Shown here piece by piece: positions 1 through 64,000 of a stretch of DNA of 64,000 nucleotides. Position 1 is the first letter of the stretch; every line of letters begins with the position of its first letter. The translations under genes were made by a program, and so were the position numbers. Below the pieces are notes generated by a model. It was not told the origin of the DNA. It did not search any database and saw only the letters and a list, made by a program, of their open reading frames with translations. The stretch is taken from IMG/VR virus record IMGVR_UViG_3300042260_000241. The stretch is one strand, 5' to 3'. Source of the DNA: a virus (Duplodnaviria > Heunggongvirae > Uroviricota > Caudoviricetes).

Positions 1-2
1 GA

Positions 3-995
3 TTGAAAGTTCATCAATCAAATCTTTGTTCTGAAATTATTTTGCCAACCAATGAAAAACGTACTGCGGTATGCTGTTTATCATCTCTTAACTTAGAATA
101 TTACGATGACTGGAAAGACGATAATCTTTTCCTTGCTGATATTGCAGAAATGCTTGACAATGTTCTTCAGTATTTTATTGATCATGCACCTACCGCAATC
201 GAAAGAGCAAAATATTCCGCAATGCGCGAGCGATCAATCGGCATCGGTGCGTTGGGTTGGCATGCCATCTTGCAAAAGAAAAACATAGCATTCGAGTCTG
301 CGCTAGCAAAATCTCTTAATATTCGTATTTTCAAAGGTGTCCGTGAAAAACTTGATATTGCAAATAAAGCTCTTGGATTGGAAAGAGGCGAAGCGCCTGA
401 TGCTAAGGGTACTGGTAATCGTTTCAGCCATCTTATGGCAATTGCTCCCAATGCTTCATCTTCCATTCTTATGGGCAATACCTCTCCTAGTGTTGAACCT
501 TATCGGGCTAACGCTTATCGCCAAGACACTTTATCGGGCTCTAAGTTAAATAAAAACAAATTCCTCGATAAAATTATTCAAAAGCATGCTGAAATTCATT
601 CAGAAGGATGGGCTGATGAAGTATGGCGTTCGATTATTGCCAATGATGGAAGTGTTCAGCACCTTGAATGGCTCGGCGAACATGAAAAAGAAGTATTTAA
701 GACTTCTATGGAGATTGACATGCGCTGGCTCATTGAACATGCTGCTGATCGTCAAGAGTATATAGATCAAGCACAGTCTTTAAATTTATTCTTTAGACCA
801 GATTCGCATATTAAATATATCCATGCTGTTCATTTCTTAGCATGGAAGAAAAAGTTAAAGACTTTGTATTACTGCCGTTCTGAAAAGATTGGTAAAGCTG
901 ATAAAGTTCACAAGAAACTTGAACGTGAAATTATTAAAGAAATTGATATAACAGCAGTCGCTCAAGGAAACGATTGCATTGCATGTGAAGGATAA
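3..995 (+). CDS. nrdA: Ribonucleotide reductase large subunit (class Ia NrdA), C-terminal part; the 5' end lies outside the window
   Basis: The ORF runs to the left window edge. It carries RNR alpha-subunit C-terminal motifs and a terminal CIACEG-type redox Cys pair. It sits upstream of thioredoxin and nrdB, as in T4-like phages. Confidence 0.8.
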   Translation: MKVHQSNLCSEIILPTNEKRTAVCCLSSLNLEYYDDWKDDNLFLADIAEMLDNVLQYFIDHAPTAIERAKYSAMRERSIGIGALGWHAILQKKNIAFESALAKSLNIRIFKGVREKLDIANKALGLERGEAPDAKGTGNRFSHLMAIAPNASSSILMGNTSPSVEPYRANAYRQDTLSGSKLNKNKFLDKIIQKHAEIHSEGWADEVWRSIIANDGSVQHLEWLGEHEKEVFKTSMEIDMRWLIEHAADRQEYIDQAQSLNLFFRPDSHIKYIHAVHFLAWKKKLKTLYYCRSEKIGKADKVHKKLEREIIKEIDITAVAQGNDCIACEG

Positions 996-998
996 AAT

Positions 999-1628
999 AT
1001 GAATATTAATGTTGGTGTACACACCTTATGGCCTTCTATTATTCTAGAACTTGACTATGGAGTGAGATTGCATAGACAACTCGATGAAACTTTTAATAAA
1101 GTTGAATTTGAACCTACGCCATCCGAGTGGGGTAGAACTCACAAAGTTTCCAAACGTCAAACTCAATATTGGTCTGATGACGTGATTAGTCAATTTGGTT
1201 TAACAGATTTTGAAAAAGAAGTTGATTCAGTTGTTCGTCAATATGCTGCGATGAACAATATGCAATATACTACATATAAAAGAACTTCGTGGTTTACAGC
1301 TTATGACAATGGTGATTATGCGCATATACATAATCATCAGAGTGCTTCTATTTCTGGATGTTTCTATTATAAAACTACTGGAGAAGATGGTAATATTTTC
1401 TTCACAAGTCCTGTTCCAGAAATGCGTTCTGCACCAGCCTGGGCGAATATGGGCAATAGACATGTTTTCCAAGTAAAAGAAGGAAAAATGTTAGTTTTCC
1501 CTGGTTGGCTAAATCATGGTGTGATGACAAATGAAACAGACACTCGTAGAATCAGTTTAGCATTTAATGTTGAATTTAATTATTTTGATACAGATGAATC
1601 AATTAAACAAGATTCCGATGGAGAATGA
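999..1628 (+). CDS. 2OG-Fe(II) oxygenase-like protein
   Basis: His-rich HxD...H-type motifs (AHIHNHQS ... NHGV). It is a conserved small ORF between nrdA and nrdB, as in T4-like marine phages. Confidence 0.45.
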   Translation: MNINVGVHTLWPSIILELDYGVRLHRQLDETFNKVEFEPTPSEWGRTHKVSKRQTQYWSDDVISQFGLTDFEKEVDSVVRQYAAMNNMQYTTYKRTSWFTAYDNGDYAHIHNHQSASISGCFYYKTTGEDGNIFFTSPVPEMRSAPAWANMGNRHVFQVKEGKMLVFPGWLNHGVMTNETDTRRISLAFNVEFNYFDTDESIKQDSDGE

Positions 1629-1642
1629 AAATAGTAAACAGG

Positions 1643-1680
1643 AAACGCATAGACCGTATGTTTGGTGGTCTATGCGTATT
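1643..1680 (+). terminator. hairpin terminator
   Basis: acgcatagacc-gtatgtttggt-ggtctatgcgt followed by ATT. Confidence 0.45.
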
Positions 1681-1733
1681 GTAGAAATGATAACCTGCAT
1701 TCATATTATTGCAGGAGTATGGAGGCACTGGTA

Positions 1734-1928
1734 ATGGACGCATATAACATCTACCATATTATAAAAAGACTTTGGTCTGAATATGTGAATAAAAGTAGCG
1801 GAACTTTAATTAAATCACAAGATGCAATCAAAGTGTGTGTATGGACTGATGATGGATATCGTGAAGTTGTCAATGTAATCTATAACGAAAAATATAAATT
1901 TATTGAATTAGAATTGGATCAAGAATGA
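1734..1928 (+). CDS. hypothetical protein
   Basis: An ATG with a GGAGG Shine-Dalgarno sequence about 8 nt upstream. It follows the hairpin terminator at 1643–1680. Confidence 0.5.
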   Translation: MDAYNIYHIIKRLWSEYVNKSSGTLIKSQDAIKVCVWTDDGYREVVNVIYNEKYKFIELELDQE

Positions 1929-2173
1929 AAGAAGTATTAAAATTTTCCGCAAGTTGGTGCGGTCCTTGTCAAATGTTATCAATGACATTAAAGGGCATCG
2001 AAGACAACACAGTTCCAGTACAAGAAATTGATATTGATGAACAATTGGATTTGGCTGCACAGTATAACATCAGAAGTGTTCCAACTATGATTATGTTACA
2101 AGATGGCGTTGAAGTAAAACGCGTTTCGGGTGCTTTGCCTGCTAATAAAGTTAAGGAATTTTTAAATGGTTAA
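1925..2173 (+). CDS. nrdC: Thioredoxin/glutaredoxin (NrdC-like)
   Basis: WCGPC active-site motif and an 82-aa thioredoxin fold. It overlaps its neighbours through ATGA junctions. Confidence 0.8.
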   Translation: MKEVLKFSASWCGPCQMLSMTLKGIEDNTVPVQEIDIDEQLDLAAQYNIRSVPTMIMLQDGVEVKRVSGALPANKVKEFLNG

Positions 2174-3146
2174 GCAAAAATCCAACCTAATGGATGAGCG
2201 TAATAGCTTTAAACCATTTAACTACCCTTGGGCGTACGATGCTTGGTTAAAACATGAACAAGCACATTGGCTACACACAGAAGTACCAATGGCTGAAGAC
2301 GTTAAAGACTGGAAGAAGAAACTAACTAAGGAAGAAAAAGAATTCCTAACAAACATCTTCCGTTTCTTTACACAAGGTGATATTGACGTAGCTGGTGGAT
2401 ATGTTAGGAACTATCTACCATACTTTCCACAACCAGAAGTGCGCATGATGTTAATGGGTTTTGCAGCACGTGAAGCACTACACATAGCTGCGTATTCTCA
2501 CTTGATTGAGACACTTGGTTTGCCAGAAACTACTTACAATCAGTTTCTCGAATATCAAGAAATGCGTGACAAACACGATTACGTTCTAGATATTAGTTCT
2601 AAGAATGGCACTGTCGAGTCTACGGCTACACATATTGCAGTATTCTCTGCTTTCACTGAAGGCATGCAATTATTCTCATCGTTTATCATGTTGCTAAACT
2701 TCCCTCGTCATGGTATGATGAAGGGTATGGGACAGATTGTTACTTGGTCTATTGTTGACGAAACAATGCACGCTGAGAACATGATGCGCCTATTCAAAGA
2801 GTACATCAAAGAAAATCCAGAAATTTGGAATGATGAATTAAAAGGAAAAATTTATACGATCGCTGAACGAATGGTAGAACTTGAAGATAAGTTTATCGAT
2901 CTTTGCGGCGAAGCACGTGACTTGAAGAAAGAAGATGTCAAGACCTACATTCGTTATATCGCAGATCGTCGTCTTATTGGTCTAGGTATGAAAGGTATCT
3001 TTAAAGTTAAGAAAAATCCACTTCCTTGGGTTGAGGAAATGATTAACGCTCCAACACATACTAATTTCTTTGAGAATCGTGCAACAGATTATGCAAAGGG
3101 TGCTTTAAGTGGATCGTGGGATGACGTTTGGGCTAAGGAGGCATAA
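2166..3146 (+). CDS. nrdB: Ribonucleotide reductase small subunit (NrdB)
   Basis: Di-iron ligand motifs (ExxH repeats) and a conserved Tyr-radical region. It is 326 aa long. Confidence 0.9.
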   Translation: MVKQKSNLMDERNSFKPFNYPWAYDAWLKHEQAHWLHTEVPMAEDVKDWKKKLTKEEKEFLTNIFRFFTQGDIDVAGGYVRNYLPYFPQPEVRMMLMGFAAREALHIAAYSHLIETLGLPETTYNQFLEYQEMRDKHDYVLDISSKNGTVESTATHIAVFSAFTEGMQLFSSFIMLLNFPRHGMMKGMGQIVTWSIVDETMHAENMMRLFKEYIKENPEIWNDELKGKIYTIAERMVELEDKFIDLCGEARDLKKEDVKTYIRYIADRRLIGLGMKGIFKVKKNPLPWVEEMINAPTHTNFFENRATDYAKGALSGSWDDVWAKEA

Positions 3147-3304
3147 TGGCTGTAAAACATTTCGATTGCGACGGTTGTGGCGCACATGGTAAAATTACAT
3201 TTAAAACAGACGATGAATTTAGGACGTCTGATGTGGCGTATTGTCCCTTCTGCGGAAGTGACATTTATGAAGATGAGGAATACGATGACGAAGAAGATCA
3301 GTAA
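3146..3304 (+). CDS. small zinc-ribbon protein
   Basis: A 52-aa ORF missing from the six-frame track because it is under 60 aa. It has CDGCG...CPFCG paired CxxC motifs and a TAATG overlap with the nrdB stop codon. Confidence 0.4.
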   Translation: MAVKHFDCDGCGAHGKITFKTDDEFRTSDVAYCPFCGSDIYEDEEYDDEEDQ

Positions 3305-3638
3305 GGTAATCATCTATTATGAAGACGGAACTTACGAAGAAATTACGCATAGCGTATCTCGTGTACAGGATGAAAAGGATAAAGGTAATGTTAGCCCAAG
3401 TCCTGTAACGCCAGATCTTAGACCTGATTATTATATTTTGCGTGATTGGAAAGATCCATACGAACCACCATATACAGTAACATGTGATAATACAAGTAAT
3501 GTGCCATTAGTATATAACATTGCATCTTCTACAAGTGATGTTCAAGAATGGCGATTCACTTCTACTGGTAATGCCGGCGTACTGAATAAATATACCATTA
3601 CATCAACTGGTAATGGTAATGTGGATTTATCAAAATAA
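3285..3638 (+). CDS. hypothetical protein
   Basis: An internal ATG with a GAGGA Shine-Dalgarno sequence 5 nt upstream. Confidence 0.45.
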   Translation: MTKKISKVIIYYEDGTYEEITHSVSRVQDEKDKGNVSPSPVTPDLRPDYYILRDWKDPYEPPYTVTCDNTSNVPLVYNIASSTSDVQEWRFTSTGNAGVLNKYTITSTGNGNVDLSK

Positions 3639-4014
3639 AGAATTTACTGAAGATCAAATAGACAAATACTTAGGCTTTGTCTATTTGATCACAAATAAGT
3701 TAAATGGAAGAAAGTACATAGGAAAGAAACTCTTTTGGTTCTCTAAGACAAGAACAGTCAAAGGGAAAAAGAAGAAAGAGAAAGTTCTTTCTGACTGGCA
3801 ACAATATTGGTCTTCATCAGAAGAACTAAAGAACGACGTCAAATCTCTGGGTGAAGAAAACTTCACTCGAGAGATTCTTTATTTGTGCTCAACAAAGGGC
3901 ACGATGTCGTATCTAGAACTCCGCGAACAAATTGATCGTCGTGTTATGGAAACAGATGATTACTATAATGCTTTCGTTGGAGGAAAAATACACAAAAAAC
4001 ATGTTAAGCTATGA
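3613..4014 (+). CDS. GIY-YIG domain protein (short seg-like homing endonuclease remnant)
   Basis: GFVYLITN...GRKYIGKK is a GIY-YIG motif. At 133 aa it is shorter than Seg enzymes. Confidence 0.55.
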   Translation: MVMWIYQNKEFTEDQIDKYLGFVYLITNKLNGRKYIGKKLFWFSKTRTVKGKKKKEKVLSDWQQYWSSSEELKNDVKSLGEENFTREILYLCSTKGTMSYLELREQIDRRVMETDDYYNAFVGGKIHKKHVKL

Positions 4015-4871
4015 TATATTTTCTATTATTCAACGCTATTGCGCTCTCAATAACTGCAGAATATTATGCTATCATGGGATTGATGGCAATATTTTCGGGA
4101 TCTCCTATAGCTATTGCTATCATGGGAGGTACTTTAGGTCTTTCTAAGATTCTAATAACATCTTGGTTATATAGAAATTGGAAGCAAACTAGTATTTTAC
4201 TAAAAGTTTACTTTTCAATTGCGGTATGTATTCTTATGCTTTTAACAAGCATGGGAATATTTGGTTACCTATCTAAAGCTCATTTAGATCAAGGTGTTGT
4301 GTCAGGCGATGTAACTGCAGCAGTTGCACTCATTGACGAAAAAATTAATATACAAAAGGAAAATATAAATGCAGCTCGTAAGACAATTTCTCAACTGGAT
4401 TCACAAGTTGACGCAGCCCTCAGTAGGACAACTGACGCCGCCGGAGCCGATCGTTCCACAGCTATTAGAAGAAGTCAAGCCAAAGAACGAGTCAAACTCA
4501 TCGAAGAAATCTCAACCGCCCAAAAAGAAATCGCAAAACTCAACGAACAGAGGGCGCCCATCGCAGTCGAACTCCGCAAAGTCGAAGCCGAAGTCGGTCC
4601 CATCAAATACATCGCAGCGTTCATCTACGAAGACAGCGCCGACCAAAACTCGCTCGAAAAAGCAGTCCGTTGGTTAATCGTACTTATCGTGTTAGTGTTT
4701 GATCCATTAGCAGTATTGATGTTTATTGCCGTGAATCAAACACTCGCTCAACAAAAACCACAAAAAGAAGAAACTATCATAAAAGAAGTGATTGATGCAG
4801 TTCCAAACAATGATATGGAATTTAATTCTGGTATTAGAGTAGATGATCAAATCACTATTGAAAAATGGTGA
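4011..4871 (+). CDS. membrane protein with central coiled-coil
   Basis: Predicted transmembrane helices at the N- and C-termini flank an Ala/Glu/Lys-rich coiled-coil segment. Confidence 0.5.
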   Translation: MIYFLLFNAIALSITAEYYAIMGLMAIFSGSPIAIAIMGGTLGLSKILITSWLYRNWKQTSILLKVYFSIAVCILMLLTSMGIFGYLSKAHLDQGVVSGDVTAAVALIDEKINIQKENINAARKTISQLDSQVDAALSRTTDAAGADRSTAIRRSQAKERVKLIEEISTAQKEIAKLNEQRAPIAVELRKVEAEVGPIKYIAAFIYEDSADQNSLEKAVRWLIVLIVLVFDPLAVLMFIAVNQTLAQQKPQKEETIIKEVIDAVPNNDMEFNSGIRVDDQITIEKW

Positions 4872-4985
4872 TTTGATTGTACAAACTTTTGATAGTACAG
4901 TATAATGTATCTTCAGGATACAAACTATAAAAGAAAACAAAAGTATACAGTTCCCAATAAATCCTAGATGTGTTATAATCTAGGT

Positions 4986-5501
4986 ATGAACTTAGTAGAA
5001 CACCTCAAATCTAGACATCTAGACTTAGAATTACACCGGCCAGTCGTCAACGACACCGAAGGTGTAGCTACATTTTATCTCTGGAATCTCTCGGGTCAGT
5101 TGGTCGGTTACCAACAATATAGACCTCTTGGAGAAAAGAAACCCCAAAACAATCCTAAAGAAGGTAAGTACTTCACTTATCGTAAACAACCTACACTCGC
5201 TGTTTGGGGTGTTGAAAGTTTAAAGTATCCCGGAAGTGTCTTCGTTTGCGAAGGTGTCTTTGACGCATGTCGGCTTACTGAAAAAGGCTGTGCTGCTGTT
5301 GCAGTTCTATCTAATAACACTGGATGGGATTTGCAAAATTGGCTTAGCATGTTGAATCGTCGAGTTGTTGCAGTTTGTGACAATGATGATGCAGGTCGCA
5401 AATTAGCTAAGTTTGGTCATGAAGCAGTCTTCACTTATGAAAAGGATCTAGGAGATTCTAGTGAAGACTATGTCAATTCTTTGGTGTTACATTATGCATA
5501 A
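4986..5501 (+). CDS. Toprim-domain protein (primase-like)
   Basis: VFVCEGVFDA and CDNDDAGRK match the Toprim E...DxD signature. A promoter TATAAT lies at about 4972. Confidence 0.55.
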   Translation: MNLVEHLKSRHLDLELHRPVVNDTEGVATFYLWNLSGQLVGYQQYRPLGEKKPQNNPKEGKYFTYRKQPTLAVWGVESLKYPGSVFVCEGVFDACRLTEKGCAAVAVLSNNTGWDLQNWLSMLNRRVVAVCDNDDAGRKLAKFGHEAVFTYEKDLGDSSEDYVNSLVLHYA

Positions 5502-5671
5502 GAAACTTGATCGTTGTAAAGATTGTATGTCGTTTGTTTCTCATAAGAATAAAAAGAATCTAACAGAAGCACAAAAGCGACATGACTATTGGTGTTGTGC
5601 TAAAGGAAAGAAAGCAATAGACAGTATTGCTCTTTGTATTGTACATGATTTAAAAAGAACTAAGGAATGAT

Positions 5672-5962
5672 ATGAGTGGTGGTCATTTTGATTACAAGCA
5701 ATATCAAATTGAATATATTGCTGATGAAATAGAGCAATTGATTCTAGACAATTATTCTGAAGAACTCAATGAATGGGGTGATCGGAAAGGTAGATTCTAT
5801 TCGGAGGAAACTCTTATGGAATTTAAAGATGCACTATGTACATTGCGTCAAGCTAAAATTTATGCACAACGTATTGATTGGTTAGTATCCGGTGATGATG
5901 GAGAAGATAGTTTCCATCGTCGCCTTAAAGAAGAATTAGACAAATTATCATGTTCAAAGTAA
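5672..5962 (+). CDS. hypothetical protein
   Basis: An ORF in the operon with good coding periodicity. Confidence 0.4.
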   Translation: MSGGHFDYKQYQIEYIADEIEQLILDNYSEELNEWGDRKGRFYSEETLMEFKDALCTLRQAKIYAQRIDWLVSGDDGEDSFHRRLKEELDKLSCSK

Positions 5963-6128
5963 TAGGTAAAGAAGAAACATTGAAGGTTCTTACTCTTGCT
6001 GAAGCAATGAATGTTGCTAAGCACATGAATGAATTCGTAAGAATTGTTGGTGAGGACTTTGAAGTCGTTGGTATCTTTGGTGCAGATTCTATTAAAGAAG
6101 GAGTTTGTCCAGATGGTATTGATTATGA

Positions 6129-6809
6129 TTGGAGAAAGCGTCGATGAGTTTTACTGAATCAGATAAACTTAAAATCCTTAAGTTAAAATCGGGAATTGCT
6201 TCTTATTATAATCTTCAAATGAAGAAAATTGGAGATCGTCAATTAGAAGCTCTTTTCTTTGAGAATTGCGTTATCAGCGGTGGTATCTCATGTTCAGTGT
6301 TTCATGAAACTGCTATTAATGATATCGACATCTACGCAAGATCTGCAAAGGCTATGATTCTTATTAAAGATTATATCATTAATTCAAAAAAGAATATTAA
6401 GACGTTTGCAACGTATTCAATCGATCCCGCAACAGGCGACAAACTTGTTACACAAGGCGCAAATCCTGCGATCACAGTTAATGCAGTAACTCTTACAAAT
6501 GACGTGCAATTTATTTACATGGATACGTGGGATAACTGCAAAAGCAAATTTGATTTTATTCACTGTCAACCTCATTATGATTTAGCTACACAGAAGTACT
6601 TTATTTCTAAAGCTCAATATGACTCTATCAAATCTAAAGAATTAGTAACGACAGGATTAGTTGAAATTAAAGAAAATAGACGTGACAAATATCTAAAACG
6701 TGGTTGGAAAGAGCAATTTAAATCAGCTGAATTTAAGTCCAATGATATTGGAGAAATTGGAATTATTGCTCAGGAAATTTCACAAATAATCCCATCTGTG
6801 ATAAAATAA
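6129..6809 (+). CDS. hypothetical protein
   Basis: A 226-aa ORF. Confidence 0.45.
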   Translation: MEKASMSFTESDKLKILKLKSGIASYYNLQMKKIGDRQLEALFFENCVISGGISCSVFHETAINDIDIYARSAKAMILIKDYIINSKKNIKTFATYSIDPATGDKLVTQGANPAITVNAVTLTNDVQFIYMDTWDNCKSKFDFIHCQPHYDLATQKYFISKAQYDSIKSKELVTTGLVEIKENRRDKYLKRGWKEQFKSAEFKSNDIGEIGIIAQEISQIIPSVIK

Positions 6810-7054
6810 ACCTATGGGAACTCTTACTGATTATTTTGCAAAGAACGCTTACAAACACACCTATGATATTGGCGATCGTGTTGAAGGCAAGTGGAATGGT
6901 ATACCATTTGTAGGATCTGTTGGAAATGATAGGTTTGTTAATGAAGATGATGGACCTGAAGTTACTATTCATCTCGATCTTCCTATTGTCTATAAAAGCA
7001 AAGTTCATAATATTTTAGTAGTTAAGCATAAACAAATTAAACGAAGGAAAGAAT

Positions 7055-7552
7055 ATGTCTATCCGGTGGATCGAAAACGCAAGCATGAGTGATATTCATC
7101 TGGGTCATCATAGTGATCTTGGTGAGAATTGCATGTTGATTCGTATTCAGGATCCAGCAACTGAGTTTAAACCTACTAAGCGGGAGTTTAAAGAAGTTCA
7201 CGAGTTTGAATTCCTCGACGCTGAGGATGAGGATGGCTTTCCAGATGAAGTAAAGATCTCTGATGAGCAAGCCGCACAAATCGTTAGACTGTTAGAGCAC
7301 GCACTAGAAAAGCAAATGAATGTTATGGTGCATTGTCATGCAGGTATTTGCCGTTCTGGTGCTGTGACTGAGGTTGGCACAATGCTAGGCTTCACCGCAA
7401 CTGAAAGGTTCCGTCAACCTAATTTGCGCGTTAAGCACAAGCTCATGAAAGCACTTGGTTGGACTTACGATAGCAACGAGCCAAAGACTTCGACAGGTGG
7501 TTATCTATCCATGAATGGTATTTGGCTCCCTAATAATTTTGGAGAAGAGTGA
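7055..7552 (+). CDS. Cys-based protein phosphatase (dual-specificity/Tyr phosphatase fold)
   Basis: VHCHAGICRSGAV matches the HCxxGxxR(S/T) CX5R P-loop signature. Confidence 0.65.
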   Translation: MSIRWIENASMSDIHLGHHSDLGENCMLIRIQDPATEFKPTKREFKEVHEFEFLDAEDEDGFPDEVKISDEQAAQIVRLLEHALEKQMNVMVHCHAGICRSGAVTEVGTMLGFTATERFRQPNLRVKHKLMKALGWTYDSNEPKTSTGGYLSMNGIWLPNNFGEE

Positions 7553-8016
7553 TGCCTACGGCTTATATTCTAATTGGAATTCCGGCGTCAGGAAAATCAA
7601 CGTGGATTAAATCACAACGCTGGTCAAATAATTGTGTGATTGCTTCGACTGATTCATACGTCGAGGCATTTGCACGTTCAGTTAATAAAACATACTCAGA
7701 AGTATTTGATCAAATTATGCCAACAGCAGTTGATCAAATGGTTAATGATGTCATTAATGCATACGAATCATCTAAAGATATTATCTGGGATCAAACGTCT
7801 ACTACGATTGCTTCAAGGAAAAAGAAGTTAAAGATGCTAGATGGGTATACAAAAATTGCCATTGTATTTAAAATACCAGAAATGGAAGAACTTATGAAGA
7901 GGTTATCGTCACGTCCTGGAAAAGTTATTCCATGGAATGTGGTTTCACAAATGATTAGTTCTTTTGAGCATCCTTCACTTGAAGAAGGATTTGATCAAAT
8001 TTGGCATGCGGAATGA
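7549..8016 (+). CDS. P-loop kinase (AAA_33-like; possibly polynucleotide kinase-like)
   Basis: GIPASGKST is a Walker A motif. The ORF encodes only a kinase domain. Confidence 0.5.
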   Translation: MMPTAYILIGIPASGKSTWIKSQRWSNNCVIASTDSYVEAFARSVNKTYSEVFDQIMPTAVDQMVNDVINAYESSKDIIWDQTSTTIASRKKKLKMLDGYTKIAIVFKIPEMEELMKRLSSRPGKVIPWNVVSQMISSFEHPSLEEGFDQIWHAE

Positions 8017-8023
8017 GGAAATT

Positions 8024-8251
8024 ATGACAGGAGGTAAACCAGTGGCGGCATTATTGCGCTCAAAGGCTGATGCATCAGATCAGATTAGTATCACTAAAAT
8101 TACAACTCTTAAGGAGGGCTATATGTTAATCACGGATTTTGAAAACTGTATGGGAAATATGACAGTTAAGATTTATCCTTCAGAGGCTGCTGCTAGAGCG
8201 TCTTCTCCAAATGAACGTGTTCTAAAAGTTAAAGTTGAAAGGGAACTATGA
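8024..8251 (+). CDS. hypothetical protein
   Basis: An ATG with a GAGGA Shine-Dalgarno sequence. Confidence 0.4.
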   Translation: MTGGKPVAALLRSKADASDQISITKITTLKEGYMLITDFENCMGNMTVKIYPSEAAARASSPNERVLKVKVEREL

Positions 8252-8425
8252 ATATAGATTTCAATACATTTTTTAGAATGCGTGTAGATGTTTCTAAAAT
8301 TAAAGACGATCAATATCAACTCGTAATTGAACGTGTAAATTTAGATGATTCGTTTTATAGTAGCAAATCTGAATTTTATTTAAACAAAGAACAACTAACA
8401 CTTCTTGTAAATTATTTCCAAGAGA

Positions 8426-8764
8426 TTGGAGATCAACATGATATCAAGTAATTCACCGATTGATTGGACAAAATTTATGTCAACAAGTGATAATGAAGAA
8501 TTTGTAAAGACTCCTGAATTTCGTGAATGGTTGATTAATATTCTTTCTGATGAAACTAATCCAACAACTATTACGTTTACGAAAAAAGATGGTACACAAC
8601 GTGTAATGAAGTGCACTCGTAGTCCAACACAAATTCCTGAAGATCAGCACCCTAAAAATAATACAAATGATTCGGAAACATCACTTCGTGTTTTTGATCT
8701 AGACAAAGGCGAATGGCGCTCGTTTATTGTTGAAAATGTTAAGCGCATTGAATATTCTTTCTAA
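8426..8764 (+). CDS. hypothetical protein
   Basis: An ORF in the operon. Confidence 0.4.
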   Translation: MEINMISSNSPIDWTKFMSTSDNEEFVKTPEFREWLINILSDETNPTTITFTKKDGTQRVMKCTRSPTQIPEDQHPKNNTNDSETSLRVFDLDKGEWRSFIVENVKRIEYSF

Positions 8765-8766
8765 TT

Positions 8767-9027
8767 ATGACTCAAATTTCAAATCCAGCAGATCGCGTTA
8801 AAATTAAAAAGATGCTTACTGAAGTATCTAATTCAATGACACGTATTGAAGCAGAACGTGATCTTATCAAGGAAACCATTAAAGAAATGTCTCAAGAGTT
8901 TAATCTCTCAAAGCGACAACTTAATCGAATGGCAAAAGTATATCATAAACAGAATTTCTCGCGTGAACAAGAAGAACATTCCGAGTTTGAGGATTTGTAT
9001 ACCTCGATCGTGGAAAGTAATACTTAA
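8767..9027 (+). CDS. hypothetical protein
   Basis: An ORF in the operon. Confidence 0.4.
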   Translation: MTQISNPADRVKIKKMLTEVSNSMTRIEAERDLIKETIKEMSQEFNLSKRQLNRMAKVYHKQNFSREQEEHSEFEDLYTSIVESNT

Positions 9028-9030
9028 GTT

Positions 9031-9066
9031 TACAGTGTACAATAATTCATTTTTAGTATATAATAC
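9031..9066 (+). promoter_or_regulatory. early promoter
   Basis: GTGTACAATAATTCATTTTTAGTATATAAT. Confidence 0.5.
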
Positions 9067-9086
9067 TACTATGAATTGGAGGACAC

Positions 9087-10256
9087 ATGGCAACTACTGC
9101 TAAAGAACCTAAAGAAAAATTGACACCTTCTGAAAAACGTGCTCAGAAGCGTCGTGAAGCCGCTGCCGCTGCCGAACAAGTTTTCGGCACTGGTCGTGGT
9201 TCTACTGAACCCACGATCAATCCATTGGATTATACAATTAGTCTAATGCGCGCATTGAACTACTACAACGCTGCTTACGAAAATAAGGATAAGCGCAAGT
9301 GGTTCATGTCGTACGTTGGTAAAAAGTCTACAGATTTTGAATCTCTTTCTGATTGGGAGTTTCGTTCTGTTGGCACAATGATTCGTCTTAAACAACGTGA
9401 ACAACCTCTTACTGATAAAGATCTTCAGTTTATTGAAGATAAAATCAAAGAACTCCGTGCTAAAGCTAAATCTGGTAAACAATACTCTTCCTTGAAAGGT
9501 GAACCCAAGGATAAGGAAGTAAAAGCTACTATCACTATTCAAGATCGTATTGCTGAAGCAGCATCTATTCATATTGGTGAAATCAATGGAATGATTGACG
9601 ACTTCATTACGTCTGATGTAGATATTGATGTAGGATCTTATTTGAAAGCTAACAATGTCAGCCCACAAGTTTCTAAACTCATTCCTGCAGCTTTTACCAA
9701 AACCATTAACGAACTCAATGAAGTTATTAAAGGCGATGACAAGCAGTTGGTCGAAGGTTATTCAAACATCAAGAAAACCAAGCTCAAGAAACTAATTAAA
9801 GGCATTGAATCTATCTCTGATGCATGTGCTCAACAAGTAGTTTCAGCTAAAGCTGCACGTAAACCAACTGTTCGTAAAGTTAAAGTTAAATCTCCTGCAG
9901 TTCTTGTTAAGAATGTCAAGTATATGAAGGAATTCGCAGAACTAAAAATTAGTTCTGTATCACCAGAATTGCTTGTTGAATCTAAAGAAGTGTGGATCTA
10001 TAACACCAAATATAAAAAGATTCAAGTGTATCGTGCAATCGGCGAAGGCGTCATGACTGTTAAAGGTACATCACTCATTGGATATGAAGTTGCAACATCA
10101 GGTTGTAAAACTCTTCGTAAACCAGAAGTAGTCACTCAATACGCCAATATGACTAAACGCACTTTGGCCCAAGAATTCAAATCGCTAAAGACTAAAGAAT
10201 CTGCAGTCAATGGTCGTATTAATCAAGAATGTATTATTCTGAAAGCTTTTAAATGA
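9087..10256 (+). CDS. hypothetical lysine-rich protein (not gp32-like by sequence)
   Basis: A 389-aa ORF downstream of an early promoter (TATAAT at about 9059) with an AGGAG Shine-Dalgarno sequence. Confidence 0.5.
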   Translation: MATTAKEPKEKLTPSEKRAQKRREAAAAAEQVFGTGRGSTEPTINPLDYTISLMRALNYYNAAYENKDKRKWFMSYVGKKSTDFESLSDWEFRSVGTMIRLKQREQPLTDKDLQFIEDKIKELRAKAKSGKQYSSLKGEPKDKEVKATITIQDRIAEAASIHIGEINGMIDDFITSDVDIDVGSYLKANNVSPQVSKLIPAAFTKTINELNEVIKGDDKQLVEGYSNIKKTKLKKLIKGIESISDACAQQVVSAKAARKPTVRKVKVKSPAVLVKNVKYMKEFAELKISSVSPELLVESKEVWIYNTKYKKIQVYRAIGEGVMTVKGTSLIGYEVATSGCKTLRKPEVVTQYANMTKRTLAQEFKSLKTKESAVNGRINQECIILKAFK

Positions 10257-11122
10257 TTTTACTCGATTACAGTCAAGTTTGCGTAGCAGCAATTCTTGCA
10301 TTCAGCCATGACTTGAAGCGTGGTACTGATATTGAAAAGAAAGATTTGATTCGCCACGTTGCGCTTAATTCTATTAAATCATACAAGAAAAAGTATGGTA
10401 AAGAATATGGGCAAATGGTTATTGCGTGCGATGGCCGCAATTATTGGCGCAAAGAATACTTTGCAAACTATAAAGGTTTGCGTAAGAAAGCACGTGAAGA
10501 ATCTGAACTCGATTGGAAGTTTATTTTTGAAACTCTAAACGAAATCCGTGAAGATCTAAAGTCTTATTTTTCGTATAAGGTTATTCACGTAGATCGTTGT
10601 GAAGCTGACGACGTCATTGCAGTGCTTGCCGAATCTACTCAGGAATTTGGTAAATTCGAACCCGTGATGATTGTGTCTTCAGACAAAGACTTCAAACAAC
10701 TTCATGCATATGAGAATGTTAAGCAGTTTAGTCCTATGCTTAAGAAGCTTGTTGTAGTCAATAAGAAAGAACTAAAAGAATGGCTTGTTGAACATATCGT
10801 TAAAGGTGATTCTGGCGACGGCATTCCAAATATTCTTACTAAAGATGATGCGCTAATGATTGGCGAACGTCAAAAGTCTGTATCATCTAAACGCCTTGAA
10901 GAATTCTTTGAACGTGGTTATGAAGCATGCCGTAACGATGAAGAACGTCGTAATTGGCAACGTAATATTCAACTAGTTGATTTTAAATATATTCCTGAAG
11001 ACGTTAAACAATCTATTCTGGATGCGTTTGAAACTCCTATTCAGGGAAGCAAAAGCGCTATTATGAATTACCTTATTAAAAATAGATGTCGAAATCTATT
11101 GAACGAAATTGAGGAGTTTTGA
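10253..11122 (+). CDS. rnh: RNase H / 5'-3' flap exonuclease (T4 rnh-like)
   Basis: FEN/5'-nuclease motifs: DDVIAVLAE, SSDKDF and GDSGDGIPNI. Confidence 0.85.
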   Translation: MILLDYSQVCVAAILAFSHDLKRGTDIEKKDLIRHVALNSIKSYKKKYGKEYGQMVIACDGRNYWRKEYFANYKGLRKKAREESELDWKFIFETLNEIREDLKSYFSYKVIHVDRCEADDVIAVLAESTQEFGKFEPVMIVSSDKDFKQLHAYENVKQFSPMLKKLVVVNKKELKEWLVEHIVKGDSGDGIPNILTKDDALMIGERQKSVSSKRLEEFFERGYEACRNDEERRNWQRNIQLVDFKYIPEDVKQSILDAFETPIQGSKSAIMNYLIKNRCRNLLNEIEEF

Positions 11123-11559
11123 TGTCAAAGTACATTACTGAAATCTTAGAAGAAGTTGATAAAGACCCAAAGTCTTTAGAAAAATATAAAACCAATGCAG
11201 CATTGAAGTTTATCTTTCAATATGCATTTATTCCAGAACAAAAGTTTGATTTGCCCGAAGGCACTCCTCCATTCAAAGAGGATCCAGCACCTCTTGGTAT
11301 GAGTAGAGCAAATTTTGTAATGGAGACTAAAAAGCTTTATATTTTCACAAAACAAAAAGAATTAAACAAAGTTCGTAAAGAACATTTGTTTATTCAATTG
11401 CTTGAAAATATTCATCCATCTGAGGCTAAACTCCTCATTGCTGTCAAAGATCAGAAGCTAAATAAGCTATATAAGAAAGTCACTGCAGACCTTGCAGCTG
11501 ACTATGGCTTCATTCCAAGACAGAGTAAAAATGAGGAATCAACACCAAAAAAATCTTAA
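11119..11559 (+). CDS. hypothetical protein
   Basis: An ORF with an ATGA overlap to rnh. Confidence 0.4.
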   Translation: MMSKYITEILEEVDKDPKSLEKYKTNAALKFIFQYAFIPEQKFDLPEGTPPFKEDPAPLGMSRANFVMETKKLYIFTKQKELNKVRKEHLFIQLLENIHPSEAKLLIAVKDQKLNKLYKKVTADLAADYGFIPRQSKNEESTPKKS

Positions 11560-11817
11560 GATTATTCTTTCACTCGAGCAACAGGAATTCGCTCACTGGT
11601 TGGCACACTTACCAGATGACGAAATCGACTACGTTGAATGGCTTCTTGAAGAAGTCGACATTGCTCTTGAAAACATGGTCATTGAACAAATTGGATTTGA
11701 CCAAGCGAAAGAAATAATCAGTAAGTATACCATTAATGGAATAGTTGACTAACACAGTCAACTATATACAAAAAATCGTAGATGGTGTATAATTAACCAT
11801 CTTGGAATGATTTTACT

Positions 11818-13092
11818 ATGATTTTAGACATCCTCAAAGAACTTGAAGCAACTTCCTCTCGTTTGGAGAAGGAAGCCATTCTGAAACGTGAAGAAAACAA
11901 CGAACTCTTGAAGCGTGTTTTCTTCTTGGCTTATGATCCATTCACTCAGTTCTATCAACGTAAGATTCCCGAGTATGTAACAGAGTCTATCCCGTGGCAT
12001 ACTCTAGAATCTGCACTGCCTAAGTTGGACGCATTGTCTAAACGAGAAGTAACTGGTAATGCAGCAATCGAATATTTGTCATTGCTTCTTTCAGAAGTTA
12101 GTGAAGACGATGCAAAGGTTATTGAACGTATCATTGCAAAAGATTTAAAATGTGGTGCTTCTGGCTCTACTGCTAACAAAGTTTGGCCGGATTTGATTCA
12201 TGAGTATCCATGTATGTTGTGTACTCCTTCTGATGAGAAGGTGCTGAGTAAATTTAAATTCCCAGCATATGCGCAATTAAAGATGGATGGTATGCGTTTC
12301 AACGCTATAGTTAAAGACGGCAAGTGCGAGTTCCGTAGTCGTAATGGTAAAGAAATTTTACTCCTTGGAAATCTTGAAGAAGAATTTGTTAACATTGCAA
12401 ATGGTCAGAATCTAGTGTTTGATGGTGAGTTGCTTATCAATGATAAGGGTATCATTCTTGATCGTCAGACTGGAAATGGCATCCTAAATAAAGCTGTTAA
12501 GGGTACCATCTCTATCGATGAAGCCCGTAAAGTACATGCAACAATATGGGATGTCATCGATTATGAAACTTTTAAACGAGGTGTTGGAAAACAAGACTAT
12601 CAGACACGTTTTACGTTGCTTGAGAATATGTCGCTTCCGCGTAAGGTACATCTTGTTGAGAGTAAAGTTATGGCAACTCTTGAAGAAGCTCAAAAAATCT
12701 TCGAAGAATACCTTGCACAAGGTCAAGAAGGAATTATCCTAAAAGACATGAGTGGTATTTGGGAAGATAAGCGTGTCAAAACTCAGGTCAAATTCAAAGC
12801 TGAACTTGATTGTGATTTGAAAGTCGTTGGCATTCAACCCGGTACTGGAAAGTACGAAGGAATGGTTGGTGCACTTCTCTGTGAAAGTTCTGATGGCATT
12901 GTCAAAGTTGATGTAGGTTCGGGTTTATCTGATGATGATCGTAAGCGCGATGACTATGTTGGTAAGATTGTAGCAGTAGTTTATAATGCACGTATTAAGA
13001 ACAAACAGGGTGAAGAGTCTTTGTTTCTACCACGTTTAATTGAAGTACGTGAAGATAAGAATGAAGCTGATTCATCTGAAAGAATCAAATGA
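11818..13092 (+). CDS. ATP-dependent DNA ligase (T4 gp30-like)
   Basis: KMDGMR matches the adenylation motif KxDG. There is an OB-domain C-terminus and a promoter at about 11797. Confidence 0.85.
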   Translation: MILDILKELEATSSRLEKEAILKREENNELLKRVFFLAYDPFTQFYQRKIPEYVTESIPWHTLESALPKLDALSKREVTGNAAIEYLSLLLSEVSEDDAKVIERIIAKDLKCGASGSTANKVWPDLIHEYPCMLCTPSDEKVLSKFKFPAYAQLKMDGMRFNAIVKDGKCEFRSRNGKEILLLGNLEEEFVNIANGQNLVFDGELLINDKGIILDRQTGNGILNKAVKGTISIDEARKVHATIWDVIDYETFKRGVGKQDYQTRFTLLENMSLPRKVHLVESKVMATLEEAQKIFEEYLAQGQEGIILKDMSGIWEDKRVKTQVKFKAELDCDLKVVGIQPGTGKYEGMVGALLCESSDGIVKVDVGSGLSDDDRKRDDYVGKIVAVVYNARIKNKQGEESLFLPRLIEVREDKNEADSSERIK

Positions 13093-13313
13093 CAATCCCA
13101 GTTGAACGTACTAACGCAGTTGTTTATACTCGTGAGTTTCTATTATCTTTATTGGATCCTAAAGAAACTCCACGTATACCAAAAGCAATACGTAAACAAG
13201 CATTACGTCTTCTTAGGCACTATCCATCGAAATTCGAAATGGACATAATTGCAAATAGAGAAGACGGTGATGAAGAAATTCCATTGATGAAAATATTTGG
13301 CAAAAATATGTAA
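13089..13313 (+). CDS. hypothetical protein
   Basis: An ORF overlapping the ligase stop codon. Confidence 0.4.
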   Translation: MTIPVERTNAVVYTREFLLSLLDPKETPRIPKAIRKQALRLLRHYPSKFEMDIIANREDGDEEIPLMKIFGKNM

Positions 13314-13521
13314 ATATTTTTAAAATATATCATAAATCACACATAAAACGTATATATATTATATCAACAAATAAAGAGGCATCAATGCATTTCTGTATAT
13401 CCACCAGCGTAAAATTAAGCTATGACTTTAATGGTCAGGCAATTGCGCGCCCTCTCACATCAAATGAAGGATGGGACGGGCACAGGGTCTAAGAGAAGTA
13501 GAAATACATACGCACTCACAA

Positions 13522-13556
13522 GGCCCTACTGAAAAGTTAGGGCCTTTTTGTTTGGT
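13522..13556 (+). terminator. rho-independent terminator
   Basis: A GC hairpin (aggccctact...agggcct) followed by TTTTTGTTT. Confidence 0.6.
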
Positions 13557-13700
13557 GGTGTACAATAATTCGTGGATGGTGTATAATACATCCATAGTCT
13601 GGTAAAACAGACAAACACAATCGAAGAAAAATTTTTCAAGATGGTGTACAAAAAATAGTAGATGGTGTATAATCTCTATCTACGCTGGTAAAACAGCAAA
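13557..13700 (+). promoter_or_regulatory. two tandem early-promoter modules upstream of the tRNA cluster
   Basis: Two copies of a ~50-nt module: TGTACAAWAATT-N-GGTGTATAAT followed by a conserved C(T)GGTAAAACAGCAAAC motif. Confidence 0.55.
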
Positions 13701-13736
13701 CGTTCTTTAAAAATTCGTAGAGTATTCGTAATTTGT

Positions 13737-13811
13737 TCCGGTGTGGTGTAATTGGTAACACAACAGACTTTGACTCTGTCGTCCTAGGTTCGAACCCTAG
13801 CACCGGTGCCA
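13737..13811 (+). tRNA. tRNA-Gln(TTG)
   Basis: Hand-folded cloverleaf: anticodon stem acaga/tctgt, loop ctTTGac, T-loop GGTTCGAAC, encoded CCA. Confidence 0.65.
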
Positions 13812-13814
13812 TAT

Positions 13815-13889
13815 AGATTGTAAACTTTGATGGTGAAGTCCTGCCTCTTAAGCAGAGAGAACTCGGTTCGAGTCCGAGACGATCTACCA
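13815..13889 (+). tRNA. tRNA-Lys(CTT) (anticodon assignment tentative)
   Basis: Acceptor agattgt/acgatct, T-arm ctcggTTCGAGTccgag, CCA. The anticodon stem has one mismatch. Confidence 0.45.
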
Positions 13890-13983
13890 TATCGAAATAC
13901 ATTACACGCCTAGTAACTAGCGGTGGTAGCCTAGTGAAGGGTGCTTCTCCTACCAAGAAGTTTATAGTGTATTTCGATATGGT
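13890..13983 (+). ncRNA. long-stem hairpin element (family 2, copy 1)
   Basis: Near-perfect inverted repeats of about 16–19 bp (ATATCGAAATACATTACAC / GTGTATTTCGATAT) flank about 60 nt. The element sits directly between a tRNA CCA end and the next tRNA. Confidence 0.4.
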
Positions 13984-13990
13984 TTTTAAT

Positions 13991-14068
13991 CTGTGTGTAA
14001 TGTCAATCTGGTAGACGGCCTGGTTTGGAACTAGGAGGCTGTAGGTTCAAATCCTACCACGCAGACCA
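13991..14068 (+). tRNA. tRNA-Pro(TGG) (tentative)
   Basis: Acceptor ctgtgtg/cacgcag (one GU pair), anticodon stem cctgg/ctagg, loop ttTGGaa, T-loop TTCAAAT, CCA. Confidence 0.45.
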
Positions 14069-14074
14069 GTTTAT

Positions 14075-14149
14075 ATCGCGTTTGACTTTTGGTGAGGTCC
14101 GTAGGCTTTCAACTTACTCAGACGGGTTCGATTCCCGTACGCGATACCA
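14075..14149 (+). tRNA. tRNA-Glu(TTC)
   Basis: Acceptor atcgcgt/acgcgat, anticodon loop ctTTCaa, T-arm acgggTTCGATTcccgt, CCA. Confidence 0.55.
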
Positions 14150-14155
14150 GTTTTT

Positions 14156-14230
14156 GGGGGCAGTAGAGGGCTACGGCGGTGGCTTGCAACTTCCGCGACT
14201 AGATGGGTTCGATACCCACGGCTTCCACCA
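14156..14230 (+). tRNA. tRNA-Ala(TGC)-like, degenerate (possible pseudogene)
   Basis: It shares the gggggca acceptor with the Ala tRNA at 17569. The anticodon loop ctTGCaa sits in a 7-bp stem with a U-U mismatch, the D-arm is abnormal, and CCA is encoded. Confidence 0.35.
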
Positions 14231-14352
14231 AGTTTTAGGATACATGCAGCAAATATAACATAATTGTTATGTAGTTGGTTCGATCCCAACATTTTCCGCC
14301 ATTTTGGAAAATTAGCTCATTTGGTAGAGCAAACAAAAAGTGTATCCTGTTG
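14231..14352 (+). ncRNA. YrlA/Y-RNA-like element A (terminal covarying stem plus a permuted tRNA-like module)
   Basis: Terminal stem AGGATAC...GTATCCT. Internal order: ttgtt – variable – T-arm (gttggTTCGATCccaac) – attttcc g cc – loop – ggaaaat – D-arm (tagctcatttggtagagc) – aacaa. This is a tRNA-like domain in which the acceptor is closed by a loop and the anticodon stem is replaced by the terminal stem. Confidence 0.5.
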
Positions 14353-14358
14353 TTTAAT

Positions 14359-14452
14359 AGTGACGTGGGTGAGAGGCTTAAACCACCTTCCTGCTAAGAA
14401 GACGATCCAGCAAAAACTGGGTCCGAGGGTTCGAATCCCTCCGTCACTGCCA
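14359..14452 (+). tRNA. tRNA-Ser(GCT)
   Basis: Type II, long variable arm. Anticodon loop ctGCTaa, T-arm gagggTTCGAATccctc, CCA. Confidence 0.65.
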
Positions 14453-14459
14453 ATTTTAT

Positions 14460-14554
14460 GCCTGTATAGTTTAATGGTAGAACTCCGAGCTTATACCTCG
14501 GCATCGGCGCCAGATTAGCGCACAGTCTAGGTTCGAATCCTAGTGCAGGTACCA
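14460..14554 (+). tRNA. atypical type-II-like tRNA (anticodon loop cuUAUac?), 95 nt
   Basis: Acceptor gcctgta/tgcaggt, perfect anticodon stem ccgag/ctcgg, 26-nt variable region, T-arm ctaggTTCGAATcctag, CCA. Identity undetermined. Confidence 0.35.
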
Positions 14555-14576
14555 CTTTATAATGAAAGGAAGCGAT

Positions 14577-15140
14577 ATGCCTAGTGTATTTTTAGTAAGT
14601 GATACGCACTTCGGCCACGCTGGTGTATGCCGCTTCATGAGAAAAGACGGCACCACTAAGTTGAGGCCGTGGGATGATCCAGATGAAATGGATGAAGAAA
14701 TGGTTAGACGCTGGAACGAAACTGTTCGTCCCGGCGACAAGGTTTATCACCTTGGCGATGTAGTCATCAACCGTAAGGCGCTGAAGACACTCTATCGTCT
14801 CAATGGTGATAAAGTTTTGATTAAAGGTAATCACGACATCTTTAGACCAGAGGATTATGCTCCTCACTTTAGAGATGTTCGAGCATACCATGTAATGAAT
14901 GGAATGATTTTAAGTCATATTCCAGTACATCCTGATGCTCTTTATAGATTTGGATGTAACATTCATGGTCACTTGCATGATGGAAGAGTTATGATGCAAC
15001 CTGTAGGAAAGTATGGAACAGAAGTAGTTGATCCAAGATACTTTAGTGCATGTGTTGAACAACATGATTTTCGTCCTGTATTGTTTGAAGATGTCGTTAA
15101 ACAAGTTAAAGAACAGGGTGGTGTTATAGGCTTTAAGTAA
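14577..15140 (+). CDS. calcineurin-like metallophosphoesterase
   Basis: SDTHFGH, HLGDVV and GNHD motifs. The gene is embedded in the tRNA cluster. Confidence 0.7.
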   Translation: MPSVFLVSDTHFGHAGVCRFMRKDGTTKLRPWDDPDEMDEEMVRRWNETVRPGDKVYHLGDVVINRKALKTLYRLNGDKVLIKGNHDIFRPEDYAPHFRDVRAYHVMNGMILSHIPVHPDALYRFGCNIHGHLHDGRVMMQPVGKYGTEVVDPRYFSACVEQHDFRPVLFEDVVKQVKEQGGVIGFK

Positions 15141-15147
15141 TTAAGTT

Positions 15148-15224
15148 GCGCCTATAGCTCAGTTGGTCAGAGCAGTGGACTCATAATCCATTGGTCCTAG
15201 GTTCAAGTCCTAGTGGGCGCACCA
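15148..15224 (+). tRNA. tRNA-Met(CAT)
   Basis: Acceptor gcgccta/tgggcgc, D-arm tagctcagttggtcagagc, anticodon loop ctCATaa, T-loop TTCAAGT, CCA. Confidence 0.7.
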
Positions 15225-15257
15225 TACATATTTGGAGATACATTTGTAGGAGTAATC

Positions 15258-15818
15258 ATGTCACACGTTTTAGCACTTGATGCATCGGGCTTACCACGTA
15301 AGTGGATCAATTACGAAGATGCCATCACATATTTCGCAAAGGGAATGGTTGTCTGGTCACTAGGTGATACAGTAGCTACTTTCCGTGGCGGAGTGCAAAA
15401 TGATGGTGTACTTTCTGTTATTGAAACTCCTTCGATCATTGCAGTAAAAGGCAAAGGTTTTAACTTAGAAAAGGCCGGAAAGGTAGTACTTTCTAACCGT
15501 ACTTTGTTTGCTCGTGATAAGCACGTATGTGCTTACTGTGGCGGATCGTTCTCTAATGGACAACTTTCTCGTGATCATGTACATCCTGTTTCACGTGGAG
15601 GCGAAAACACTTGGATGAATTGTGTTACTGCATGTATAAAGTGTAATACTTCAAAAGGTGCACGTACCCCAAAAGAATTCGGTCACGAACTTCTGTACGT
15701 TCCTTATGAACCTAATCACTTCGAAAATATGATTCTGCAAAACCGGCACATCCGAGCAGATCAAATGGAGTACTTAATCGGTGGTGTTCCAAAACACTCT
15801 CGTGTACTTCTTAACTAA
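15258..15818 (+). CDS. HNH homing endonuclease
   Basis: HVHPVSRGGENTWMNCVTACIKCN is an HNH motif. The gene is free-standing between tRNA genes. Confidence 0.8.
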   Translation: MSHVLALDASGLPRKWINYEDAITYFAKGMVVWSLGDTVATFRGGVQNDGVLSVIETPSIIAVKGKGFNLEKAGKVVLSNRTLFARDKHVCAYCGGSFSNGQLSRDHVHPVSRGGENTWMNCVTACIKCNTSKGARTPKEFGHELLYVPYEPNHFENMILQNRHIRADQMEYLIGGVPKHSRVLLN

Positions 15819-15821
15819 TAT

Positions 15822-15899
15822 GTACGGGTGGCAGAGAGGCCCAATGCAAGAGTCTGCAAAACTCTAAAACCGTCGGTTCGAATCCGACTCCGTACTCCA
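15822..15899 (+). tRNA. tRNA-Cys(GCA)
   Basis: Anticodon stem agagt/actct, loop ctGCAaa, T-arm gtcggTTCGAATccgac, CCA. Confidence 0.65.
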
Positions 15900-16067
15900 G
15901 ACTGACGATTTCGGCTTGAAAAGCCCTTATAAATCAACAACTTATGAGGCTAAAATGCATACGTATGCATCCTGAGGGTGGATACCTTCTTCAAGCTGAT
16001 TTCGTTCATCCTGATGCATTCTGGATGAAAATTGTATACTAAAGGTTACAGTGTAACAATGCATAAA

Positions 16068-16200
16068 ATAGTGTACAATAATTGCTGGTTGGTGTATAAT
16101 CTATCCATACGCTGCTAAAACAGCAAAGGAATATTGTAGATCATAGCGGTGTACAATAATTCATGGATGGTTTATAATCTATCCATACGCTCTTTAACAA
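16068..16200 (+). promoter_or_regulatory. two further copies of the tRNA-cluster promoter module
   Basis: TGTACAATAATT-N-GGTGTATAAT / GGTTTATAAT followed by ATCCATACGCTG-N-AAAACAGCAAA. The module is near-identical to the copies at 13557–13700. Confidence 0.5.
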
Positions 16201-16228
16201 ATTGATCACATATAAATTGCCGGGAGGC

Positions 16229-16317
16229 AATCACTATATGTAAGTGTACTAGAATGCGCCATGACGGTCGAGGAATTTATTCCCACCACGCAGGAAGACA
16301 TAAGTACACTTACATAT
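16229..16317 (+). ncRNA. long-stem hairpin element (family 2, copy 2)
   Basis: Perfect 15-bp inverted repeat ATATGTAAGTGTACT / AGTACACTTACATAT flanking about 52 nt. It sits immediately 5' of tRNA-Glu. Confidence 0.4.
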
Positions 16318-16321
16318 AGAT

Positions 16322-16397
16322 GCACCGTTCGTCTATCGGTTTAGGACACCAGCCTTTCACGTTGGTAAGATGGGTTCGATTCCCATACGGTGTACCA
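16322..16397 (+). tRNA. tRNA-Glu(TTC) (second copy; assignment tentative)
   Basis: Anticodon stem ccagc/gttgg, loop ctTTCac, T-arm atgggTTCGATTcccat, CCA. Confidence 0.5.
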
Positions 16398-16404
16398 GAT
16401 TTCT

Positions 16405-16479
16405 GGTCTCAAAGTGTTCATGGACGCACGCGACACTGTCACTGTCGAAGAAGGGGATCGTTACCCCTTGGGACCGCCA
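16405..16479 (+). tRNA. tRNA-Asp(GTC)
   Basis: Anticodon stem cgaca/tgtcg, loop ctGTCac, unusual T-loop ATCGTTA, CCA. Confidence 0.65.
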
Positions 16480-16485
16480 AGTTTT

Positions 16486-16560
16486 GCCGGATTAGCACAG
16501 CGGTAGTGCAATCGCCTTGTAAGCGATAGGTCGTCTGTTCGAACCAGACATCCGGCACCA
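16486..16560 (+). tRNA. tRNA-Thr(TGT)
   Basis: D-arm tagcacagcggtagtgc, anticodon stem atcgc/gcgat, loop ctTGTaa, T-arm gtctgTTCGAACcagac, CCA. Confidence 0.65.
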
Positions 16561-16688
16561 AGACACTACGCCTCGCAGCGGTGTCAATCTCAACATAGGG
16601 TTGAGCGTGTATAGTTCGGGTCTACGCCAGTAGGTCTTTTCGGTCACCACGTAGAGTGACGGCTAAAGTTCGTAATGCCACAAATTTT

Positions 16689-16762
16689 GCCCGGTTAGCT
16701 CAAAAGTAGAGCATACGACTGATAATCGTAAGACAGAGGAGCGTTACCTCTACCGGGTACCA
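16689..16762 (+). tRNA. tRNA-Ile(GAT)
   Basis: Anticodon stem tacga/tcgta, loop ctGATaa, CCA. Confidence 0.65.
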
Positions 16763-16768
16763 AAACAT

Positions 16769-16853
16769 GGAGGTGCCGCCGTAATGGTATGGCAGGAGAC
16801 TGTAAATCTTCCGACTTAGGTCACAATAGGTTCGATCCCTATCACCTCCACCA
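16769..16853 (+). tRNA. tRNA-Tyr(GTA)
   Basis: Type II. Anticodon loop ctGTAaa, long variable arm, T-arm aggTTCGATCcct, CCA. Confidence 0.65.
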
Positions 16854-16861
16854 AGTTTAAT

Positions 16862-16941
16862 GGACTTCTGGTATTAGCAGGGAAGTACGCCGTGGGATTA
16901 ATCCTTCGGAGGCGTTGGTTCAATTCCAACGAAGTCCACCA
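16862..16941 (+). tRNA. tRNA-like, anticodon undetermined (contains the GGATTAATCC palindrome; possibly Leu-type or a pseudogene)
   Basis: Good acceptor (ggacttc/gaagtcc), T-arm gttggTTCAATTccaac and CCA, but I could not find a canonical anticodon stem. Confidence 0.35.
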
Positions 16942-16981
16942 AGTTTACATTATATCGCATTTGTGGTATAATAAAGAATAT

Positions 16982-17057
16982 TCCGAAGTAGCACAGAGGT
17001 AGTTGCAGCGCACTGTTAATGCGCCTGTCGTAGGTTCGATCCCTACCTTCGGAGCCA
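16982..17057 (+). tRNA. tRNA-Asn(GTT)
   Basis: Anticodon stem gcgca/tgcgc, loop ctGTTaa, T-arm gtaggTTCGATCcctac, CCA. Confidence 0.7.
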
Positions 17058-17127
17058 AGTTTTAGAGTAGGTTCAGCAAATAAAAAGCATTCAACTTGTA
17101 ATTGAAAACGCAAAAACTACTCTGTTG
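17058..17127 (+). ncRNA. Y-RNA-like element B (reduced member)
   Basis: agtttt-AGAGTAG-gTTCAGCAAa ... aaaaa-CTACTCT-gtt, with an internal anticodon-arm-like hairpin ttcaa-cttgtaa-ttgaa. Confidence 0.45.
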
Positions 17128-17132
17128 TATTT

Positions 17133-17216
17133 GCCTAGGTGGTGGAATGGTATACACTCTGGTCTTAGAAGCCAGCGCCGCGAGGATTGAGAGTTCGAGT
17201 CTCTCCCTAGGCACCA
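17133..17216 (+). tRNA. tRNA-Leu(TAG)
   Basis: Type II. Anticodon stem ctggt/gccag, loop ctTAGaa, T-arm gagagTTCGAGTctctc, CCA. Confidence 0.7.
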
Positions 17217-17568
17217 TGTTTTGTAAGTGTCAGCAAGAGAAAGTCACGCTGGTCAACATTCTTCGAAGGTGTTGGTCAGTAGAAGGTAGCGGGTTCGATC
17301 CCCGTCCGATCGGAAGATCGGAATACAGTTGGAGTATCGTCTGGACTATTATCCCGAGTGACGTACCGAGTCCCGGCCGGCTTAATTACACGGGTGAATG
17401 GTGTCTATAACGATGGGGACACTACTTACAAATTCAATACTCGCCTTGACTGATGGCGTAGAGAAGGATAAATTGTCAGTCATCTTTTTAAAGCGTACTG
17501 CTGAAGTTGGTTCAGTTAGATAGGGAGATCCAATTGCCTATATCGTTAGTATGCTTTAAAAAGATTTT

Positions 17569-17643
17569 GGGGGCATGGCGTAATTGGGAACGCAGTAGCT
17601 TTGCAAGCTTCAGTTCGGGGTTCGATTCCCCGTGCTTCCACCA
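17569..17643 (+). tRNA. tRNA-Ala(TGC)
   Basis: Acceptor gggggca/tgcttcc, D-arm gcgtaattgggaacgc, anticodon loop ttTGCaa, T-arm cggggTTCGATTccccg, CCA. Confidence 0.6.
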
Positions 17644-17904
17644 AGAATACTAAGACAATACTCGGTACTGTGAGTAGATGGAAACCGACCCATGCGAGAC
17701 TGCGTGGGCTTCAATTACGCAGGCATTGGTAATTCTGTGCAGGTCAGATTGACGATGCGAAAGTAAGTCGGTCCAGTAGGGTCAGGAAAAGTATTGTCGG
17801 CGGAAAAAGCTGCCGGACGTCAGAAGTTAGATTCATACACATCGGTATCCATGGACCCGGTGGCAATTTGTTTCTAACGCCGTGTATACGTACAAGATTT
17901 TTAT

Positions 17905-17981
17905 GCCCCGTTAACTCAGTGGATTAGAGTACTAGGCTACGAACTTAGGAGTCGGGCGTTCGAATCGCTCACGGGGTGCCA
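17905..17981 (+). tRNA. tRNA-Arg(ACG)
   Basis: Anticodon stem ctagg/cttag, loop ctACGaa, T-loop TTCGAAT, CCA. Confidence 0.65.
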
Positions 17982-17987
17982 AACAAT

Positions 17988-18063
17988 GCCAATATAGCTC
18001 AGATGGTAGAGCAGCGGACTGAAAATTCGTGTGTCGGTGGTTCAATTCCACCTATTGGCACCA
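17988..18063 (+). tRNA. tRNA-Phe(GAA)
   Basis: D-arm tagctcagatggtagagc, anticodon loop ctGAAaa, T-arm ggtggTTCAATTccacc, CCA. Confidence 0.7.
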
Positions 18064-18067
18064 ATAT

Positions 18068-18150
18068 GCACATGTGGCGGAATTGGTATACGCGCATGGT
18101 TGAGGTCCATGTCCTTCGGGTTGAGAGTTCGAGTCTCTCCTTGTGCACCA
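18068..18150 (+). tRNA. tRNA-Leu(GAG)
   Basis: Type II. Anticodon stem catgg/ccatg, loop ttGAGgt, T-arm gagagTTCGAGTctctc, CCA. Confidence 0.6.
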
Positions 18151-18156
18151 AGTTTA

Positions 18157-18230
18157 CGCGGGTAGGGTGGTCACCACTGCAGTCTCATAAGCTCGCAGCA
18201 TCGGCGGTTCGAATCCGTCACCCGCATCCA
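18157..18230 (+). tRNA. degenerate tRNA-like with a CAT anticodon loop (ctCATaa) and a weak anticodon stem
   Basis: T-arm ggcggTTCGAATccgtc, acceptor 3' strand plus CCA, but only 3 bp in the anticodon stem. Confidence 0.3.
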
Positions 18231-18296
18231 GTTTTAGGATCCATTCAGCAATCTTAAAAATTTCACTGTTAATGAAACCAAAAGAGGATCCTGTTA
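18230..18296 (+). ncRNA. Y-RNA-like element C (reduced member)
   Basis: gtttt-AGGATCC-aTTCAGCAAt ... aaaaga-GGATCCT-gtt, with an internal hairpin tttca-ctgttaa-tgaaa. Confidence 0.45.
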
Positions 18297-18301
18297 TTTT
18301 T

Positions 18302-18376
18302 GGTGATATAGCATAGACGGATATGCAGGGCTCTCATAAGGCTCACAGGAAGGATCGTTACCTTCTATCACCACCA
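18302..18376 (+). tRNA. tRNA-Met/Ile2(CAT)
   Basis: Acceptor ggtgata/tatcacc, anticodon loop ctCATaa, T-loop ATCGTTA, CCA. Confidence 0.6.
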
Positions 18377-18391
18377 TATATAGAATATCAT

Positions 18392-18468
18392 CGGAGTGTA
18401 GCACAGCCTGGTAGTGCGCTTGCTTTGGGAGCAAGAGGTCCAAGGTTCGAATCCTTGTACTCCGACCA
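18392..18468 (+). tRNA. tRNA-Pro(TGG)
   Basis: D-arm gcacagcctggtagtgc (Pro-like), anticodon stem cttgc/gcaag, loop ttTGGga, T-arm caaggTTCGAATccttg, CCA. Confidence 0.7.
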
Positions 18469-18476
18469 AATTTAGG

Positions 18477-18749
18477 ATGAATATGATTGTTAACCCTTTG
18501 AAAAAGAATGTTCTGGTTGCAGAACGTAATCGTGAAAACACAACTGCCAGTGGAATAGTAGTACAAGGCGTTGAAGGTCTTGGTGAATCCAAGTCTGCTA
18601 AAGTTCTTGCGATTGGGCCAGACGTCACTGAAGTAAAAGTTGGTGATACTGTTTATCTCATGTGGAATAAAGCAAAGCTTGTTAAAGTCGATGGTGCACA
18701 ACGTGCTATCGTCGCTGAAGAAGACATTGTTGCTGTTTTAGAAGATTAA
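18477..18749 (+). CDS. co-chaperonin GroES-like protein (functional analogue of T4 gp31)
   Basis: MNMIVNPLKKNVLVAERNRENTTASGIVV...VKVGDTVYL...VDGAQRAIVAEEDIVAVLED follows the GroES/Cpn10 sequence pattern. Confidence 0.7.
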   Translation: MNMIVNPLKKNVLVAERNRENTTASGIVVQGVEGLGESKSAKVLAIGPDVTEVKVGDTVYLMWNKAKLVKVDGAQRAIVAEEDIVAVLED

Positions 18750-18751
18750 TT

Positions 18752-18827
18752 GCTGCTATAGCTCTAGTGGTAGAGCGCTTCCTTGGTAAGGAAGAGGTCA
18801 CTGGTTCGAATCCAGTTAGCAGCACCA
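18752..18827 (+). tRNA. tRNA-Thr(GGT)
   Basis: D-arm tagctctagtggtagagc, anticodon stem cttcc/ggaag, loop ttGGTaa, CCA. Confidence 0.7.
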
Positions 18828-18842
18828 TTCCAGGAGTTTTAT

Positions 18843-19031
18843 ATGAAAATGAGTGATGGCGGCAAGGGAAGTTCTCCTCGTCCTTATTCTGTAGATAAAG
18901 ATACATACGCATCTAATTGGGATGCTATCTTTGGTAAAAAGAAAAAAGAAGATAATACTGGTGTACAAAAAACCGAGTATTATGATATAATTTCTACTGA
19001 AGATTGCTTAACTGATAAAGACAAACAATAA
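18843..19031 (+). CDS. hypothetical protein
   Basis: A 62-aa ORF between tRNA genes. Confidence 0.35.
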   Translation: MKMSDGGKGSSPRPYSVDKDTYASNWDAIFGKKKKEDNTGVQKTEYYDIISTEDCLTDKDKQ

Positions 19032-19038
19032 AGATATT

Positions 19039-19121
19039 GCCCGAGTGGTGGAATGGTAGACACAGCAGACTTAAAATCTGCCGCCTTGTGCGTACCGGTT
19101 CGAGTCCGGTCTCGGGTACCA
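19039..19121 (+). tRNA. tRNA-Leu(TAA)
   Basis: Type II. Anticodon stem gcaga/tctgc, loop ctTAAaa, T-arm accggTTCGAGTccggt, CCA. Confidence 0.7.
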
Positions 19122-19173
19122 ATATAATTTGCATTGGTAGCACGTCGATGTATAAATAAAGATAGGAGGCACT

Positions 19174-19779
19174 ATGCATTTTATCATTTATAAGACTACT
19201 CACGTTCAATCAGGCAAATATTATATTGGGATGCATTCAACTTCTGATTTAGAAGATGGCTATCTCGGTAGTGGAAAATGGATAAAAGCTGCCGTGAAAA
19301 AGCACGGCAGAGACTCATTTGAAAGAGTAATTCTCAAAGAGCTATCATCATACGATGATATGAAGAATGAAGAAGCTAAAGTAATCAATGAAGAAGTTCT
19401 CAATGATCCGTTATGCATGAATATGATGCATGGTGGAAAAGGCGGCTGGAAAACATTGAATGATTCTGATTCTGCATATCAAAGACGAAGTGAAGCTGGT
19501 AAAAAAGCACACGAAGTTCATAAGCATTTAGTGAATAATCTTCAAAGAGGAAGTAATCAAAAGACTGTTTCTACGTTAAAAGAAAAATACGGCAATGATC
19601 ATTTTGCAAAATTAGGCAAAATGAAAAATGTAACAGATGAATACCGATCAAAATTAAGTAAAGCTCAATGCGGTATGAAAATGATAAACAATGGTAAAAT
19701 AAACACCTTTGTGAAAAAAGAAGAATTGAATGAATACTTATCTAAAGGATGGGTATTAGGAAGAATTAGATCTCAGTAA
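19174..19779 (+). CDS. GIY-YIG homing endonuclease (SegB-like, free-standing in the tRNA cluster)
   Basis: FIIYKTTHVQSGKYYIGMH ... YLGSG is a canonical GIY-YIG motif. T4 segB occupies the equivalent position in the T4 tRNA region. Confidence 0.8.
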   Translation: MHFIIYKTTHVQSGKYYIGMHSTSDLEDGYLGSGKWIKAAVKKHGRDSFERVILKELSSYDDMKNEEAKVINEEVLNDPLCMNMMHGGKGGWKTLNDSDSAYQRRSEAGKKAHEVHKHLVNNLQRGSNQKTVSTLKEKYGNDHFAKLGKMKNVTDEYRSKLSKAQCGMKMINNGKINTFVKKEELNEYLSKGWVLGRIRSQ

Positions 19780-19957
19780 GATAACAGCAGTCGTCGGGTC
19801 TCCAAAACCCTGAAGTGTTGGTGCAACTCCAGCCTGGGATGCCAAATAAAAGTTGTGTCGACGACTAATCTCGGTGCTCCCGTTCTCCCGAGTTAAAATG
19901 ACTGTTTGTGGTTCTCCCCTGACGAGATAAAGCAAAAAGTAAGACGGGGCCAAATAT

Positions 19958-20048
19958 GGAAACGTGGCAGAGTTGGTCTATTGCTCCAGCCTTGAAAACT
20001 GGCGACTCTTAATCGGGTCCGTGAGTTCGAATCTCACCGTTTCCGCCA
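19958..20048 (+). tRNA. tRNA-Ser(TGA)
   Basis: Type II. Acceptor ggaaacg/cgtttcc, anticodon loop ctTGAaa, T-arm gtgagTTCGAATctcac, CCA. Confidence 0.6.
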
Positions 20049-20054
20049 AAATTA

Positions 20055-20144
20055 CGAGGGTTGCCAGAGAGGCCTATTGGCGCATCTTGGAAAGGTGATG
20101 GTTGCGAAAGCGGCACGAGAGTTCGAATCTCTCACCCTCGGCCA
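20055..20144 (+). tRNA. type II tRNA, probably Ser(GGA) (anticodon loop irregular)
   Basis: Acceptor cgagggt/accctcg, long variable arm, T-arm gagagTTCGAATctctc, CCA. Confidence 0.4.
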
Positions 20145-20149
20145 ATTTT

Positions 20150-20229
20150 GTGTGTTTCGTATAAATGTTTAGGGCATCATTACATGAGGGTAAAACCTCC
20201 GGATGTGGGTTCGAATCCCACAACACACA
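20150..20229 (+). tRNA. atypical tRNA-like element without encoded CCA
   Basis: Perfect 7-bp acceptor (gtgtgtt/aacacac) and T-arm gtgggTTCGAATcccac, but the D and anticodon region is aberrant. Confidence 0.3.
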
Positions 20230-20231
20230 AT

Positions 20232-20319
20232 GGAAGATTAAACAGACTGGGTCTGTAACTGTTTCGAAAACAGATTGATCGCTTATGCGGTTGCAGTTCG
20301 ATTCTGCAGTCTTCCTCCA
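20232..20319 (+). tRNA. tRNA-Ser(CGA)
   Basis: Type II. Anticodon loop ttCGAaa, T-arm tgcagTTCGATTctgca, CCA. Confidence 0.55.
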
Positions 20320-20325
20320 ATAAGA

Positions 20326-21471
20326 TTAGAGAATATCAAATTCTGGATATATTGTTTTATATGATGTATTTGCAATTATATCAAATTGTTCTAAAAATTC
20401 TTTAGCACTATCCCAATTTGGGGTATCATATTCTAATAATTCTAATGCAGTTTGAATCAGAACCTGACTTCCTTCTATTTTAGAAGGATTTTTAAAGTTT
20501 TTTAATTTTTCTTTATAAATGTTTTTAACACTCTTTGGTAAATTACTAACTTGAAGAATATTGTCAAGTACTGGACTACTCATAATATGAGTAAACGCAA
20601 TACCAGTTATGCTCATTATTTCTTCTAATGTGGTTATGAGTTCTGGGATATATCCTACGTTTAAAAGACTTATAGTAGAATTTACACCATAGGAAAAATT
20701 TTTATTATTAGAAATATTATCGATGATGTTATTTAAGTCACAACCATGACGTATATAATCATTCACTATCTTATTGCCATCGATACTGAGATTTAATTGG
20801 ATCTTGCAATTTAACTCATTTAGAATAGCAATGATATTTTTATTTGGTTTAGTATAATTTGTAGAAAATGTTATTAGTCGCAATTGCGTTGATTCTTGTT
20901 TAATTAAATTAATTAAGTCTAAACAATCCGAATCTATGAGAGGTTCTCCTCCAGAAATAGTGATAGACACTACTTCTTTGAATGAACCTTTAAGCTTATC
21001 TATGTCAAAGCGATTATTTACTTCAGTAAAATTATATAGATTTTTTAAAAATATACTTTTCTTAGAAAGTTCTCCTAGTTTTGAACTAGAATATGGCGAA
21101 CACATTCTACATGCAAGATTACATGTATTTTTAAGAGATATATTAAATACTTTTGGAAAAGAGTTTGAATTTAGATCAACTGAAATGCCGTATTTAGTAA
21201 AGTCTTTATTCTTAAAAGAACGATATGAAAAAGTTGTATCAGGAACATTGCATGCTTCACAATTATGATTAATAGTATTGGAGATAATGTTTTTTCTTAA
21301 TGATTTAAACTCATCATCAGTCCATATCTTTATAAAAGATTCGACTGGACCTTCAAGTTTTTTATATTTGCAACATGGCGCAATAGTATTATTTTGAAGA
21401 TTTAGTTGAGCATGAAGCCAAGGTACTGCACATCGATTTCCATTTTCAATTAGATCATCTGTAGTTTTCAT
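20326..21471 (-). CDS. radical SAM domain protein
   Basis: CNLACRMC matches the CxxxCxxC radical SAM cluster motif and ITISGGEPLI is a SAM-binding motif. GC content is much lower than in the surrounding sequence, and the gene is on the opposite strand. Confidence 0.7.
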   Translation of the reverse strand: MKTTDDLIENGNRCAVPWLHAQLNLQNNTIAPCCKYKKLEGPVESFIKIWTDDEFKSLRKNIISNTINHNCEACNVPDTTFSYRSFKNKDFTKYGISVDLNSNSFPKVFNISLKNTCNLACRMCSPYSSSKLGELSKKSIFLKNLYNFTEVNNRFDIDKLKGSFKEVVSITISGGEPLIDSDCLDLINLIKQESTQLRLITFSTNYTKPNKNIIAILNELNCKIQLNLSIDGNKIVNDYIRHGCDLNNIIDNISNNKNFSYGVNSTISLLNVGYIPELITTLEEIMSITGIAFTHIMSSPVLDNILQVSNLPKSVKNIYKEKLKNFKNPSKIEGSQVLIQTALELLEYDTPNWDSAKEFLEQFDIIANTSYKTIYPEFDIL

Positions 21472-21520
21472 AAAATAAAAAAAAAAAAAAAATAAGTATA
21501 TAACATTATATATAGATCAT

Positions 21521-21595
21521 GCGGGCATGGTGCTAGTGGTAACACATAACTTTGCCAAAGTTAAGTTGCGGGTTCAATTCCCGCTGCCCGCTCCA
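21521..21595 (+). tRNA. tRNA-Gly(GCC)
   Basis: Anticodon stem taact/agtta, loop ttGCCaa, T-arm gcgggTTCAATTcccgc, CCA. Confidence 0.7.
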
Positions 21596-21608
21596 TTTAG
21601 GATTATGT

Positions 21609-21764
21609 ATGAACGAGTTAAATGAACACGGTGTTCCACTACATGCATGCAATGAGTATAGACATGATGAACATTGGTGGACATGGGCAAAATGGATTAC
21701 ACAAAATTGTAAAAGACTTGGTTCAGATGGACTGAACGTATATTACCAAAAGCCTGTACAATAA
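21609..21764 (+). CDS. hypothetical small protein
   Basis: A 51-aa ORF following the tRNA. Confidence 0.3.
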   Translation: MNELNEHGVPLHACNEYRHDEHWWTWAKWITQNCKRLGSDGLNVYYQKPVQ

Positions 21765-21789
21765 TTCGTGATTGTGGTATAATATAAGT

Positions 21790-22065
21790 ATGGTAAATGA
21801 TAAAGAACATGAAATTATGTCAATCACTCAGGAAGAATGTTCCGAAGTGATTCAAGCAATTAGCAAGATCAATCGATTTGGTTTTGATGGACGACATCCT
21901 GAAAAGACTTACAATAATCGTGAACATCTTGAGGAAGAAGTAGGAGACGTCTTAGCAATGATTGATCTTCTACTTGAGAATGAGATTGTGTCTTGGGCTA
22001 ATGTGAACAAGGCACGTAGAGCAAAGTTTGAGAAGCTCCGTCAATGGAGCACTATCATGGACTAA
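21790..22065 (+). CDS. MazG-like NTP pyrophosphohydrolase (small)
   Basis: EEVGDVL matches the MazG EExxE/D motif. An early promoter TATAAT lies at about 21776. Confidence 0.45.
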   Translation: MVNDKEHEIMSITQEECSEVIQAISKINRFGFDGRHPEKTYNNREHLEEEVGDVLAMIDLLLENEIVSWANVNKARRAKFEKLRQWSTIMD

Positions 22066-22070
22066 ATAAT

Positions 22071-22144
22071 GCGGGATTGGTATAGGGGTTGTGCCCTAGT
22101 CTTCCAAACTAGAGAGACCGGTTCGAGCCCGGTATCCCGCTCCA
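22071..22144 (+). tRNA. tRNA-Gly(TCC)
   Basis: Anticodon stem ctagt/actag, loop ctTCCaa, T-arm accggTTCGAGCccggt, CCA. Confidence 0.65.
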
Positions 22145-22168
22145 TTTAACTTTAACCAGGAGAAAGCA

Positions 22169-22300
22169 ATGAAACGAAAACTGATCGTCAAGCAGCGTAA
22201 CCGCTTCGTTGCTTTGGCACAATTCCGAAAAGCGGGAGTGCATCGCAAAACTAATAAAGCTTTGCGTAAATCACTCAACCAAGCTATTTTGGAAGTGTAA
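22169..22300 (+). CDS. small basic protein (possible bS21-like ribosomal protein fragment)
   Basis: A 43-aa ORF with a strong AGGAG Shine-Dalgarno sequence. FVALAQFRKAGV resembles the S21 FDVALRRFKRSCEKAGV segment. Confidence 0.3.
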   Translation: MKRKLIVKQRNRFVALAQFRKAGVHRKTNKALRKSLNQAILEV

Positions 22301-22366
22301 CTCAAAGGCTAGAGTACCCGGCTTTTAACCGGATAGTTGTGGGTTCGAGTCCCACCACTTCTACCA
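22291..22366 (+). tRNA. tRNA-Lys(TTT)
   Basis: Anticodon stem ccgg/ccgg, loop ctTTTaa, T-arm gtgggTTCGAGTcccac, CCA. Confidence 0.65.
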
Positions 22367-22510
22367 TATAGTTAAGTACATTTTGTCACTATCGTATGGG
22401 TAAGCCCATCAATCTCCCCTCAACACCGGAGTCGCGCTCGGTTCGTAGGGATCGGAATGGATTGAAATAGCTACCAGGCCTGACAACTTGGGAAATGTAC
22501 TTAACTATAT
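22367..22510 (+). ncRNA. long-stem hairpin element (family 2, copy 3)
   Basis: 17-bp inverted repeat TATAGTTAAGTACATTT / AAATGTACTTAACTATA flanking about 108 nt. It lies between the tRNA-Lys CCA and tRNA-His. Confidence 0.4.
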
Positions 22511-22587
22511 GGTGACTATAGTGTAAAGGTTCAGCACCTCGCTCTGTGAAAGCGATAGAATGGGATCGTTCCCCATTAGTTACCCCA
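22511..22587 (+). tRNA. tRNA-His(GTG)
   Basis: An extra G-1 opposite a C discriminator, anticodon stem tcgct/agcga, loop ctGTGaa, CCA. Confidence 0.7.
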
Positions 22588-22594
22588 TGAATAT

Positions 22595-22670
22595 GGATCC
22601 TTAGCTCAGCGGTACGAGCAACTCCCTTACAAGGAGAAGGTCATAGGTTCAATCCCTATAGGATCCACCA
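22595..22670 (+). tRNA. tRNA-Val(TAC)
   Basis: D-arm tagctcagcggtacgagc, anticodon loop ctTACaa, T-arm ataggTTCAATCcctat, CCA. Confidence 0.7.
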
Positions 22671-22778
22671 AGTTATAGGATAGGTTCAGCAAACCATAAC
22701 GCATGCGAATGGATCGCAATTTGACTTCTAATCAAACCTTGGGGGTTCAATTCCCTCTGCAAAACAACTATCCTGTTG
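22671..22778 (+). ncRNA. Y-RNA-like element D (tRNA-like member with T-arm)
   Basis: agttat-AGGATAG-gTTCAGCAAa ... aaaacaa-CTATCCT-gtt. Internally it has an anticodon-arm-like hairpin tttga-cttctaa-tcaaa and a T-arm gggggTTCAATTccctc. Confidence 0.5.
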
Positions 22779-22800
22779 AATACGAATACTCTACGAATTC

Positions 22801-22926
22801 GGAGATGTGATGTAATGGTAGCATAGCATAGCAAAAAACCAATTCTGTAAAGAATTGTTCCAGCATATTCTAAGCTCAACTTTGTAAAAGTTCTTGTCCG
22901 TGGTTCGAATCCCGGCATCTCCACCA
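22801..22926 (+). tRNA. tRNA-like gene with a ~50-nt internal insertion (two tgtaaa-loop hairpins)
   Basis: Perfect acceptor ggagatg/catctcc, D-arm, T-arm and CCA, but about 126 nt long. Confidence 0.35.
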
Positions 22927-22931
22927 ATTTC

Positions 22932-23006
22932 ATCTCTGTAGCTCAAAGGTAGAGCGCTGCTTTGACATAGCAGATACGGCGGATCGTTACCGTCCAGAGG
23001 TACCAT
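22932..23006 (+). tRNA. tRNA-Val(GAC)
   Basis: Anticodon stem ctgct/agcag, loop ttGACat, T-loop ATCGTTA, CCA. Confidence 0.6.
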
Positions 23007-23007
23007 G

Positions 23008-23085
23008 CGCTTGTGACGAAAACTGGTAAACGTGCTTGTCTCAAACACAAGATTTTGAGGGTTCGACTCCCTCCGAGCGCACCAG
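23008..23085 (+). tRNA. tRNA with anticodon CAA and a short variable arm (identity uncertain)
   Basis: Acceptor gcgcttg/cgagcgc, anticodon stem cttgt/acaag, loop ctCAAac, T-arm gagggTTCGACTccctc, CCA. Confidence 0.5.
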
Positions 23086-23095
23086 AGGATTTGAT

Positions 23096-23635
23096 ATGCA
23101 CGCAATTACTTGGAAACCCGGTGAAAATAAACAATTAGATGAATTGTTTGATAAGCTACGCGAACAACAATTTAGTTTAGGTGATAGATTATCTTATAAT
23201 TACAATACGCATATGTTATCATCCGTTATAGCACTCACTATAACATTTGATGATGAAATTCCCGTTGTGTGCAGTACAATAGCATCAAAAAATATATGGC
23301 CACAAGGTGTTTATAGAATCTATAATAGAACTTGGAAACCAACACGAAGAAAAGAATCAATTCATCGAGGTGTTACACCTGAGATGGCATTAACCGGAAA
23401 AAGTCAGATAAAATGGCTTGAAGAAAATACCGATTGCAAATTGTATTTTTTCTCTAGAGAAACTAAGAATTGGCGCACATGGTCGATTAGATCTTTAAAA
23501 CGAGATCACGAAATGGAATTCTTAGATGGAGAACACGAGTATCTTACATGTGAAAATAAAGATGATCCTAAATGTTGGCAAACTATGATTTATAATGGTG
23601 ATTCAAGTTTATTGAAAAATTGGCCCCATAAATGA
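23096..23635 (+). CDS. hypothetical protein
   Basis: A 179-aa ORF with a GAGGA Shine-Dalgarno sequence. Confidence 0.5.
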   Translation: MHAITWKPGENKQLDELFDKLREQQFSLGDRLSYNYNTHMLSSVIALTITFDDEIPVVCSTIASKNIWPQGVYRIYNRTWKPTRRKESIHRGVTPEMALTGKSQIKWLEENTDCKLYFFSRETKNWRTWSIRSLKRDHEMEFLDGEHEYLTCENKDDPKCWQTMIYNGDSSLLKNWPHK

Positions 23636-23668
23636 TGTACAAAAAATAAGTTTTAATTTATAATCAAG
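23636..23668 (+). promoter_or_regulatory. early promoter
   Basis: TGTACAAAAAATAAG...TTTATAAT. Confidence 0.45.
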
Positions 23669-23902
23669 AAAATGGGATGATTACAGCAACTTTAATTCTA
23701 CGAAGCTAAAGTACTGCCACTATAGGAGGACCACCGTAAGGTGTAAATTACGTGGCTAGGGAGAAAACCTGAAGTGAAAATCTGACTCCGATAATCGGAA
23801 ATATGATAGTAGTCTATCTAGTTCGGCAGGGTATAAGTGCCTGGTTAGAAAACCAAATAACGAACCGGTCATCCCGCGTTATTATTAACTCATTGGAATA
23901 TT

Positions 23903-24352
23903 ATGTCACTTACACTTAAAAATCTTGAGAGTGCACTAGCCGGTGAATCTGTGGCACATATTAAATATCGATACTTTGCCAAGATCGCTCGCGAAGAAGG
24001 CTATGAAGAAGTTGCAAAACACTTTGAACATACTGCCGATCAAGAAATTCTTCACGCATGGGGTCATCTTGAACTTCTTATTGGTAAACCTTCTACGAAG
24101 GAATGCCTTGAGAAAGCTATCGAAGGTGAAACCTATGAATTTAATTACATGTACCCAGAGTTTCATGCCGCTGCTGTAAAAGAAGGCGACATGGCTGCTG
24201 CTGGTGTAGCACTCGAACAAATCGCAGAATCGAAAGAACATGCTGAACAGTTTAAAGCTGTATTGGCAAAGGCTGAAAAGCGATTCGCTGCTCTAGCAAA
24301 AGTTGAAAAACGTCATGCTGAAGCATATCAACAAGTTTGGGAGAGTCTATAA
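23903..24352 (+). CDS. rubrerythrin-like ferritin-fold di-iron protein (N-terminal domain only)
   Basis: ExxH-type di-iron ligand spacing in a 149-aa four-helix-bundle-like sequence. Confidence 0.6.
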   Translation: MSLTLKNLESALAGESVAHIKYRYFAKIAREEGYEEVAKHFEHTADQEILHAWGHLELLIGKPSTKECLEKAIEGETYEFNYMYPEFHAAAVKEGDMAAAGVALEQIAESKEHAEQFKAVLAKAEKRFAALAKVEKRHAEAYQQVWESL

Positions 24353-24480
24353 TGGATCATGTATGTATTGTTTGTGGTCACGTCCACGATGAAGAATTAG
24401 AAGGAAAATGGGAAGAACTTCCAGATGACTTCGTCTGCCCAGAGTGCGGCGTAGGCAAAGAAGACTACGAAACTCTATAA
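24352..24480 (+). CDS. rubredoxin
   Basis: A 42-aa ORF under the track threshold. CIVCG ... CPECG matches the rubredoxin CxxCG...CPxCG motif. It has a TAATG overlap with the upstream gene. Confidence 0.75.
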   Translation: MDHVCIVCGHVHDEELEGKWEELPDDFVCPECGVGKEDYETL

Positions 24481-24622
24481 AAATATTAGGATAGGTTCAG
24501 CAACACCTCTATCGGCGTGAAAGCGCCACATAGGACTGGGCGTAGACAAGTTAAATCCTTTACGTCCTAATGAGTCTTCGAGTTCCTCATGAAAAATAAA
24601 GAAGTAGGCAACTATCCTGTTT
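24481..24622 (+). ncRNA. Y-RNA-like element E, immediately upstream of the Ro60-like gene
   Basis: attAGGATAGgTTCAGCAAc ... gcaaCTATCCTgtt terminal stem. Internal hairpins ggcg-tgaaa-gcgcc and atgag...ctcat. Confidence 0.5.
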
Positions 24623-24629
24623 ACATTAA

Positions 24630-24660
24630 TTCGTTGATATGTTATAATCTATCTATGAAT
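24630..24660 (+). promoter_or_regulatory. early promoter for the Ro60-like gene
   Basis: ACATTAATTCGTTGATATGTTATAAT. Confidence 0.45.
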
Positions 24661-24746
24661 TGAGGTTAAGTTCCGCAAATCATCGCTGATAATTGGGTCC
24701 GCCCAACATTAGCTCCATTTATTAACCTGTTGAAAGTGAAAAAATC

Positions 24747-26183
24747 ATGAATACTTTTGTTCAAGCCGTTCAGGCACAAGAAGCTCGTACCGAAAACGGT
24801 ATGAAGGCTCGTAAGTCCACTGCATCAAAGTGTGTAGACTTGTTCTTCAAGCTCGGCGCCATGCGTGGCAAGGATATCACCAAGGAATTCGTCGCAGCTT
24901 ATGTTGAAGACAAGGACTTGGCTTTGCGTATCGCTCAGCATGCCCGTGACGCACGCGGTGGTGCTGGTGAACGTAAGATCTTCCGTGATATTCTAGTTTA
25001 TCTAGAAAAGCATGATGCAGAAGCTGCTAAGGCTCTGCTTCGTAAGGTACCTGAAATCGGTCGTTGGGACGATATCTTCGTCTTTAAGACTGAAGCGATG
25101 AAGGCCGAGGCATATACTATGTTGGGTGACGCTCTTCGTGAGAAGAATGGTCTCGCAGCAAAGTGGACTCCTCGTCAAGGTCCTATTGCGGTTGAAATCC
25201 GTAAGTTCTTCGGTATGTCTCCAAAGTTCTATCGTAAGTCCTTGGTTGAAATGACTAAGGTTGTAGAATCCGCGATGTGTGCGAAGGAATGGGATACCAT
25301 CAACTTCAGTCACGTTCCTTCTGTTGCAGCTGCACGCTACAAGAAGGCCTTTAACCGTAACACTACCGAGTACGCTAAGTATGTCGCAGAGTTGGTGAAG
25401 GATCCTAAGGATCGTAGTATTGAAGTTAAGGTCAATGCTGGCGCTGTATACCCATACGACGTCATCAAGGGTTTGAATGGTTATGGCTATTCTAACTCGT
25501 TCGATAAGACCGAACTTGACCTCATCACTAAGCAATGGGAGGCTTTGCCCAACTATGTCGGTGATGCAAATGTCCTAGCATTGGTTGACGTTTCTGGTTC
25601 TATGGCTTGTCCAGTAGGAGGTTTTGGTTCCGGTGCTAAGACTACTTGTATGGACGTAGCGGTTTCGCTTGGTTTGTATGTTGCAGAAAAGAACAAGGGT
25701 AAGTTCAAGGATACTTTCTTGACTTTCTCAGAATCTCCTGAACTATTGCACCTTAAGGGTAACGTTGTTCAGAAGTCTCAACAAATGGTTAAGTCTACTT
25801 GGGGTATGTCCACTAACCTACACAAGGCTATGGAAAAGATCTTGAAGACTGCTAAGGACGGAAACGTTCCTCAGTCGGAAATGCCTGAGATGTTGTTGAT
25901 CATGTCTGACATGCAATTCAACGCCTGTGCTAAGTTCGATCACTCTGCTATGCAGATGATTGAAAGCAAGTACAAGGCAGCTGGATACGAAATGCCAAAG
26001 ATCGTATTTTGGAACTTGAACGCTAAGGACAACGTGCCAGTGTCGTTCGATAAGTCCGGAGTTGCTCTGGTAGCTGGATTCTCTCCTTCTGTATTGAAGG
26101 CAGTCCTTGCGGCTGATATGGAGCAATTCACTCCTGAAGCAATTATGCGTAAGGCAGTGTGTATCCCACGCTACGACTATTAA
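24747..26183 (+). CDS. Ro60/Rsr-like protein (TROVE-like helical domain plus C-terminal vWA domain)
   Basis: LALVDVSGSM is a MIDAS DxSxS motif, and the C-terminal vWA region resembles Ro60 (ALDVSASM...FSDEM...FTDNE pattern). The 478-aa length and domain order match Ro60. Confidence 0.6.
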   Translation: MNTFVQAVQAQEARTENGMKARKSTASKCVDLFFKLGAMRGKDITKEFVAAYVEDKDLALRIAQHARDARGGAGERKIFRDILVYLEKHDAEAAKALLRKVPEIGRWDDIFVFKTEAMKAEAYTMLGDALREKNGLAAKWTPRQGPIAVEIRKFFGMSPKFYRKSLVEMTKVVESAMCAKEWDTINFSHVPSVAAARYKKAFNRNTTEYAKYVAELVKDPKDRSIEVKVNAGAVYPYDVIKGLNGYGYSNSFDKTELDLITKQWEALPNYVGDANVLALVDVSGSMACPVGGFGSGAKTTCMDVAVSLGLYVAEKNKGKFKDTFLTFSESPELLHLKGNVVQKSQQMVKSTWGMSTNLHKAMEKILKTAKDGNVPQSEMPEMLLIMSDMQFNACAKFDHSAMQMIESKYKAAGYEMPKIVFWNLNAKDNVPVSFDKSGVALVAGFSPSVLKAVLAADMEQFTPEAIMRKAVCIPRYDY

Positions 26184-26199
26184 GCTTCGGCTTAATATA

Positions 26200-26226
26200 A
26201 CAAAGGCCCCGAAAGGGGCCTTTGTA
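26200..26226. terminator. bidirectional rho-independent terminator
   Basis: aaaggcccc-gaaa-ggggccttt lies between convergent genes. Confidence 0.6.
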
Positions 26227-26238
26227 GTTTCTGCATTT

Positions 26239-26853
26239 TTATTTTGACAATGGGTTGTCTATTGCTTTTTGAATTTTACTATCAACGCTAGAGTTAAGCT
26301 TGTCTAACTTACTATCAGTATCTCTACGTAGACGATCCATGTCACGTCTCATAGCTTCAACTTCATCACGTGTTTTATCAAGCGTTGCACGAACATCATT
26401 GCGAATTGCCTTTAAGTCCTGATCAGTTTCACGCTGAGCTTGCTTTACTGAGCGTTCGATCTGTTCAGCAACTGTTTCAGTGCGACGGATGTCAGTCTTA
26501 AGATCGTTCTTAATATCACGAGTGTAGTCTGTCGTCTTTGCCGAATTTTCTTCGATGACTGCAAGGCGCTTGTCGAATTCACTAAGATCTGGAGATACAT
26601 ACTCTGCGATCTTTTTCTTCATGCCTTGATAGTCTTTATAGACTTCAAACGTACCATATAAACCGCCAAGAGTGGATGATAAGATTGTGAAAGCAACCAT
26701 TAGTTTAGCTGGTGTGAATTCGTATCCACCAATGCTAATTACTGTATCTTTGCTTGCATATTTCTTAGCAGCAGCTTCTAGCTTGTCTACTTTTTTGTTA
26801 ATGTCAACTGTGTCTGTCATTTTAGTTTCCTTTCTTGTTATACTGTAAGTCAA
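26239..26853 (-). CDS. membrane-anchored coiled-coil protein
   Basis: An N-terminal transmembrane segment followed by a long charged heptad-rich region. Confidence 0.5.
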   Translation of the reverse strand: MTYSITRKETKMTDTVDINKKVDKLEAAAKKYASKDTVISIGGYEFTPAKLMVAFTILSSTLGGLYGTFEVYKDYQGMKKKIAEYVSPDLSEFDKRLAVIEENSAKTTDYTRDIKNDLKTDIRRTETVAEQIERSVKQAQRETDQDLKAIRNDVRATLDKTRDEVEAMRRDMDRLRRDTDSKLDKLNSSVDSKIQKAIDNPLSK

Positions 26854-28327
26854 CTAAATCTCTATGAAGCCTGTCTGAAGACATCTGGCGCAGAGCACGA
26901 GCATTATCTACTACACTTTGGTTTTTGTAAATTTCTTTTGGTTGATAAAATTGATTATCCGGCATCATTGTAAAATAAGAAGCGTAACCAACTGGTTGAG
27001 TTGCTAGAGCTGTTATATTAACACCTACGGCAGCTTCATTATTCTGTACATTCTTTTTCACCGATTCATTTTGTTGAGTTTGTTGTTGCTGATCGACTTG
27101 CTGATTTCTTTCTTGCATAAAATCAATCACCAATCTATCAGTGGCGTTCATTGAAAATGCAGAGCCTAGCGATACAGTCTTGGTTGAAGACTGATTAGCA
27201 AACCCCGCAACCGATAGGCCTGTTCCAGATGATGCAGAACTAGATGCTGTAGCTGCAACCGATTCAGCGCTTTCACGTGTTGATTGACTAGATGCTAGAG
27301 CAGTCGAAACAGCTTCTTGTGTTACTGATTTTTCTACATTAGCAATTCTACTTTGTTCTGATCTAACAATGGTTAATATCGTAGACAACGATACTGTTGG
27401 AGCAGATTTACTACTTTCAGTCGCCTTGGTTGAAGATTGCGCTTGACTACTTGGTGCGCTTACAGTTGGGGCAGTTTGCTGTGTAACCGTTTGTGTTGGT
27501 GTACTAGTAGGAGCAGCAGTCGTTGTTTGAGTAACGGTTTGCTGAACAGGTGTAGTAACCACTTCAGTTGTCGGAACAACAGTACTCTCAACTGTAGTTG
27601 GAGCTACGGTTGTAGTGTTTTGAGGTTGTATACTCGCTATATACGCGGCGCCGTATCCTGGGCATGTTGGAGAATACAAAGGATTATCCTTACATGGATC
27701 TACAGGCGCAGCACCCGTACTCCAATCAGCGATAGTTCCATTCACTACAAGTGTACCAAACGGAGCAAAATACTTTTGATCGTATTGTCCTTGTGCTGGA
27801 TCTCCAACTGTACCTACTGAAACGTTAGTCATATTAAGACCTAGCGAATAGTAAGATGTAGAGATAGATCCATCAGCCTTGATCGTTGTAGTGAATGTAT
27901 TTAAAGCAGGAGCTCCTCCATAATACTGACTAATATTATTCCAACTGTACTTCATTGAAGAGCCATCGCCTTGAGTGGTATATGTAGTTCCACTGTTTGG
28001 AGCAATATCAGCCCAAAGAGATGCTATGAAATAACTAGCCATAGCATCTTTAAGCTGACGAGAATCCCACTGCCAAGGAGATAGAGAACCTTCAGTGCCC
28101 GGTTGCTTAAAGCTTATGACACCATTATCATACATCCAAGATTCTGTAAATGTCTGTCCATAGAATGGAAAGGAGAATCCAAGAGGTACGTGTGCGTATC
28201 CATCGTCACCTATTTGATGAGTGACGATGGGCGATTGAGTTGTGATTACTTGAGAATTAGAAACCGAATAGCTTGTAGATAGCAATACCAAGCAAGCTAC
28301 CGACACCAATTTTCTTGTATGTATCAT
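26822..28327 (-). CDS. secreted protein with a Thr/Pro/Ser-rich (mucin-like) linker
   Basis: A signal-peptide-like N-terminus (after an internal Met), a Cys-containing globular domain and a long TTxxPT repeat region. Confidence 0.5.
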   Translation of the reverse strand: MIHTRKLVSVACLVLLSTSYSVSNSQVITTQSPIVTHQIGDDGYAHVPLGFSFPFYGQTFTESWMYDNGVISFKQPGTEGSLSPWQWDSRQLKDAMASYFIASLWADIAPNSGTTYTTQGDGSSMKYSWNNISQYYGGAPALNTFTTTIKADGSISTSYYSLGLNMTNVSVGTVGDPAQGQYDQKYFAPFGTLVVNGTIADWSTGAAPVDPCKDNPLYSPTCPGYGAAYIASIQPQNTTTVAPTTVESTVVPTTEVVTTPVQQTVTQTTTAAPTSTPTQTVTQQTAPTVSAPSSQAQSSTKATESSKSAPTVSLSTILTIVRSEQSRIANVEKSVTQEAVSTALASSQSTRESAESVAATASSSASSGTGLSVAGFANQSSTKTVSLGSAFSMNATDRLVIDFMQERNQQVDQQQQTQQNESVKKNVQNNEAAVGVNITALATQPVGYASYFTMMPDNQFYQPKEIYKNQSVVDNARALRQMSSDRLHRDLVDLQYNKKGN

Positions 28328-29111
28328 CACTCTTCTCCTTGATTGGTTGTGGGATCTTCTCTGGATTAGATTCCCATTGCTGACGAGCAGCTTCACCAAT
28401 CTTACCTTCATATGGGCATGGAGTTCCAGCTGCCAACATGGCATCAAAGACACGACGATCTTGACACATTGTTGCTACAGCAGCAACCTTCATTCCCATA
28501 TCATATAAAGTCTTTGATAACTTTAGGCGTTCGCAGTTCTCATCTCTGATTGTGCCGCCAGTGGAGACACCAAAGATTTGTGTTTGAACAGAACCAGATG
28601 TACCAGTTGTACATAGATCGCTGTTACCACCCGACATCATAGATGGAGCTACTGCTGTTGGAGGAGGTTGAATTACACGTTGATTAATATCAGTAACGCT
28701 GATATTACGATTGGTCATATCACCGGTGTTAACGTTTTGATTGACGTTAGTTGCAGCCGATGTATTATTGTTGTTATATGTCATAGTACCGGAGTTGACA
28801 TTGTTGTTATTGTATGTCATTGTTCCGGTACTTACGTTATTGTTATTCACTGTCGTCTCACCACTGTTTACGTTCACGTTTGTATTCGTGTTTGTAGATG
28901 TATTGGTGTTAGTAGACGTACTAGTAACAGTACTAGTACTTGTGTTAGTACTAGTAGCGTTTGTAGTATTGTTTGATGTTACGGTGCTTGTACTCGTAGA
29001 ATTATTGTTAGTGTCTACAAGTGTTTTCGAGTCATAGGTCGTTTGAGCGACCGACATAGATGAAGCCATAACAAAAAGCACCGCTGCGGATATAGCGGTC
29101 TTCTTGTTCAT
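28257..29111 (-). CDS. secreted Ser/Thr/Asn-rich repeat protein
   Basis: A signal peptide, (STN)n low-complexity repeats and a C-terminal Cys-containing domain. Confidence 0.5.
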   Translation of the reverse strand: MNKKTAISAAVLFVMASSMSVAQTTYDSKTLVDTNNNSTSTSTVTSNNTTNATSTNTSTSTVTSTSTNTNTSTNTNTNVNVNSGETTVNNNNVSTGTMTYNNNNVNSGTMTYNNNNTSAATNVNQNVNTGDMTNRNISVTDINQRVIQPPPTAVAPSMMSGGNSDLCTTGTSGSVQTQIFGVSTGGTIRDENCERLKLSKTLYDMGMKVAAVATMCQDRRVFDAMLAAGTPCPYEGKIGEAARQQWESNPEKIPQPIKEKSDDTYKKIGVGSLLGIAIYKLFGF

Positions 29112-29249
29112 TTTAGTCCTTCTTATTCTGGCTTGTTACAGTCTTTGCAGGGTTGGTCCTTTGGATGTAGCGCCCCACAACGCTTACATTCTTTTGTGTT
29201 ATACATTCCTCACCTTTCGTGTTTTATACATATTTATAAGGAGAGAAAA

Positions 29250-29537
29250 ATGCCAGGTGTATATCGTGAGAAAACTTGCCCGACGTGTGGAACTAAACAC
29301 CGTAAGAAGGGTATCTTTTGCTCAAAAACATGCTCTAATAAAGGACGTGATGAAGAGTACAGAGCAAAAATGCGAGATAGGATGCTTAATACTGATGAAG
29401 GACAAGTGAGAGCATGGAATTTAAATTGGGATGAAACGGATGAACCCGTAGCACCTCAAATTTATAAAGAAAAACCATCTCTTCAAAGAGGTCAATTTAT
29501 TTCAGGAGGTGATATTTGGACTATTGCAGATGATTAA
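29250..29537 (+). CDS. zinc-ribbon protein
   Basis: CPTCG...CSKTC motif with an AAGGAG Shine-Dalgarno sequence. Confidence 0.45.
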   Translation: MPGVYREKTCPTCGTKHRKKGIFCSKTCSNKGRDEEYRAKMRDRMLNTDEGQVRAWNLNWDETDEPVAPQIYKEKPSLQRGQFISGGDIWTIADD

Positions 29538-29603
29538 TTAGATTGTACAAATAATCGTAAACCATATATAATTAAACCATATAAACATTCTAGGAGTTAG
29601 AAT

Positions 29604-30581
29604 ATGAAAACAGGCATCCTCATCGGGCGCTTTCAGCCCTTTCACGTCGGTCACTTACATTCTGTCGGAGTGGCAGCATCCCAAGTAGACAAGCTCTACA
29701 TTCTCGTTGGTTCGGCAAATGCATGTCGATCAATCAAAAACCCTTGGACTTTTGCAGAACGAAAAGATATGATTCGTTCAAAACTTTGGTCTGCACACAT
29801 CACTAATGTTGAGATAGTACCTCTCAATGATTATCCCTATAACGATACGCAATGGATCGCTGATGTTCGAGCAACTGCTGAACATTATGACATGGGAAAG
29901 CCTACACTCTTTGGTCACATGAAGGAAGGTAATGACTATCTTAAATGGTTTCCTGATTGGAAGTACCGCGATATTGAAACTCCTCATCCGGTGAATGCCA
30001 CATCTATTCGTCAACGTATGTACGCGACTGACGATTCAACAATGCCCCGCACAGTACGTGATGATTTTGCATATTATGAAAAAGAAAAGAAACTTTTTGC
30101 AAATTACCCATTTCCAGAAACACTTAACTTCAACTGTGGAGACGCTGTCGTCGAATGCCAAGGACACGTCCTTCTTATCCGTCGGCTCCGTGCGCCGGGG
30201 GCAGGAGCTTGGGCTCTACCTGGTGGGTTTAAAAACGGGAACGAGTCCTTTTTGGACTGCGCAGTACGAGAACTACAAGAAGAAACAAATATTCGAGTCC
30301 CTGAGAAAGTCCTTCGAGGATCAATCGTAAAGACTGAATTGTTTGACTCTCCAAAGCGTTCATTTGGAATTCCACGCAATACGCTTGCCGTGTACTTCCG
30401 TATCAATCCTGATCCAGATGGTGGTCTACCTCGTGCAAATGGCGCAGATGATGCAGCTGAATGCAAATGGTTTCCTCTCACCGATGTGCTTAATTCAATG
30501 GAATTGTATGACGACCATGCGCACATCATCTCCAAGGTCACTGGTGTAATGCCCATGCCGGCATTTGTCGGTGTACGATAA
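29604..30581 (+). CDS. natV: bifunctional NMN adenylyltransferase / Nudix hydrolase (NatV/NadM-Nudix)
   Basis: GRFQPFHVGH matches the (H/T)xGH nucleotidyltransferase motif. A C-terminal Nudix box GGFKNGNESFLDCAVRELQEETNI is present. Confidence 0.8.
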   Translation: MKTGILIGRFQPFHVGHLHSVGVAASQVDKLYILVGSANACRSIKNPWTFAERKDMIRSKLWSAHITNVEIVPLNDYPYNDTQWIADVRATAEHYDMGKPTLFGHMKEGNDYLKWFPDWKYRDIETPHPVNATSIRQRMYATDDSTMPRTVRDDFAYYEKEKKLFANYPFPETLNFNCGDAVVECQGHVLLIRRLRAPGAGAWALPGGFKNGNESFLDCAVRELQEETNIRVPEKVLRGSIVKTELFDSPKRSFGIPRNTLAVYFRINPDPDGGLPRANGADDAAECKWFPLTDVLNSMELYDDHAHIISKVTGVMPMPAFVGVR

Positions 30582-30629
30582 TTCGTCAATTTGTTATAAT
30601 TAATCATCAACTAAAGTAAGGAGCTTACT

Positions 30630-32030
30630 ATGAAACTCGCTAAATCAATCATTCTTAACACCGATAGTTACAAAGTCTCGATGTTCAAACAGTATCCGAT
30701 TGGCACTACTGGCGTCTACAGCTACATTGAATCTCGTGGTGGTCGTTACGACGAAACTGTATTCTTCGGTCTGCAAGCATTCATTAAGGAGTATCTACTT
30801 GAACCAATCACACAAGCCGACATTGACTTGGCGGATGAGATTCTTTCTGCACACGGGGAACCTTTCAACAGGGTCGGCTGGGAATATATCCTGCAGACGC
30901 ACGGTGGTTTCCTCCCAGTGGTTATTCGTGCTGTACCTGAAGGCACTGTGGTCCCTGTCAAAAACGTTCTGGCAACAATCGAGAACACTGACCCAGAATG
31001 TTTCTGGTTGACAACCTATCTGGAAACTGCTCTGCTTCGTGCAGTGTGGTATCCCACAACAGTTGCTACTCAAAGCAAATATATTAAGAACATTATCAAA
31101 GACTTTTTGGAGCGTACTGGTGACCCTACTCTCATTGATTTTAAGTTGCACGACTTTGGTGCTCGCGGTGTTTCTAGTATGGAGTCTGCTGGAATCGGCG
31201 GCGCCGCTCATCTCGTTAACTTTATGGGAACGGATACTATTACGGGGATTCTTTACGCTCGTGAGTATTACAACGCTGGCATTGCTGGTTTTAGTATTCC
31301 TGCCGCCGAACACAGCACCATCACAAGTTGGGGTCGTGAAAACGAGGTAAAAGCATATGCAAACATGGTTCAACAATTCGCCAAACCTGGTTCCATTGTT
31401 GCTGTTGTTAGCGACAGCTATGATGTTTATAATGCCGCTTCCAAACTTTGGGGGGAAGAACTTCGTCAACAAGTTATTGATAGTGGTGCAACTATCGTTA
31501 TTCGCCCTGACAGTGGTGATCCTGTGGAAGTAAACCGTCGCCTAGTTGAGATCCTAGGAGAAAAGTTTGGCTACACTACAAACGCAAAGGGATTCAAGGT
31601 CCTAAACAATGTTCGTCTTATTCAAGGTGATGGTGTTAACGAACTTACTATTCGTTCTATCCTTGGCTCTTTCATGGCAATGGGTTGGTCTGCTGACAAT
31701 ATTGCTTTTGGTATGGGTGGAGCTCTACTTCAACAAGTTGACCGCGACACTCAAAAGTTTGCAATGAAGTGTAGTTCTATGCAAATGAATGGCTTGTGGA
31801 ACGATGTGCAGAAAGACCCTATCACCGATCCTGGCAAGAAATCTAAAGCAGGTCGTGTCACTCTTTGGAAGAGTGGTGGCGAATGGATTAGTGCAGTCGA
31901 TCGACCAACCGGCTGGTATGACCGTGCGATCGGTGAAGTCGAAGAAGTCCTTGAAGAAGTCTATCGTGATGGTAAACTAATCACCGAATACACATTCGAA
32001 GACGTACGTAAAGCTTCAAACGCTATCTGA
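30630..32030 (+). CDS. nadV: nicotinamide phosphoribosyltransferase (NadV)
   Basis: A 466-aa NAPRTase-family protein. Its N-terminus MKLAKSIILNTDSYKVSM is typical of NadV/Nampt. It lies adjacent to natV, as in KVP40-like phages. Confidence 0.8.
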   Translation: MKLAKSIILNTDSYKVSMFKQYPIGTTGVYSYIESRGGRYDETVFFGLQAFIKEYLLEPITQADIDLADEILSAHGEPFNRVGWEYILQTHGGFLPVVIRAVPEGTVVPVKNVLATIENTDPECFWLTTYLETALLRAVWYPTTVATQSKYIKNIIKDFLERTGDPTLIDFKLHDFGARGVSSMESAGIGGAAHLVNFMGTDTITGILYAREYYNAGIAGFSIPAAEHSTITSWGRENEVKAYANMVQQFAKPGSIVAVVSDSYDVYNAASKLWGEELRQQVIDSGATIVIRPDSGDPVEVNRRLVEILGEKFGYTTNAKGFKVLNNVRLIQGDGVNELTIRSILGSFMAMGWSADNIAFGMGGALLQQVDRDTQKFAMKCSSMQMNGLWNDVQKDPITDPGKKSKAGRVTLWKSGGEWISAVDRPTGWYDRAIGEVEEVLEEVYRDGKLITEYTFEDVRKASNAI

Positions 32031-32049
32031 ATACTTTAGGTTTCAGTTT

Positions 32050-32120
32050 CAAATACCCGACTAATTTAGTCGGGTATTGTCGTTTTAGTGTACGGAAATT
32101 CGTCAATTTGATATAATACA
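32050..32120 (+). promoter_or_regulatory. PeSL-like module (stem-loop plus early promoter)
   Basis: Hairpin atacccgactaatttagtcgggtat followed by TGTACGGAAATTCGTCAATTTGATATAAT. Confidence 0.55.
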
Positions 32121-32123
32121 TCT

Positions 32124-32390
32124 ATGGAATTAAAAATCAACATTCTTATAGAGGCGATGAAAGCTCAAATCGCTAAACCTACACGAGCTGTAGTGAACAG
32201 TGAGTCTGCTTTCGTCAAGGATCGTCTTAACAAACTCGGCGAATACGAACTAGCAAAATCGTATTGGAATTGGGTGTGTATGAATAGCTCGAATGCAATA
32301 TTTGGAGACGAAGTCATGAACTTGCAAGATCAACTTGACGCGATTGATAAACAATCTATCATGCCTTCATGGGGCACGTACGGAACATAA
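32124..32390 (+). CDS. hypothetical protein
   Basis: A single ORF between PeSL-like modules. Confidence 0.4.
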   Translation: MELKINILIEAMKAQIAKPTRAVVNSESAFVKDRLNKLGEYELAKSYWNWVCMNSSNAIFGDEVMNLQDQLDAIDKQSIMPSWGTYGT

Positions 32391-32451
32391 TAATTGACTA
32401 AAATAGTCGGGTATTGTGTACGGAAATTCATCAATTTGATATAATCTATCT

Positions 32452-32670
32452 ATGAACAACGAAATTACTTTAGAAGGTTTGACAAAGGCACAGTGTGTAA
32501 TCGCAGATTGCCTTTGGAAAGCTGATACTCAAGAAGACATTGCCAAAGTGATTGCTCTTTTTGGTGAAACTGAAGTGAATCTCATCAAACAGCTTATGTT
32601 GGCTGCGATGTTTGATGAAGTTGAAGATGTTTCGCATGCCAACGCTCTTTTGAAATCTTTTACTCTGTAA
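32452..32670 (+). CDS. hypothetical protein
   Basis: A single ORF. Confidence 0.4.
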   Translation: MNNEITLEGLTKAQCVIADCLWKADTQEDIAKVIALFGETEVNLIKQLMLAAMFDEVEDVSHANALLKSFTL

Positions 32671-32681
32671 GGAACTATATC

Positions 32682-32963
32682 ATGGAATCCACTGTGACTC
32701 TCATCAAAGCTCGTCGTGAACAACTCGCTACGATTCGTGCTGAACTTAAAGAATTGACTGCTAAAGCGAAAGCTGAACGTGTTCAATTGGTTGCTAATCG
32801 TAAAGCTGAAGTTGAAGCTCGCAAACAAGAACGTGATGTGAAGAAAGCTGAACGCATTGCAAAGCTTGAAGCTCGCCTGCGCGATCTGAAATCTCCTCCT
32901 GTTGGTGCCAAAGCGCTTAAAGCAGCTCGCAAACCTGGACCTGTAACTGTAACCAAAAGTTAA
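32682..32963 (+). CDS. coiled-coil protein
   Basis: Lys/Glu/Ala-rich heptads. Confidence 0.4.
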   Translation: MESTVTLIKARREQLATIRAELKELTAKAKAERVQLVANRKAEVEARKQERDVKKAERIAKLEARLRDLKSPPVGAKALKAARKPGPVTVTKS

Positions 32964-33056
32964 CAGTTAATAGTTGACTAAAACAGTCAACTACTATGTA
33001 CAGAAATTAGACGTTTTGTTATAATTAACCTATCGACAAACAAACAAGGAAACACT

Positions 33057-33335
33057 ATGTCTCAGATGATCAAGCAATACGAAACTTCCAAAGGCGGTCT
33101 GGTTCAAGAATTCGCATCAGGTCTAATTCGTCACACTGCTGCTAAGGGTTTTTACTCTGGCGATATCGCTGAGACCGGTGTAATGCCTGCTCTTCCAGTG
33201 AAGCGTGGTCGTGGTCGTCCTCGTAAAGACATCGGCGAATCTGGCGCAGTGTTTGACTTCAGCGCATTCATTCCTCCTAAAGTTCCGAAGTGGACTGGTC
33301 CTTCTCGTAAGTTTGTGTTCAGCAAGGGCGAATAA
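33057..33335 (+). CDS. AT-hook DNA-binding protein
   Basis: KRGRGRPRKD is an AT-hook motif. Confidence 0.45.
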   Translation: MSQMIKQYETSKGGLVQEFASGLIRHTAAKGFYSGDIAETGVMPALPVKRGRGRPRKDIGESGAVFDFSAFIPPKVPKWTGPSRKFVFSKGE

Positions 33336-33670
33336 TGAAACAACGTACTGACTCTTATATCTTCACCGCTGATCCTATGTCAGTGAGTGATATGCAAAGC
33401 ATCAACGTTGTTCGTAAAACTGTTGCTGCATCTAACAAGATTGCTCGACAGAATCATAAGTGGGCTTGCCAACGTGCTGCGTACAATGGTGAACCTAAAC
33501 CTAAAGTTCCTACGATGTATCGTGTACGACTCATGCCTCGTGGCCCTCGTAAAGCAGCTTACGAACAACACCTTGCAGAAGGTGGGCACAAATTGTGGAT
33601 GGGATTCAACGTCTATCTTCCTCAAAAATACGCAAAGGCCTTTGATGTCTATGTTCACGAATGCCGATAA
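33335..33670 (+). CDS. hypothetical protein
   Basis: An ORF coupled through ATGA to the upstream gene. Confidence 0.4.
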   Translation: MKQRTDSYIFTADPMSVSDMQSINVVRKTVAASNKIARQNHKWACQRAAYNGEPKPKVPTMYRVRLMPRGPRKAAYEQHLAEGGHKLWMGFNVYLPQKYAKAFDVYVHECR

Positions 33671-36400
33671 TTTGAAAATGCAAGTAGACACTATGCTACT
33701 TGCATTGCTGGGTTCTCAAGAGCTTGTAGAACGTTGGTGGTGTGGTGAAAACTGGCATTTTAATCTTGAGAGACCTGAAGTGATATGGTCTAAAGATCCC
33801 AATGTGGTGTATGCATACGTGGCCGGGTCCTGTTACAAGTAATACTTAAGTATACAGCTGGTTTTAGTCAACTATTATGTACATAAATTCGTACATTTGA
33901 TATAATCTATCCATAGACTAAGGAAACAAATCATGGCTCGTAAATCTAAAGATGTTGTAACAGTTGTTGATGGCGTAAAGTTTACACAATGCGCTTATCG
34001 TGGTCCTCGTAAAGGTGAAGCTACATTCCCTACAGACAAATCACGATATACAGTGTGGGCACAAACTGCATCTAAGTATGTACGTGGATCTGGTGCTTGC
34101 CAAGGTACTATTGACAAAATTGGAGCTTAAATGGATTTGCGAAAATTGATTATTGAACGTATTTTCTTTGCGTTCACTGACGAAGAACTTCAGAATGGTC
34201 TTGGTGTACACCCTGACGAAGTTGAAACTCTTAGCGATCTTGATCTTCTTGAACTCTATGAAGAAACCTTTAATTCGCCTGGATGTGATGAAATATGACT
34301 AAACCTAAAATTGTTTTTGCGCCAGGTTGCTTTGATAATCTAGACGTATCTCAAGAAGAACTTGACAAATTAATGGCTGATCTTCAACAAATGGTTGAGG
34401 ATGGCACATTGTTCGAAAATTCTCGATTGCTTGATGAGAACGATCCCGAAGATCTTGAAATCATGAAAAAAATCGATAGCGAAATGATCGAAAATGCTAA
34501 TCGGAAATTGCAATGAAATACTGGACTATCGCATTTCCCGGTGAGTGTGGTCAACACGTTGTAGAAACGTGGAGCGAAGATCAAATTCTGAGTTCAGCTT
34601 GGTACAGAAACTGGGTGTATAAAATGGTACAGGCCAATAAGCATTCTCTCATTAGTGATGAACTTGCGATTGATGATTGGTGTGTAGTTCATTGGGCTAT
34701 TGAAACAGATGAATGGGGAAATAAGTTATGAGTGATCGTGTGTATGCACCTGACAAATGGGTAGTGATTGAAATTACAAATAAAGAAGGCGTATCTCATA
34801 AGCGTGTTCTTGGTTCGTGGTATGGCGGATTTGCAAATGGTGATTCCTGGCGAGCAAGTTCTGGTATCACCGAAGTAATTGATGAAGGTGATCACTATCG
34901 AGTTCTTAATGAATCAGGTAGTACGTATAATTGCTTCAAAGGATGTGAAGGTATGAGTGGATATACGATGGGTGTATTGTCACGCATGCAAAAGCAAACT
35001 GAAGAAGATGGTGGTAAAATTGAAGTAGTGGAGATACAAAATGCGTAATCGTTATGGCGATGAATATGAGTTTGTAAAACTCGATGAGAACACCTATACA
35101 ATCAAAGGTGATTTGAAGTATTGGCGTTTTGGTGGACGTGAAGGTCAAGAACGCATGGACATGTCAGATGTTGGTTTCGTAGATCCAAGTGGTGGTCCAT
35201 TCATTTCACTTGGTTATCATATTGAAGGACGTCCTGTTACACGTATTAGTGTTGATGGCAACCTAGATGGTATGCCTAACATTGCATTTGAGGTTGTATG
35301 ACTTGGGTTCTCAGTATATGCACAGCGGGATGGTTGATGTGCGGATCATATGTTGAAGCACGTTATCCATCCGAAGAAGCATGTTATAAGGCACTAAACG
35401 ATTTGTACACACGAAATCCAAAGGGTTATAACTACGTTCTATGTTCACCTGTTGCTGGAGTGACAAAGCCATCATGAGATATCGTATCATTAGAGAATCA
35501 AACCTAAATGGTGATCGCTTTTATGAAGTTCATTTTTACGAACAGGTGAAATATATGTACTTCTTCAAACGTTGGAAGTGGGTACCATCAGTTGAGCATG
35601 AACGTCGTGCCGAATGGTGGTTTACTCGTACAGCTCGATATGCAACGTTTGAAGAAGCTCAAAAAGTCGTCAATGCCCGTGCCACAAAACGCATGGAAGT
35701 TGAGGTGGGTGAAGTAGAACGTGATAATTCGTATAGAGTATGATTGGACATAACTTCAACCGCAACCTACATGCCAAGGGGATGTTCGTGTATTGTGGTC
35801 GATGTGGGCTCATACGTTTAGGAAATCGAGCCACTCAAAAGGCGATCAACAAACCTTGTGTGGGTCTACGGGATCTTGAAGATGAAGAATACCTGAAAGC
35901 TACTGGCAAGAAAGGTAAACCTTGAGTTTTCAAATCCTGCTGCACGATAATAAACTTTAGTATACACTTTCAGAACTGGAATGACGTACGTTCATTCTTC
36001 CTGCTCGAGTGAGTATCCTACCACCACGTTCTCATAGAAATACCCGACTAAAATAGTCAACTATTCCCGTAAAATACACCATGTGGTATAATCTACTTTT
36101 CGGAGTAAACACATGGCAAACACATCTAAATTCTCTTTCGTAATTCTTTTGGAATACGTTCCTATTACTATTTCAGATCTGTATACTTACGGTTTAAAAA
36201 TTATCGAAAATGAATCAGATTTGGAACTTGGTTACTTTACAGTAGAAGGTGAAAACCAAAGTATTAAAGAATTCAAATCCTTCCTTAATGGGACAAATTT
36301 CATCTAATGAAATAGTTGACTGTTTTAGTCAACTACTATTCCCAATAAATTGACGTTTTGATATAATCTATCTAACGACAAACAAACAAGGAAACACGAA

Positions 36401-36673
36401 ATGAATACAGCTCAATTGAACGCCCTCTCTATCGCTGAACTGATCGCTCTGAACACAAAGATCGTAGCGATCGTCAAGGAAAAACAACGTATGAATAATC
36501 GTACTGCATCCTTTGAGTTCATGCCCGGTCATTTGGTGAACTATACTTCGAACAAGTTTGGTGGACGTGAGTCGGGCAAAGTTCTCGAGGTGAAGCGTAC
36601 AAAAGTGTTGGTTGAAGTTGCAGGTCGTGGACGAGTTCTGGTGCCCGCATCAATGCTGCGTCACGGAGCCTAA
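36401..36673 (+). CDS. hypothetical protein
   Basis: An ORF after the promoter at about 36345. Confidence 0.4.
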   Translation: MNTAQLNALSIAELIALNTKIVAIVKEKQRMNNRTASFEFMPGHLVNYTSNKFGGRESGKVLEVKRTKVLVEVAGRGRVLVPASMLRHGA

Positions 36674-37188
36674 TCATGAGTGGTGCATACTTCTACATCG
36701 AATATCGTAACGGTAAAATCACCGAGATCGAATTCAAAACTCAAAAAATGGCAAAGAAAGCATACGAACTCTATGACAAGGAGCCCGAGGATTCTGCAAA
36801 AGGTTGGGGTTGGGATACGAAGTACGAGACCCCTTCATTGGCGCAACAAATTCGAGCAAGAAAAAGTCAATGAATGACTAAAGGAAAATTTTCAAATGAC
36901 TAGTATTTACCTACACAAAGATGACTTGGAAACGATTCTAAAGTTTCTAAAAGATTTTCCCGATGCTCATACCATTGAAGTGACGTGTGACAACAGTTCA
37001 GGCATTGGTTCAATCATCAATGCTACGATTCATGCACAGGATGTGTATGGCCATAAAGTAGCAGTCACGAAGAGCATCGTAGACGAAACAAGTTGGTAGT
37101 ACTAAAGTATACAGCTAGTTTCAGTATACTATTATGTTCGCAAATTCGTAGGTGTGATATAATCTATCCATAGACTAAGGAAACAAAC

Positions 37189-37545
37189 ATGGATAAGCAA
37201 GCATACCTCATCAAGCGTCTCGAATCGAACATTCAGTCCTGCAAGGAAAGCATGGACAAGTTCATCGAAAAGCTTAAGGAAGATCCCGCATATGCGCTTT
37301 CCTGGGGTACCGGTACGTTTCAGACTGCAGCGAATCTGAAAGTCTACGAAATGGTGTATGCTGCACTGACTGCTGAGACTCCTTGCTCGGTTCAAGCGGT
37401 GAAGGAAACTCTAATGGATCGAGTGCTGCACAAGTCCAAGTATCCGCCTCAGTCTACGTCTCCCTGCTCGAATTTGATGGAGCAGTACGAATTGGCTGCC
37501 TATGCTGATCTTCTTTCTGACCTGCGTTACTATGAAGGTGAATAA
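37189..37545 (+). CDS. hypothetical protein
   Basis: An ORF after the promoter at about 37135. Confidence 0.4.
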   Translation: MDKQAYLIKRLESNIQSCKESMDKFIEKLKEDPAYALSWGTGTFQTAANLKVYEMVYAALTAETPCSVQAVKETLMDRVLHKSKYPPQSTSPCSNLMEQYELAAYADLLSDLRYYEGE

Positions 37546-38952
37546 TATGATTAACGACTTCTGGCTTCGGCCAATCTATTTTGGACTGGGTTTCTCGGTC
37601 TGTTTCTTTCTCTTTTCGAAAGGTATTCTATGAGAACGCGTAGTGGTGACGTAATGGCGCTTCTATTTTATCTGGCTCTAATTATCGGTATTGTCTATGG
37701 CTGGATATCAAATATTGTGATTATCGCGGGATCGAATTTCAGTGAAATTACAGGTCTGCTTGTCCTTCGAGTTGTAGGTATATTCGTAGCACCGTTGGGT
37801 GTTGTATTGGGATATGTCTAAGATATTCATTATCGCAGGTACTCATGACGAGTATCTTCAGTGGCGCAGTAGAAACTTTCCCGAGTTACTTCTAAATGGT
37901 GAAATAAGCAAACCGACTGATATTATATACGTGTGTGGTGCAGAAACTCTTAAAGGAATATCAAATCCAACAGGTAGATTCATTGGCACGTGGTATAAAC
38001 GATCTAATATTGAAGAGATTCTATTTCAACTTCAAATCGCGGGAAAACTATTAGATACGAATATCATGACACAATTACTTACAATGGTACAGAAAAGACA
38101 TCATGCTTGAATATTGGACAGTAGAAAATACAGGTTGGAGTGGTGGAATATCGTGGTTTCAAATCGGCGGGACTGATGCTAATCCATTAAGATTTGAATC
38201 TAAATATGAAGCTATTGAATATCTTCTTGCAGAAAAAGAAGAATTAAATCAAGATACTACTCAGTGGAGAATCGTGCATACCACGTTTGAGAGAAGCGAT
38301 AATCGAGAAGTTACTACTCGAGTATGGACGATTATATGACTCTACAGGACGAATGGAATATAACAAATCAAAGTCTTGAATTCTTAAATAACGCCTTTAT
38401 TTCATTACATAAAAAGAATTCAAAAGACTGGTCTGATTTAGAAAATTATTTAGCTCTAGAATATCGTGAAAGCGCTAGAACGATATGTGAATGGAGATAT
38501 TGGATTCTTGAGAGAGCACGAAAAGAAGGTATTAAGATCAAATAAATGCCCTCTTTCTTAAAATAAAAGTATTCAAAACGCCATGACAAAGCCACGTACG
38601 TGACTTGAGAATACGTACGTGGATAGTTACAGGCCACGTTCTTCTCGTAATAGTTGACTAAAACAATCGGGTATTGGTTCCCAGTAAATTGATTTCGTGG
38701 TACAATAGATCCATTAAATCAACAAGGAGCACACGATGACAACTGTAGCACAAATGATCGAGTGGATGAAGACTCTCCCGCAAGACGCAGAAGTCGAGTG
38801 CGGTGTGGAAGTCACTGGCGGCTACAGCACCTACATGGAAATGCGGCCGGTTGACATCGAATACAGCGATGTTCTCGACTACACTGGTCCGGAGTATGAC
38901 AAATACCCGAATATCAGAGGCAAGGTCATGGTTATGATCCGAGGAGGATGAG

Positions 38953-39120
38953 ATGAACGAACGAATTGAACAACTTGCTCTTGAGTGTTATCAGGCTCCT
39001 GAGTTTGATTATAAAAAGTTCGCCGAGTTGATTGTTAGGGAATGTGTTGAAATTGTTGATGCGCGGTGGGATCCTGTTCTTGTTGAAAAGATTAAAGAAC
39101 ATTTCGGAGTTGAAGAATGA
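38953..39120 (+). CDS. small protein, paralog of 42592..42840 (MNERI...FAELIVREC...HFGVEE family)
   Basis: A 55-aa ORF missing from the track. Its N- and C-terminal blocks are shared with the downstream paralog. Confidence 0.45.
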   Translation: MNERIEQLALECYQAPEFDYKKFAELIVRECVEIVDARWDPVLVEKIKEHFGVEE

Positions 39121-39281
39121 TTGTATACGTAGTGACAGGATGGCCGAATACCTGTCCCAGTGAGAAGTTTGAAGCTGGGTCGTATAAAACTCGAGAACGA
39201 GCTGAAGAAGTCATGGAGATTTCCTATCAAGATTACTTGAACTGCGAATTCGAGATTGAAGAAATGTGGGTCGAAGAATGA
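39117..39281 (+). CDS. small protein, paralog of 42837..42998
   Basis: ATGA-coupled, with a shared MI.(V/F)VV...W...E...C.FE(V/I)EE pattern. Confidence 0.4.
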   Translation: MIVYVVTGWPNTCPSEKFEAGSYKTRERAEEVMEISYQDYLNCEFEIEEMWVEE

Positions 39282-40494
39282 AATTTCTTGATGTAAAGTG
39301 GTTCTGTGCTGGGCATGGCAATTGTGCCATCGTAAAGGTAGAAGATCCATATGAGGGTGTGAAGTACTATATCGGCGCTTTTCCAGGTGAAGCTCATGGT
39401 CATAATGAACAGGAAGATATCGAACACGTGATGAATTGGGGATCTAGCTTTCCAAAAACCAGTTGGTGATATTCTATTTGGATGAATATGAACTATAAGC
39501 ACTACTGTCCCGAGTACGATTTTCTTGAAATAGATGCTGATTCGCCCGAATACGAGAACTGTATCTGTGAAATAGATTCTAATGGTCGAGGACCAGAATA
39601 TCATAAAGGTGATCGTGTACTAGTAAAGCCAAATAAGTTACAGGCAACGGTGATTCGTCAAATCCTGACCTATGATTATCCTGAATCCTTTTGGGGTAAT
39701 GTAGAACTACTCTACGACGACGGTGTCAAAGGATTATCAAATAGCTGGCAGGTGGAGAAGATATGACATATATTCTAATGATTTGGACAGTAGTAGGATT
39801 TGCAGGTATGAGTCATAGTACTGCTACTAAAATGGATTGGCGACCACTGGGTGAGTTTCATATGGAAGAAGATCGTATAGGTAAGAAGACAGCATATCAA
39901 ATGTGTGAAGAAGGTGCTCGTCAATTAGGTCTAAAATCTGAAAACTATCGCTGCGTGAGATCAAAATGAATAACATAGATCCAAAACGAAACTGGCCTGA
40001 AGACTATTATCACGAAAATGGTGAATACTATTGTCGGTGTCATGTATGCAATAATATGTTTATTGGATATAAGAGAAGAGTAGTATGTAAGATATGCAGT
40101 GAAAAGAATAACAAAAAAGAAATAGCAAAATCATCAGGTTATTCTCGTATTGGATTGAATAATGTCTAACGATCTAACAGAATTCCTACCAGATATAGAG
40201 AAACATATTCCCGTAGAATATAAGCGAAACTATCGAGAAGTAAAATACCTATCGAGAAAAAGAGAACATGACCTAGGAGATCCTTTCCTTGAAGAAGAAA
40301 AGATCGAAAGGATGTTTCAATAAACGGGTAGTCAATGAAAGGACGTTTCTATTTATGGTGTAGCCGGAGACACACCTGCGTACACCTGCATGTCCAAAGT
40401 TACCATTGTAGGCGCTCATCGTATCTCGGCGTCTTGAAAACAAAAGTATTCAATATCTCCGGGACGGGAACCGAATCCGAAAGTATTCAATTTC

Positions 40495-40560
40495 CTCTGC
40501 TAATACCCGACTAATTTAGTATACTACTATGTCCGGAAATTAGATTTCGTGGTATAATTA
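40495..40560 (+). promoter_or_regulatory. PeSL-like module
   Basis: atacccgactaatttagtatact hairpin followed by TGTCCGGAAATTAGATTTCGTGGTATAAT. Confidence 0.5.
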
Positions 40561-40586
40561 CTCTAACGGGAAACAAACAAGGATAC

Positions 40587-40796
40587 ATGATGATGAACTT
40601 CGAAGACCGCTGCCTCGCAATCGTAAAATCTGTTACAGATATCCCTGCCGATTTCTATAATGGTACCATGTTTCTGGAAACAGAAGATTCTAAGATCGCT
40701 ACCGAAGTCTATAACGCTCTGTCGATCAACAATCAGACCATCGGCATCATCTTCGGTAAGTGCGCCTCCGGTGAAACTTCCTACGATTTTGTCTGA
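40587..40796 (+). CDS. hypothetical protein (first gene of the GC-rich codon-usage cassette)
   Basis: An ORF with a strong ctg/tcc/ggt codon bias, unlike its neighbours. Confidence 0.45.
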   Translation: MMMNFEDRCLAIVKSVTDIPADFYNGTMFLETEDSKIATEVYNALSINNQTIGIIFGKCASGETSYDFV

Positions 40797-41009
40797 TTCT
40801 GTGGTATAATCAACTCATGAAATACATCAAAGAACTTCTCCAAGCTGCAATCCTCGCCGTCCTCTTCGGTGGTCCTCTCTTTGCCTACTTCCTGTTTGTC
40901 ATGAAGCCGTAATACCAAAGTATACAGCTAGTTCTAGTATACTATTAGTGTACGACAATTAGACGTTTTGTTATAATTAACCTATCGACAAACAAACAGG
41001 AACCTTCAT

Positions 41010-41933
41010 ATGACCACAAACGTACAGATCTCCTTCTCCAAAGCTACCAACAAGTTCACTTGCGTTATCAACGGTAACAAGTTTACTACGGGTAAGCAGG
41101 ACTACATCGAGTACATGTACAAGAAGATCACTGGTACCAAGAAGACTTTCGCTGAAATCGCTGGCGAAAAGAAGGCTTCCACTGCCGAAAAGTACAACAT
41201 CAACGAGCGCTTCGAGTTCGTCGAGAACCTGGTCGAAATGATCGCATCGGGTCTGACTCCCTCGGCTGTGATCACCGGTGAAGGTGGCCTCGGCAAGACC
41301 TATACTGTCAACAAGACTCTGGTTGCTTCGGGTCTGAAGGACCTCTCGGATGTTGGTGCTCTGGAAGTTGCCTCTACCATCAATCGTAACAACTCCTTCA
41401 CCTCCGTTAAGGGTTACTCTACTCCTAAGGGTCTGTATCGTACTCTCTACGAGAACAAGGACTCGGTGGTCGTGTTCGACGACTGCGACTCTATTCTGAA
41501 GGATCCAGTTGCTCTGAACCTGTTGAAGTCTGCTCTGGACTCCTATGGCAAGCGGATCATCTCCTGGAATGCTGAAACCTCCTTTGGTCGCGATGAAGAC
41601 CTGCCACGTAGCTTCGAGTTCAAGGGTCGTGTAATCTTCATCTCTAACATGTCTCAGGACAAGATCGATCAGGCCATCCGTTCACGTAGCATGATGGTTG
41701 ACCTCTCTATGACCGAAGACCAGAAGATCGAGCGTATGGAAGTCATCTCTGCCTCTGACGAGTTCCTGCCTGAATTCTCTGTTGAATACAAGAAGGATGC
41801 TCTTGACCTGATTCGTTCGGTCAAGGAAGACGCCAAGGAGATCTCCCTGCGTACTCTGATCTCGGTTACTAAGATTCGTGCTTCCGGTAACAAGAACTGG
41901 AAGGGTATGGCAACCTATATCCTGTGCAACTAA
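41010..41933 (+). CDS. AAA+ ATPase
   Basis: GEGGLGKTY is a Walker A motif and VVVFDDCD a Walker B motif. GC content is about 52% against a window average of about 40%. Confidence 0.65.
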   Translation: MTTNVQISFSKATNKFTCVINGNKFTTGKQDYIEYMYKKITGTKKTFAEIAGEKKASTAEKYNINERFEFVENLVEMIASGLTPSAVITGEGGLGKTYTVNKTLVASGLKDLSDVGALEVASTINRNNSFTSVKGYSTPKGLYRTLYENKDSVVVFDDCDSILKDPVALNLLKSALDSYGKRIISWNAETSFGRDEDLPRSFEFKGRVIFISNMSQDKIDQAIRSRSMMVDLSMTEDQKIERMEVISASDEFLPEFSVEYKKDALDLIRSVKEDAKEISLRTLISVTKIRASGNKNWKGMATYILCN

Positions 41934-41945
41934 TACGGAGTACTC

Positions 41946-42095
41946 ATGAGTAAGATGGGTGAACTAATACTGGATATCCAAACGGCGCTGGAGGAGGGTA
42001 ACCTCTCCTTCAGAGAGATTGCCTACAGGTTCGAGGTACCCTACGACTGGGTAGTAACGATCGCTGAGGAGATGGCGGAAGAAGAAGCGGAGTAA
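41946..42095 (+). CDS. small acidic protein (GC-rich cassette)
   Basis: A 49-aa ORF with the same codon bias. Confidence 0.35.
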   Translation: MSKMGELILDIQTALEEGNLSFREIAYRFEVPYDWVVTIAEEMAEEEAE

Positions 42096-42591
42096 CCTTC
42101 TAGATTGCGGTTTTAAATCAGGAGTCCAGCGGTATGGGCTTTAGGCCTTTGATGCGGGTCTTCGGAGATTCAGTTGAAAACGGATTCTAAGATGACTTGT
42201 CATCCTCGGGAAAATTTCCCGCCAGAAAAAATCACTTTGAAACGGAATTGTCCTCAAAAAATCTCGGGAAAAAATTTAGCATGAAAACGGAAATTATATG
42301 TTAACACTTATATTGTCAGGATGTATGCTCGGAGTGTATATCTTTATGACTGGACTAGATCGAGATAAATGGATAGCTTGGTCTAGCGCGGCGCTCATGG
42401 CTTTTAACTGGTTTGTAGCAGAGATACAATTGTATCGAGCACTATACTAATGGTGTCCATTAATTCATAATTAGATTATAATCTATCATGCAATTTATCT
42501 TTGGTATCATACTCTTGTACTTCATGTTCTATGGAGATCCGGATGTATTTGATCTCCTGCATGCTTTCTTGATAAAATACCTGAGTGGACT

Positions 42592-42840
42592 ATGAACGAA
42601 CGAATTCGAGAACTTTGGTCTCAGGCTGGTGGTCATTATAATGGTGGCAACCAACACACTTGGCCTGAATATACAATTACTGATCCTGAAAAGTTCGCCG
42701 AGTTGATTGTGAGAGAATGTGCCGAATTGTCTGTGAATAGTCAATATGCCAATACCAAAAATGAGTATTATGAAGGCTTCAATGAGGCATTGGTTTATGC
42801 TGGAAATAAGATTAGAAAACATTTCGGAGTTGAAGAATGA
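42592..42840 (+). CDS. small protein, paralog of 38953..39120
   Basis: Shared MNERI...KFAELIVREC...KHFGVEE blocks. Confidence 0.5.
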   Translation: MNERIRELWSQAGGHYNGGNQHTWPEYTITDPEKFAELIVRECAELSVNSQYANTKNEYYEGFNEALVYAGNKIRKHFGVEE

Positions 42841-42998
42841 TCCAGTTCGTAGTTAGAGAAGTAGAATGGGGCGGGGATGTAGATGGCACTGGTCCCGAGC
42901 GTTGGTTGGGCCGGGCTGTGGGCTGCTTCGATACAGAGGACGAAGCAATAGACTTTGCCGATGCTCAATGGAATGAATGTGAAGTGGTTGAGGAATGA
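42837..42998 (+). CDS. small protein, paralog of 39117..39281 (GC-rich)
   Basis: An ATGA-coupled 53-aa ORF. Confidence 0.4.
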   Translation: MIQFVVREVEWGGDVDGTGPERWLGRAVGCFDTEDEAIDFADAQWNECEVVEE

Positions 42999-43865
42999 TA
43001 CAATACTCTGAAAAGTTCGACGCCTATTATGATGACGAGACGAACGAATGGCTCGAGTCAAAATGCGACGACCCGACATGCGAGTACTGTGTGAGCCGTC
43101 CTGAGAAACCCGAGGAAAAACATGCTACTGATTAATGCTGCTATGAATCTTGTTGTATTTCTGTGGATGTACGAGAATTTGCGATCATGGTCGGGTGCAC
43201 TATACCGATTTGTTATGTGGGCTAATCTGGTGTGGGTTCCTGTTTGCATGGTGTTTTACTTCTATGAATGACTTTGCTTTCTATGGTGCGATTGTAGCGC
43301 TGCTACTAATTGTTACAGGTAGTCCTGGATTGGCTGTGATCATGATGTTTATTGCTTGGATAGCATCATGATTTTAGGCTATACCGAAAAGGAAGATGGT
43401 AGCTGGGAAGCAATTATGCCCGCTGAACGTGGATACATATACACTCAAGCTTTCATCTTATGCCGTGAATGTAATAAGGCAATTCGACCTCAGGGTGGAC
43501 CTCGATATAACAGTGTATGTTTGGAATGCTATGAAAAGATACGAAAAATTTGACGACTGGTTTTGGGAGATAGAGGGATTTGGAACTCGAGGAGAACGAT
43601 TCTTCGAATCACTTGATCATATGTCTGATAAAGAAGGCCTTGAATGGTTGAAGGCTTGTTGGGAATGTGCACGAAATGAACATAAGGAATCAAATGAATA
43701 AAGGCTTAAATGTACCAGGTTTGAAATTACCTTGGGAAGTTGTTGATGCAATCATATTGGCTGCAATGCTTGATCAGCATACTACATTGAAAACCGAGTT
43801 ATACGAACATCATGTGAATGGAAAATGGATGCATCCCGAAGATGTAATTCGTTCTAAGGATATGC

Positions 43866-44336
43866 TTGTTCACATTGAAGCTATTATTGATTATTATGGA
43901 GGTGGAAATGTCTGAAGATAAGTATGATGCCTTTGTTGCGGGATTAGAATCTAAGTATCCAAAAATGTTTAGTGAACCTTATGGCGGTGTGGCTGTAGGT
44001 GAAGGTTGGTGGCCTATCATCGAAGCACTCTGTGCACAAATTCATCATCATGTAAAATGGAAACAGGAACAGAAAGAAAAGTATAATCGTGGAGAAGGTT
44101 GTCCTCCTGTAACTATTTCGCAAATCAAGGAAAAGTTTGGTGGCCTTCGTTTCTACTACGAAGGTGGCGATCCAGCTATTGCTGGTATGGTCACTATGGC
44201 AGAATCCTGGGCAGCTCATTCCTGTGAAGAATGCGGCAAACCTGGAAAGTCTCGCGAAGGTGGTTGGATTCGTACTCTCTGCGATGAACATGAGGCAGAA
44301 CGCCAAGCCGAAATGAAAAGACGTTTTGGTGATTAA
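43866..44336 (+). CDS. hypothetical protein
   Basis: A 156-aa ORF. Confidence 0.45.
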   Translation: MFTLKLLLIIMEVEMSEDKYDAFVAGLESKYPKMFSEPYGGVAVGEGWWPIIEALCAQIHHHVKWKQEQKEKYNRGEGCPPVTISQIKEKFGGLRFYYEGGDPAIAGMVTMAESWAAHSCEECGKPGKSREGGWIRTLCDEHEAERQAEMKRRFGD

Positions 44337-44420
44337 GATAAATTTGAAAAATTAAATTGTACAGAAATTCGTGGAATTGGTATAATAGATCTCTGAGTAA
44401 CAACTAAATGTAACTATATT

Positions 44421-45482
44421 ATGACTTACTACATTCGTAATGGAAATCAATTTGACGTAGCTAAAGAGAAGTCTCTTGACATTCAAGATTCTCTTCCCGC
44501 AGGGAACTATATTGTCAAGGAACGACCAATGGATGGTCCTCTCTACCTTGAAGGTGTTGATGACTTTACTCCTATTAAGAAACTTTATGGTACTACTACT
44601 CGTGATGCAGATCGTATCATGCGTACTTACCAAGATCGCGGTATCTCTACCGGTGTTTTACTGAATGGTGAAAAGGGGTCGGGTAAAACATTGCTAGCCA
44701 AGACTTTGTCTATTGAAGCAGCTAAGCTTGGTATTCCTACTATTATCATCAATGCTCCTTGGGTTGGTGACAAGTTCAATAAGTTCATTCAAGATATTGA
44801 TCAAGAATGTATCATCATGTTTGATGAATTTGAAAAGGTGTACGACTCCGATCAGCAGGAAGTTATTCTTACTCTATTGGATGGTGTATTCCCTTCGAAG
44901 AAACTATTCGTTCTAACCTGTAACGATAAGTGGCGTATTGATTCTCATATGCGTAACCGTCCTGGTCGTATCTTCTACATGCTGGACTTCAAAGGTCTGG
45001 AAGATGAATTCATTCGTGAGTACTGTGAAGATACTCTTAAGGCTAAGGAACATATCGAAAAGATTTGTCAAATTGCTGCTACCTTCTCGCAGTTTAACTT
45101 TGACATGTTGAAAGCTCTTGTTGAGGAAATGAATCGATACGACGAAGAACCTCGTCAAGCTCTACGTATGTTGAATGCTAAGCCTGAATTCTCGGGTGAT
45201 AGTAACTTTAAGGTCGAGTGGCGCTTCAATGGTAAACTTATTGAGGATACTAACTGCGAACCTAACACTTGGCAAGGCAACCCATTGATGGCTGAACGCA
45301 TTCATGGTTGGTATGATACCGATCCCGATAGCGACGAAGATAAGGGTAAGTCTATCCGCTTTGGTGTGCACGATCTTATTCAGGTTATGCCCAAGGAAGG
45401 TCGCTTTGTGTACAAGCAAGGTGAAGTGGAAATCACCATGATTCGTAAAGCGGAACACCAATTCAACTGGGACGCTTTTTAA
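44421..45482 (+). CDS. AAA+ ATPase (second, divergent)
   Basis: NGEKGSGKTLLAKTL is a Walker A motif and IIMFDEFEK a Walker B motif. An early promoter lies at about 44360. Confidence 0.65.
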   Translation: MTYYIRNGNQFDVAKEKSLDIQDSLPAGNYIVKERPMDGPLYLEGVDDFTPIKKLYGTTTRDADRIMRTYQDRGISTGVLLNGEKGSGKTLLAKTLSIEAAKLGIPTIIINAPWVGDKFNKFIQDIDQECIIMFDEFEKVYDSDQQEVILTLLDGVFPSKKLFVLTCNDKWRIDSHMRNRPGRIFYMLDFKGLEDEFIREYCEDTLKAKEHIEKICQIAATFSQFNFDMLKALVEEMNRYDEEPRQALRMLNAKPEFSGDSNFKVEWRFNGKLIEDTNCEPNTWQGNPLMAERIHGWYDTDPDSDEDKGKSIRFGVHDLIQVMPKEGRFVYKQGEVEITMIRKAEHQFNWDAF

Positions 45483-45935
45483 TACTAAAGTTCTATATGT
45501 ACAAAAACTCCTTTCCTTGATATAATTAATCTACAGGAAAGGAGTTTGATATGGCAAGAATTGAAAAACCCAATGTTCAGGCTTTCAAAGTTGAACTGTA
45601 TGAATATGAGCGTGGTTGGGGATCGAAGCACTGGGACACTTGGTACTTTGATAACGAACAGGAAGCACGTCAAGCAGCCATTGATTATAACCTAAAGCAC
45701 AATAACAAAGATTACGTACCTGACTGGTATGTTCGTGCAGATTACACAGGACCCGTATGATGAAAAATTTTCTTGATGAGATATTGTATCAACTATACAG
45801 TTCTTCTCTTTCGATTATGGATGTAATTGTAATTAGTGTTATTAGTGCACTTGCACACGAGTATCACTGGTCTGTTTGGATTGTGTTGATTCCATGGATT
45901 GCATATTCGGCTTATCAAAAAGTTAAGTACGACAA

Positions 45936-46298
45936 ATGAAAGCATATCTACATGGCAAGATACACGCCAAGAAATACGGTGGAGTCTCAGATGATTACGC
46001 AGACATTGACGACTTCATCGATTCAACTAAACAAGCAGTTGCTGATGTTAGACACAGAGCAATTTTACATTCAGCATTTGGATGTTTCCTCGTCGAGAAA
46101 ATGTTTGGTCGTACAAGGATCAACTCCGATGGACGCGAATATTCTCCAAGAGATGTTGCTGAAGATCATATCCAACAAGACTTAGGCTTCATCCCTACGA
46201 TGGAGATGTACCTAAACAATATGACCATTCAGCCCTGGATGAGTGGTACTGAAAAGAAAAACCAGGCAACTCGTAAATTCATTAAACTTGAGGATTGA
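45936..46298 (+). CDS. hypothetical protein
   Basis: ORF. Confidence 0.4.
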   Translation: MKAYLHGKIHAKKYGGVSDDYADIDDFIDSTKQAVADVRHRAILHSAFGCFLVEKMFGRTRINSDGREYSPRDVAEDHIQQDLGFIPTMEMYLNNMTIQPWMSGTEKKNQATRKFIKLED

Positions 46299-46304
46299 TA
46301 TATT

Positions 46305-46658
46305 ATGGCAAGCAAATTGGTTCGTATCGAGGCTCCTATTAAAGGTGTCTTTGGTGAGACGGTGAACGTCGGTGATGTAGTCATGGTTATGACTACTGGT
46401 TGGGGTAATGCTTATTTGAATAAAGGTAAGTATCTTGGTTATGTTGAAGGCAGTGGTTACTATAAACAGTGCGCACAGATTGCAATTGAAACCAAGCGAT
46501 ACGTTCAAGTGAAACCAGATGGCACTGAGTTTAATTGGAATAAAGATTATAACCGAGATACTTGGCAAGAAGTACGTAAAACGCTTACACGTAAAGAGAT
46601 TCCGTATACACGTATTTCAACTCTCAAACTTAATCGCATCGCAACTCTGAAAGCCTAA
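46305..46658 (+). CDS. hypothetical protein
   Basis: ORF. Confidence 0.4.
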   Translation: MASKLVRIEAPIKGVFGETVNVGDVVMVMTTGWGNAYLNKGKYLGYVEGSGYYKQCAQIAIETKRYVQVKPDGTEFNWNKDYNRDTWQEVRKTLTRKEIPYTRISTLKLNRIATLKA

Positions 46659-46659
46659 C

Positions 46660-47133
46660 ATGTCTAATCTACAATCTGCTTTTGATAAACTGCTTGAAGA
46701 ACAACGTGAACTTCAAAAGAAGTTTCAAACGACTGCACAAGCACTCTTTAAAGAAACCACTAAGGAATTCTTTGACAAGAATCCCAATGTGACTGCTATC
46801 GTCTGGACACAATATACACCTTACTTTAATGATGGCGATACTTGCGAATTCGGTGTACGTGATGCCACTTTTACAAATGCTCCAGATCCTGAAAATGTTA
46901 GATGGGGTGAATATGACGGTGATGAAGAAGTCGCTGCCGATGGATCTGAGATCTTTGCTTGGGAAGGTTGGGGTGAAGCACCTCATAGTCTAAATACTGA
47001 AATGTGTAAGGCGTTTGATCGAATGATTCAATCTTCTGAAATGGAAGATGTCATGAAAGCGATGTTTGGTGACCACGTCAAAGTGGTTGCTACTCGTGAA
47101 GGTTTTGATGTGGATGATTACGATCATGATTAA
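46660..47133 (+). CDS. hypothetical acidic protein
   Basis: ORF. Confidence 0.4.
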   Translation: MSNLQSAFDKLLEEQRELQKKFQTTAQALFKETTKEFFDKNPNVTAIVWTQYTPYFNDGDTCEFGVRDATFTNAPDPENVRWGEYDGDEEVAADGSEIFAWEGWGEAPHSLNTEMCKAFDRMIQSSEMEDVMKAMFGDHVKVVATREGFDVDDYDHD

Positions 47134-47310
47134 AGCATTTTCTGTATTTGCATTTATCTTTTCCATTCTTGTTTTTATCCAACTTGGATGGAAGGTTCTT
47201 ACACACCAGGAAAAATGGGAGTTTACAAAAATTCTTTTTCGTGGTATAATTATTAGTATGGTAACGGTCACCATCTTGGCCGGAATTGTTATTTTGTTCT
47301 AAGGAAATAT

Positions 47311-48105
47311 ATGAATCGCTTTGTTAAACTGTCTTTGATTGCCGGCGCAGTTGCTTCTATGGTTGCATGTACTCGTATTGAGACAGGTGAAGTTGGTGTT
47401 CGAGTTGGTTTTGATAAACAAGTTCAGTCTGGTGAATTGATGCCAGGTACTTTTAACCAAGTTCTTATTGGTGATGTTTTGACTTTCCCAGTTAAAGACG
47501 TTAACGTTGTCATGGAGAATATGACTCCGGTTGCAAAAGACAACTCTACAATGGCAGACCTTGACGCAGTTGTTGTATATAACATTAATCCTAACCAAGT
47601 TAGTGAATTGTATTCTACGAAGAACAAGAGTTTCCATGCAGAAGCAAAAGGTGACATTTTCTTGATGTATAACTATGTCGTACAAAATGCTCGTAACGCA
47701 ATCTATAAGACTGCTCGTAAATACGAAGCTCTTGACATGGCTGATAACCGTGATCAAATGGAACAGATGATTAAAGAGGAAATCACTAAAAATCTTGCTG
47801 AAGAAAAGTTGGATGGTTCTATTACTATCTCTCAGGTGATGATTCGCAACGTTACTCCTGCAGCAAGCGTTGTTGATTCTGCTAATGCATTGGTTCGCTC
47901 CAAGAACGAACTGAAACAAAAAGAAGTTGAAGTGAAGACTGCTGAAGCAGAAGCACGTCGTATGGCTGCATTGGCAAATCAATCCAGTTCTTCTATTGCA
48001 TATATGCAAGCTCAGGCAATGTTGAATATCTCTGAAGGTATTAAAAATGGAAAGGTACAAACAATTGTTGTTCCTTCTAACTTCACCGCATTGATGACAA
48101 AATGA
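47311..48105 (+). CDS. SPFH/band-7 (prohibitin-like) lipoprotein
   Basis: Lipobox LIAGAVASMVAC and an SPFH-like core with a C-terminal coiled coil. Confidence 0.55.
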   Translation: MNRFVKLSLIAGAVASMVACTRIETGEVGVRVGFDKQVQSGELMPGTFNQVLIGDVLTFPVKDVNVVMENMTPVAKDNSTMADLDAVVVYNINPNQVSELYSTKNKSFHAEAKGDIFLMYNYVVQNARNAIYKTARKYEALDMADNRDQMEQMIKEEITKNLAEEKLDGSITISQVMIRNVTPAASVVDSANALVRSKNELKQKEVEVKTAEAEARRMAALANQSSSSIAYMQAQAMLNISEGIKNGKVQTIVVPSNFTALMTK

Positions 48106-48601
48106 AATTTCCCAAACTAACACCTAATTGGTTTACAGTTCTTCCGGGAACTGTAAAGTTAGCAAGTTTTACACTGTTTGTTATTTGGTGTGCAATGCTT
48201 ATAACTAATCCTGGTTTTACTCTATTACTTACTGCAGTAACTCTAAGTATTGTAAGCATTATGAGGATTGCTGTTTTTCTAGTGGAAAAGAAATAATGAG
48301 TGACTTCGAAGTACATCCAATAGGTACTTCACGGGAGATTAAACTCTCCCGTGAACTTGCGCAGTCAATTGATGAAGCAATAACACAATATGGTAAAGTA
48401 GTTCCTCATGATGTTCTGCAAGCATATCTAAAACTTAGAGAATTTTATGCAAAACAAATCGAAACAGAACTGTTGTAACGGAGATTGTCGTCAAGGCAGG
48501 GATTGCCCACACTATGATGGCACAGTTCCTGGTTTTTCTAAGATCATAATCACTATCATTACTGTTATGATAGTACTTTTAACAATAAAAACATTATTGT
48601 C

Positions 48602-49270
48602 ATGAAAATTTACATTTCAAACTATCGCAATCATTGGATTTCTCCTTATACTATTCTAGAAAAGGTACTTTTTTGGAAAAATTGGGAAGAAATTGACTAT
48701 GATGAGCCTTGGGTTGAAAAATGGTCTGATCGTTTGATGCCTTTTTGCAATTTTTGGCAAAAATTTTTGGATTTTGTTCATCCTGATGTTAATTATGTGA
48801 AAATTGACCGTTGGGATACATGGTCTATGGATCATACATTGGGCAAAATCGCTCTTCCAATGCTAAAACAACTAAAAGCAACCAAACATGGTGCACCTTT
48901 GGTTGACGACGAAGACGTTCCAGACGAATTGAAGTCTACTTCAGCACCTGCAAAAGAAAATGAATGGGATACTGATGGAAACCACTTCAAACGCTGGGAT
49001 TACGTCATGGACGAAATGATTTTTGCCTTTGAACACCGTCTCGATGATTCATGGCAAGACGCTTATCGCTCTGGTGAGATTGATTTTGTCTCCGTGCCAG
49101 TTGACAAAGATGGAAATGAAGTTCCAAAGGCCAGCGCAAAGTATTTTGAAATGCGTAAAGGACCTAAAGACACGTATCAGTGTGATTATGATGGAATTCG
49201 TAAAGTAGAGGAACGTATCCAAAATGGATTCCGTTTGTTTGGAAAATATTATTCGGGACTATGGGACTAA
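48602..49270 (+). CDS. hypothetical protein
   Basis: ORF. Confidence 0.4.
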   Translation: MKIYISNYRNHWISPYTILEKVLFWKNWEEIDYDEPWVEKWSDRLMPFCNFWQKFLDFVHPDVNYVKIDRWDTWSMDHTLGKIALPMLKQLKATKHGAPLVDDEDVPDELKSTSAPAKENEWDTDGNHFKRWDYVMDEMIFAFEHRLDDSWQDAYRSGEIDFVSVPVDKDGNEVPKASAKYFEMRKGPKDTYQCDYDGIRKVEERIQNGFRLFGKYYSGLWD

Positions 49271-49538
49271 TATTAAAAAATACAATTGAATGGATCCGAA
49301 ATGACTTACGCTCTCATCCTATTCGTTTTATCCTTGAGCTTACTGCATGGGCTTTGTCAATTGGGTGTTCATTGGTCATGGCTATTACAGTCCCGAATCC
49401 GCCCTTATTTTATTTGTACCCTGCTTGGATCCTCGGTTGTAGCATCTATCTCTGGGCTGCTTTTACTCGTGGAAGCTTTGGGATGGTTGCGAATTACTTA
49501 CTTTTAACTGCAATTGATATTATTGGATTGATGAGATT

Positions 49539-50129
49539 ATGGACGACTGCGTAATTTACGACTTTGAAACACTTGGTCAAGACCAACGTAATTCGGTCGT
49601 TTTGTCATTCGCAATGATTACTTTTAGCGAACGACACTATAAGAGTGATCCATATGAATATATGGAACTAGTGAATAAAGCTAAGTTCATTAAGTTTGAT
49701 GTAGCATCTCAAGTTAATGCCGGTCGTAAGATTAATCTTGAAACACTAAAGTGGTGGAAAGATCAAGGTGACGAAGCACAGAAACAACTTCGTCCTTTAC
49801 TTGATGATAAACCACTTTCAGAACTTGCTAATTTCATCAAGAAAAACACTGAAGATTGTAAGATTAAGAAATCATTCACTCGTGGTAATACGTTTGATCC
49901 TATGTTTCTACAATATATTATGGAAGAAACTGGTGATAAGGATCCATTTCACTGGCGTTCCGTACGTGATACGCGCTCTATGATTGAAGGTATGTCATTT
50001 GGAATGAAACTTGATAATGGTTTTACACCAAGTGAACTTGAAAACCAATTTATTAAACATGATCCAAGACACGATATTGCGATGGACGTCATGAGAATGC
50101 AACTTCTTGCACAAGCCATTTTACAATAA
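49539..50129 (+). CDS. DEDD-family 3'-5' exonuclease (DexA-like)
   Basis: VIYDFETLG matches the Exo I DxE motif. Confidence 0.55.
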   Translation: MDDCVIYDFETLGQDQRNSVVLSFAMITFSERHYKSDPYEYMELVNKAKFIKFDVASQVNAGRKINLETLKWWKDQGDEAQKQLRPLLDDKPLSELANFIKKNTEDCKIKKSFTRGNTFDPMFLQYIMEETGDKDPFHWRSVRDTRSMIEGMSFGMKLDNGFTPSELENQFIKHDPRHDIAMDVMRMQLLAQAILQ

Positions 50130-50154
50130 TTCGTTTTTATGATATAATACAAAT

Positions 50155-51006
50155 ATGAAAATAGCTCTTGCATCAGATTTACATATCGAATTTGGCCCCG
50201 TTTCATTAGAAAATGATGGGGCTGATGTGCTTATTTTGTCGGGCGATATTATTGTCGCCAATGATTTGAGGGAACGCGATGTTTACAATATTAGAGGCTA
50301 CGCTGATCGTTCTAATAAATTCCATACGTTCTTTGAAGAATGTTGTGCGCGATTCCCTAATGTCATTTATGTTATGGGGAACCATGAACATTATCACGGT
50401 GATTTTAAGTTCACTCTTGAACATCTCCGCACTCATCTTAGCTACCTACCTAATCTTCATATTCTTGAAAGAGAATACGTTACTCTTGGCGATGTAACTT
50501 TCATCGGCGGCACACTTTGGACTGATATGAATAATGGTGATGCACTGACGTTATATCATATGCGCACAATGATGAATGACTTCCGCATTGTTAAAAACAG
50601 TAATCGCGAAGTGAACTTCAAAGATGAAAATGGTAAGTTTCATACTCGGTCTGCAAAGTTTTGCGCTGAGGACGCCTTTGAAGAACATGTTAAGATGAAA
50701 GAATATATTCGTCATGTTATTGAAGGTCAATTTGATGAAAAATTTGTAGTAGTTGGTCACCATGCACCAAGTAAACAAAGCACAAAACCTCGCTATCAAA
50801 ACGATACTTTGATGAATGGTGGTTATTCTTCTGATCTTAGTGAGTTTATTCTTGATCATCCTCAAATCAAAATCTGGACTCACGGTCACACTCATGATAA
50901 GTTTGATTATATGATTGGATCTACTCGTATTATTTGTAACCCGCGCGGTTACATTGGTTATGAAGATACAGCTGATAACTTTAAATTAGAATATTTTGAA
51001 GTATGA
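50155..51006 (+). CDS. metallophosphoesterase
   Basis: DLHIEF, LSGDI, GNHEHY, GHHAP and GHTH motifs. Confidence 0.7.
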   Translation: MKIALASDLHIEFGPVSLENDGADVLILSGDIIVANDLRERDVYNIRGYADRSNKFHTFFEECCARFPNVIYVMGNHEHYHGDFKFTLEHLRTHLSYLPNLHILEREYVTLGDVTFIGGTLWTDMNNGDALTLYHMRTMMNDFRIVKNSNREVNFKDENGKFHTRSAKFCAEDAFEEHVKMKEYIRHVIEGQFDEKFVVVGHHAPSKQSTKPRYQNDTLMNGGYSSDLSEFILDHPQIKIWTHGHTHDKFDYMIGSTRIICNPRGYIGYEDTADNFKLEYFEV

Positions 51007-51466
51007 TTGTTCAACTTGAAACTGATGAAAATGGTGATTTGATTCTTCCACTTAGTGACGAGCTTTGTGCCGAAGCCGGCTGGAAGATCGGTGATACTAT
51101 TGAATGGATTGATAATGGTGATGGTTCTTGGACAATGAGGAAAAAAGAAATGGAAAAAGAACTTGTAATGGTTGAGTGTATTTCTACATTTCGTATGCGC
51201 TATGTTGTAGAAGTACCAAAGGGCAAAAAAGAATGGGCAATGGATACAGTTGTCTGCAATGAAGCTGAAGAGTTTTCTCAAGAACATATTGGCGAGCAAA
51301 TCGTTTCTCACCGTGTGATTGATGAAGCAGAATATCTTCGAATGTTTGATGAAGATAACTCTTATCTTAGCAAATGGGATAATGATCTAAAGTTTAGATG
51401 TGTTAAACGCTGGGAAGAATCAGAGATTGAACATTCTGAGTATTACTATGATACTGAAAGAAACAA

Positions 51467-51964
51467 ATGAAAATCTATCTTGACATGGATGGAGTCCTTA
51501 CGGACTTTGAAAAACGATATGAAGAATTGTTTGGTGTAAGACCAGACGAGGTACAGTCACGAACTAAACATTTTTGGGATAATTGGCAAGAATTTATCAA
51601 TGGTGGTAACTTTAAAACTCTTGATAAACATAAACATGCAGATACTCTTTTGAATTTTGTAAATTCTCTTGGAGTTCCTGTTGAAATTTTATCTTCTTCG
51701 GGTGGTGAAAAAAATCATGAATGTGTGACTATTCAAAAGATTGCATGGTTGTGTAATAATGGTATTCCATATAAAGCAAATATTGTTCCAGGTGGATCTA
51801 AGAAAGCTTCATATGCTCACCCTTGGCACATTTTAGTTGATGATACTCCACACGTCGTAGAAAAGTATCGTGCAGCAGGTGGTACTGCTGTACTTCACCA
51901 TGATATCAATGAAACGATTGCACAATTATCTAAGTTGCATTTAGAATGGCAGGGCGGTCAATGA
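51467..51964 (+). CDS. HAD-family 5'(3')-deoxyribonucleotidase-like
   Basis: LDMDGVLTDF matches the DxDGV HAD motif I. Confidence 0.6.
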   Translation: MKIYLDMDGVLTDFEKRYEELFGVRPDEVQSRTKHFWDNWQEFINGGNFKTLDKHKHADTLLNFVNSLGVPVEILSSSGGEKNHECVTIQKIAWLCNNGIPYKANIVPGGSKKASYAHPWHILVDDTPHVVEKYRAAGGTAVLHHDINETIAQLSKLHLEWQGGQ

Positions 51965-52620
51965 TATGTGCTTCAACTACTATATCGCGTGACCTCTTAG
52001 TCCAGAGTGGAAGTAGTGAAATAAAAGATTATATCTATAAAGAACTTCAATCTCAGATTAGTAAAAGTCTGATAAAAGACTTAGAAAAGCATATGAATAT
52101 AAAAGAAACAAGAGATGCATTAACTGATACAATAACATATACTGCAACCGTTGACCCCTATACTGCTTACAACACTTCTTCGAACACCATAACTGTTGCA
52201 GGTTATAATGGTGTTATTGGTAGTTCTACGATAACTCCTGTACAAAAAAACCTACGTGTGGTAGAATATACTAAATCTGGTAAAATTACACGCGTTGAAT
52301 TGCAATTTTATGATGAACACAGTGACGATTGGATTAAAGTTCCAAGAATTCAATTAGAGGAATAATATGTTTAGTGTTAATACAGCAAACAAACTTGATA
52401 CACAGTCTTATAGTGCGCCTATTCCTCCAGCGCCACCTCCAATAACAATTGTTAAACCTCTTTCGTATCAATTTCAAGTTGTTGAATATATGAAAGACGA
52501 TAAAATTGTAAAAGTAGAATTGCAAGTTCAACAAACTACACATGACGAATATGGTAATGTTGTGTTTAGTTCTGGTTTTTCTCCAGTTCCACGTATTCAA
52601 CTCCCTATGATTGATCATAA

Positions 52621-53391
52621 ATGATTTTCAAATTTAAACAAAAACCAGTAGTGCTTAACGCATATACTTATCGTAAAGAATTAGTTGATCTATTTCCAAT
52701 TCAACGTATGCAAAAACATATTCCTGAATGGTGGAGAAACATTGATGGAAAAGCTTATCATCCGCAATTTGGAGAAACAGAATCCAACACAATGAAACAT
52801 TGCGCTGGGTTTATGGACTTCTATAAGTATGGTTATACAATTCCTCTTTGGACCGATGCAAAATTTAAATTGGGTATGAATGGTCGATCCTTCGATGCGT
52901 TGTTTTCAGACGAAGGAAGTCAAGGTATTATTCATCAACCAGAACAGCGTGGATCATATTTACCTGCTAACAAATATCAACATGTCAAACTATCATCTCC
53001 ATGGATGATTGATTGTTCTGAAGAAGTTAATTTTGCATTTGTTGGCAATACTTGGAATATAGACAATCCAGATGATATCATCGTTCCTTCAGGTGTACTA
53101 AATTTCAAATATCAGAAATCTTTGAATATTAATATGTTTTTGTCATATGGTTCTAAAGAAAAAGTAATTGAGATTGCAAGCGGAACTCCACTATTCAATT
53201 TGTTGCCAATGACAGAACGCGAAATTGTTCTAAACGTTAAAGGCGTATCAAAGGAAGAATTTGCAGATAGAATGGGTGTGTATCAACACCACTTTGCATT
53301 CAATGGCAATTACTTTAAACTGCGTAATTTCTTGAAAAAGAAAGAACAAGAAGAAACAAAATCTAAGTGTCCTTTTGGATTTGGAAAATGA
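52621..53391 (+). CDS. hypothetical protein
   Basis: ORF. Confidence 0.4.
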   Translation: MIFKFKQKPVVLNAYTYRKELVDLFPIQRMQKHIPEWWRNIDGKAYHPQFGETESNTMKHCAGFMDFYKYGYTIPLWTDAKFKLGMNGRSFDALFSDEGSQGIIHQPEQRGSYLPANKYQHVKLSSPWMIDCSEEVNFAFVGNTWNIDNPDDIIVPSGVLNFKYQKSLNINMFLSYGSKEKVIEIASGTPLFNLLPMTEREIVLNVKGVSKEEFADRMGVYQHHFAFNGNYFKLRNFLKKKEQEETKSKCPFGFGK

Positions 53392-54032
53392 ATATCTTTT
53401 ATCTTCACGAAGATCCTGAAATCTGTGCACAAATGCACAACGACAAACACGTTGTAAAAATGATTTTGGAATATGCTCAATTACTTTCTACTGCCCACCG
53501 TTTTCTTGATGGTACTATTTCTATGGGTCGTTCAAAATCTGGACGTAAGAAAACTTCATATGTGCTTGACGATCAGCGTGATAGTGTTCTTTACGCTGCT
53601 ACTCATATCAATCATCCTTCTGCTAAATGGGTAAGACATTGCGAACAGAATTATTTTTGGCTCTTTGAAATGTGGATAGAACTTCTTCGTGAATATTCTC
53701 ATCGCTATGATAAGGTACACTCTTCTGATCGTTTGGTTGAATATCTTGCTAACTCGCCAAAGAACATTCCAAAGGATGTCGAATGGTCTCCACCTTGGCG
53801 CGCTATGCCAGATGAATTTAAAGTAGATCGTTCTATCGATGATTATACTGTTAAATCGTATCGAGCATATTATCTTGGTGCTAAAGTGAAAATGTGCCGT
53901 TGGACTAATCGCGAAATGCCTGAATGGTTTGCAGATGGTATAAATACATTATATGAAGATGCTTGTTATATTGAACACAAGCCAAAACTGAATAGAATTA
54001 TTTCGATGCCACTACAATATGCCAACATATAA
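53367..54032 (+). CDS. hypothetical protein
   Basis: ORF. Confidence 0.4.
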   Translation: MSFWIWKMNIFYLHEDPEICAQMHNDKHVVKMILEYAQLLSTAHRFLDGTISMGRSKSGRKKTSYVLDDQRDSVLYAATHINHPSAKWVRHCEQNYFWLFEMWIELLREYSHRYDKVHSSDRLVEYLANSPKNIPKDVEWSPPWRAMPDEFKVDRSIDDYTVKSYRAYYLGAKVKMCRWTNREMPEWFADGINTLYEDACYIEHKPKLNRIISMPLQYANI

Positions 54033-54284
54033 ATTCAAAGACACTCGCAGTGGAGAAGAATTTGACAAGTTTATGTCAATCTCTGCTCGCGAGCAATATC
54101 TAAAAGACAATCCCCATTTAGAGCAAATGATTGCAGGAGTTCCAATGATTGGAGATCCTGTGAACATGGGCGTCACCAAGCGCGATTCAGGCTTCAAGCA
54201 CGTATTACAACAAATCCATGAAAGGACTCCAGGCAGCGACTTGAAGAAAATGAACGCTTTTTAATAACCAACCGGAGATAAAGA

Positions 54285-55064
54285 TTGGCAAGCTCAAGAA
54301 AAGCATCACTTAAGAGCGTAGATAATGAATCACATGATAATAAATCCCCAAGAGTTGCAGTGAACAATTCGTTAAAAATAAGGATTGATGACTTAAAAAC
54401 ATTCGAACCACTTACACAGAATCAAAAAATATTTTTTGATTCCTATAAAAGAGGTGATTATTTTGTAGCATTACATGGAGTTGCCGGAACTGGTAAAACA
54501 TTTTGTGCATTGTATAAAGCACTAGAAGAAGTACTCGATAAGAGTAATCCATTTAAAAAGATTATTGTTGTTCGTTCAGCAGTACAATCACGTGAAATTG
54601 GTCATTTGCCTGGAGACGTGACCGAAAAAATGGAAATCTATCAACAACCATACCGTCAAATTTGCGAAACATTATTTGGTCGCAAAGATGCATGGGATAG
54701 ATTAGAAGAACAAGGTTATATTGAATTCATTTCAACTTCGTTCATTCGCGGTATGTCATTTGACGATGCAATTATTATCGTTGATGAAATGCAGAATTTG
54801 ACGTTTGAAGAAATTGACACTGTTATGACTCGTGTTGGTTACCGTTCTAAAATCATTTGGTGCGGTGATTATAGACAAACTGATTTGAATAAAAAGAAGA
54901 ATGATGTCACTGGTATTTTGAAGTTTTTTGACATTGCATATCATATGGGTGCATTTACAAAGATTGAATTTACAGTTGATGATATTGTTCGAAGTTCATT
55001 GGTCAAGGATTATATTTTGGCCAAATTAAAATATGAAGACAACGTTTCACCACATTCATCATGA
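54285..55064 (+). CDS. phoH: PhoH-like ATPase
   Basis: HGVAGTGKTF is a Walker A motif and IIVDEMQNL a Walker B motif. Confidence 0.75.
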   Translation: MASSRKASLKSVDNESHDNKSPRVAVNNSLKIRIDDLKTFEPLTQNQKIFFDSYKRGDYFVALHGVAGTGKTFCALYKALEEVLDKSNPFKKIIVVRSAVQSREIGHLPGDVTEKMEIYQQPYRQICETLFGRKDAWDRLEEQGYIEFISTSFIRGMSFDDAIIIVDEMQNLTFEEIDTVMTRVGYRSKIIWCGDYRQTDLNKKKNDVTGILKFFDIAYHMGAFTKIEFTVDDIVRSSLVKDYILAKLKYEDNVSPHSS

Positions 55065-55692
55065 GATTGATAAGCTTACCCGTATCGATTCACCGGGTGG
55101 TAGACTATATCAAACGCCAACCGGTCGATCCTATCCATCGGTCACATCTGTCCTCGGAATCCTTGGAAAAGCAGAAATCCTTGAGTGGAGAAAACGGGTT
55201 GGAGAAGACGAAGCAAATAGGATCTCGTCAAGAGCAGCACGTAGAGGCACTGCTATACACACGCTCTGCGAACATTATTTACTCAACGAGAACGTCAATC
55301 CTGGACCTTTTGATTTAGATACATTTAAGTCTTTAAAGCCATATCTAGACAATATAAATAATATACATTGTCTAGAGACTCAACTTTATTCAGATTTCCT
55401 TCAAGTTGCCGGTACTGTAGATTGTATTGCCGAGTATGAAGGAAAACTTTCTATAATTGACTTTAAAACGTCAAAGAGAGTTAAGTCACGAGACGATATT
55501 CACGGGTATTTCATGCAGACAGCTGCATATGCTGTTATGTTTGAAGAAAGAACCGGAATTCCAGTTGGAAAATTGGTTATCATCATGTCTGTCGATGATG
55601 ATAAACCATTAATTTTCAAAGAGAAACGCGACGATTGGATAAATAGATTTATAGAGCTAAGGGAAGATTATTCAAAGCTCATGAACAAATAA
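55033..55692 (+). CDS. putative PD-(D/E)XK-like nuclease
   Basis: VDCIAEYEGKLSIIDFKTSK gives a D...E.K arrangement. The start codon is uncertain. Confidence 0.35.
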   Translation: MKTTFHHIHHEIDKLTRIDSPGGRLYQTPTGRSYPSVTSVLGILGKAEILEWRKRVGEDEANRISSRAARRGTAIHTLCEHYLLNENVNPGPFDLDTFKSLKPYLDNINNIHCLETQLYSDFLQVAGTVDCIAEYEGKLSIIDFKTSKRVKSRDDIHGYFMQTAAYAVMFEERTGIPVGKLVIIMSVDDDKPLIFKEKRDDWINRFIELREDYSKLMNK

Positions 55693-55705
55693 AGGAACAG
55701 ATAAA

Positions 55706-56293
55706 ATGGCTGTTATAGTTAAAGGCGATAGAATTACATTTCCAAGCGGTGATCAAACCGATCCAGGTATTGGAATTAATACTTTAAAGGCGATGGTAAC
55801 AAACCAATCGGCAACTCATGGTGCCGTTGCGTGGGGATCCCATTATAACTGGGATAGACGTCAAGAAGCACAAAACGTGCGCGGTAGATATTACGTCTCG
55901 AGATCAAACTATGCTGGAAGTGGTATTCAGTTAGCTGACGGGTATGGTAACATTTATTATAGTAATGGATACACGACTACGATTGGTAATGACACTGTAA
56001 CCTTTGCAAATAACACGGGTTATGCGCTAAAGGTTAACGTTAGAGCATGGGCTGGCAGATGGACTGATGATACGGAATATCATTCAGTATGGCGTGGTGG
56101 TTCTATTTCAAATAACTATACGCATTCGGGTGGTACACAGATTATTAGTACTAACTCTAACGATACTACATATGTAGATACCATTCCAGCAAATACATCA
56201 TATACATATTATCATTATTGTGGACTTCCTGGTGGTAGTGGTGGTGACCAACTTAACGCATATTTCACTGTTAGTTTTAACACATGGGTATAA
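55706..56293 (+). CDS. hypothetical protein
   Basis: ORF. Confidence 0.4.
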   Translation: MAVIVKGDRITFPSGDQTDPGIGINTLKAMVTNQSATHGAVAWGSHYNWDRRQEAQNVRGRYYVSRSNYAGSGIQLADGYGNIYYSNGYTTTIGNDTVTFANNTGYALKVNVRAWAGRWTDDTEYHSVWRGGSISNNYTHSGGTQIISTNSNDTTYVDTIPANTSYTYYHYCGLPGGSGGDQLNAYFTVSFNTWV

Positions 56294-56308
56294 TATAAAC
56301 TTTTCATT

Positions 56309-56920
56309 ATGAAAATTGAAGAAATAGATTATTCGAAAATAAGTGCATATATTCCTGAGGTTTTACAAGCGTTCAACGGCAAACAAGCTTTGAACGCTTG
56401 TTCGCTAGAAGAATTTAGAGATGCATTTAGAGTTAACCAAATGCAGTGTAAAGCATGGTTATTAGACAATATACACTTCGTAAACAAAGAATCCAAGGTG
56501 TTGGTCATAGGATCATGGCTAGGTTTCACCTCGTATTGTCTTTATAAAATGGGATTTAACAATATAAGTGAGACAGATCCAGACGATAGACTTGAAGTTA
56601 TTGCTAATGCAATAAATTGTGTCAATGAAAATTTTATTCATCTGAATGAAGATGTAAATCATATTGATATTAGCCAATACGATTTAGTCATAAACACTTC
56701 ATGTGAGCATATTGAAGATAATACTTGGTTCTCTTTAATAAAACCAGGTGCAGTAGTAGTTCTTCAATCTACAAATTTTAAATGTGATGATCATGTAAAT
56801 ACTGTTGAAAGTATAGATGAGATGAAACACTTATATAAGATGAAAACCGTTTATGAAGATGAACTTAAGTTGAATGATATTTTCACACGATATATGCTAA
56901 TTGGTATTAAAGATGTATGA
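56309..56920 (+). CDS. hypothetical protein (possible class I SAM-methyltransferase-like fold)
   Basis: VLVIGSWLGFTSY is glycine-rich-loop-like. This is the first gene of the low-GC island. Confidence 0.3.
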   Translation: MKIEEIDYSKISAYIPEVLQAFNGKQALNACSLEEFRDAFRVNQMQCKAWLLDNIHFVNKESKVLVIGSWLGFTSYCLYKMGFNNISETDPDDRLEVIANAINCVNENFIHLNEDVNHIDISQYDLVINTSCEHIEDNTWFSLIKPGAVVVLQSTNFKCDDHVNTVESIDEMKHLYKMKTVYEDELKLNDIFTRYMLIGIKDV

Positions 56921-57560
56921 TATCTTTTTCATCTGTTACAATGAAAGTAACAGAATTGAGAATTGGAATAGAGTTGTAGAATTACACCCCAACGCAAAAA
57001 TGGTGTATGGCGTCACTGATATTGCAAAGGCTCATCTAAGATGTAATGAACTTTGTACAACTGAAAGATTCTGGACAATCGATGGAGATAATTGGTTGTT
57101 AGACAGTCTTGATGTTGATGAGTATGAAGAAGATCTTATATTCTTTGATGCAATAGATCCGATAGACAATTACGTTTCTACAATTGGTGGTGTTAAATTA
57201 TGGAAGAAAAATAGTTTCATTAACACTACAATGGATAAAGGTGATTTTTGCAAATTTGCAACAAAGACATATAAAGTAATTCACAAATCATTATCAATTC
57301 ACAGATATGACAATACTCCAGAAGAAGCGTGGAGACATACTTTTAGACATATTGTAAAGTCGTTAACTGGAATTATTAGTAAAGAAGTTTTAGAAGACAA
57401 TTTAAATCGTGCAAAAGAACACGAGCATCTAAATTCCCACAGTTATCGTGGATACTTAGATGCTCTTGAATATGTTAAAGAGTGCGGCGGTGATTTTACT
57501 AAGATAAATTTAATAAATGATTATGATTGGTTATCATTAAAATGCGCCAAGAAGGTGTAA
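56901..57560 (+). CDS. hypothetical protein
   Basis: ORF. Confidence 0.4.
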   Translation: MVLKMYDIFFICYNESNRIENWNRVVELHPNAKMVYGVTDIAKAHLRCNELCTTERFWTIDGDNWLLDSLDVDEYEEDLIFFDAIDPIDNYVSTIGGVKLWKKNSFINTTMDKGDFCKFATKTYKVIHKSLSIHRYDNTPEEAWRHTFRHIVKSLTGIISKEVLEDNLNRAKEHEHLNSHSYRGYLDALEYVKECGGDFTKINLINDYDWLSLKCAKKV

Positions 57561-58016
57561 TCTCCATTCCGTAGAACAATTCATTGCAGAATGTGTTTCT
57601 CTAGTATCTACTTTGTACGCATTTCCAACTGGCATTTCGAATAAACCGTGATCTTTAAATACAAAGAAACATTGTTCATTTGTCACTAATGGAATATGTA
57701 ATCTTGGTGAATCATCTCTATGCATCGAATAACATGATCTTGGTTTTAGCCACATTAGACGAGTACGTTTAAGACCAAACTCATTTATGATTTCTTCGAA
57801 TATGCTATTTTTGAAGAATGGATTGAGAATACATTTAGACCAATCGTCAGATGGTTTCATTCTTCCAACAGCATCTGACCATGGATCGTTATTTAAATAT
57901 TGTAATCCCGCTTGCCTACCATTAGGATATTCAGTCCACTGAATATCCTTTTCTACATTTGTATATGCATTCAAAAGTGTAGAATGATCTACACTGCCCA
58001 TAATTTTAAAAATCAT
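57537..58016 (-). CDS. cupin/AspH-like 2OG-Fe(II) oxygenase (paralog 1)
   Basis: MHRDDSP gives HxD and THSAMN gives the distal His. Confidence 0.45.
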   Translation of the reverse strand: MIFKIMGSVDHSTLLNAYTNVEKDIQWTEYPNGRQAGLQYLNNDPWSDAVGRMKPSDDWSKCILNPFFKNSIFEEIINEFGLKRTRLMWLKPRSCYSMHRDDSPRLHIPLVTNEQCFFVFKDHGLFEMPVGNAYKVDTRETHSAMNCSTEWRLHLLGAF

Positions 58017-58017
58017 A

Positions 58018-58551
58018 TTATTCTTCGACTATAGTTGCAGTTATTTGAGTCAAATCGTCGTTTTCAATTATAGAATTCCATAAAACATTAATTGGCACAT
58101 TTATAACTAATGCCATCACCGGTTCTTTAACATGTGTAGAACTTATAGAAGACGTATCAATTGCAATAGGTTGATCAATTACAATTTCTTCTTTAACATA
58201 TAGTGCTTTTAACAATTGTTGATCAGCATCTTTGGATGGCACGTCAGCAAAATCATATGTTTTTAGTATCATTTGTGGTGTTTCAACAAGTGGAAGCATG
58301 ACGAGTGCACTATTTTGTTCCATTATATGAGGAGCAGATGATGCAACCAGTTCTACCAGATAGATAGAATCTACAACCTTTGGCACAAATGGCAACTGAT
58401 CTAACACATGATTAATTGCAGGGTTTGATAGATCTAATTCATTTAAACTTGCTTTTTGTATATAATTTTTTATTGATTTTTCTTTACTAATATATAAATC
58501 TATCAATGCCTGTTTATCGTAATCGATATTGACACGTTTATATCCTGACAT
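58018..58551 (-). CDS. hypothetical protein
   Basis: ORF. Confidence 0.4.
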   Translation of the reverse strand: MSGYKRVNIDYDKQALIDLYISKEKSIKNYIQKASLNELDLSNPAINHVLDQLPFVPKVVDSIYLVELVASSAPHIMEQNSALVMLPLVETPQMILKTYDFADVPSKDADQQLLKALYVKEEIVIDQPIAIDTSSISSTHVKEPVMALVINVPINVLWNSIIENDDLTQITATIVEE

Positions 58552-58593
58552 GGCAAATTCCTTTCGGTTAACTTAATTCTATATTTATAACAC

Positions 58594-59193
58594 ATGAACA
58601 ACTACATAAAACCTCTAAAATTAGACTTAGACTACGAATATTTGCTAAATTTAGCGTTAAATACTCTTTCTAAAAATACCATTTCTGGTACATACGACAT
58701 TAAAGGAATTGCAAAATGTGAAGATGATATATATTTAACATCTATAAGAAATATTTTTCCCTGTCTTAGTCCGCAATTTACAATTTTAAGATACAAACAA
58801 AATCAAGGTCTTCCAGTTCATATTGATAAAGCTAGAAATTGTACATTAAATATTCCACTAGCGAACTGTGAAAATACTATAACTACATTTTATGAAAATA
58901 TTGACTCTCGTGAATATGATATAAGTGATCATCCTGCTGGAAAAAGTGGTAACATTATAGTTATAAAAAATAAATTGGATGAAGTATTTAATTTTACTAT
59001 GATAACACCCGTATTATTTAATACATCTATACCGCATAGTGTTATGAACTATGGTGAAAAAGAAAGAATTATGTTAACTTGGCCTCTAACACTGAATTAT
59101 ATGTTTGAAACTGCAATTGATATATTTAATGACGATGCTGCAAGTGCTTTAACACCTTTGAAACATTCTCTGAATTCATCGGTACATTCATGA
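58594..59193 (+). CDS. cupin/AspH-like 2OG-Fe(II) oxygenase (paralog 2)
   Basis: VHIDKA gives HxD and PHSVMN the distal His. Confidence 0.45.
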   Translation: MNNYIKPLKLDLDYEYLLNLALNTLSKNTISGTYDIKGIAKCEDDIYLTSIRNIFPCLSPQFTILRYKQNQGLPVHIDKARNCTLNIPLANCENTITTFYENIDSREYDISDHPAGKSGNIIVIKNKLDEVFNFTMITPVLFNTSIPHSVMNYGEKERIMLTWPLTLNYMFETAIDIFNDDAASALTPLKHSLNSSVHS

Positions 59194-59839
59194 TTAAATG
59201 AATACTATCTGATGTCCAACTTATAGTTCTATGAGTTTTACGTGTATTTACGTAGTAAACTCTACCCGGTTCTATTATGAGTTTCTTATCTGTTTCCATT
59301 ATCCAATCATATTGTAATGGTCCACAATTATTCAAAAATGCAACTAATCTGAATGAATTTCTTGGTATTGACGGATGATCTCTGTGCGGTAGAAAGTAAC
59401 CACCAACACCAGAATTAATTAAGAAAGTTCTTCCAAGTGGAGAAAACTCTTCTAAAACATTTGTTAAGCTATAACACGCATTATATACTTCCGTTGGTTG
59501 ATTAAACTCTAATTCTGTTACATGTCTACCAAGTTCTGCAATCGCTTGTGCTTGACTGGGATTATCTTTGTGAGTTTTTCCGGGAAGATTCGTTAAAGAT
59601 AATGCTTTCCTATTATTATGAATATGCGGTCTTGGTAAATAGTCAACCCATTCATTTTCAAACTTAGATATTTCATTCATAAATTGTGAAGTATCTATTT
59701 TAAAATCCAATGGTTCGCAATCACCTAGATTTAATAACGCTAATTCATTTGCAACAGTTTCTAAATTTACATTATTAGAATCGTATTGCACAGGGCGTTG
59801 ACTTATTTCGTTTGGTTGTACTATAGTATTTGTCATCAC
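59126..59839 (-). CDS. cupin/AspH-like 2OG-Fe(II) oxygenase (paralog 3)
   Basis: HRDHP gives HxD and THRTI the distal His. Confidence 0.45.
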   Translation of the reverse strand: MMTNTIVQPNEISQRPVQYDSNNVNLETVANELALLNLGDCEPLDFKIDTSQFMNEISKFENEWVDYLPRPHIHNNRKALSLTNLPGKTHKDNPSQAQAIAELGRHVTELEFNQPTEVYNACYSLTNVLEEFSPLGRTFLINSGVGGYFLPHRDHPSIPRNSFRLVAFLNNCGPLQYDWIMETDKKLIIEPGRVYYVNTRKTHRTISWTSDSIHLIMNVPMNSENVSKVLKHLQHRH

Positions 59840-60519
59840 ATTATTCCAGTATCAATTAAATCATTTTTATAAAAAGCCCAAGCTCTTTCGCAGCACTGCC
59901 AACAGATACCACATCTAGTTGTTTTTGATGCAGTACACGTATGGGTTATATTTGGTATATCCAATAAATTTAAATCTTTTATAAGCTTTACAGTATCTGC
60001 TTTACTATAATCCCAGAATACGTCAAGTATTCTTTTATGGTTTGCTTTTATACGTTTTGGTCCATTGTAAAAACTTCCATCTGCATCTATAAATCTATCA
60101 TATTCATAGTTTGGTAATAACTCTGGTGGATCTAAACTTTCAGGATTTTTTGTTATAGCAGTCAGTGCTAAATCAAATTCATATTTCTGAATTGCTTCTA
60201 TTACTCCAGATTTAACCTGAGAAGAGTGATGTCCATCGCCAGTTCCCACGAATATTATATCAGAGTCTTTTAGTCCAAAAGTCTTATCAATATAGTTTAC
60301 TATTCTTTTTGCATGTAATTCAGAATCATCGGGTCTTTTTACACAGAAGTATTTTATTTCAACGTCTACATTAAGTTTACGTTTTGTATCTTGTAATAAA
60401 TATGCTAATAGAGTCGAATCAATTCCACCCGATATGAAAACGCCTATTATTTTATGCGTTTTCACGATATCTTCTATAATTTTTAGTATCATGGTATAAT
60501 AATGAGAAATGAACAACAA
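59836..60519 (-). CDS. PP-loop ATPase (QueC/ExsB-like)
   Basis: VFISGGIDS matches the SGGxDS PP-loop. A C-terminal Cys cluster CGICWQCC is present. Confidence 0.5.
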   Translation of the reverse strand: MLFISHYYTMILKIIEDIVKTHKIIGVFISGGIDSTLLAYLLQDTKRKLNVDVEIKYFCVKRPDDSELHAKRIVNYIDKTFGLKDSDIIFVGTGDGHHSSQVKSGVIEAIQKYEFDLALTAITKNPESLDPPELLPNYEYDRFIDADGSFYNGPKRIKANHKRILDVFWDYSKADTVKLIKDLNLLDIPNITHTCTASKTTRCGICWQCCERAWAFYKNDLIDTGIM

Positions 60520-61266
60520 ATTTGTAATATAAAAAGTAGGATTAGCGATCCATATGCTATTTCTGACTTTTTATCTAATGATGATATACAACATTTAATA
60601 GAACTTTATAAATCATATCATGTTAAAGTTCACAAAAATACAGGACCAATTGTACTTGACTTGAATCATGTATTTGACGATCACGTAATTTCAAAAATTC
60701 TTCATAAGATACAGAACGAAATTGGACTATATGAAATAACTTCTGCGTTTTTCTTTGAAACGACATACCCGCACGTTATCCATAATGATGATTTAATTCA
60801 GTTACCTAATGGTATATATAAGGCTATTACAATTCCATTAGAGATTAAACGTGAATACGAATCAAATGATTTTCCAAAGTTATGTTTCTTTGATCAGTTT
60901 TATTTTCACGGTCCATCTAAGTTTTTTAAAAATAGTGAAAATGATAATATCAAAGTTCATTATAATAAAAGTGTTTATGATTATAGTCAAATAGATGGCA
61001 TCTTAAACGATAATGTGATAAATGACGATACATACCAAAAGCTTTTTACACATATAAAACCAAAATGGTTAGAAGGTCTTAGTTTACATTCAACATTAGA
61101 ATGGAAACCAACAACAGCTTTGATATTTGATAGCACTAGATTGCATGCGGCAAGTGATTTTAGAAAACTTGGAATAACATCTAAGATGGCTATAAGTGTT
61201 TTTACTACTATATCATCAGAAGAAAAGATAAAATATATTGATTTAAAAGAGGTGCAAGATGTTTGA
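60502..61266 (+). CDS. hypothetical protein (possible fourth cupin oxygenase)
   Basis: HVIHNDD ... RLHAASDF. Confidence 0.3.
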   Translation: MRNEQQICNIKSRISDPYAISDFLSNDDIQHLIELYKSYHVKVHKNTGPIVLDLNHVFDDHVISKILHKIQNEIGLYEITSAFFFETTYPHVIHNDDLIQLPNGIYKAITIPLEIKREYESNDFPKLCFFDQFYFHGPSKFFKNSENDNIKVHYNKSVYDYSQIDGILNDNVINDDTYQKLFTHIKPKWLEGLSLHSTLEWKPTTALIFDSTRLHAASDFRKLGITSKMAISVFTTISSEEKIKYIDLKEVQDV

Positions 61267-61972
61267 ATGGACTTTTAGAAAAGCAGCAATATTCCAAATT
61301 GGCATGACACTAAGTTTACCAATTGCGTTTATGTATTTAGATGTAAGTTGGTTGGTGCTGTCTTTATTTGTTTTTTGGAGTTTTTCTTTAGCAACTACTG
61401 TAGGTTTACATAGACTTTTTGTTCATAATACATATAAGACTTCAAGATTTTGGCATTGGGTTTTAGGTTTAACAAGTTGTTTATCTATGACATCTAGTCC
61501 TATACAGTGGGCTGTTGCGCATTACACACATCACAAATATAGTGATACTGATAAAGATCCTCATAATGCAAGTCTTGCGCGAATATTTGGCATTGCGTAT
61601 TTTTCAAATGCAAATTACGATTTTACTAGAGCTAGAAGACTTATGAAAGATAATATGCATCGCTTCTTATTTAAATATTATTTGTTAATTCCTATCGTTT
61701 GGACTACAACATGGTATTTGATAGGCGGAGTTTCTGCTGCATATTTTTCATGGGCATTTCCAGCTGTGATATATATGTGGGCAAGTGCAATACATACAAG
61801 ATTATCACACCAAAATAAAAGAGCAGTAAATATGCATCCATTGTTTGTGTTATTGTTTCTTGGTGAACATTTGCATAGAGATCACCATGATACTCCAAAT
61901 TTGCAAAATTACGCAACTGAAAAAGGACAGATTGATCCTGGATATTGGTTAATAAAGTTGATTAGACAATGA
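61259..61972 (+). CDS. membrane fatty-acid desaturase/hydroxylase-like di-iron protein
   Basis: Histidine boxes HRLFVH, HYTHHKY and HRDHHD, plus predicted transmembrane helices. Confidence 0.55.
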   Translation: MFEWTFRKAAIFQIGMTLSLPIAFMYLDVSWLVLSLFVFWSFSLATTVGLHRLFVHNTYKTSRFWHWVLGLTSCLSMTSSPIQWAVAHYTHHKYSDTDKDPHNASLARIFGIAYFSNANYDFTRARRLMKDNMHRFLFKYYLLIPIVWTTTWYLIGGVSAAYFSWAFPAVIYMWASAIHTRLSHQNKRAVNMHPLFVLLFLGEHLHRDHHDTPNLQNYATEKGQIDPGYWLIKLIRQ

Positions 61973-62688
61973 CAAGAGTTAAATTGACAGTAGGATGGTT
62001 TTTGTTTTCTTTGATAACATTTCCATTTTTAGCATATTATAATTTTGATCCAGCATTAGCAATACTGGGTGTGTTGTGGGCGTGGCTAGTATTGATTATT
62101 GGTCAAGTTTTAGCAGCACACCGATATTTTGTTCATACGTCATTTGAAGCAAATTGGTTTCAACAGTTTATTATGAATTTCATGTTAACTATTGGATTTC
62201 AGGGTACTTCACAGGATTGGATAATATCACACAGTTATCACCACAAACATTCAGATACTGATATTGATCCAACTAATATTAAAGTGATAGGATTTTTCAA
62301 GAATTATACTAGTCTTTGGCAATTACATTCGCCAGTTGATGCAGGTGGAATACGATTAAGTCTTAGAAGTTTGCAAAATCCATTAACTAAATTTTTTCAT
62401 AATAACTATTATGTCATTTGGATATGCTGGGCTTTATGTTTAAATCTAATATCGTTTGAAGTGTTTGTATGGTTTTTCTTTTTGCCAGTCATATTTAGTC
62501 ATTGTTTTATGAATTTGCAAAATCATTTAGGTCATAGATCTAATGTAAGTTATGTTATTAATACTTTAGCGCCCGGAGATGGTTATCATAGGTATCATCA
62601 TGAAAATCCAAGAGAATATAAATTCGGTGAGTATGATATGATTGCTTTTTTGATAAAACATCTTTTTAAATCAAAGGGTGTACATTAA
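61969..62688 (+). CDS. membrane fatty-acid desaturase/hydroxylase-like di-iron protein (tandem paralog)
   Basis: Histidine boxes HRYFVH, SHSYHHKH and HRYHHEN. Confidence 0.55.
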   Translation: MTRVKLTVGWFLFSLITFPFLAYYNFDPALAILGVLWAWLVLIIGQVLAAHRYFVHTSFEANWFQQFIMNFMLTIGFQGTSQDWIISHSYHHKHSDTDIDPTNIKVIGFFKNYTSLWQLHSPVDAGGIRLSLRSLQNPLTKFFHNNYYVIWICWALCLNLISFEVFVWFFFLPVIFSHCFMNLQNHLGHRSNVSYVINTLAPGDGYHRYHHENPREYKFGEYDMIAFLIKHLFKSKGVH

Positions 62689-62715
62689 ATCGCATTTGGT
62701 TTATAATATAAAGAA

Positions 62716-62779
62716 TTGTTGTAATCCCTTCAAAGCGAAGGACTTCTGGACGCGGGTTCGACTCCCGCCATCTCCACCA
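62716..62779 (+). ncRNA. ssrA: tmRNA (ssrA) acceptor piece of a circularly permuted two-piece tmRNA
   Basis: T-arm gcgggTTCGACTcccgc, then acceptor 3' strand catctcc, discriminator A and CCA. The 5' partner ggggatg is encoded about 90 nt downstream. Confidence 0.55.
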
Positions 62780-62867
62780 AAAGCACATACATCGCTTGTC
62801 ACTTGAAACACTGCGATGGTACAGATGATAGTAGTGAAGTAATATCTGCTTAATGTGTGCTTTTGAT

Positions 62868-63035
62868 GGGGATGCCATGGTTTCGACAGAGGTAGATAGT
62901 AGAGACGGCAGCACGAGAGTTGACCGACGTAATCGGCAAAATCAAAGTAAACGCAAACGATGAAGTTTACGCATTGGCAGCTTAATCGCTGACTAGGGTT
63001 CGATGGGTTCCTCGTAACAGAATACCCATCCTTTA
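62868..63035 (+). ncRNA. ssrA: tmRNA (ssrA) coding piece
   Basis: The 5' end GGGGATGCCATGGTTTCGACAGAGG matches the tmRNA GGGG..GG.TTCGAC signature. The tag reading frame ends ...GCAAACGATGAAGTTTACGCATTGGCAGCTTAA, encoding ANDEVYALAA followed by a stop codon. Confidence 0.6.
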
Positions 63036-63050
63036 ACCAAAGGATCTATT

Positions 63051-63620
63051 ATGAAAAGAAATATAGCAGCAGCTATTCTTCTTGTGGTGGTAGTAATCAC
63101 TGGAGCAGTTTATTTTAAAGAGGTTGCACACCGCAAGGCAGAAGCCGCAAAACAAGTAGCACTAGAAGTCCAGCAAGAAATCAATAAAGCGCTACAAAAA
63201 GAAATTGAGCGTAAAGAAGCAAAGATGTCTAGAGACCTACATTGCTTGGCTCACAATATATACTTCGAAGCCGGAGGCGAATCCTATGAAGGAAAGGTTG
63301 CAGTGGCTCAAGTAACAGTTAACCGTAAAGAAGCAAAAGGCTTCCCGAATCGGGTTTGTGATGTTGTACATCAAAGTGCAGTGTTTGAAGATGGGTCGAA
63401 GGTATGTCAGTTTTCATGGACGTGCGATGACAGACGACAACCAAGTAGACAATTATACAAAGAATGTTATGAGATCGCCAAAAAGGTATTGATCGAAGGC
63501 AAGAGATTGCCTATAATAGGTAAAGCGTTATTCTTCCACAATGACACAGTTAGACCATCGTGGGCACATAAGAAAAGGCTAATTGCTAAAATCGGTAATC
63601 ATTCATTCTATGGAGTATAA
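63051..63620 (+). CDS. SleB/CwlJ-like cell-wall hydrolase with an N-terminal membrane anchor
   Basis: CLAHNIYFEA...VAVAQVTVNR...VCDVVHQ...QFSW are Hydrolase_2-family motifs. Confidence 0.65.
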   Translation: MKRNIAAAILLVVVVITGAVYFKEVAHRKAEAAKQVALEVQQEINKALQKEIERKEAKMSRDLHCLAHNIYFEAGGESYEGKVAVAQVTVNRKEAKGFPNRVCDVVHQSAVFEDGSKVCQFSWTCDDRRQPSRQLYKECYEIAKKVLIEGKRLPIIGKALFFHNDTVRPSWAHKKRLIAKIGNHSFYGV

Positions 63621-63899
63621 ATGTTGACAGTAGTCGATCCATTCGGAGAGATTGGTCTCACAGACGAGTTCGTTCTAACAAAACGATTTAGGTCTGCAAA
63701 TGAGTTTTCAATCTATATCGAAGAACAAGTGAAAGAAAAGAAATGTGGGTATATGGAAGCGATATTAAACTATTGCGACGAGAAGGACTTAGATCCTCAG
63801 AATATATCCTCATTGATCAGCCAGTCCCTAAAGGACAAGGTTAGAGTTGAAGCAGAAGAGCTAAACTATATTAAAAAACGAGCACAATTGCCGTTATGA
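63621..63899 (+). CDS. hypothetical protein
   Basis: ORF. Confidence 0.4.
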   Translation: MLTVVDPFGEIGLTDEFVLTKRFRSANEFSIYIEEQVKEKKCGYMEAILNYCDEKDLDPQNISSLISQSLKDKVRVEAEELNYIKKRAQLPL

Positions 63900-64000
63900 T
63901 AACACTATCTCCCTTTGACGTATACAAAATGTACTTAGCGTTTAAGCTACATTTTACAACAGATAATTATGATGCGATTGCTATGAAAGGCAGAGTCCGA

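Follow-up and report, generated by a model that had tools for sequence, protein, structure and literature searches.

What is a low-GC island of enzyme genes doing in the genome of a T4-like freshwater myophage, whose host is probably a betaproteobacterium? The island lies at positions 56300-62700 of the window (the whole stretch of DNA analysed, 64,000 nucleotides), in a hypervariable region between phoH and gp59/gp32. The first-pass annotation had picked it out by its composition, and we observed that it is indeed the lowest in GC of all 6.4 kb windows (0.311, vs 0.395 in the rest of the window), the next-lowest non-overlapping stretch being at 0.357. The cupins, the PP-loop ATPase and the desaturases of that annotation were recovered, but it had overlooked A and B (56309-57560), which are conserved members of the cassette, and D (58018-58551), a degenerate cupin. 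The ten genes are the following.

A, 56309..56920, plus strand: 203 aa, soluble, Rossmann-like protein
B, 56913..57560, plus strand: 215 aa, divergent GT-A/GT2-like glycosyltransferase
C, 57537..58016, minus strand: 159 aa, predicted Cpz10-like Fe(II)/2OG hydroxylase of the AspH superfamily
D, 58018..58551, minus strand: 177 aa, degenerate cupin paralog of E, directly upstream of C
E, 58594..59193, plus strand: 199 aa, cupin with a predicted Fe(II)/2OG triad (H76/D78/H148) and R158
F, 59126..59836, minus strand: 236 aa, predicted Cpz10-like Fe(II)/2OG hydroxylase, extended at the N-terminus, immediately downstream of G
G, 59836..60492, minus strand: 218 aa, PP-loop ATP pyrophosphatase with a QueC-type zinc ribbon
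H, 60502..61266, plus strand: 254 aa, soluble, phage-specific, first gene of its unit
I, 61259..61972, plus strand: 237 aa, membrane di-iron desaturase of the SCD/DesC type (delta-9 family)
J, 61969..62688, plus strand: 239 aa, paralog of I, likewise complete in its metal ligands

The block is organised, on both strands, as five short units (A→B, D→C, E, G→F and H→I→J), with the tight or overlapping junctions already described for this block. A overlaps B, B and C are convergent with a 24 nt overlap, D and C are separated by 1 nt, D and E are divergent with 42 nt between them, and E and F are convergent with an overlap of 68 nt. The overlaps are 1-4 nt for G→F, 8 nt for H→I and 4 nt for I→J. 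Genes A-H were conserved under purifying selection (dN/dS 0.055-0.24 against an 85%-identical relative, I and J falling past the end of the relative's contig), like the flanking phage genes. I and J are the only membrane proteins among A-J. The window also contains 32 tRNA genes and a tmRNA near the block.

C, E and F had been noted for an HxD...H iron-binding pattern in a cupin or AspH-like context, and these metal-binding residues were retained on alignment. In C, the triad H99/D101/H142 was invariant (8 sequences), the score against Pfam Asp_Arg_Hydrox was 27.7 bits (gathering score 22.6), and the family profile matched Cpz10 (PDB 7V4F) with E=1.9e-20. The triad, R152, H107 and H154 of C align with H115/D117/His, R170, H123 and H172 of Cpz10 (dN/dS of C, 0.117). 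F alone had no Pfam match. In its deep family of 83 sequences, 16 of which match Asp_Arg_Hydrox, H152 and H203 were invariant and D154 was present in >90%, and the family profile matched L-proline cis-4-hydroxylase (2e-8), Cpz10 (3.5e-6) and proline 3-hydroxylase (1e-5). The AF2 model of F (pLDDT 93.4) had Cpz10 as its best fold match (TM 0.78, E=2e-9), and its dN/dS of 0.055 was the lowest among A-H. E matched Asp_Arg_Hydrox weakly (E=0.1), and its family profile was homologous to that of F (hhalign 94%, E=9e-8). The D/E family is a multicopy phage family (23 members across 8 loci), and in it the H-D-H triad was found in 17/17 E-type members and R158 in 16/17, with Q in the remaining one. The last ~20 residues of E, which overlap F, were unconserved in one locus (L002). 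From these profiles, we assigned C, E and F to the AspH/Cpz10 cupin superfamily, as Fe(II)/2OG oxygenases with predicted catalysis. They had also been called paralogous. Deep profiles do reveal superfamily homology, but BLASTP among the block cupins gave no match, and their closeness had been overstated: judged by sequence, they are distant superfamily members rather than close paralogs.

D was recruited to the D/E family by iterated search. It carries H-M-S-V in the triad columns in place of H-D-H-R, the triad is gone in 6/6 D-type members, and its dN/dS of 0.24 is the most relaxed in the block. D is probably non-catalytic and is probably translationally coupled to C.

Since the Pfam family is named after the Asp/Asn beta-hydroxylases, the cupins might hydroxylate proteins (host translation factors, ribosomal proteins or virion proteins) in the manner of AspH or the prolyl hydroxylases. 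The fold of F also resembles AspH and PHD2/bacterial P4H, bacterial P4H hydroxylates EF-Tu, and the tmRNA and tRNA genes are nearby. However, the small-molecule hydroxylases match best, with AspH and PHD2 lower (TM 0.27-0.55). No domain for substrate docking, such as a TPR, is present, and G, B and the desaturases would be left unexplained. Protein hydroxylation is thus hardly to be expected here.

H had been listed as a possible fourth oxygenase. Its triad (H94-x-D96...H215, with K228 also noted) was invariant down to 21% identity, but neither the profiles of the cupin families nor the PDB gave a significant match, and none of 479 H homolog clusters had a Pfam domain. Among 185k species genomes, H was seen at only 3 loci on 2 MAG contigs (49-57% identity). 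H homologs adjoin F homologs at 9 unrelated loci. From its triad, H may be a 2OG oxygenase.

G had been described as a PP-loop ATPase with a QueC-like C-terminal Cys cluster. We observed both motifs, SGGIDS and C186(x7)C194xxC197xxC200, in 19/19 family members, and the nearest folds were Cap9 and QueC. The similarity to QueC is confined to the last ~56 residues, and G scored 26 bits against the QueC equivalog, where the cutoff is 150. The motifs by which QueC binds its deazaguanine substrate, YxQxHxxE, VPxRN and YPDC (PMC13329287), occurred in 0/19 family members. Cap9 retains these motifs in variant form, while the phage G is without them. The comparators of the QueC family are QueC itself and the defence proteins Cap9 and QatC (PMC13329287; bioRxiv 10.1101/2025.04.06.647259); G differs from them in being phage-encoded, in having a cupin hydroxylase as partner and in being without TGT, FolE, QueD or QueE partners. 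By its sequence, G belongs to a branch of the QueC fold that is specific to phages and distinct from QueC, and it is predicted to adenylate a carboxylate.

A role of G in deazapurine (preQ0) metabolism had been suggested together with the Cys cluster. A search for FolE, QueD, QueE and TGT/DpdA across the window, and across the ~9 kb by which the source contig extends past the island, found none. Since these partners are missing there, the score is below cutoff and the pocket motifs are lacking, we rejected the deazapurine role.

The same results weigh on the wider idea of nucleic-acid modification (phage DNA or tRNA), in which G would be a QueC-like deazapurine or other base-adenylating enzyme, and the oxygenases, the glycosyltransferase and the methyltransferase-like protein would decorate the base. 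The Cap9/QueC fold and the zinc ribbon of G are in line with it, as are the 32 tRNA genes and the tmRNA of the window, and DNA glycosylation is common in T4-like phages. G-like genes also occur singly or as tandem pairs between RNR subunit genes, and distant ones adjoin ThyX and radical-SAM genes. Besides the absent pocket motifs and partners, the cupins are on the AspH/Cpz10 branch and not on that of TET/JBP or AlkB, and the membrane desaturases, the most consistent neighbours, have no role in nucleic-acid chemistry. We consider nucleic-acid modification very unlikely.

A has a methyltransferase-like motif I (VLVIGSWLG...ETDPD) and a dN/dS of 0.074. Its best PDB match, phosphoethanolamine N-methyltransferase, was weak (E=0.03), and no Pfam methyltransferase match was found in the window A or in 10 distant homologs. 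A is a putative Rossmann-like protein that might, from its motif, act as a methyltransferase. B (dN/dS 0.063) carries the motifs IFFICYNESN and DGDN (DxD), of which D61-G-D63-N64 is invariant. A Pfam domain was found in none of at least 126 B homolog clusters. A distant tandem-domain homolog of 552 aa (L058) matches Glycos_transf_2 above the gathering score, and this match covers exactly the N-terminal half of a B domain, DxD motif included. On this evidence, B is a divergent GT2-like glycosyltransferase. A homologs adjoin B homologs in RsoM2USA (gp347/gp348), L020, L091, L099 and L134.

I and J had been proposed as tandem desaturase paralogs with three histidine boxes, and this was borne out (25% identity over 217 aa, E=1.5e-13). 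I matched Pfam FA_desaturase over the gathering score (E=9.4e-12), and its family profile matched mouse SCD1 (4YMK) with E=1.1e-22. The ligands HRxxxH, HxxHH(x3)D(x3)D, the extra histidine H184 and HxxHH were invariant; J keeps all His boxes, and both proteins have hydrophobic TM segments. On these alignments, I and J are paralogous delta-9 desaturases of the SCD/DesC type that keep every metal ligand, and they are predicted to be active. The DesC-like desaturases of cyanomyophages show delta-9 activity toward C16 chains when expressed in yeast (PMC5776448). These enzymes, vFAD-I and vFAD-II, are like I and J auxiliary genes of T4-like aquatic phages, of the same membrane di-iron type and with an identical His-box signature. 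In contrast to them, I and J are a short (237-239 aa) diverged tandem pair, placed within a cupin/PP-loop cassette in a probable betaproteobacterial phage.

Do these genes belong together? A, B, C, F, G and H were single-copy and syntenic in 8/8 related T4-like loci, whereas the desaturases were present in 4/8, with alternative accessory genes elsewhere. In other phages, we observed a same-strand run of G→F-like→B→A (L020), the order A→G→desaturase→desaturase (L053, L058 and L140) and, in RsoM2USA, two separate loci, one with gp134 (G-like)→gp135 (F-like) and one with gp348 (B)→gp347 (A). Tandem desaturase pairs were found in 23 of 80 phage desaturase loci, and in 52 of the 80 another island family lay within 7 kb of the desaturase. 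Cupin density dropped 3.7-fold with distance from the desaturase and peaked at the immediately adjacent gene. We conclude that the block stands outside the core phage machinery, as a conserved accessory cassette built of modules, and the recurrence of its modules in many phages fits the modification pathway that had been proposed.

It may be asked whether there is a common pathway at all. A hyperplastic region could simply gather independent auxiliary genes, with the desaturases tuning membrane fluidity, a separate target for each oxygenase, and unrelated roles for G, A and B; co-occurrence would then come from common insertion hotspots and phage lineages. The variable composition among close relatives (as with the desaturases), the five units on both strands and the solitary or RNR-flanked G-like genes agree with this. 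Also, the families are unevenly spread (23 clusters for G vs 479 for H), and AspH-like genes and desaturases are each known as common in aquatic T4-like phages, an Asp/Asn beta-hydroxylase being reported as core to all pelagimyophages (PMC7029224). However, specific combinations (G+F, B+A, H+F, cupin+desaturase and A+G+desaturases) recur in unrelated phages, and for all of these but cupin+desaturase the homologs are 21-35% identical on unrelated backbones including jumbo phages. The six families syntenic in 8/8 loci and the peak of cupins right beside the desaturase also speak against independence, which we regard as an unlikely but live rival. Still, adjacency counts for less than in bacteria, given that phage genomes are always densely packed, and since family spread is uneven and cassette composition variable, a single fixed pathway is unlikely too.

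If the enzymes do cooperate, their product could be a small soluble molecule of amino-acid or nucleoside origin, which A, B, C, E, F, G and H would tailor or build in the style of secondary metabolism by hydroxylation, ATP-dependent amidation, glycosylation and methylation. The desaturases would then make a lipid tail (as in liponucleosides or lipopeptides) or be separate. The relationship to Cpz10, the non-heme Fe/2OG beta-hydroxylase of caprazamycin biosynthesis (PDB 7V4F; PMC9814697), speaks for this. Like Cpz10, both C and F have a compact cupin fold with the HxD...H triad, and C additionally has the 2OG-binding Arg of Cpz10 and the two extra His of its second-iron path. The identity is <20-30%, the phage genes are outside any nucleoside-antibiotic cluster, and F, unlike Cpz10, has an N-terminal extension of ~75 residues. 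The other best matches of F are free-proline hydroxylases, and the cupins and G are all soluble. The sole bacterial plasmid homolog of C is in an NRPS-PKS cluster, directly upstream of the NRPS and together with PKS and ATP-grasp ligase genes. Some related cassettes contain two Trp-type flavin halogenases, a class IV aminotransferase and an AMP-binding domain, and distant loci many radical-SAM enzymes and one SDR. But the halogenase and aminotransferase genes are accessory, being found in some relatives only and not in this window, and scaffold-forming enzymes (NRPS, PKS, cyclase) and a carrier protein are absent from the window and its relatives. The distance-dependent association with a membrane desaturase would also need a separate explanation. 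A soluble product is a serious candidate, though on balance a somewhat unlikely one.

We tentatively favor, at a little less than even confidence, a modular oxygen-dependent cassette that tailors one or more amphiphiles of the host envelope. During infection, the enzymes would act on one such amphiphile or a connected set. I and J would introduce double bonds into fatty-acyl chains at the membrane, the one proposed step for which phages offer an experimental precedent, in the cyanomyophage enzymes. Hydroxylation by the soluble cupins would fall on the acyl chain, or on a head group resembling an amino acid or a sugar, in analogy to LpxO (lipid A 2-hydroxylase) and OlsC (ornithine-lipid hydroxylase). 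An amide would be formed by G through ATP-dependent activation of a carboxylate, B would attach a sugar, and methylation is a possible step for A. The outcome would be a remodelled membrane or cell surface favoring the phage; the gain could lie, for example, in the fluidity of the membrane, in keeping out other phages or in a later lysis.

LpxO and OlsC belong to Pfam PF05118, and the block cupins would have this family and the Fe(II)/2OG chemistry in common with them. Since LpxO and OlsC act on membrane lipids, such a role would explain the link between cupins and desaturases. The phage cupins are soluble and of 159-237 aa, while LpxO is membrane-anchored and about 300 aa long. Against a lipid substrate, the nearest relatives of C and F with a characterised activity work on an aminoacyl-nucleoside (Cpz10) or on free proline, and the NRPS-PKS setting of the plasmid homolog of C also counts here. 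The block contains no acyltransferase or lipid-carrier enzyme.

The components of the cassette are already known in phages; the combination is undescribed. One of the closest parallels is a tailoring-enzyme cluster of the pelagimyophage Mosig EXVC030M (genes 72-90; PMC7029224), where an F homolog (34% identity) is likewise directly upstream of a desaturase of the I/J type. That locus is without G, B, H and the D/E expansion, unlike the present block, and adjoins tail-fibre genes rather than lying between phoH and gp59/gp32. The Mosig pair has methylases, aminotransferases, radical-SAM enzymes and a second cupin as neighbours.

The source genome is that of a metagenome-assembled T4-like myophage. 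The island (window 56300-62700) holds ten ORFs, encoded on both strands, that overlap or almost touch their neighbours and fall into five short units: A→B, D→C (minus strand), E, G→F (minus strand) and H→I→J.

Island ORFs
56309..56920, plus strand, A, Rossmann-like protein
56913..57560, plus strand, B, GT2-like protein
57537..58016, minus strand, C, cupin
58018..58551, minus strand, D, degenerate cupin
58594..59193, plus strand, E, cupin
59126..59836, minus strand, F, cupin
59836..60492, minus strand, G, PP-loop ATPase
60502..61266, plus strand, H, protein with a triad
61259..61972, plus strand, I, desaturase
61969..62688, plus strand, J, desaturase

At 0.311, the GC content of the island was the lowest among the 6.4 kb stretches of the window (0.395 in the remainder, 0.357 in the next-lowest stretch). 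The first-pass annotation had described a low-GC block of tightly packed genes on both strands, and these observations agree with it. A collinear relative of 85% nucleotide identity (IMG/VR UViG_3300047299_000082) spans the eight ORFs A to H; measured against it, these ORFs had dN/dS values of 0.055-0.24, i.e. purifying selection comparable with that on flanking phage genes. A 166.8 kb JGI contig (Ga0485316_000033) was 99.7% identical to the window over 51.3-63.0 kb, and carried gp59, gp32, baseplate, DNA-packaging and tail-tube genes downstream of the island. With megablast, neither the island nor its left flank matched any of 50,697 phage records, so that no annotated phage in this set is similar at the DNA level. 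In PHROGs, nothing was matched beyond a QueC-like family for G and a family of unknown function for I. Outside the island, the window has the usual T4-like genes for nucleotide metabolism (ribonucleotide reductase, NAD salvage, ligase, RNase H and Seg endonucleases).

We observed that I matched Pfam FA_desaturase (PF00487) with 45.7 bits (gathering score 29.7). J had no Pfam match alone and was found to be a paralog of I (25% identity, E=1.5e-13). The I/J family profile matched mammalian SCD1 (stearoyl-CoA desaturase 1) at E=1.1e-22. All the histidine ligands (H51, H56, H88, H91, H92, H184, H206, H209 and H210), as well as D96 and D100 of the SDTxxDP type, were invariant in seq­uences of seven proteins, including J and the Pelagibacter phage homolog Mosig_00080. 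A simple hydropathy scan gave 2-3 hydrophobic segments each in I and J, against the four TM helices of the SCD/DesC type; such segments were seen in these two proteins only, and the other island proteins look soluble. I and J, which had been taken for two tandem membrane desaturase paralogs at first reading, are thus predicted to be delta-9 membrane desaturases of the SCD/DesC type. The DesC-like desaturases of cyanomyophages are active delta-9 enzymes in yeast (PMC5776448).

Among the cupins, C scored above the Pfam Asp_Arg_Hydrox gathering score, and its family profile matched PDB 7V4F (E=1.9e-20). This structure is Cpz10, a non-heme 2OG-dependent beta-hydroxylase whose substrate is an aminobutanoyl-glycyluridine intermediate of caprazamycin (PMC9814697). 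The triad is retained in C (H99/D101/H142), and the equivalents of R170, H123 and H172 of Cpz10 are also present. F itself had no Pfam match (a per-member Pfam scan was also empty), and Asp_Arg_Hydrox (PF05118) matched 16 of 83 members of its family. This family comprised 188 clusters in an exhaustive search; in the alignment of the 83 members H152 and H203 were invariant, and D154 was present in >90%. The deep profile of F matched L-proline cis-4-hydroxylase (2e-8), Cpz10 (3.5e-6) and proline 3-hydroxylase (1e-5). Its AF2 model (pLDDT 93.4) gave Cpz10 as the best Foldseek match (TM 0.78, E=2e-9), followed by proline hydroxylases, AspH and PHD2; a double-stranded beta-helix fold is therefore predicted from this modelled structure, for F only.

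D and E fall into a single multicopy family, with 23 members across eight loci. Profile alignment with hhalign joined F to C (95%, E=2.6e-8) and the D/E family to the F family (94%, E=9e-8), and it is solely by the latter that E is tied to the AspH/Cpz10-like cupins. Deep profiles were required for this homology to be seen: shallow 8-sequence profiles gave weak hhalign signals between the cupins, an all-against-all BLASTP left them unlinked, and a PDB profile search gave no significant match for D/E, nor for F with a shallow alignment. The HxD...H facial triad of PF05118-type cupins is present in C, E and F and missing from D. It was conserved in 17/17 E-type members (together with an Arg in 16 of them), and was lost in all six D-type members, window D among them. 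The D-type gene lay directly upstream of C in 7 of the 10 T4-like clade loci examined. C, E and F are accordingly predicted to be Fe(II)/2OG oxygenases of the AspH/Cpz10-like type. The three cupins of the first-pass annotation are thus real, with conserved triads; they are distant superfamily members rather than close paralogs, and a fourth, the degenerate D, had been missed. That these enzymes hydroxylate protein appears to us extremely improbable. The 68-nt convergent overlap of E and F (59126-59193) comes from the C-terminal tail of E (…AASALTPLKHSLNSSVHS), which is not conserved in the 85%-identical relative, and the functional end of E probably lies earlier than its annotated stop.

When we examined G, an SGGIDS motif was found at residues 21-26, and the motif was present in 19/19 family members. 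So was a variant zinc motif, C186(x)7C194xxC197xxC200, where QueC has C(x)8CxxCxxC. A PP-loop ATPase with a QueC-like C-terminal Cys cluster, as first proposed, is therefore borne out. The Pfam QueC (PF06508) match (32.7 bits) was restricted to the zinc-motif region in the last ~56 residues. Against the QueC equivalog (TIGR00364), G scored 26.2 bits with a cutoff of 150.3, and eight distant G-like proteins scored 20-36 bits. The G model (pLDDT 89.8) gave a generic PP-loop fold in Foldseek. A survey of the QueC family (2026) established that preQ0 synthesis needs three substrate-pocket motifs, YxQxHxxE, VPxRN and YPDC (PMC13329287); neither these nor their Cap9 variants occurred in any of the 19 G-family sequences. 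No FolE, QueD, QueE or DpdA/TGT was found in ORFs of at least 100 aa (1-38 kb), in called genes (39.8-64 kb) or in ~9 kb of the JGI contig beyond the island. The sole radical-SAM protein of the window is a twitch-domain family member and not QueE:

20326-21471, minus strand, twitch-domain radical-SAM protein, 381 aa (NCBIfam NF033640, 197 bits against a cutoff of 170)

Since the pocket motifs were absent, the equivalog score lay far below the cutoff and no partner gene was found in the stretches searched, G was rejected as a QueC/preQ0 enzyme for this locus, and with it the deazapurine metabolism that had been suggested. Nucleic-acid modification as the role of the island is, in our estimate, very improbable. 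A counter-defence role of G against Cap9 or QatC systems was also considered as a candidate; the pocket motifs retained by Cap9 are missing from G. The description that suits G best is that of a predicted phage-specific adenylating (amide-forming) enzyme on a QueC scaffold. QueC-like phage genes of this branch should therefore not be annotated as queuosine or deazapurine biosynthesis, which is relevant to surveys of phage DNA modification.

Some distant G-like genes have other neighbours. In the distant loci L059 (3571-12736) and L063, ThyX (E=4e-43; its stop overlaps the G start) and five separate radical-SAM genes flank the G-like gene, and B-like and A-like genes lie upstream. The ThyX and radical-SAM neighbours hint that some branches of the G family work in another setting, possibly one related to nucleotides. 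G-like genes are found as tandem pairs in loci L049-L052 (6965-8241) and also in L029, L030 and L057. The pair in L049 sits between the ribonucleotide reductase alpha and beta genes, a slot that in HTVC-type pelagiphages holds SAM decarboxylase; this setting proved uninformative about the tandem genes.

Pfam gave no match for window B nor for 120 close homologs, and none of at least 126 clusters of B homologs has a Pfam domain. In B, D61-G-D63 (a DGDN motif) is invariant. One distant homolog with two tandem B domains scored above the Pfam GT2 (PF00535) gathering score, in a match that coincides exactly with the N-terminal half of one of these domains. Since this match covers the homologous region, B is probably a divergent GT-A glycosyltransferase; a PDB profile search with B gave no significant match. 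We also evaluated A as a class I SAM-dependent methyltransferase. A methyltransferase-like motif I stretch (VLVIGSWLG) was seen, with a weak PDB match over it (E=0.03). Neither A nor 10 distant homologs matched the methyltransferase models of Pfam and NCBIfam, so the candidate was not upheld and the assignment remains putative.

The H family comprised 479 clusters, none with a Pfam domain. Among 185,579 species genomes it occurred at 3 loci on 2 MAG contigs; the family is essentially phage-specific, and the MAG contigs with these bacterial matches are probably viral. Residues H94, D96, H215 and K228 were invariant down to 21% identity, and the strand LIFDSTRLH is like the second-His strand of 2OG oxygenases. 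No significant match was obtained in profile-profile comparisons with the cupin families or in two PDB searches: hhalign probabilities were 0.4-3.4% against the F, C and D/E families, and the best oxygenase match in the PDB had E=0.8. Two of eight H members matched PF05118, weakly (0.048). H, the possible fourth cupin of the first-pass annotation, stays a candidate.

The linkage of these genes was followed across other phages. In eight related T4-like loci the cassette always lay between phoH and gp59/gp32. A, B, C, F, G and H occurred exactly once each in all eight, D/E varied in copy number, and desaturases were present in four. Other loci carried alternative accessory genes, including a class IV aminotransferase, an AMP-binding domain, two Trp-type halogenases, extra 2OG oxygenases and a TctC-family binding protein. 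Outside this group of related T4-like phages, modules recurred between homologs of 21-35% identity. The L020 contig has a same-strand run G-like→F-like→B→A, and in Ralstonia jumbo phage RsoM2USA the order gp134 (G-like)→gp135 (F-like) occurs at one locus and gp348 (B)→gp347 (A) at another. The order A→G→desaturase→desaturase was seen in three contigs (L053, L058 and L140), one of them a 355 kb jumbo-phage contig. In Pelagibacter phage Mosig, F-like→desaturase lies inside a larger cluster of tailoring enzymes. Among the best 80 of at least 542 phage desaturase loci in IMG/VR, 52 had another island family within 7 kb.

Island families within 7 kb of a desaturase (best 80 of at least 542 phage desaturase loci, IMG/VR)
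D/E family, 33 of 80 loci
F family, 24 of 80 loci
C family, 19 of 80 loci
H family, 10 of 80 loci
A family, 9 of 80 loci
B family, 3 of 80 loci
G family, 2 of 80 loci

H and F were adjacent in nine of the 80 loci, and cupin density fell from 2.2 to 0.6 per 10 kb with increasing distance from the desaturase. Adjacency carries less weight here, since phage genes are tightly packed, and the island might hold independent auxiliary genes in a hyperplastic region, with no pathway at all. The association of the modules exceeds mere genome sharing, and we consider independent genes quite unlikely.

The enzyme classes and the modular linkage have led us to favour, tentatively and with somewhat less than even confidence, a reading in which the island enzymes would have one host amphiphile, or several connected amphiphiles, as substrate. 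I and J would fix one substrate as a membrane fatty-acyl chain; amidation of a carboxylate would fall to G, and glycosylation to B. For the cupins, an analogy may be drawn with the lipid hydroxylases LpxO and OlsC, which are of the same Pfam family. The main alternative is a pathway for a soluble small molecule. Among characterised enzymes, those closest to C and F have an aminoacyl-nucleoside and free proline as substrates, the only plasmid homolog of C is in a Streptomyces NRPS-PKS cluster, and halogenases, an aminotransferase and an adenylation domain occur in relatives; against this, neither a scaffold enzyme nor a carrier protein was found in the window or in relatives, and we regard such a pathway as unlikely. 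In one relative (L015 3454-9269), two Trp-type flavin-dependent halogenases (E=3e-86 and 5e-78), a class IV aminotransferase (6e-36) and a truncated AMP-binding domain directly adjoin the H homolog, replacing the desaturases; no carrier protein was seen beside the AMP-binding and aminotransferase genes.

The amphiphile reading can be taken further, to a previously unrecognised multi-enzyme pathway that many aquatic phages, from T4-like to jumbo, would share, and that would build or rewrite a specific amphiphile in the infected cell. We hold this extension to be doubtful. Its parts would be the phage-specific QueC-fold ligase (G), Cpz10-like hydroxylases, the GT2-like transferase, the H protein and the paired desaturases, and its product could be, for example, an aminolipid that is hydroxylated, amidated or glycosylated, a variant of lipid A, a lipo-amino-acid or a liponucleoside. 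If true, phages would direct envelope chemistry of a new class, and the QueC scaffold would have gained a new function.

All of the component types had been known from aquatic T4-like phages before. Desaturases have been described in aquatic phages (PMC5776448), AspH-like genes are reported to be core in pelagimyophages, those from freshwater also having stearoyl-CoA desaturase (PMC7029224), and repurposing of the QueC family has been reported (PMC13329287). In the literature searched, we found no description of the phage-specific G branch or of an F-type hydroxylase paired with it, of the B+A pair or the H family, of D as a degenerate partner of C, or of the recurrent co-location of G, F, B+A, H and D/C with desaturases. 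Phage desaturases (at least 542 IMG/VR loci) and AspH-like oxygenases are abundant in aquatic viromes, and function has been tested for the cyanophage desaturases only. The recurring modules (desaturase, AspH-like, QueC-fold ligase, GT2-like and H) thus make a candidate set for phage-driven remodelling of host lipids or metabolites.

Elsewhere in the window, Pfam matches at 1-38000 included an NAD salvage set (NAMPT/NAPRTase, NUDIX and cytidylyltransferase-like), rubrerythrin/ferritin, a dual-specificity phosphatase, two SegE-type GIY-YIG homing endonucleases and one more 2OG oxygenase outside the island (2OG-FeII_Oxy_5, E=1.4e-18). Two RNA features were seen:

13737-23084, plus strand, tRNA array of 32 tRNA genes, for nearly all amino acids
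62667-63039, plus strand, permuted (two-piece type) tmRNA, tag peptide ANDEVYALAA (161 bits, Rfam betaproteobacterial model)

The radical-SAM gene lies within the array on the opposite strand, and back-to-back tRNA calls at 14359-14554, Ser(gct) and Ile(tat), were unusually long (94-95 nt). A sigma-70 promoter scan gave sites rarer than chance, and the T4 late-promoter motif TATAAATA was not enriched (5 in the window, the chance expectation); one such site (58582-58589, minus strand) falls in the 42-nt divergent intergenic region of D and E, ~30 nt upstream of the D start.

The tmRNA adjoins the island, overlapping the last 22 nt of J. Identity with the JGI contig stops at window 63024, the tmRNA 3' end, and the SleB-like Hydrolase_2 proteins beyond differ between the phages; this pattern suggests that the tmRNA gene marks a boundary of mosaic recombination. 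The score on the betaproteobacterial model suggests a betaproteobacterial host. Related cassettes carry TctC-family (Bug-type) solute-binding and TctA transporter genes (L009 3460-4389 and L020 13106-14560); these families are typical of Betaproteobacteria, and their presence is consistent with the host inferred from the tmRNA.

Follow-up and report, generated by a model that had tools for sequence, protein, structure and literature searches.

A beta-type, circularly permuted tmRNA gene encoded by a T4-like phage

The expression of a permuted ssrA gene as two base-paired RNAs which still tag proteins is known from Caulobacter crescentus, the experimental model of two-piece tmRNAs (Keiler, Shapiro and Williams, 2000, as cited in PMC9004378 and PMC3968760). 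A two-piece tmRNA has likewise been described for a betaproteobacterial lineage (Sharkady and Williams, 2004, as cited in PMC3968760) and corresponds to the beta_tmRNA family of Rfam (RF01850), from whose model alignment the beta-type features considered below were taken. In phages, two-piece tmRNAs were published in 2022, with 53 unique permuted tmRNAs reported among 18,146 phage genomes, including phages of Pelagibacter, Synechococcus, Caulobacter, Stenotrophomonas, Citrobacter and others (PMC9004378, Table S1), and the tmRNA database comprises 79 phage tmRNAs and 11,946 permuted ones (PMC11915505). Because such phage RNAs have been published (PMC9004378), a phage two-piece tmRNA is of a known kind.

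In Methylophilales phage Melnitz, which like Pelagibacter phage HTVC008M belongs to the group with the two-piece phage tmRNAs published in 2022, ssrA is located directly upstream of the coactivator gene (PMC9004378). This gene (MZ577097.1, 45984-46436) scores 106.7 bits with the alpha_tmRNA model and is followed at its 3' side by a glutamine riboswitch (52.8 bits). Stenotrophomonas phage vB_SmaS-DLP_6 (KU682439) possesses a permuted tmRNA, unannotated in the record, which scores 103.7 bits with beta_tmRNA, above the threshold of this model.

The window analyzed here, a stretch of 64,000 nucleotides from the IMG/VR virus record IMGVR_UViG_3300042260_000241, contains a phage-encoded circularly permuted ssrA gene, an assignment supported by ARAGORN, by Rfam and by covariation in related viral loci. 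ARAGORN returned a single permuted call in the window, at 62687-63076, with the tag ANDEVYALAA. Membership in the permuted tmRNA families RF04321 and RF01850 was defined by a covariance-model score no lower than the curated gathering threshold, and the locus matched both beta_tmRNA (161.4 bits for a gathering threshold of 84, E = 6e-50, model positions 1-331 of 331) and tmRNA_permuted (146.1 bits for a gathering threshold of 47, E = 8e-29, full length). The initial annotation had read from the DNA a tmRNA 5'-end signature, an in-frame proteolysis tag and an acceptor half located upstream instead of downstream, and had named ARAGORN and the Rfam covariance models as checks; both programs agree with it, and each of the features it described was located at the positions it gave. 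As expected for a permuted gene, an acceptor piece ending in CCA is followed by an intervening sequence and then by a coding piece which opens with the acceptor 5' strand (Table 1). The tRNA-like domain comprises a 7-bp acceptor stem with a G3·U70 pair, a discriminator A, a 5-bp T-stem and a 7-nt T-loop. The pairing of GGGGATG with CATCTCC proposed earlier was recovered over all 7 bp, its sole G·U being pair 3. When both pieces were cofolded with RNAcofold, the minimum-energy structure included the acceptor stem, the T-arm, P2a, the local hairpin of the acceptor piece, P5 and the S2 post-tag hairpin. Chance is excluded as the source of these tmRNA features.

Table 1. Features of the permuted tmRNA gene and neighboring genes (window positions; strand left empty where none is given)
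Feature	Positions	Strand	Details and basis
PhoH	54285-55064		
PDDEXK nuclease	55033-55692		
Sigma-70-like promoter (putative)	62679-62707	+	-35 TGTACA 62679-62684; 17-nt spacer; -10 TATAAT 62702-62707; promoter scan
Acceptor piece	62714-62779	+	~66 nt; Rfam alignments, RNAcofold, anchored pair counts, covariation alignment A1
Outer P2 strand, acceptor piece	62717-62722	+	UGUUGU
Local hairpin, acceptor piece	62727-62741	+	CCUUC/GAAGG
P2a strand, acceptor piece	62742-62748	+	ACUUCUG
T-arm	62752-62768	+	GCGGG 62752-62756; loop TTCGACT 62757-62763; CCCGC 62764-62768
Acceptor 3' strand	62769-62775	+	CATCTCC; then discriminator A 62776 and encoded CCA 62777-62779
Intervening sequence	62780-62867	+	88 nt; stem-loop fold; same layout in relatives
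Coding piece	62868-63031	+	Rfam alignments, cofold, covariation; 3' boundary approximate, Rfam match reaches 63039
Acceptor 5' strand	62868-62874	+	GGGGAUG; pairs with CAUCUCC over 7 bp
CCAUGGUUUCGA	62875-62886	+	Rfam alignment
P2a strand, coding piece	62887-62893	+	CAGAGGU; covariation
Outer P2 strand, coding piece	62908-62913	+	GCAGCA; outer helix covariation
Hairpin region at PK1 position	62914-62945	+	Rfam alignment, cofold
Tag reading frame	62953-62985	+	Resume codon GCA 62953; ANDEVYALAA; stop UAA 62983-62985; GCA AAC GAT GAA GTT TAC GCA TTG GCA GCT TAA; direct reading, ARAGORN
Helix P5	62974-62996	+	UAA stop codon in its loop; minimum-energy fold
Post-tag H-type pseudoknot	62995-63030	+	S1, S2 covariation; loop UCCUCGUAACAGAAU
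Pseudoknot stem S1	62995-62998 with 63009-63012	+	AGGG with UCCU; switches between subgroups
Pseudoknot stem S2	63002-63008 with 63024-63030	+	GAUGGGU with ACCCAUC; covariation
Hairpin AUCCUUU/AAAGGAU	63028-63045	+	Direct reading
Cell-wall hydrolase	63051-63620	+	Pfam Hydrolase_2; PHROG endolysin
T4 gp33-type late-transcription coactivator	63621-63899	+	Pfam Trans_coact

Upstream of the gene, a promoter scan found a sigma-70-like element with 10 of 12 matches and a predicted transcription start at ~62714, and the 5' end of the acceptor piece is placed on the basis of this promoter position. The initial annotation had already proposed an early-type promoter here. Its TATAAT stands: it aligns to UAUAAU of the Rfam beta_tmRNA model, and a -10 hexamer is found 39-40 nt ahead of the P2a strand in ~19 relatives, most of which have a TTGACA-like -35. 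The -35 of the window, TGTACA, is weak; promoter function at these positions is plausible. An 82-codon ORF on the minus strand (62666-62914) overlaps the tmRNA gene and is almost certainly spurious. Directly upstream of the promoter lie two tandem, overlapping fatty-acid-desaturase-like ORFs (61259-61972 and 61969-62688, plus strand); Pfam FA_desaturase matches the first, and the second, a paralogue that shares 25% identity with it, has the histidine boxes. Such a gene pair would be an unusual auxiliary cargo for a phage.

In the coding piece, an A-rich stretch with UAAAC at its end directly precedes the resume codon. A PK1 pseudoknot was sought in the window but gained no support, as the segment at the PK1 position yields hairpins only and is unlike that of all relatives. 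Past the post-tag pseudoknot, the ribosome-binding site of the hydrolase ORF begins after ~10 nt. No terminator lies between the tmRNA and this ORF, a search for intrinsic terminators on the plus strand from 62000 to 64000 having found none, which leaves the coding piece with only an approximate 3' boundary. The hydrolase and gp33 genes are probably co-transcribed with the tmRNA. The hairpin at the end of the gene overlaps both the 3' strand of S2 and the Shine-Dalgarno sequence of the hydrolase ORF (AAGGA, 63040-63044). Through this hairpin, translation of the hydrolase might be linked to the folding or processing of the tmRNA.

Relatives were collected by scanning IMG/VR with two exact motifs of the window, which matched 67 and 62 viral stretches. 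In the matched stretches, ARAGORN identified 72 permuted tmRNAs, mostly with ANDxx(F/Y)ALAA tags, and every tested relative with a GGGGATG...TTCGAC coding-piece start passed the beta_tmRNA threshold. Four other permuted calls were obtained among the T-arm matches: two loci (L066 and L019) are alpha-type, and two (L028 and L053) pass tmRNA_permuted only. RNAalifold, applied to a MAFFT alignment of the joined pieces, recovered only the acceptor stem, the T-arm and the outer helix. Because subgroup indels misaligned P2a, this alignment was replaced by gap-free modules cut by fixed anchors, so that no structure was presupposed.

With this procedure (alignment A1), 99.2% of the cells of the tRNA-like core proved to be paired and 7 pairs were changed on both sides, a level reached by none of 500 shuffles, and slid controls were 47-58% paired. 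Across 20 distinct relatives the T-stem is 100% paired, 3 of its pairs having changes on both sides, and P2a is 97.9% paired over its 7 bp, with 4 such pairs. Similarly, the 6-bp outer P2 helix shows compensatory switches (UGUUGU/GCAACA, UGCUGU/ACAGCA and GAUAGU/GCUAUC). The acceptor stem is invariant in relatives, which is uninformative either way since the search motifs included it. For the post-tag pseudoknot, the alignment (A2) was anchored solely on the invariant loop: S2 is 97.4% paired and all 8 of its pairs are changed on both sides (0 of 500 shuffles match), and S1 varies in a compensatory manner by subgroup (AGGG/UCCU, GAGU/ACUU and GAGG/CCUU). A loop-to-coding-piece contact with a C/A - G/U pattern was also considered and was dropped, the pattern being broken by locus L039. 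In 34 distinct 10-residue tags of relatives, residues A1, N2, A9 and A10 are invariant and the codons differ synonymously, which indicates that the tag residues are under purifying selection across relatives. The identity of the gene, its structural parts and their conservation with covariation are established directly by these data.

The intervening sequence of the window is delimited by a closing stem, AAAGCACAUA.../...UGUGUGCUUU, which adjoins CCA on one side and, on the other, is followed by a 4-nt UGAU leader (62864-62867) placed directly before G1. Its fold has an energy of -23.7 kcal/mol (z = -2.1). In all relatives the same layout is kept, a closing stem and then UGAU or UAAU, with interiors that are unrelated and sizes that range from 26 to 208 nt (median 85). 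In three relatives, L013 and L064 (both 200 nt) and L092 (208 nt), the intervening sequence contains an ORF of 61-62 codons which begins ~10 nt past CCA; it stops inside the conserved UGAU leader in L013 and L064 and ~20 nt upstream of the leader in L092. These ORFs are of two mutually unrelated types, and a search of PHROG with them gave no match. In addition, T-arm-like segments occur within the intervening sequences of L039/L058 and of L094 (GGGUUCGAAUCCCAC, GGUUCGAGCCCAAC), and they look like remnants of tRNA-like insertions.

The gene of the window has the gene order of the RF01850 family and agrees with it in the T-loop GGUUCGAcUCC, the acceptor stem with G3·U70 and the encoded CCA. Also common to both are the GGUUUCGAC motif and P2a, a PK1-position hairpin, the resume context UAAAyGCAAAyGA, a tag of 10 residues (ANDxxxALAA type) and the post-tag pseudoknot; the promoter -10 aligns too. 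The gene of the window differs from this family in being phage-encoded, in the length of its intervening sequence (88 nt for a consensus spacer of ~30-40 nt in the model, the Rfam beta alignment placing a 76-nt stretch of the window against 17 omitted model positions in the spacer), and in its acceptor pair 5, which is A-U. Moreover, the middle P2 pairs are non-standard in the window, which has the local acceptor-piece hairpin instead, and the terminal GC-rich hairpin of the model, read as a terminator, is deleted in the window alignment. The 22-nt coding-piece start of the window is essentially absent from bacterial genomes: it is found in 62 viral stretches versus one contig in a collection of 185,579 bacterial and archaeal species, each represented by one genome. 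This sole match is a 46-kb contig (CALMJT010000228.1) of an 'uncultured Alteromonadales' MAG. Besides a permuted tmRNA, whose tag is ANDSTYALAA, the contig has a tRNA-Arg and a lysozyme-like gene; it probably comes from a phage and was mis-binned into a bacterial genome.

Among cultured phages, the nearest by gp32 identity are Pelagibacter phage HTVC008M (58%), T4-like cyanophages (~57%) and Methylophilales phage Melnitz (56.5%). Like the phage of the window, Melnitz is a T4-like myophage of the same broad group, with a two-piece tmRNA whose intervening sequence is long, a promoter of early type and the gene order PhoH, PDDEXK, small ORFs, SsrA, gp33, gp59, gp32. Its tmRNA is nevertheless alpha-type, with the T-loop GGCAGUA, the acceptor GGGGGCG and the tag ANDNYVPVDYALAA, whereas the tmRNA of the window belongs to the beta type, carries a tag of 10 residues and is separated from gp33 by the hydrolase gene. 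The window contains neither the alpha-type tRNA-like domain nor the glutamine riboswitch of Melnitz, a search of the window for such a riboswitch with Rfam (E up to 1) having returned no match. DLP_6 is the only deposited phage record which matches beyond the T-arm: nucleotide searches of 50,697 deposited phage genomes found nothing close to the tmRNA or to the final 14 kb of the window, the matches being T-arm-sized with the exception of this partial one. It covers 28% of the query at 82% identity, and the DLP_6 gene differs in its tag (ANDDSFAPMAIAA) and in its location, next to a tRNA array and away from gp33. The Caulobacter crescentus tmRNA, in turn, is alpha-type and chromosomal and has another tag; the likeness lies in the permuted gene giving two base-paired RNAs, which for the window is predicted from the sequence. 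What appears to be new here is a beta-type tRNA-like domain belonging to a largely phage-restricted sequence clade, with long intervening sequences (26-208 nt) and no terminator.

The locus is very probably a functional two-piece tmRNA gene of a T4-like phage. Its most likely mode of action is the standard two-piece tmRNA route, as in Caulobacter, from which we infer processing, charging, the use of host SmpB and a benefit to the phage. A precursor would be transcribed from the sigma-70-like promoter, starting at ~62714, and its acceptor stem would form between 62769-62775 and 62868-62874, with the closing stem of the 88-nt intervening sequence as a clamp. Cleavage by RNase P after the UGAU leader would then leave a GGGG 5' end, while 3' trimming would halt at the encoded CCA (62779), leading to the loss of the intervening sequence. 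The resulting acceptor (~66 nt) and coding (~165 nt) pieces would be held together by the acceptor stem, P2a (7 bp) and outer P2 (6 bp). G3·U70 is the alanine identity pair of tRNA-Ala and tmRNA, and the RNA would presumably be charged through it by the host AlaRS. Host SmpB and EF-Tu would bring the charged RNA to ribosomes stalled on broken mRNAs, translation would resume at GCA 62953, append ANDEVYALAA and end at UAA, and the ribosome would be freed, the tagged peptide being marked for host ClpXP-type proteolysis. During infection, such an activity may benefit the phage, which also has 32 tRNA genes, by maintaining its supply of ribosomes. No SmpB gene was found in the window or in the fetched related loci, the query being an E. 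coli SmpB sequence confirmed by 100% matches to annotated SmpB genes; the RNA would therefore rely on host SmpB, and its function would depend on compatibility with it.

The absence of SmpB from the window also bears on an alternative, in which the RNA is a decoy or modulator that competes for SmpB or retargets tagging and so shuts down or redirects host trans-translation. Among deposited phage records, those with SmpB are mostly of temperate-phage or prophage type, and a tmRNA-like RNA of mycobacteriophage DS6A, which lacks a tag, is reported to inhibit the endogenous tmRNA of E. coli upon expression there (PMC11915505). A decoy is nonetheless unlikely here: the tag frame is complete with a canonical ALAA end and its residues appear to be under purifying selection, and conservation extends to the resume-codon context, P5 and the post-tag pseudoknot, for which a simple SmpB sponge would have no need.

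The genes around the tmRNA identify the window as part of a T4-like phage genome, of lytic type. Upstream are found NrdA/B, RNase H, DNA ligase, NAMPT, PhoH, a PDDEXK nuclease and 32 tRNA genes, and gp33 begins 545 nt downstream of the tmRNA gene. An exact look-up of the hydrolase gene gave no match elsewhere; identical copies of gp33 on other contigs are followed by gp59 and then gp32. The flanks are thus T4-type phage genes, unlike those of the chromosomal ssrA of betaproteobacteria, the source organisms of RF01850, and the gene occupies a Melnitz-type slot, with PhoH/PDDEXK on one side and gp33-gp59-gp32 on the other. In 50 related viral loci the tmRNA is followed on its own strand by a hydrolase homologue, and in 36 by a gp33 homologue. 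Because these flanking proteins are so diverged (just 31-55% identical to those of the window) and the position is yet conserved, the tmRNA appears to have been kept at one slot for a long time.

Several other features of the window deserve mention. The 32 tRNA genes form an array (13737-23084, plus strand) which covers all amino acids but tryptophan, with small ORFs interspersed and a radical-SAM ORF (20326-21471) on the opposite strand. Within it, the tRNA Ile(UAU) at 14460-14554 (plus strand) is 95 nt long, with a variable region of ~24 nt able to form its own arm; it was accepted by ARAGORN and by Rfam (58.9 bits), and such a long extra arm is unexpected for an isoleucine tRNA. A NAD salvage pair (29604-32030, plus strand) consists of an NMN-adenylyltransferase/Nudix fusion and a nicotinamide phosphoribosyltransferase.

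The conserved slot also weighs on the idea of a recently captured host gene, or a decaying relic, devoid of a phage role and derived for instance from an ssrA integration site. It is true that prophages commonly integrate at ssrA and that some phage records contain ssrA fragments (PMC9004378), as illustrated by prophage records of Klebsiella and Escherichia. Such an origin is very improbable for the present gene, which is complete, occupies the same slot with compensatory changes in at least 50 diverged phage contigs, and lies in a genome of T4-like, lytic type with no integrase among the larger ORFs examined in the window; moreover, the single contig with its coding-piece start in the collection of species genomes is phage-like. 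That the tmRNA came from a bacterium through an assembly chimera or contamination, as might be feared for part of a metagenome contig (JGI/IMG, 167,841 bp), is scarcely credible, since the hydrolase-gp33-gp59-gp32 arrangement recurs on independent contigs from other samples, dozens of viral contigs have hydrolase and gp33 after the tmRNA, all on one strand, and G+C stays at 32-43% across the window with no sharp break.

The permuted form had been taken by the initial annotation as a hint at the host lineage. This claim is weak because the tmRNA types of Melnitz and DLP_6 appear not to track their hosts. The tmRNA of Stenotrophomonas is one-piece, and DLP_6 encodes a permuted, beta-type one. 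Similarly, the alpha-type tmRNA of Melnitz groups with alphaproteobacterial lineages, whereas that of its host is found in the gammaproteobacterial/OM43 lineage (PMC9004378). The ANDxxYALAA tag, 10 residues long, is similar to tags of beta- and gammaproteobacteria and is a weak hint at the host at most.

A broader scenario, tentative and with somewhat less than even chances, can be drawn for a functional tmRNA gene of this kind. A phage-restricted beta-type lineage, carried by a clade of uncultured aquatic T4-like phages, would have descended vertically over a long period at a fixed slot upstream of hydrolase-gp33-gp59-gp32. The intervening sequence may then be a tolerant insertion site, of 26-208 nt and ORF-bearing in some relatives, and the tRNA-like domain may have been swapped at the slot, being alpha-type in Melnitz and L066 and beta-type in the window. 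A hydrolase homologue is located downstream of the alpha-type gene of L066, and the alpha-type L019 and Melnitz genes also belong to related T4-like phages. The post-tag pseudoknot loop ACUUG.AAACAGAA is common to Melnitz and several beta-type relatives, which hints that a shared 3' part has been joined to different tRNA-like domains.

For annotation, the practical consequence is that the tmRNA gene should be annotated, that the minus-strand ORF overlapping it should be left uncalled and that no host should be inferred from the permuted form alone. The gene adds one more well-characterized example to the known set of phage tmRNAs, and indicates that an uncultured T4-like clade keeps a beta-type two-piece tmRNA under structural selection at the slot which in Melnitz holds an alpha-type one. 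If the exchange of tRNA-like domains is real, it could track how phages adapt to host classes that differ in their SmpB, AlaRS and RNase P, and the slot would represent a natural experiment in RNA-domain exchange. Should phage tmRNAs have to function with the SmpB of the host, their type could become a marker of host range.
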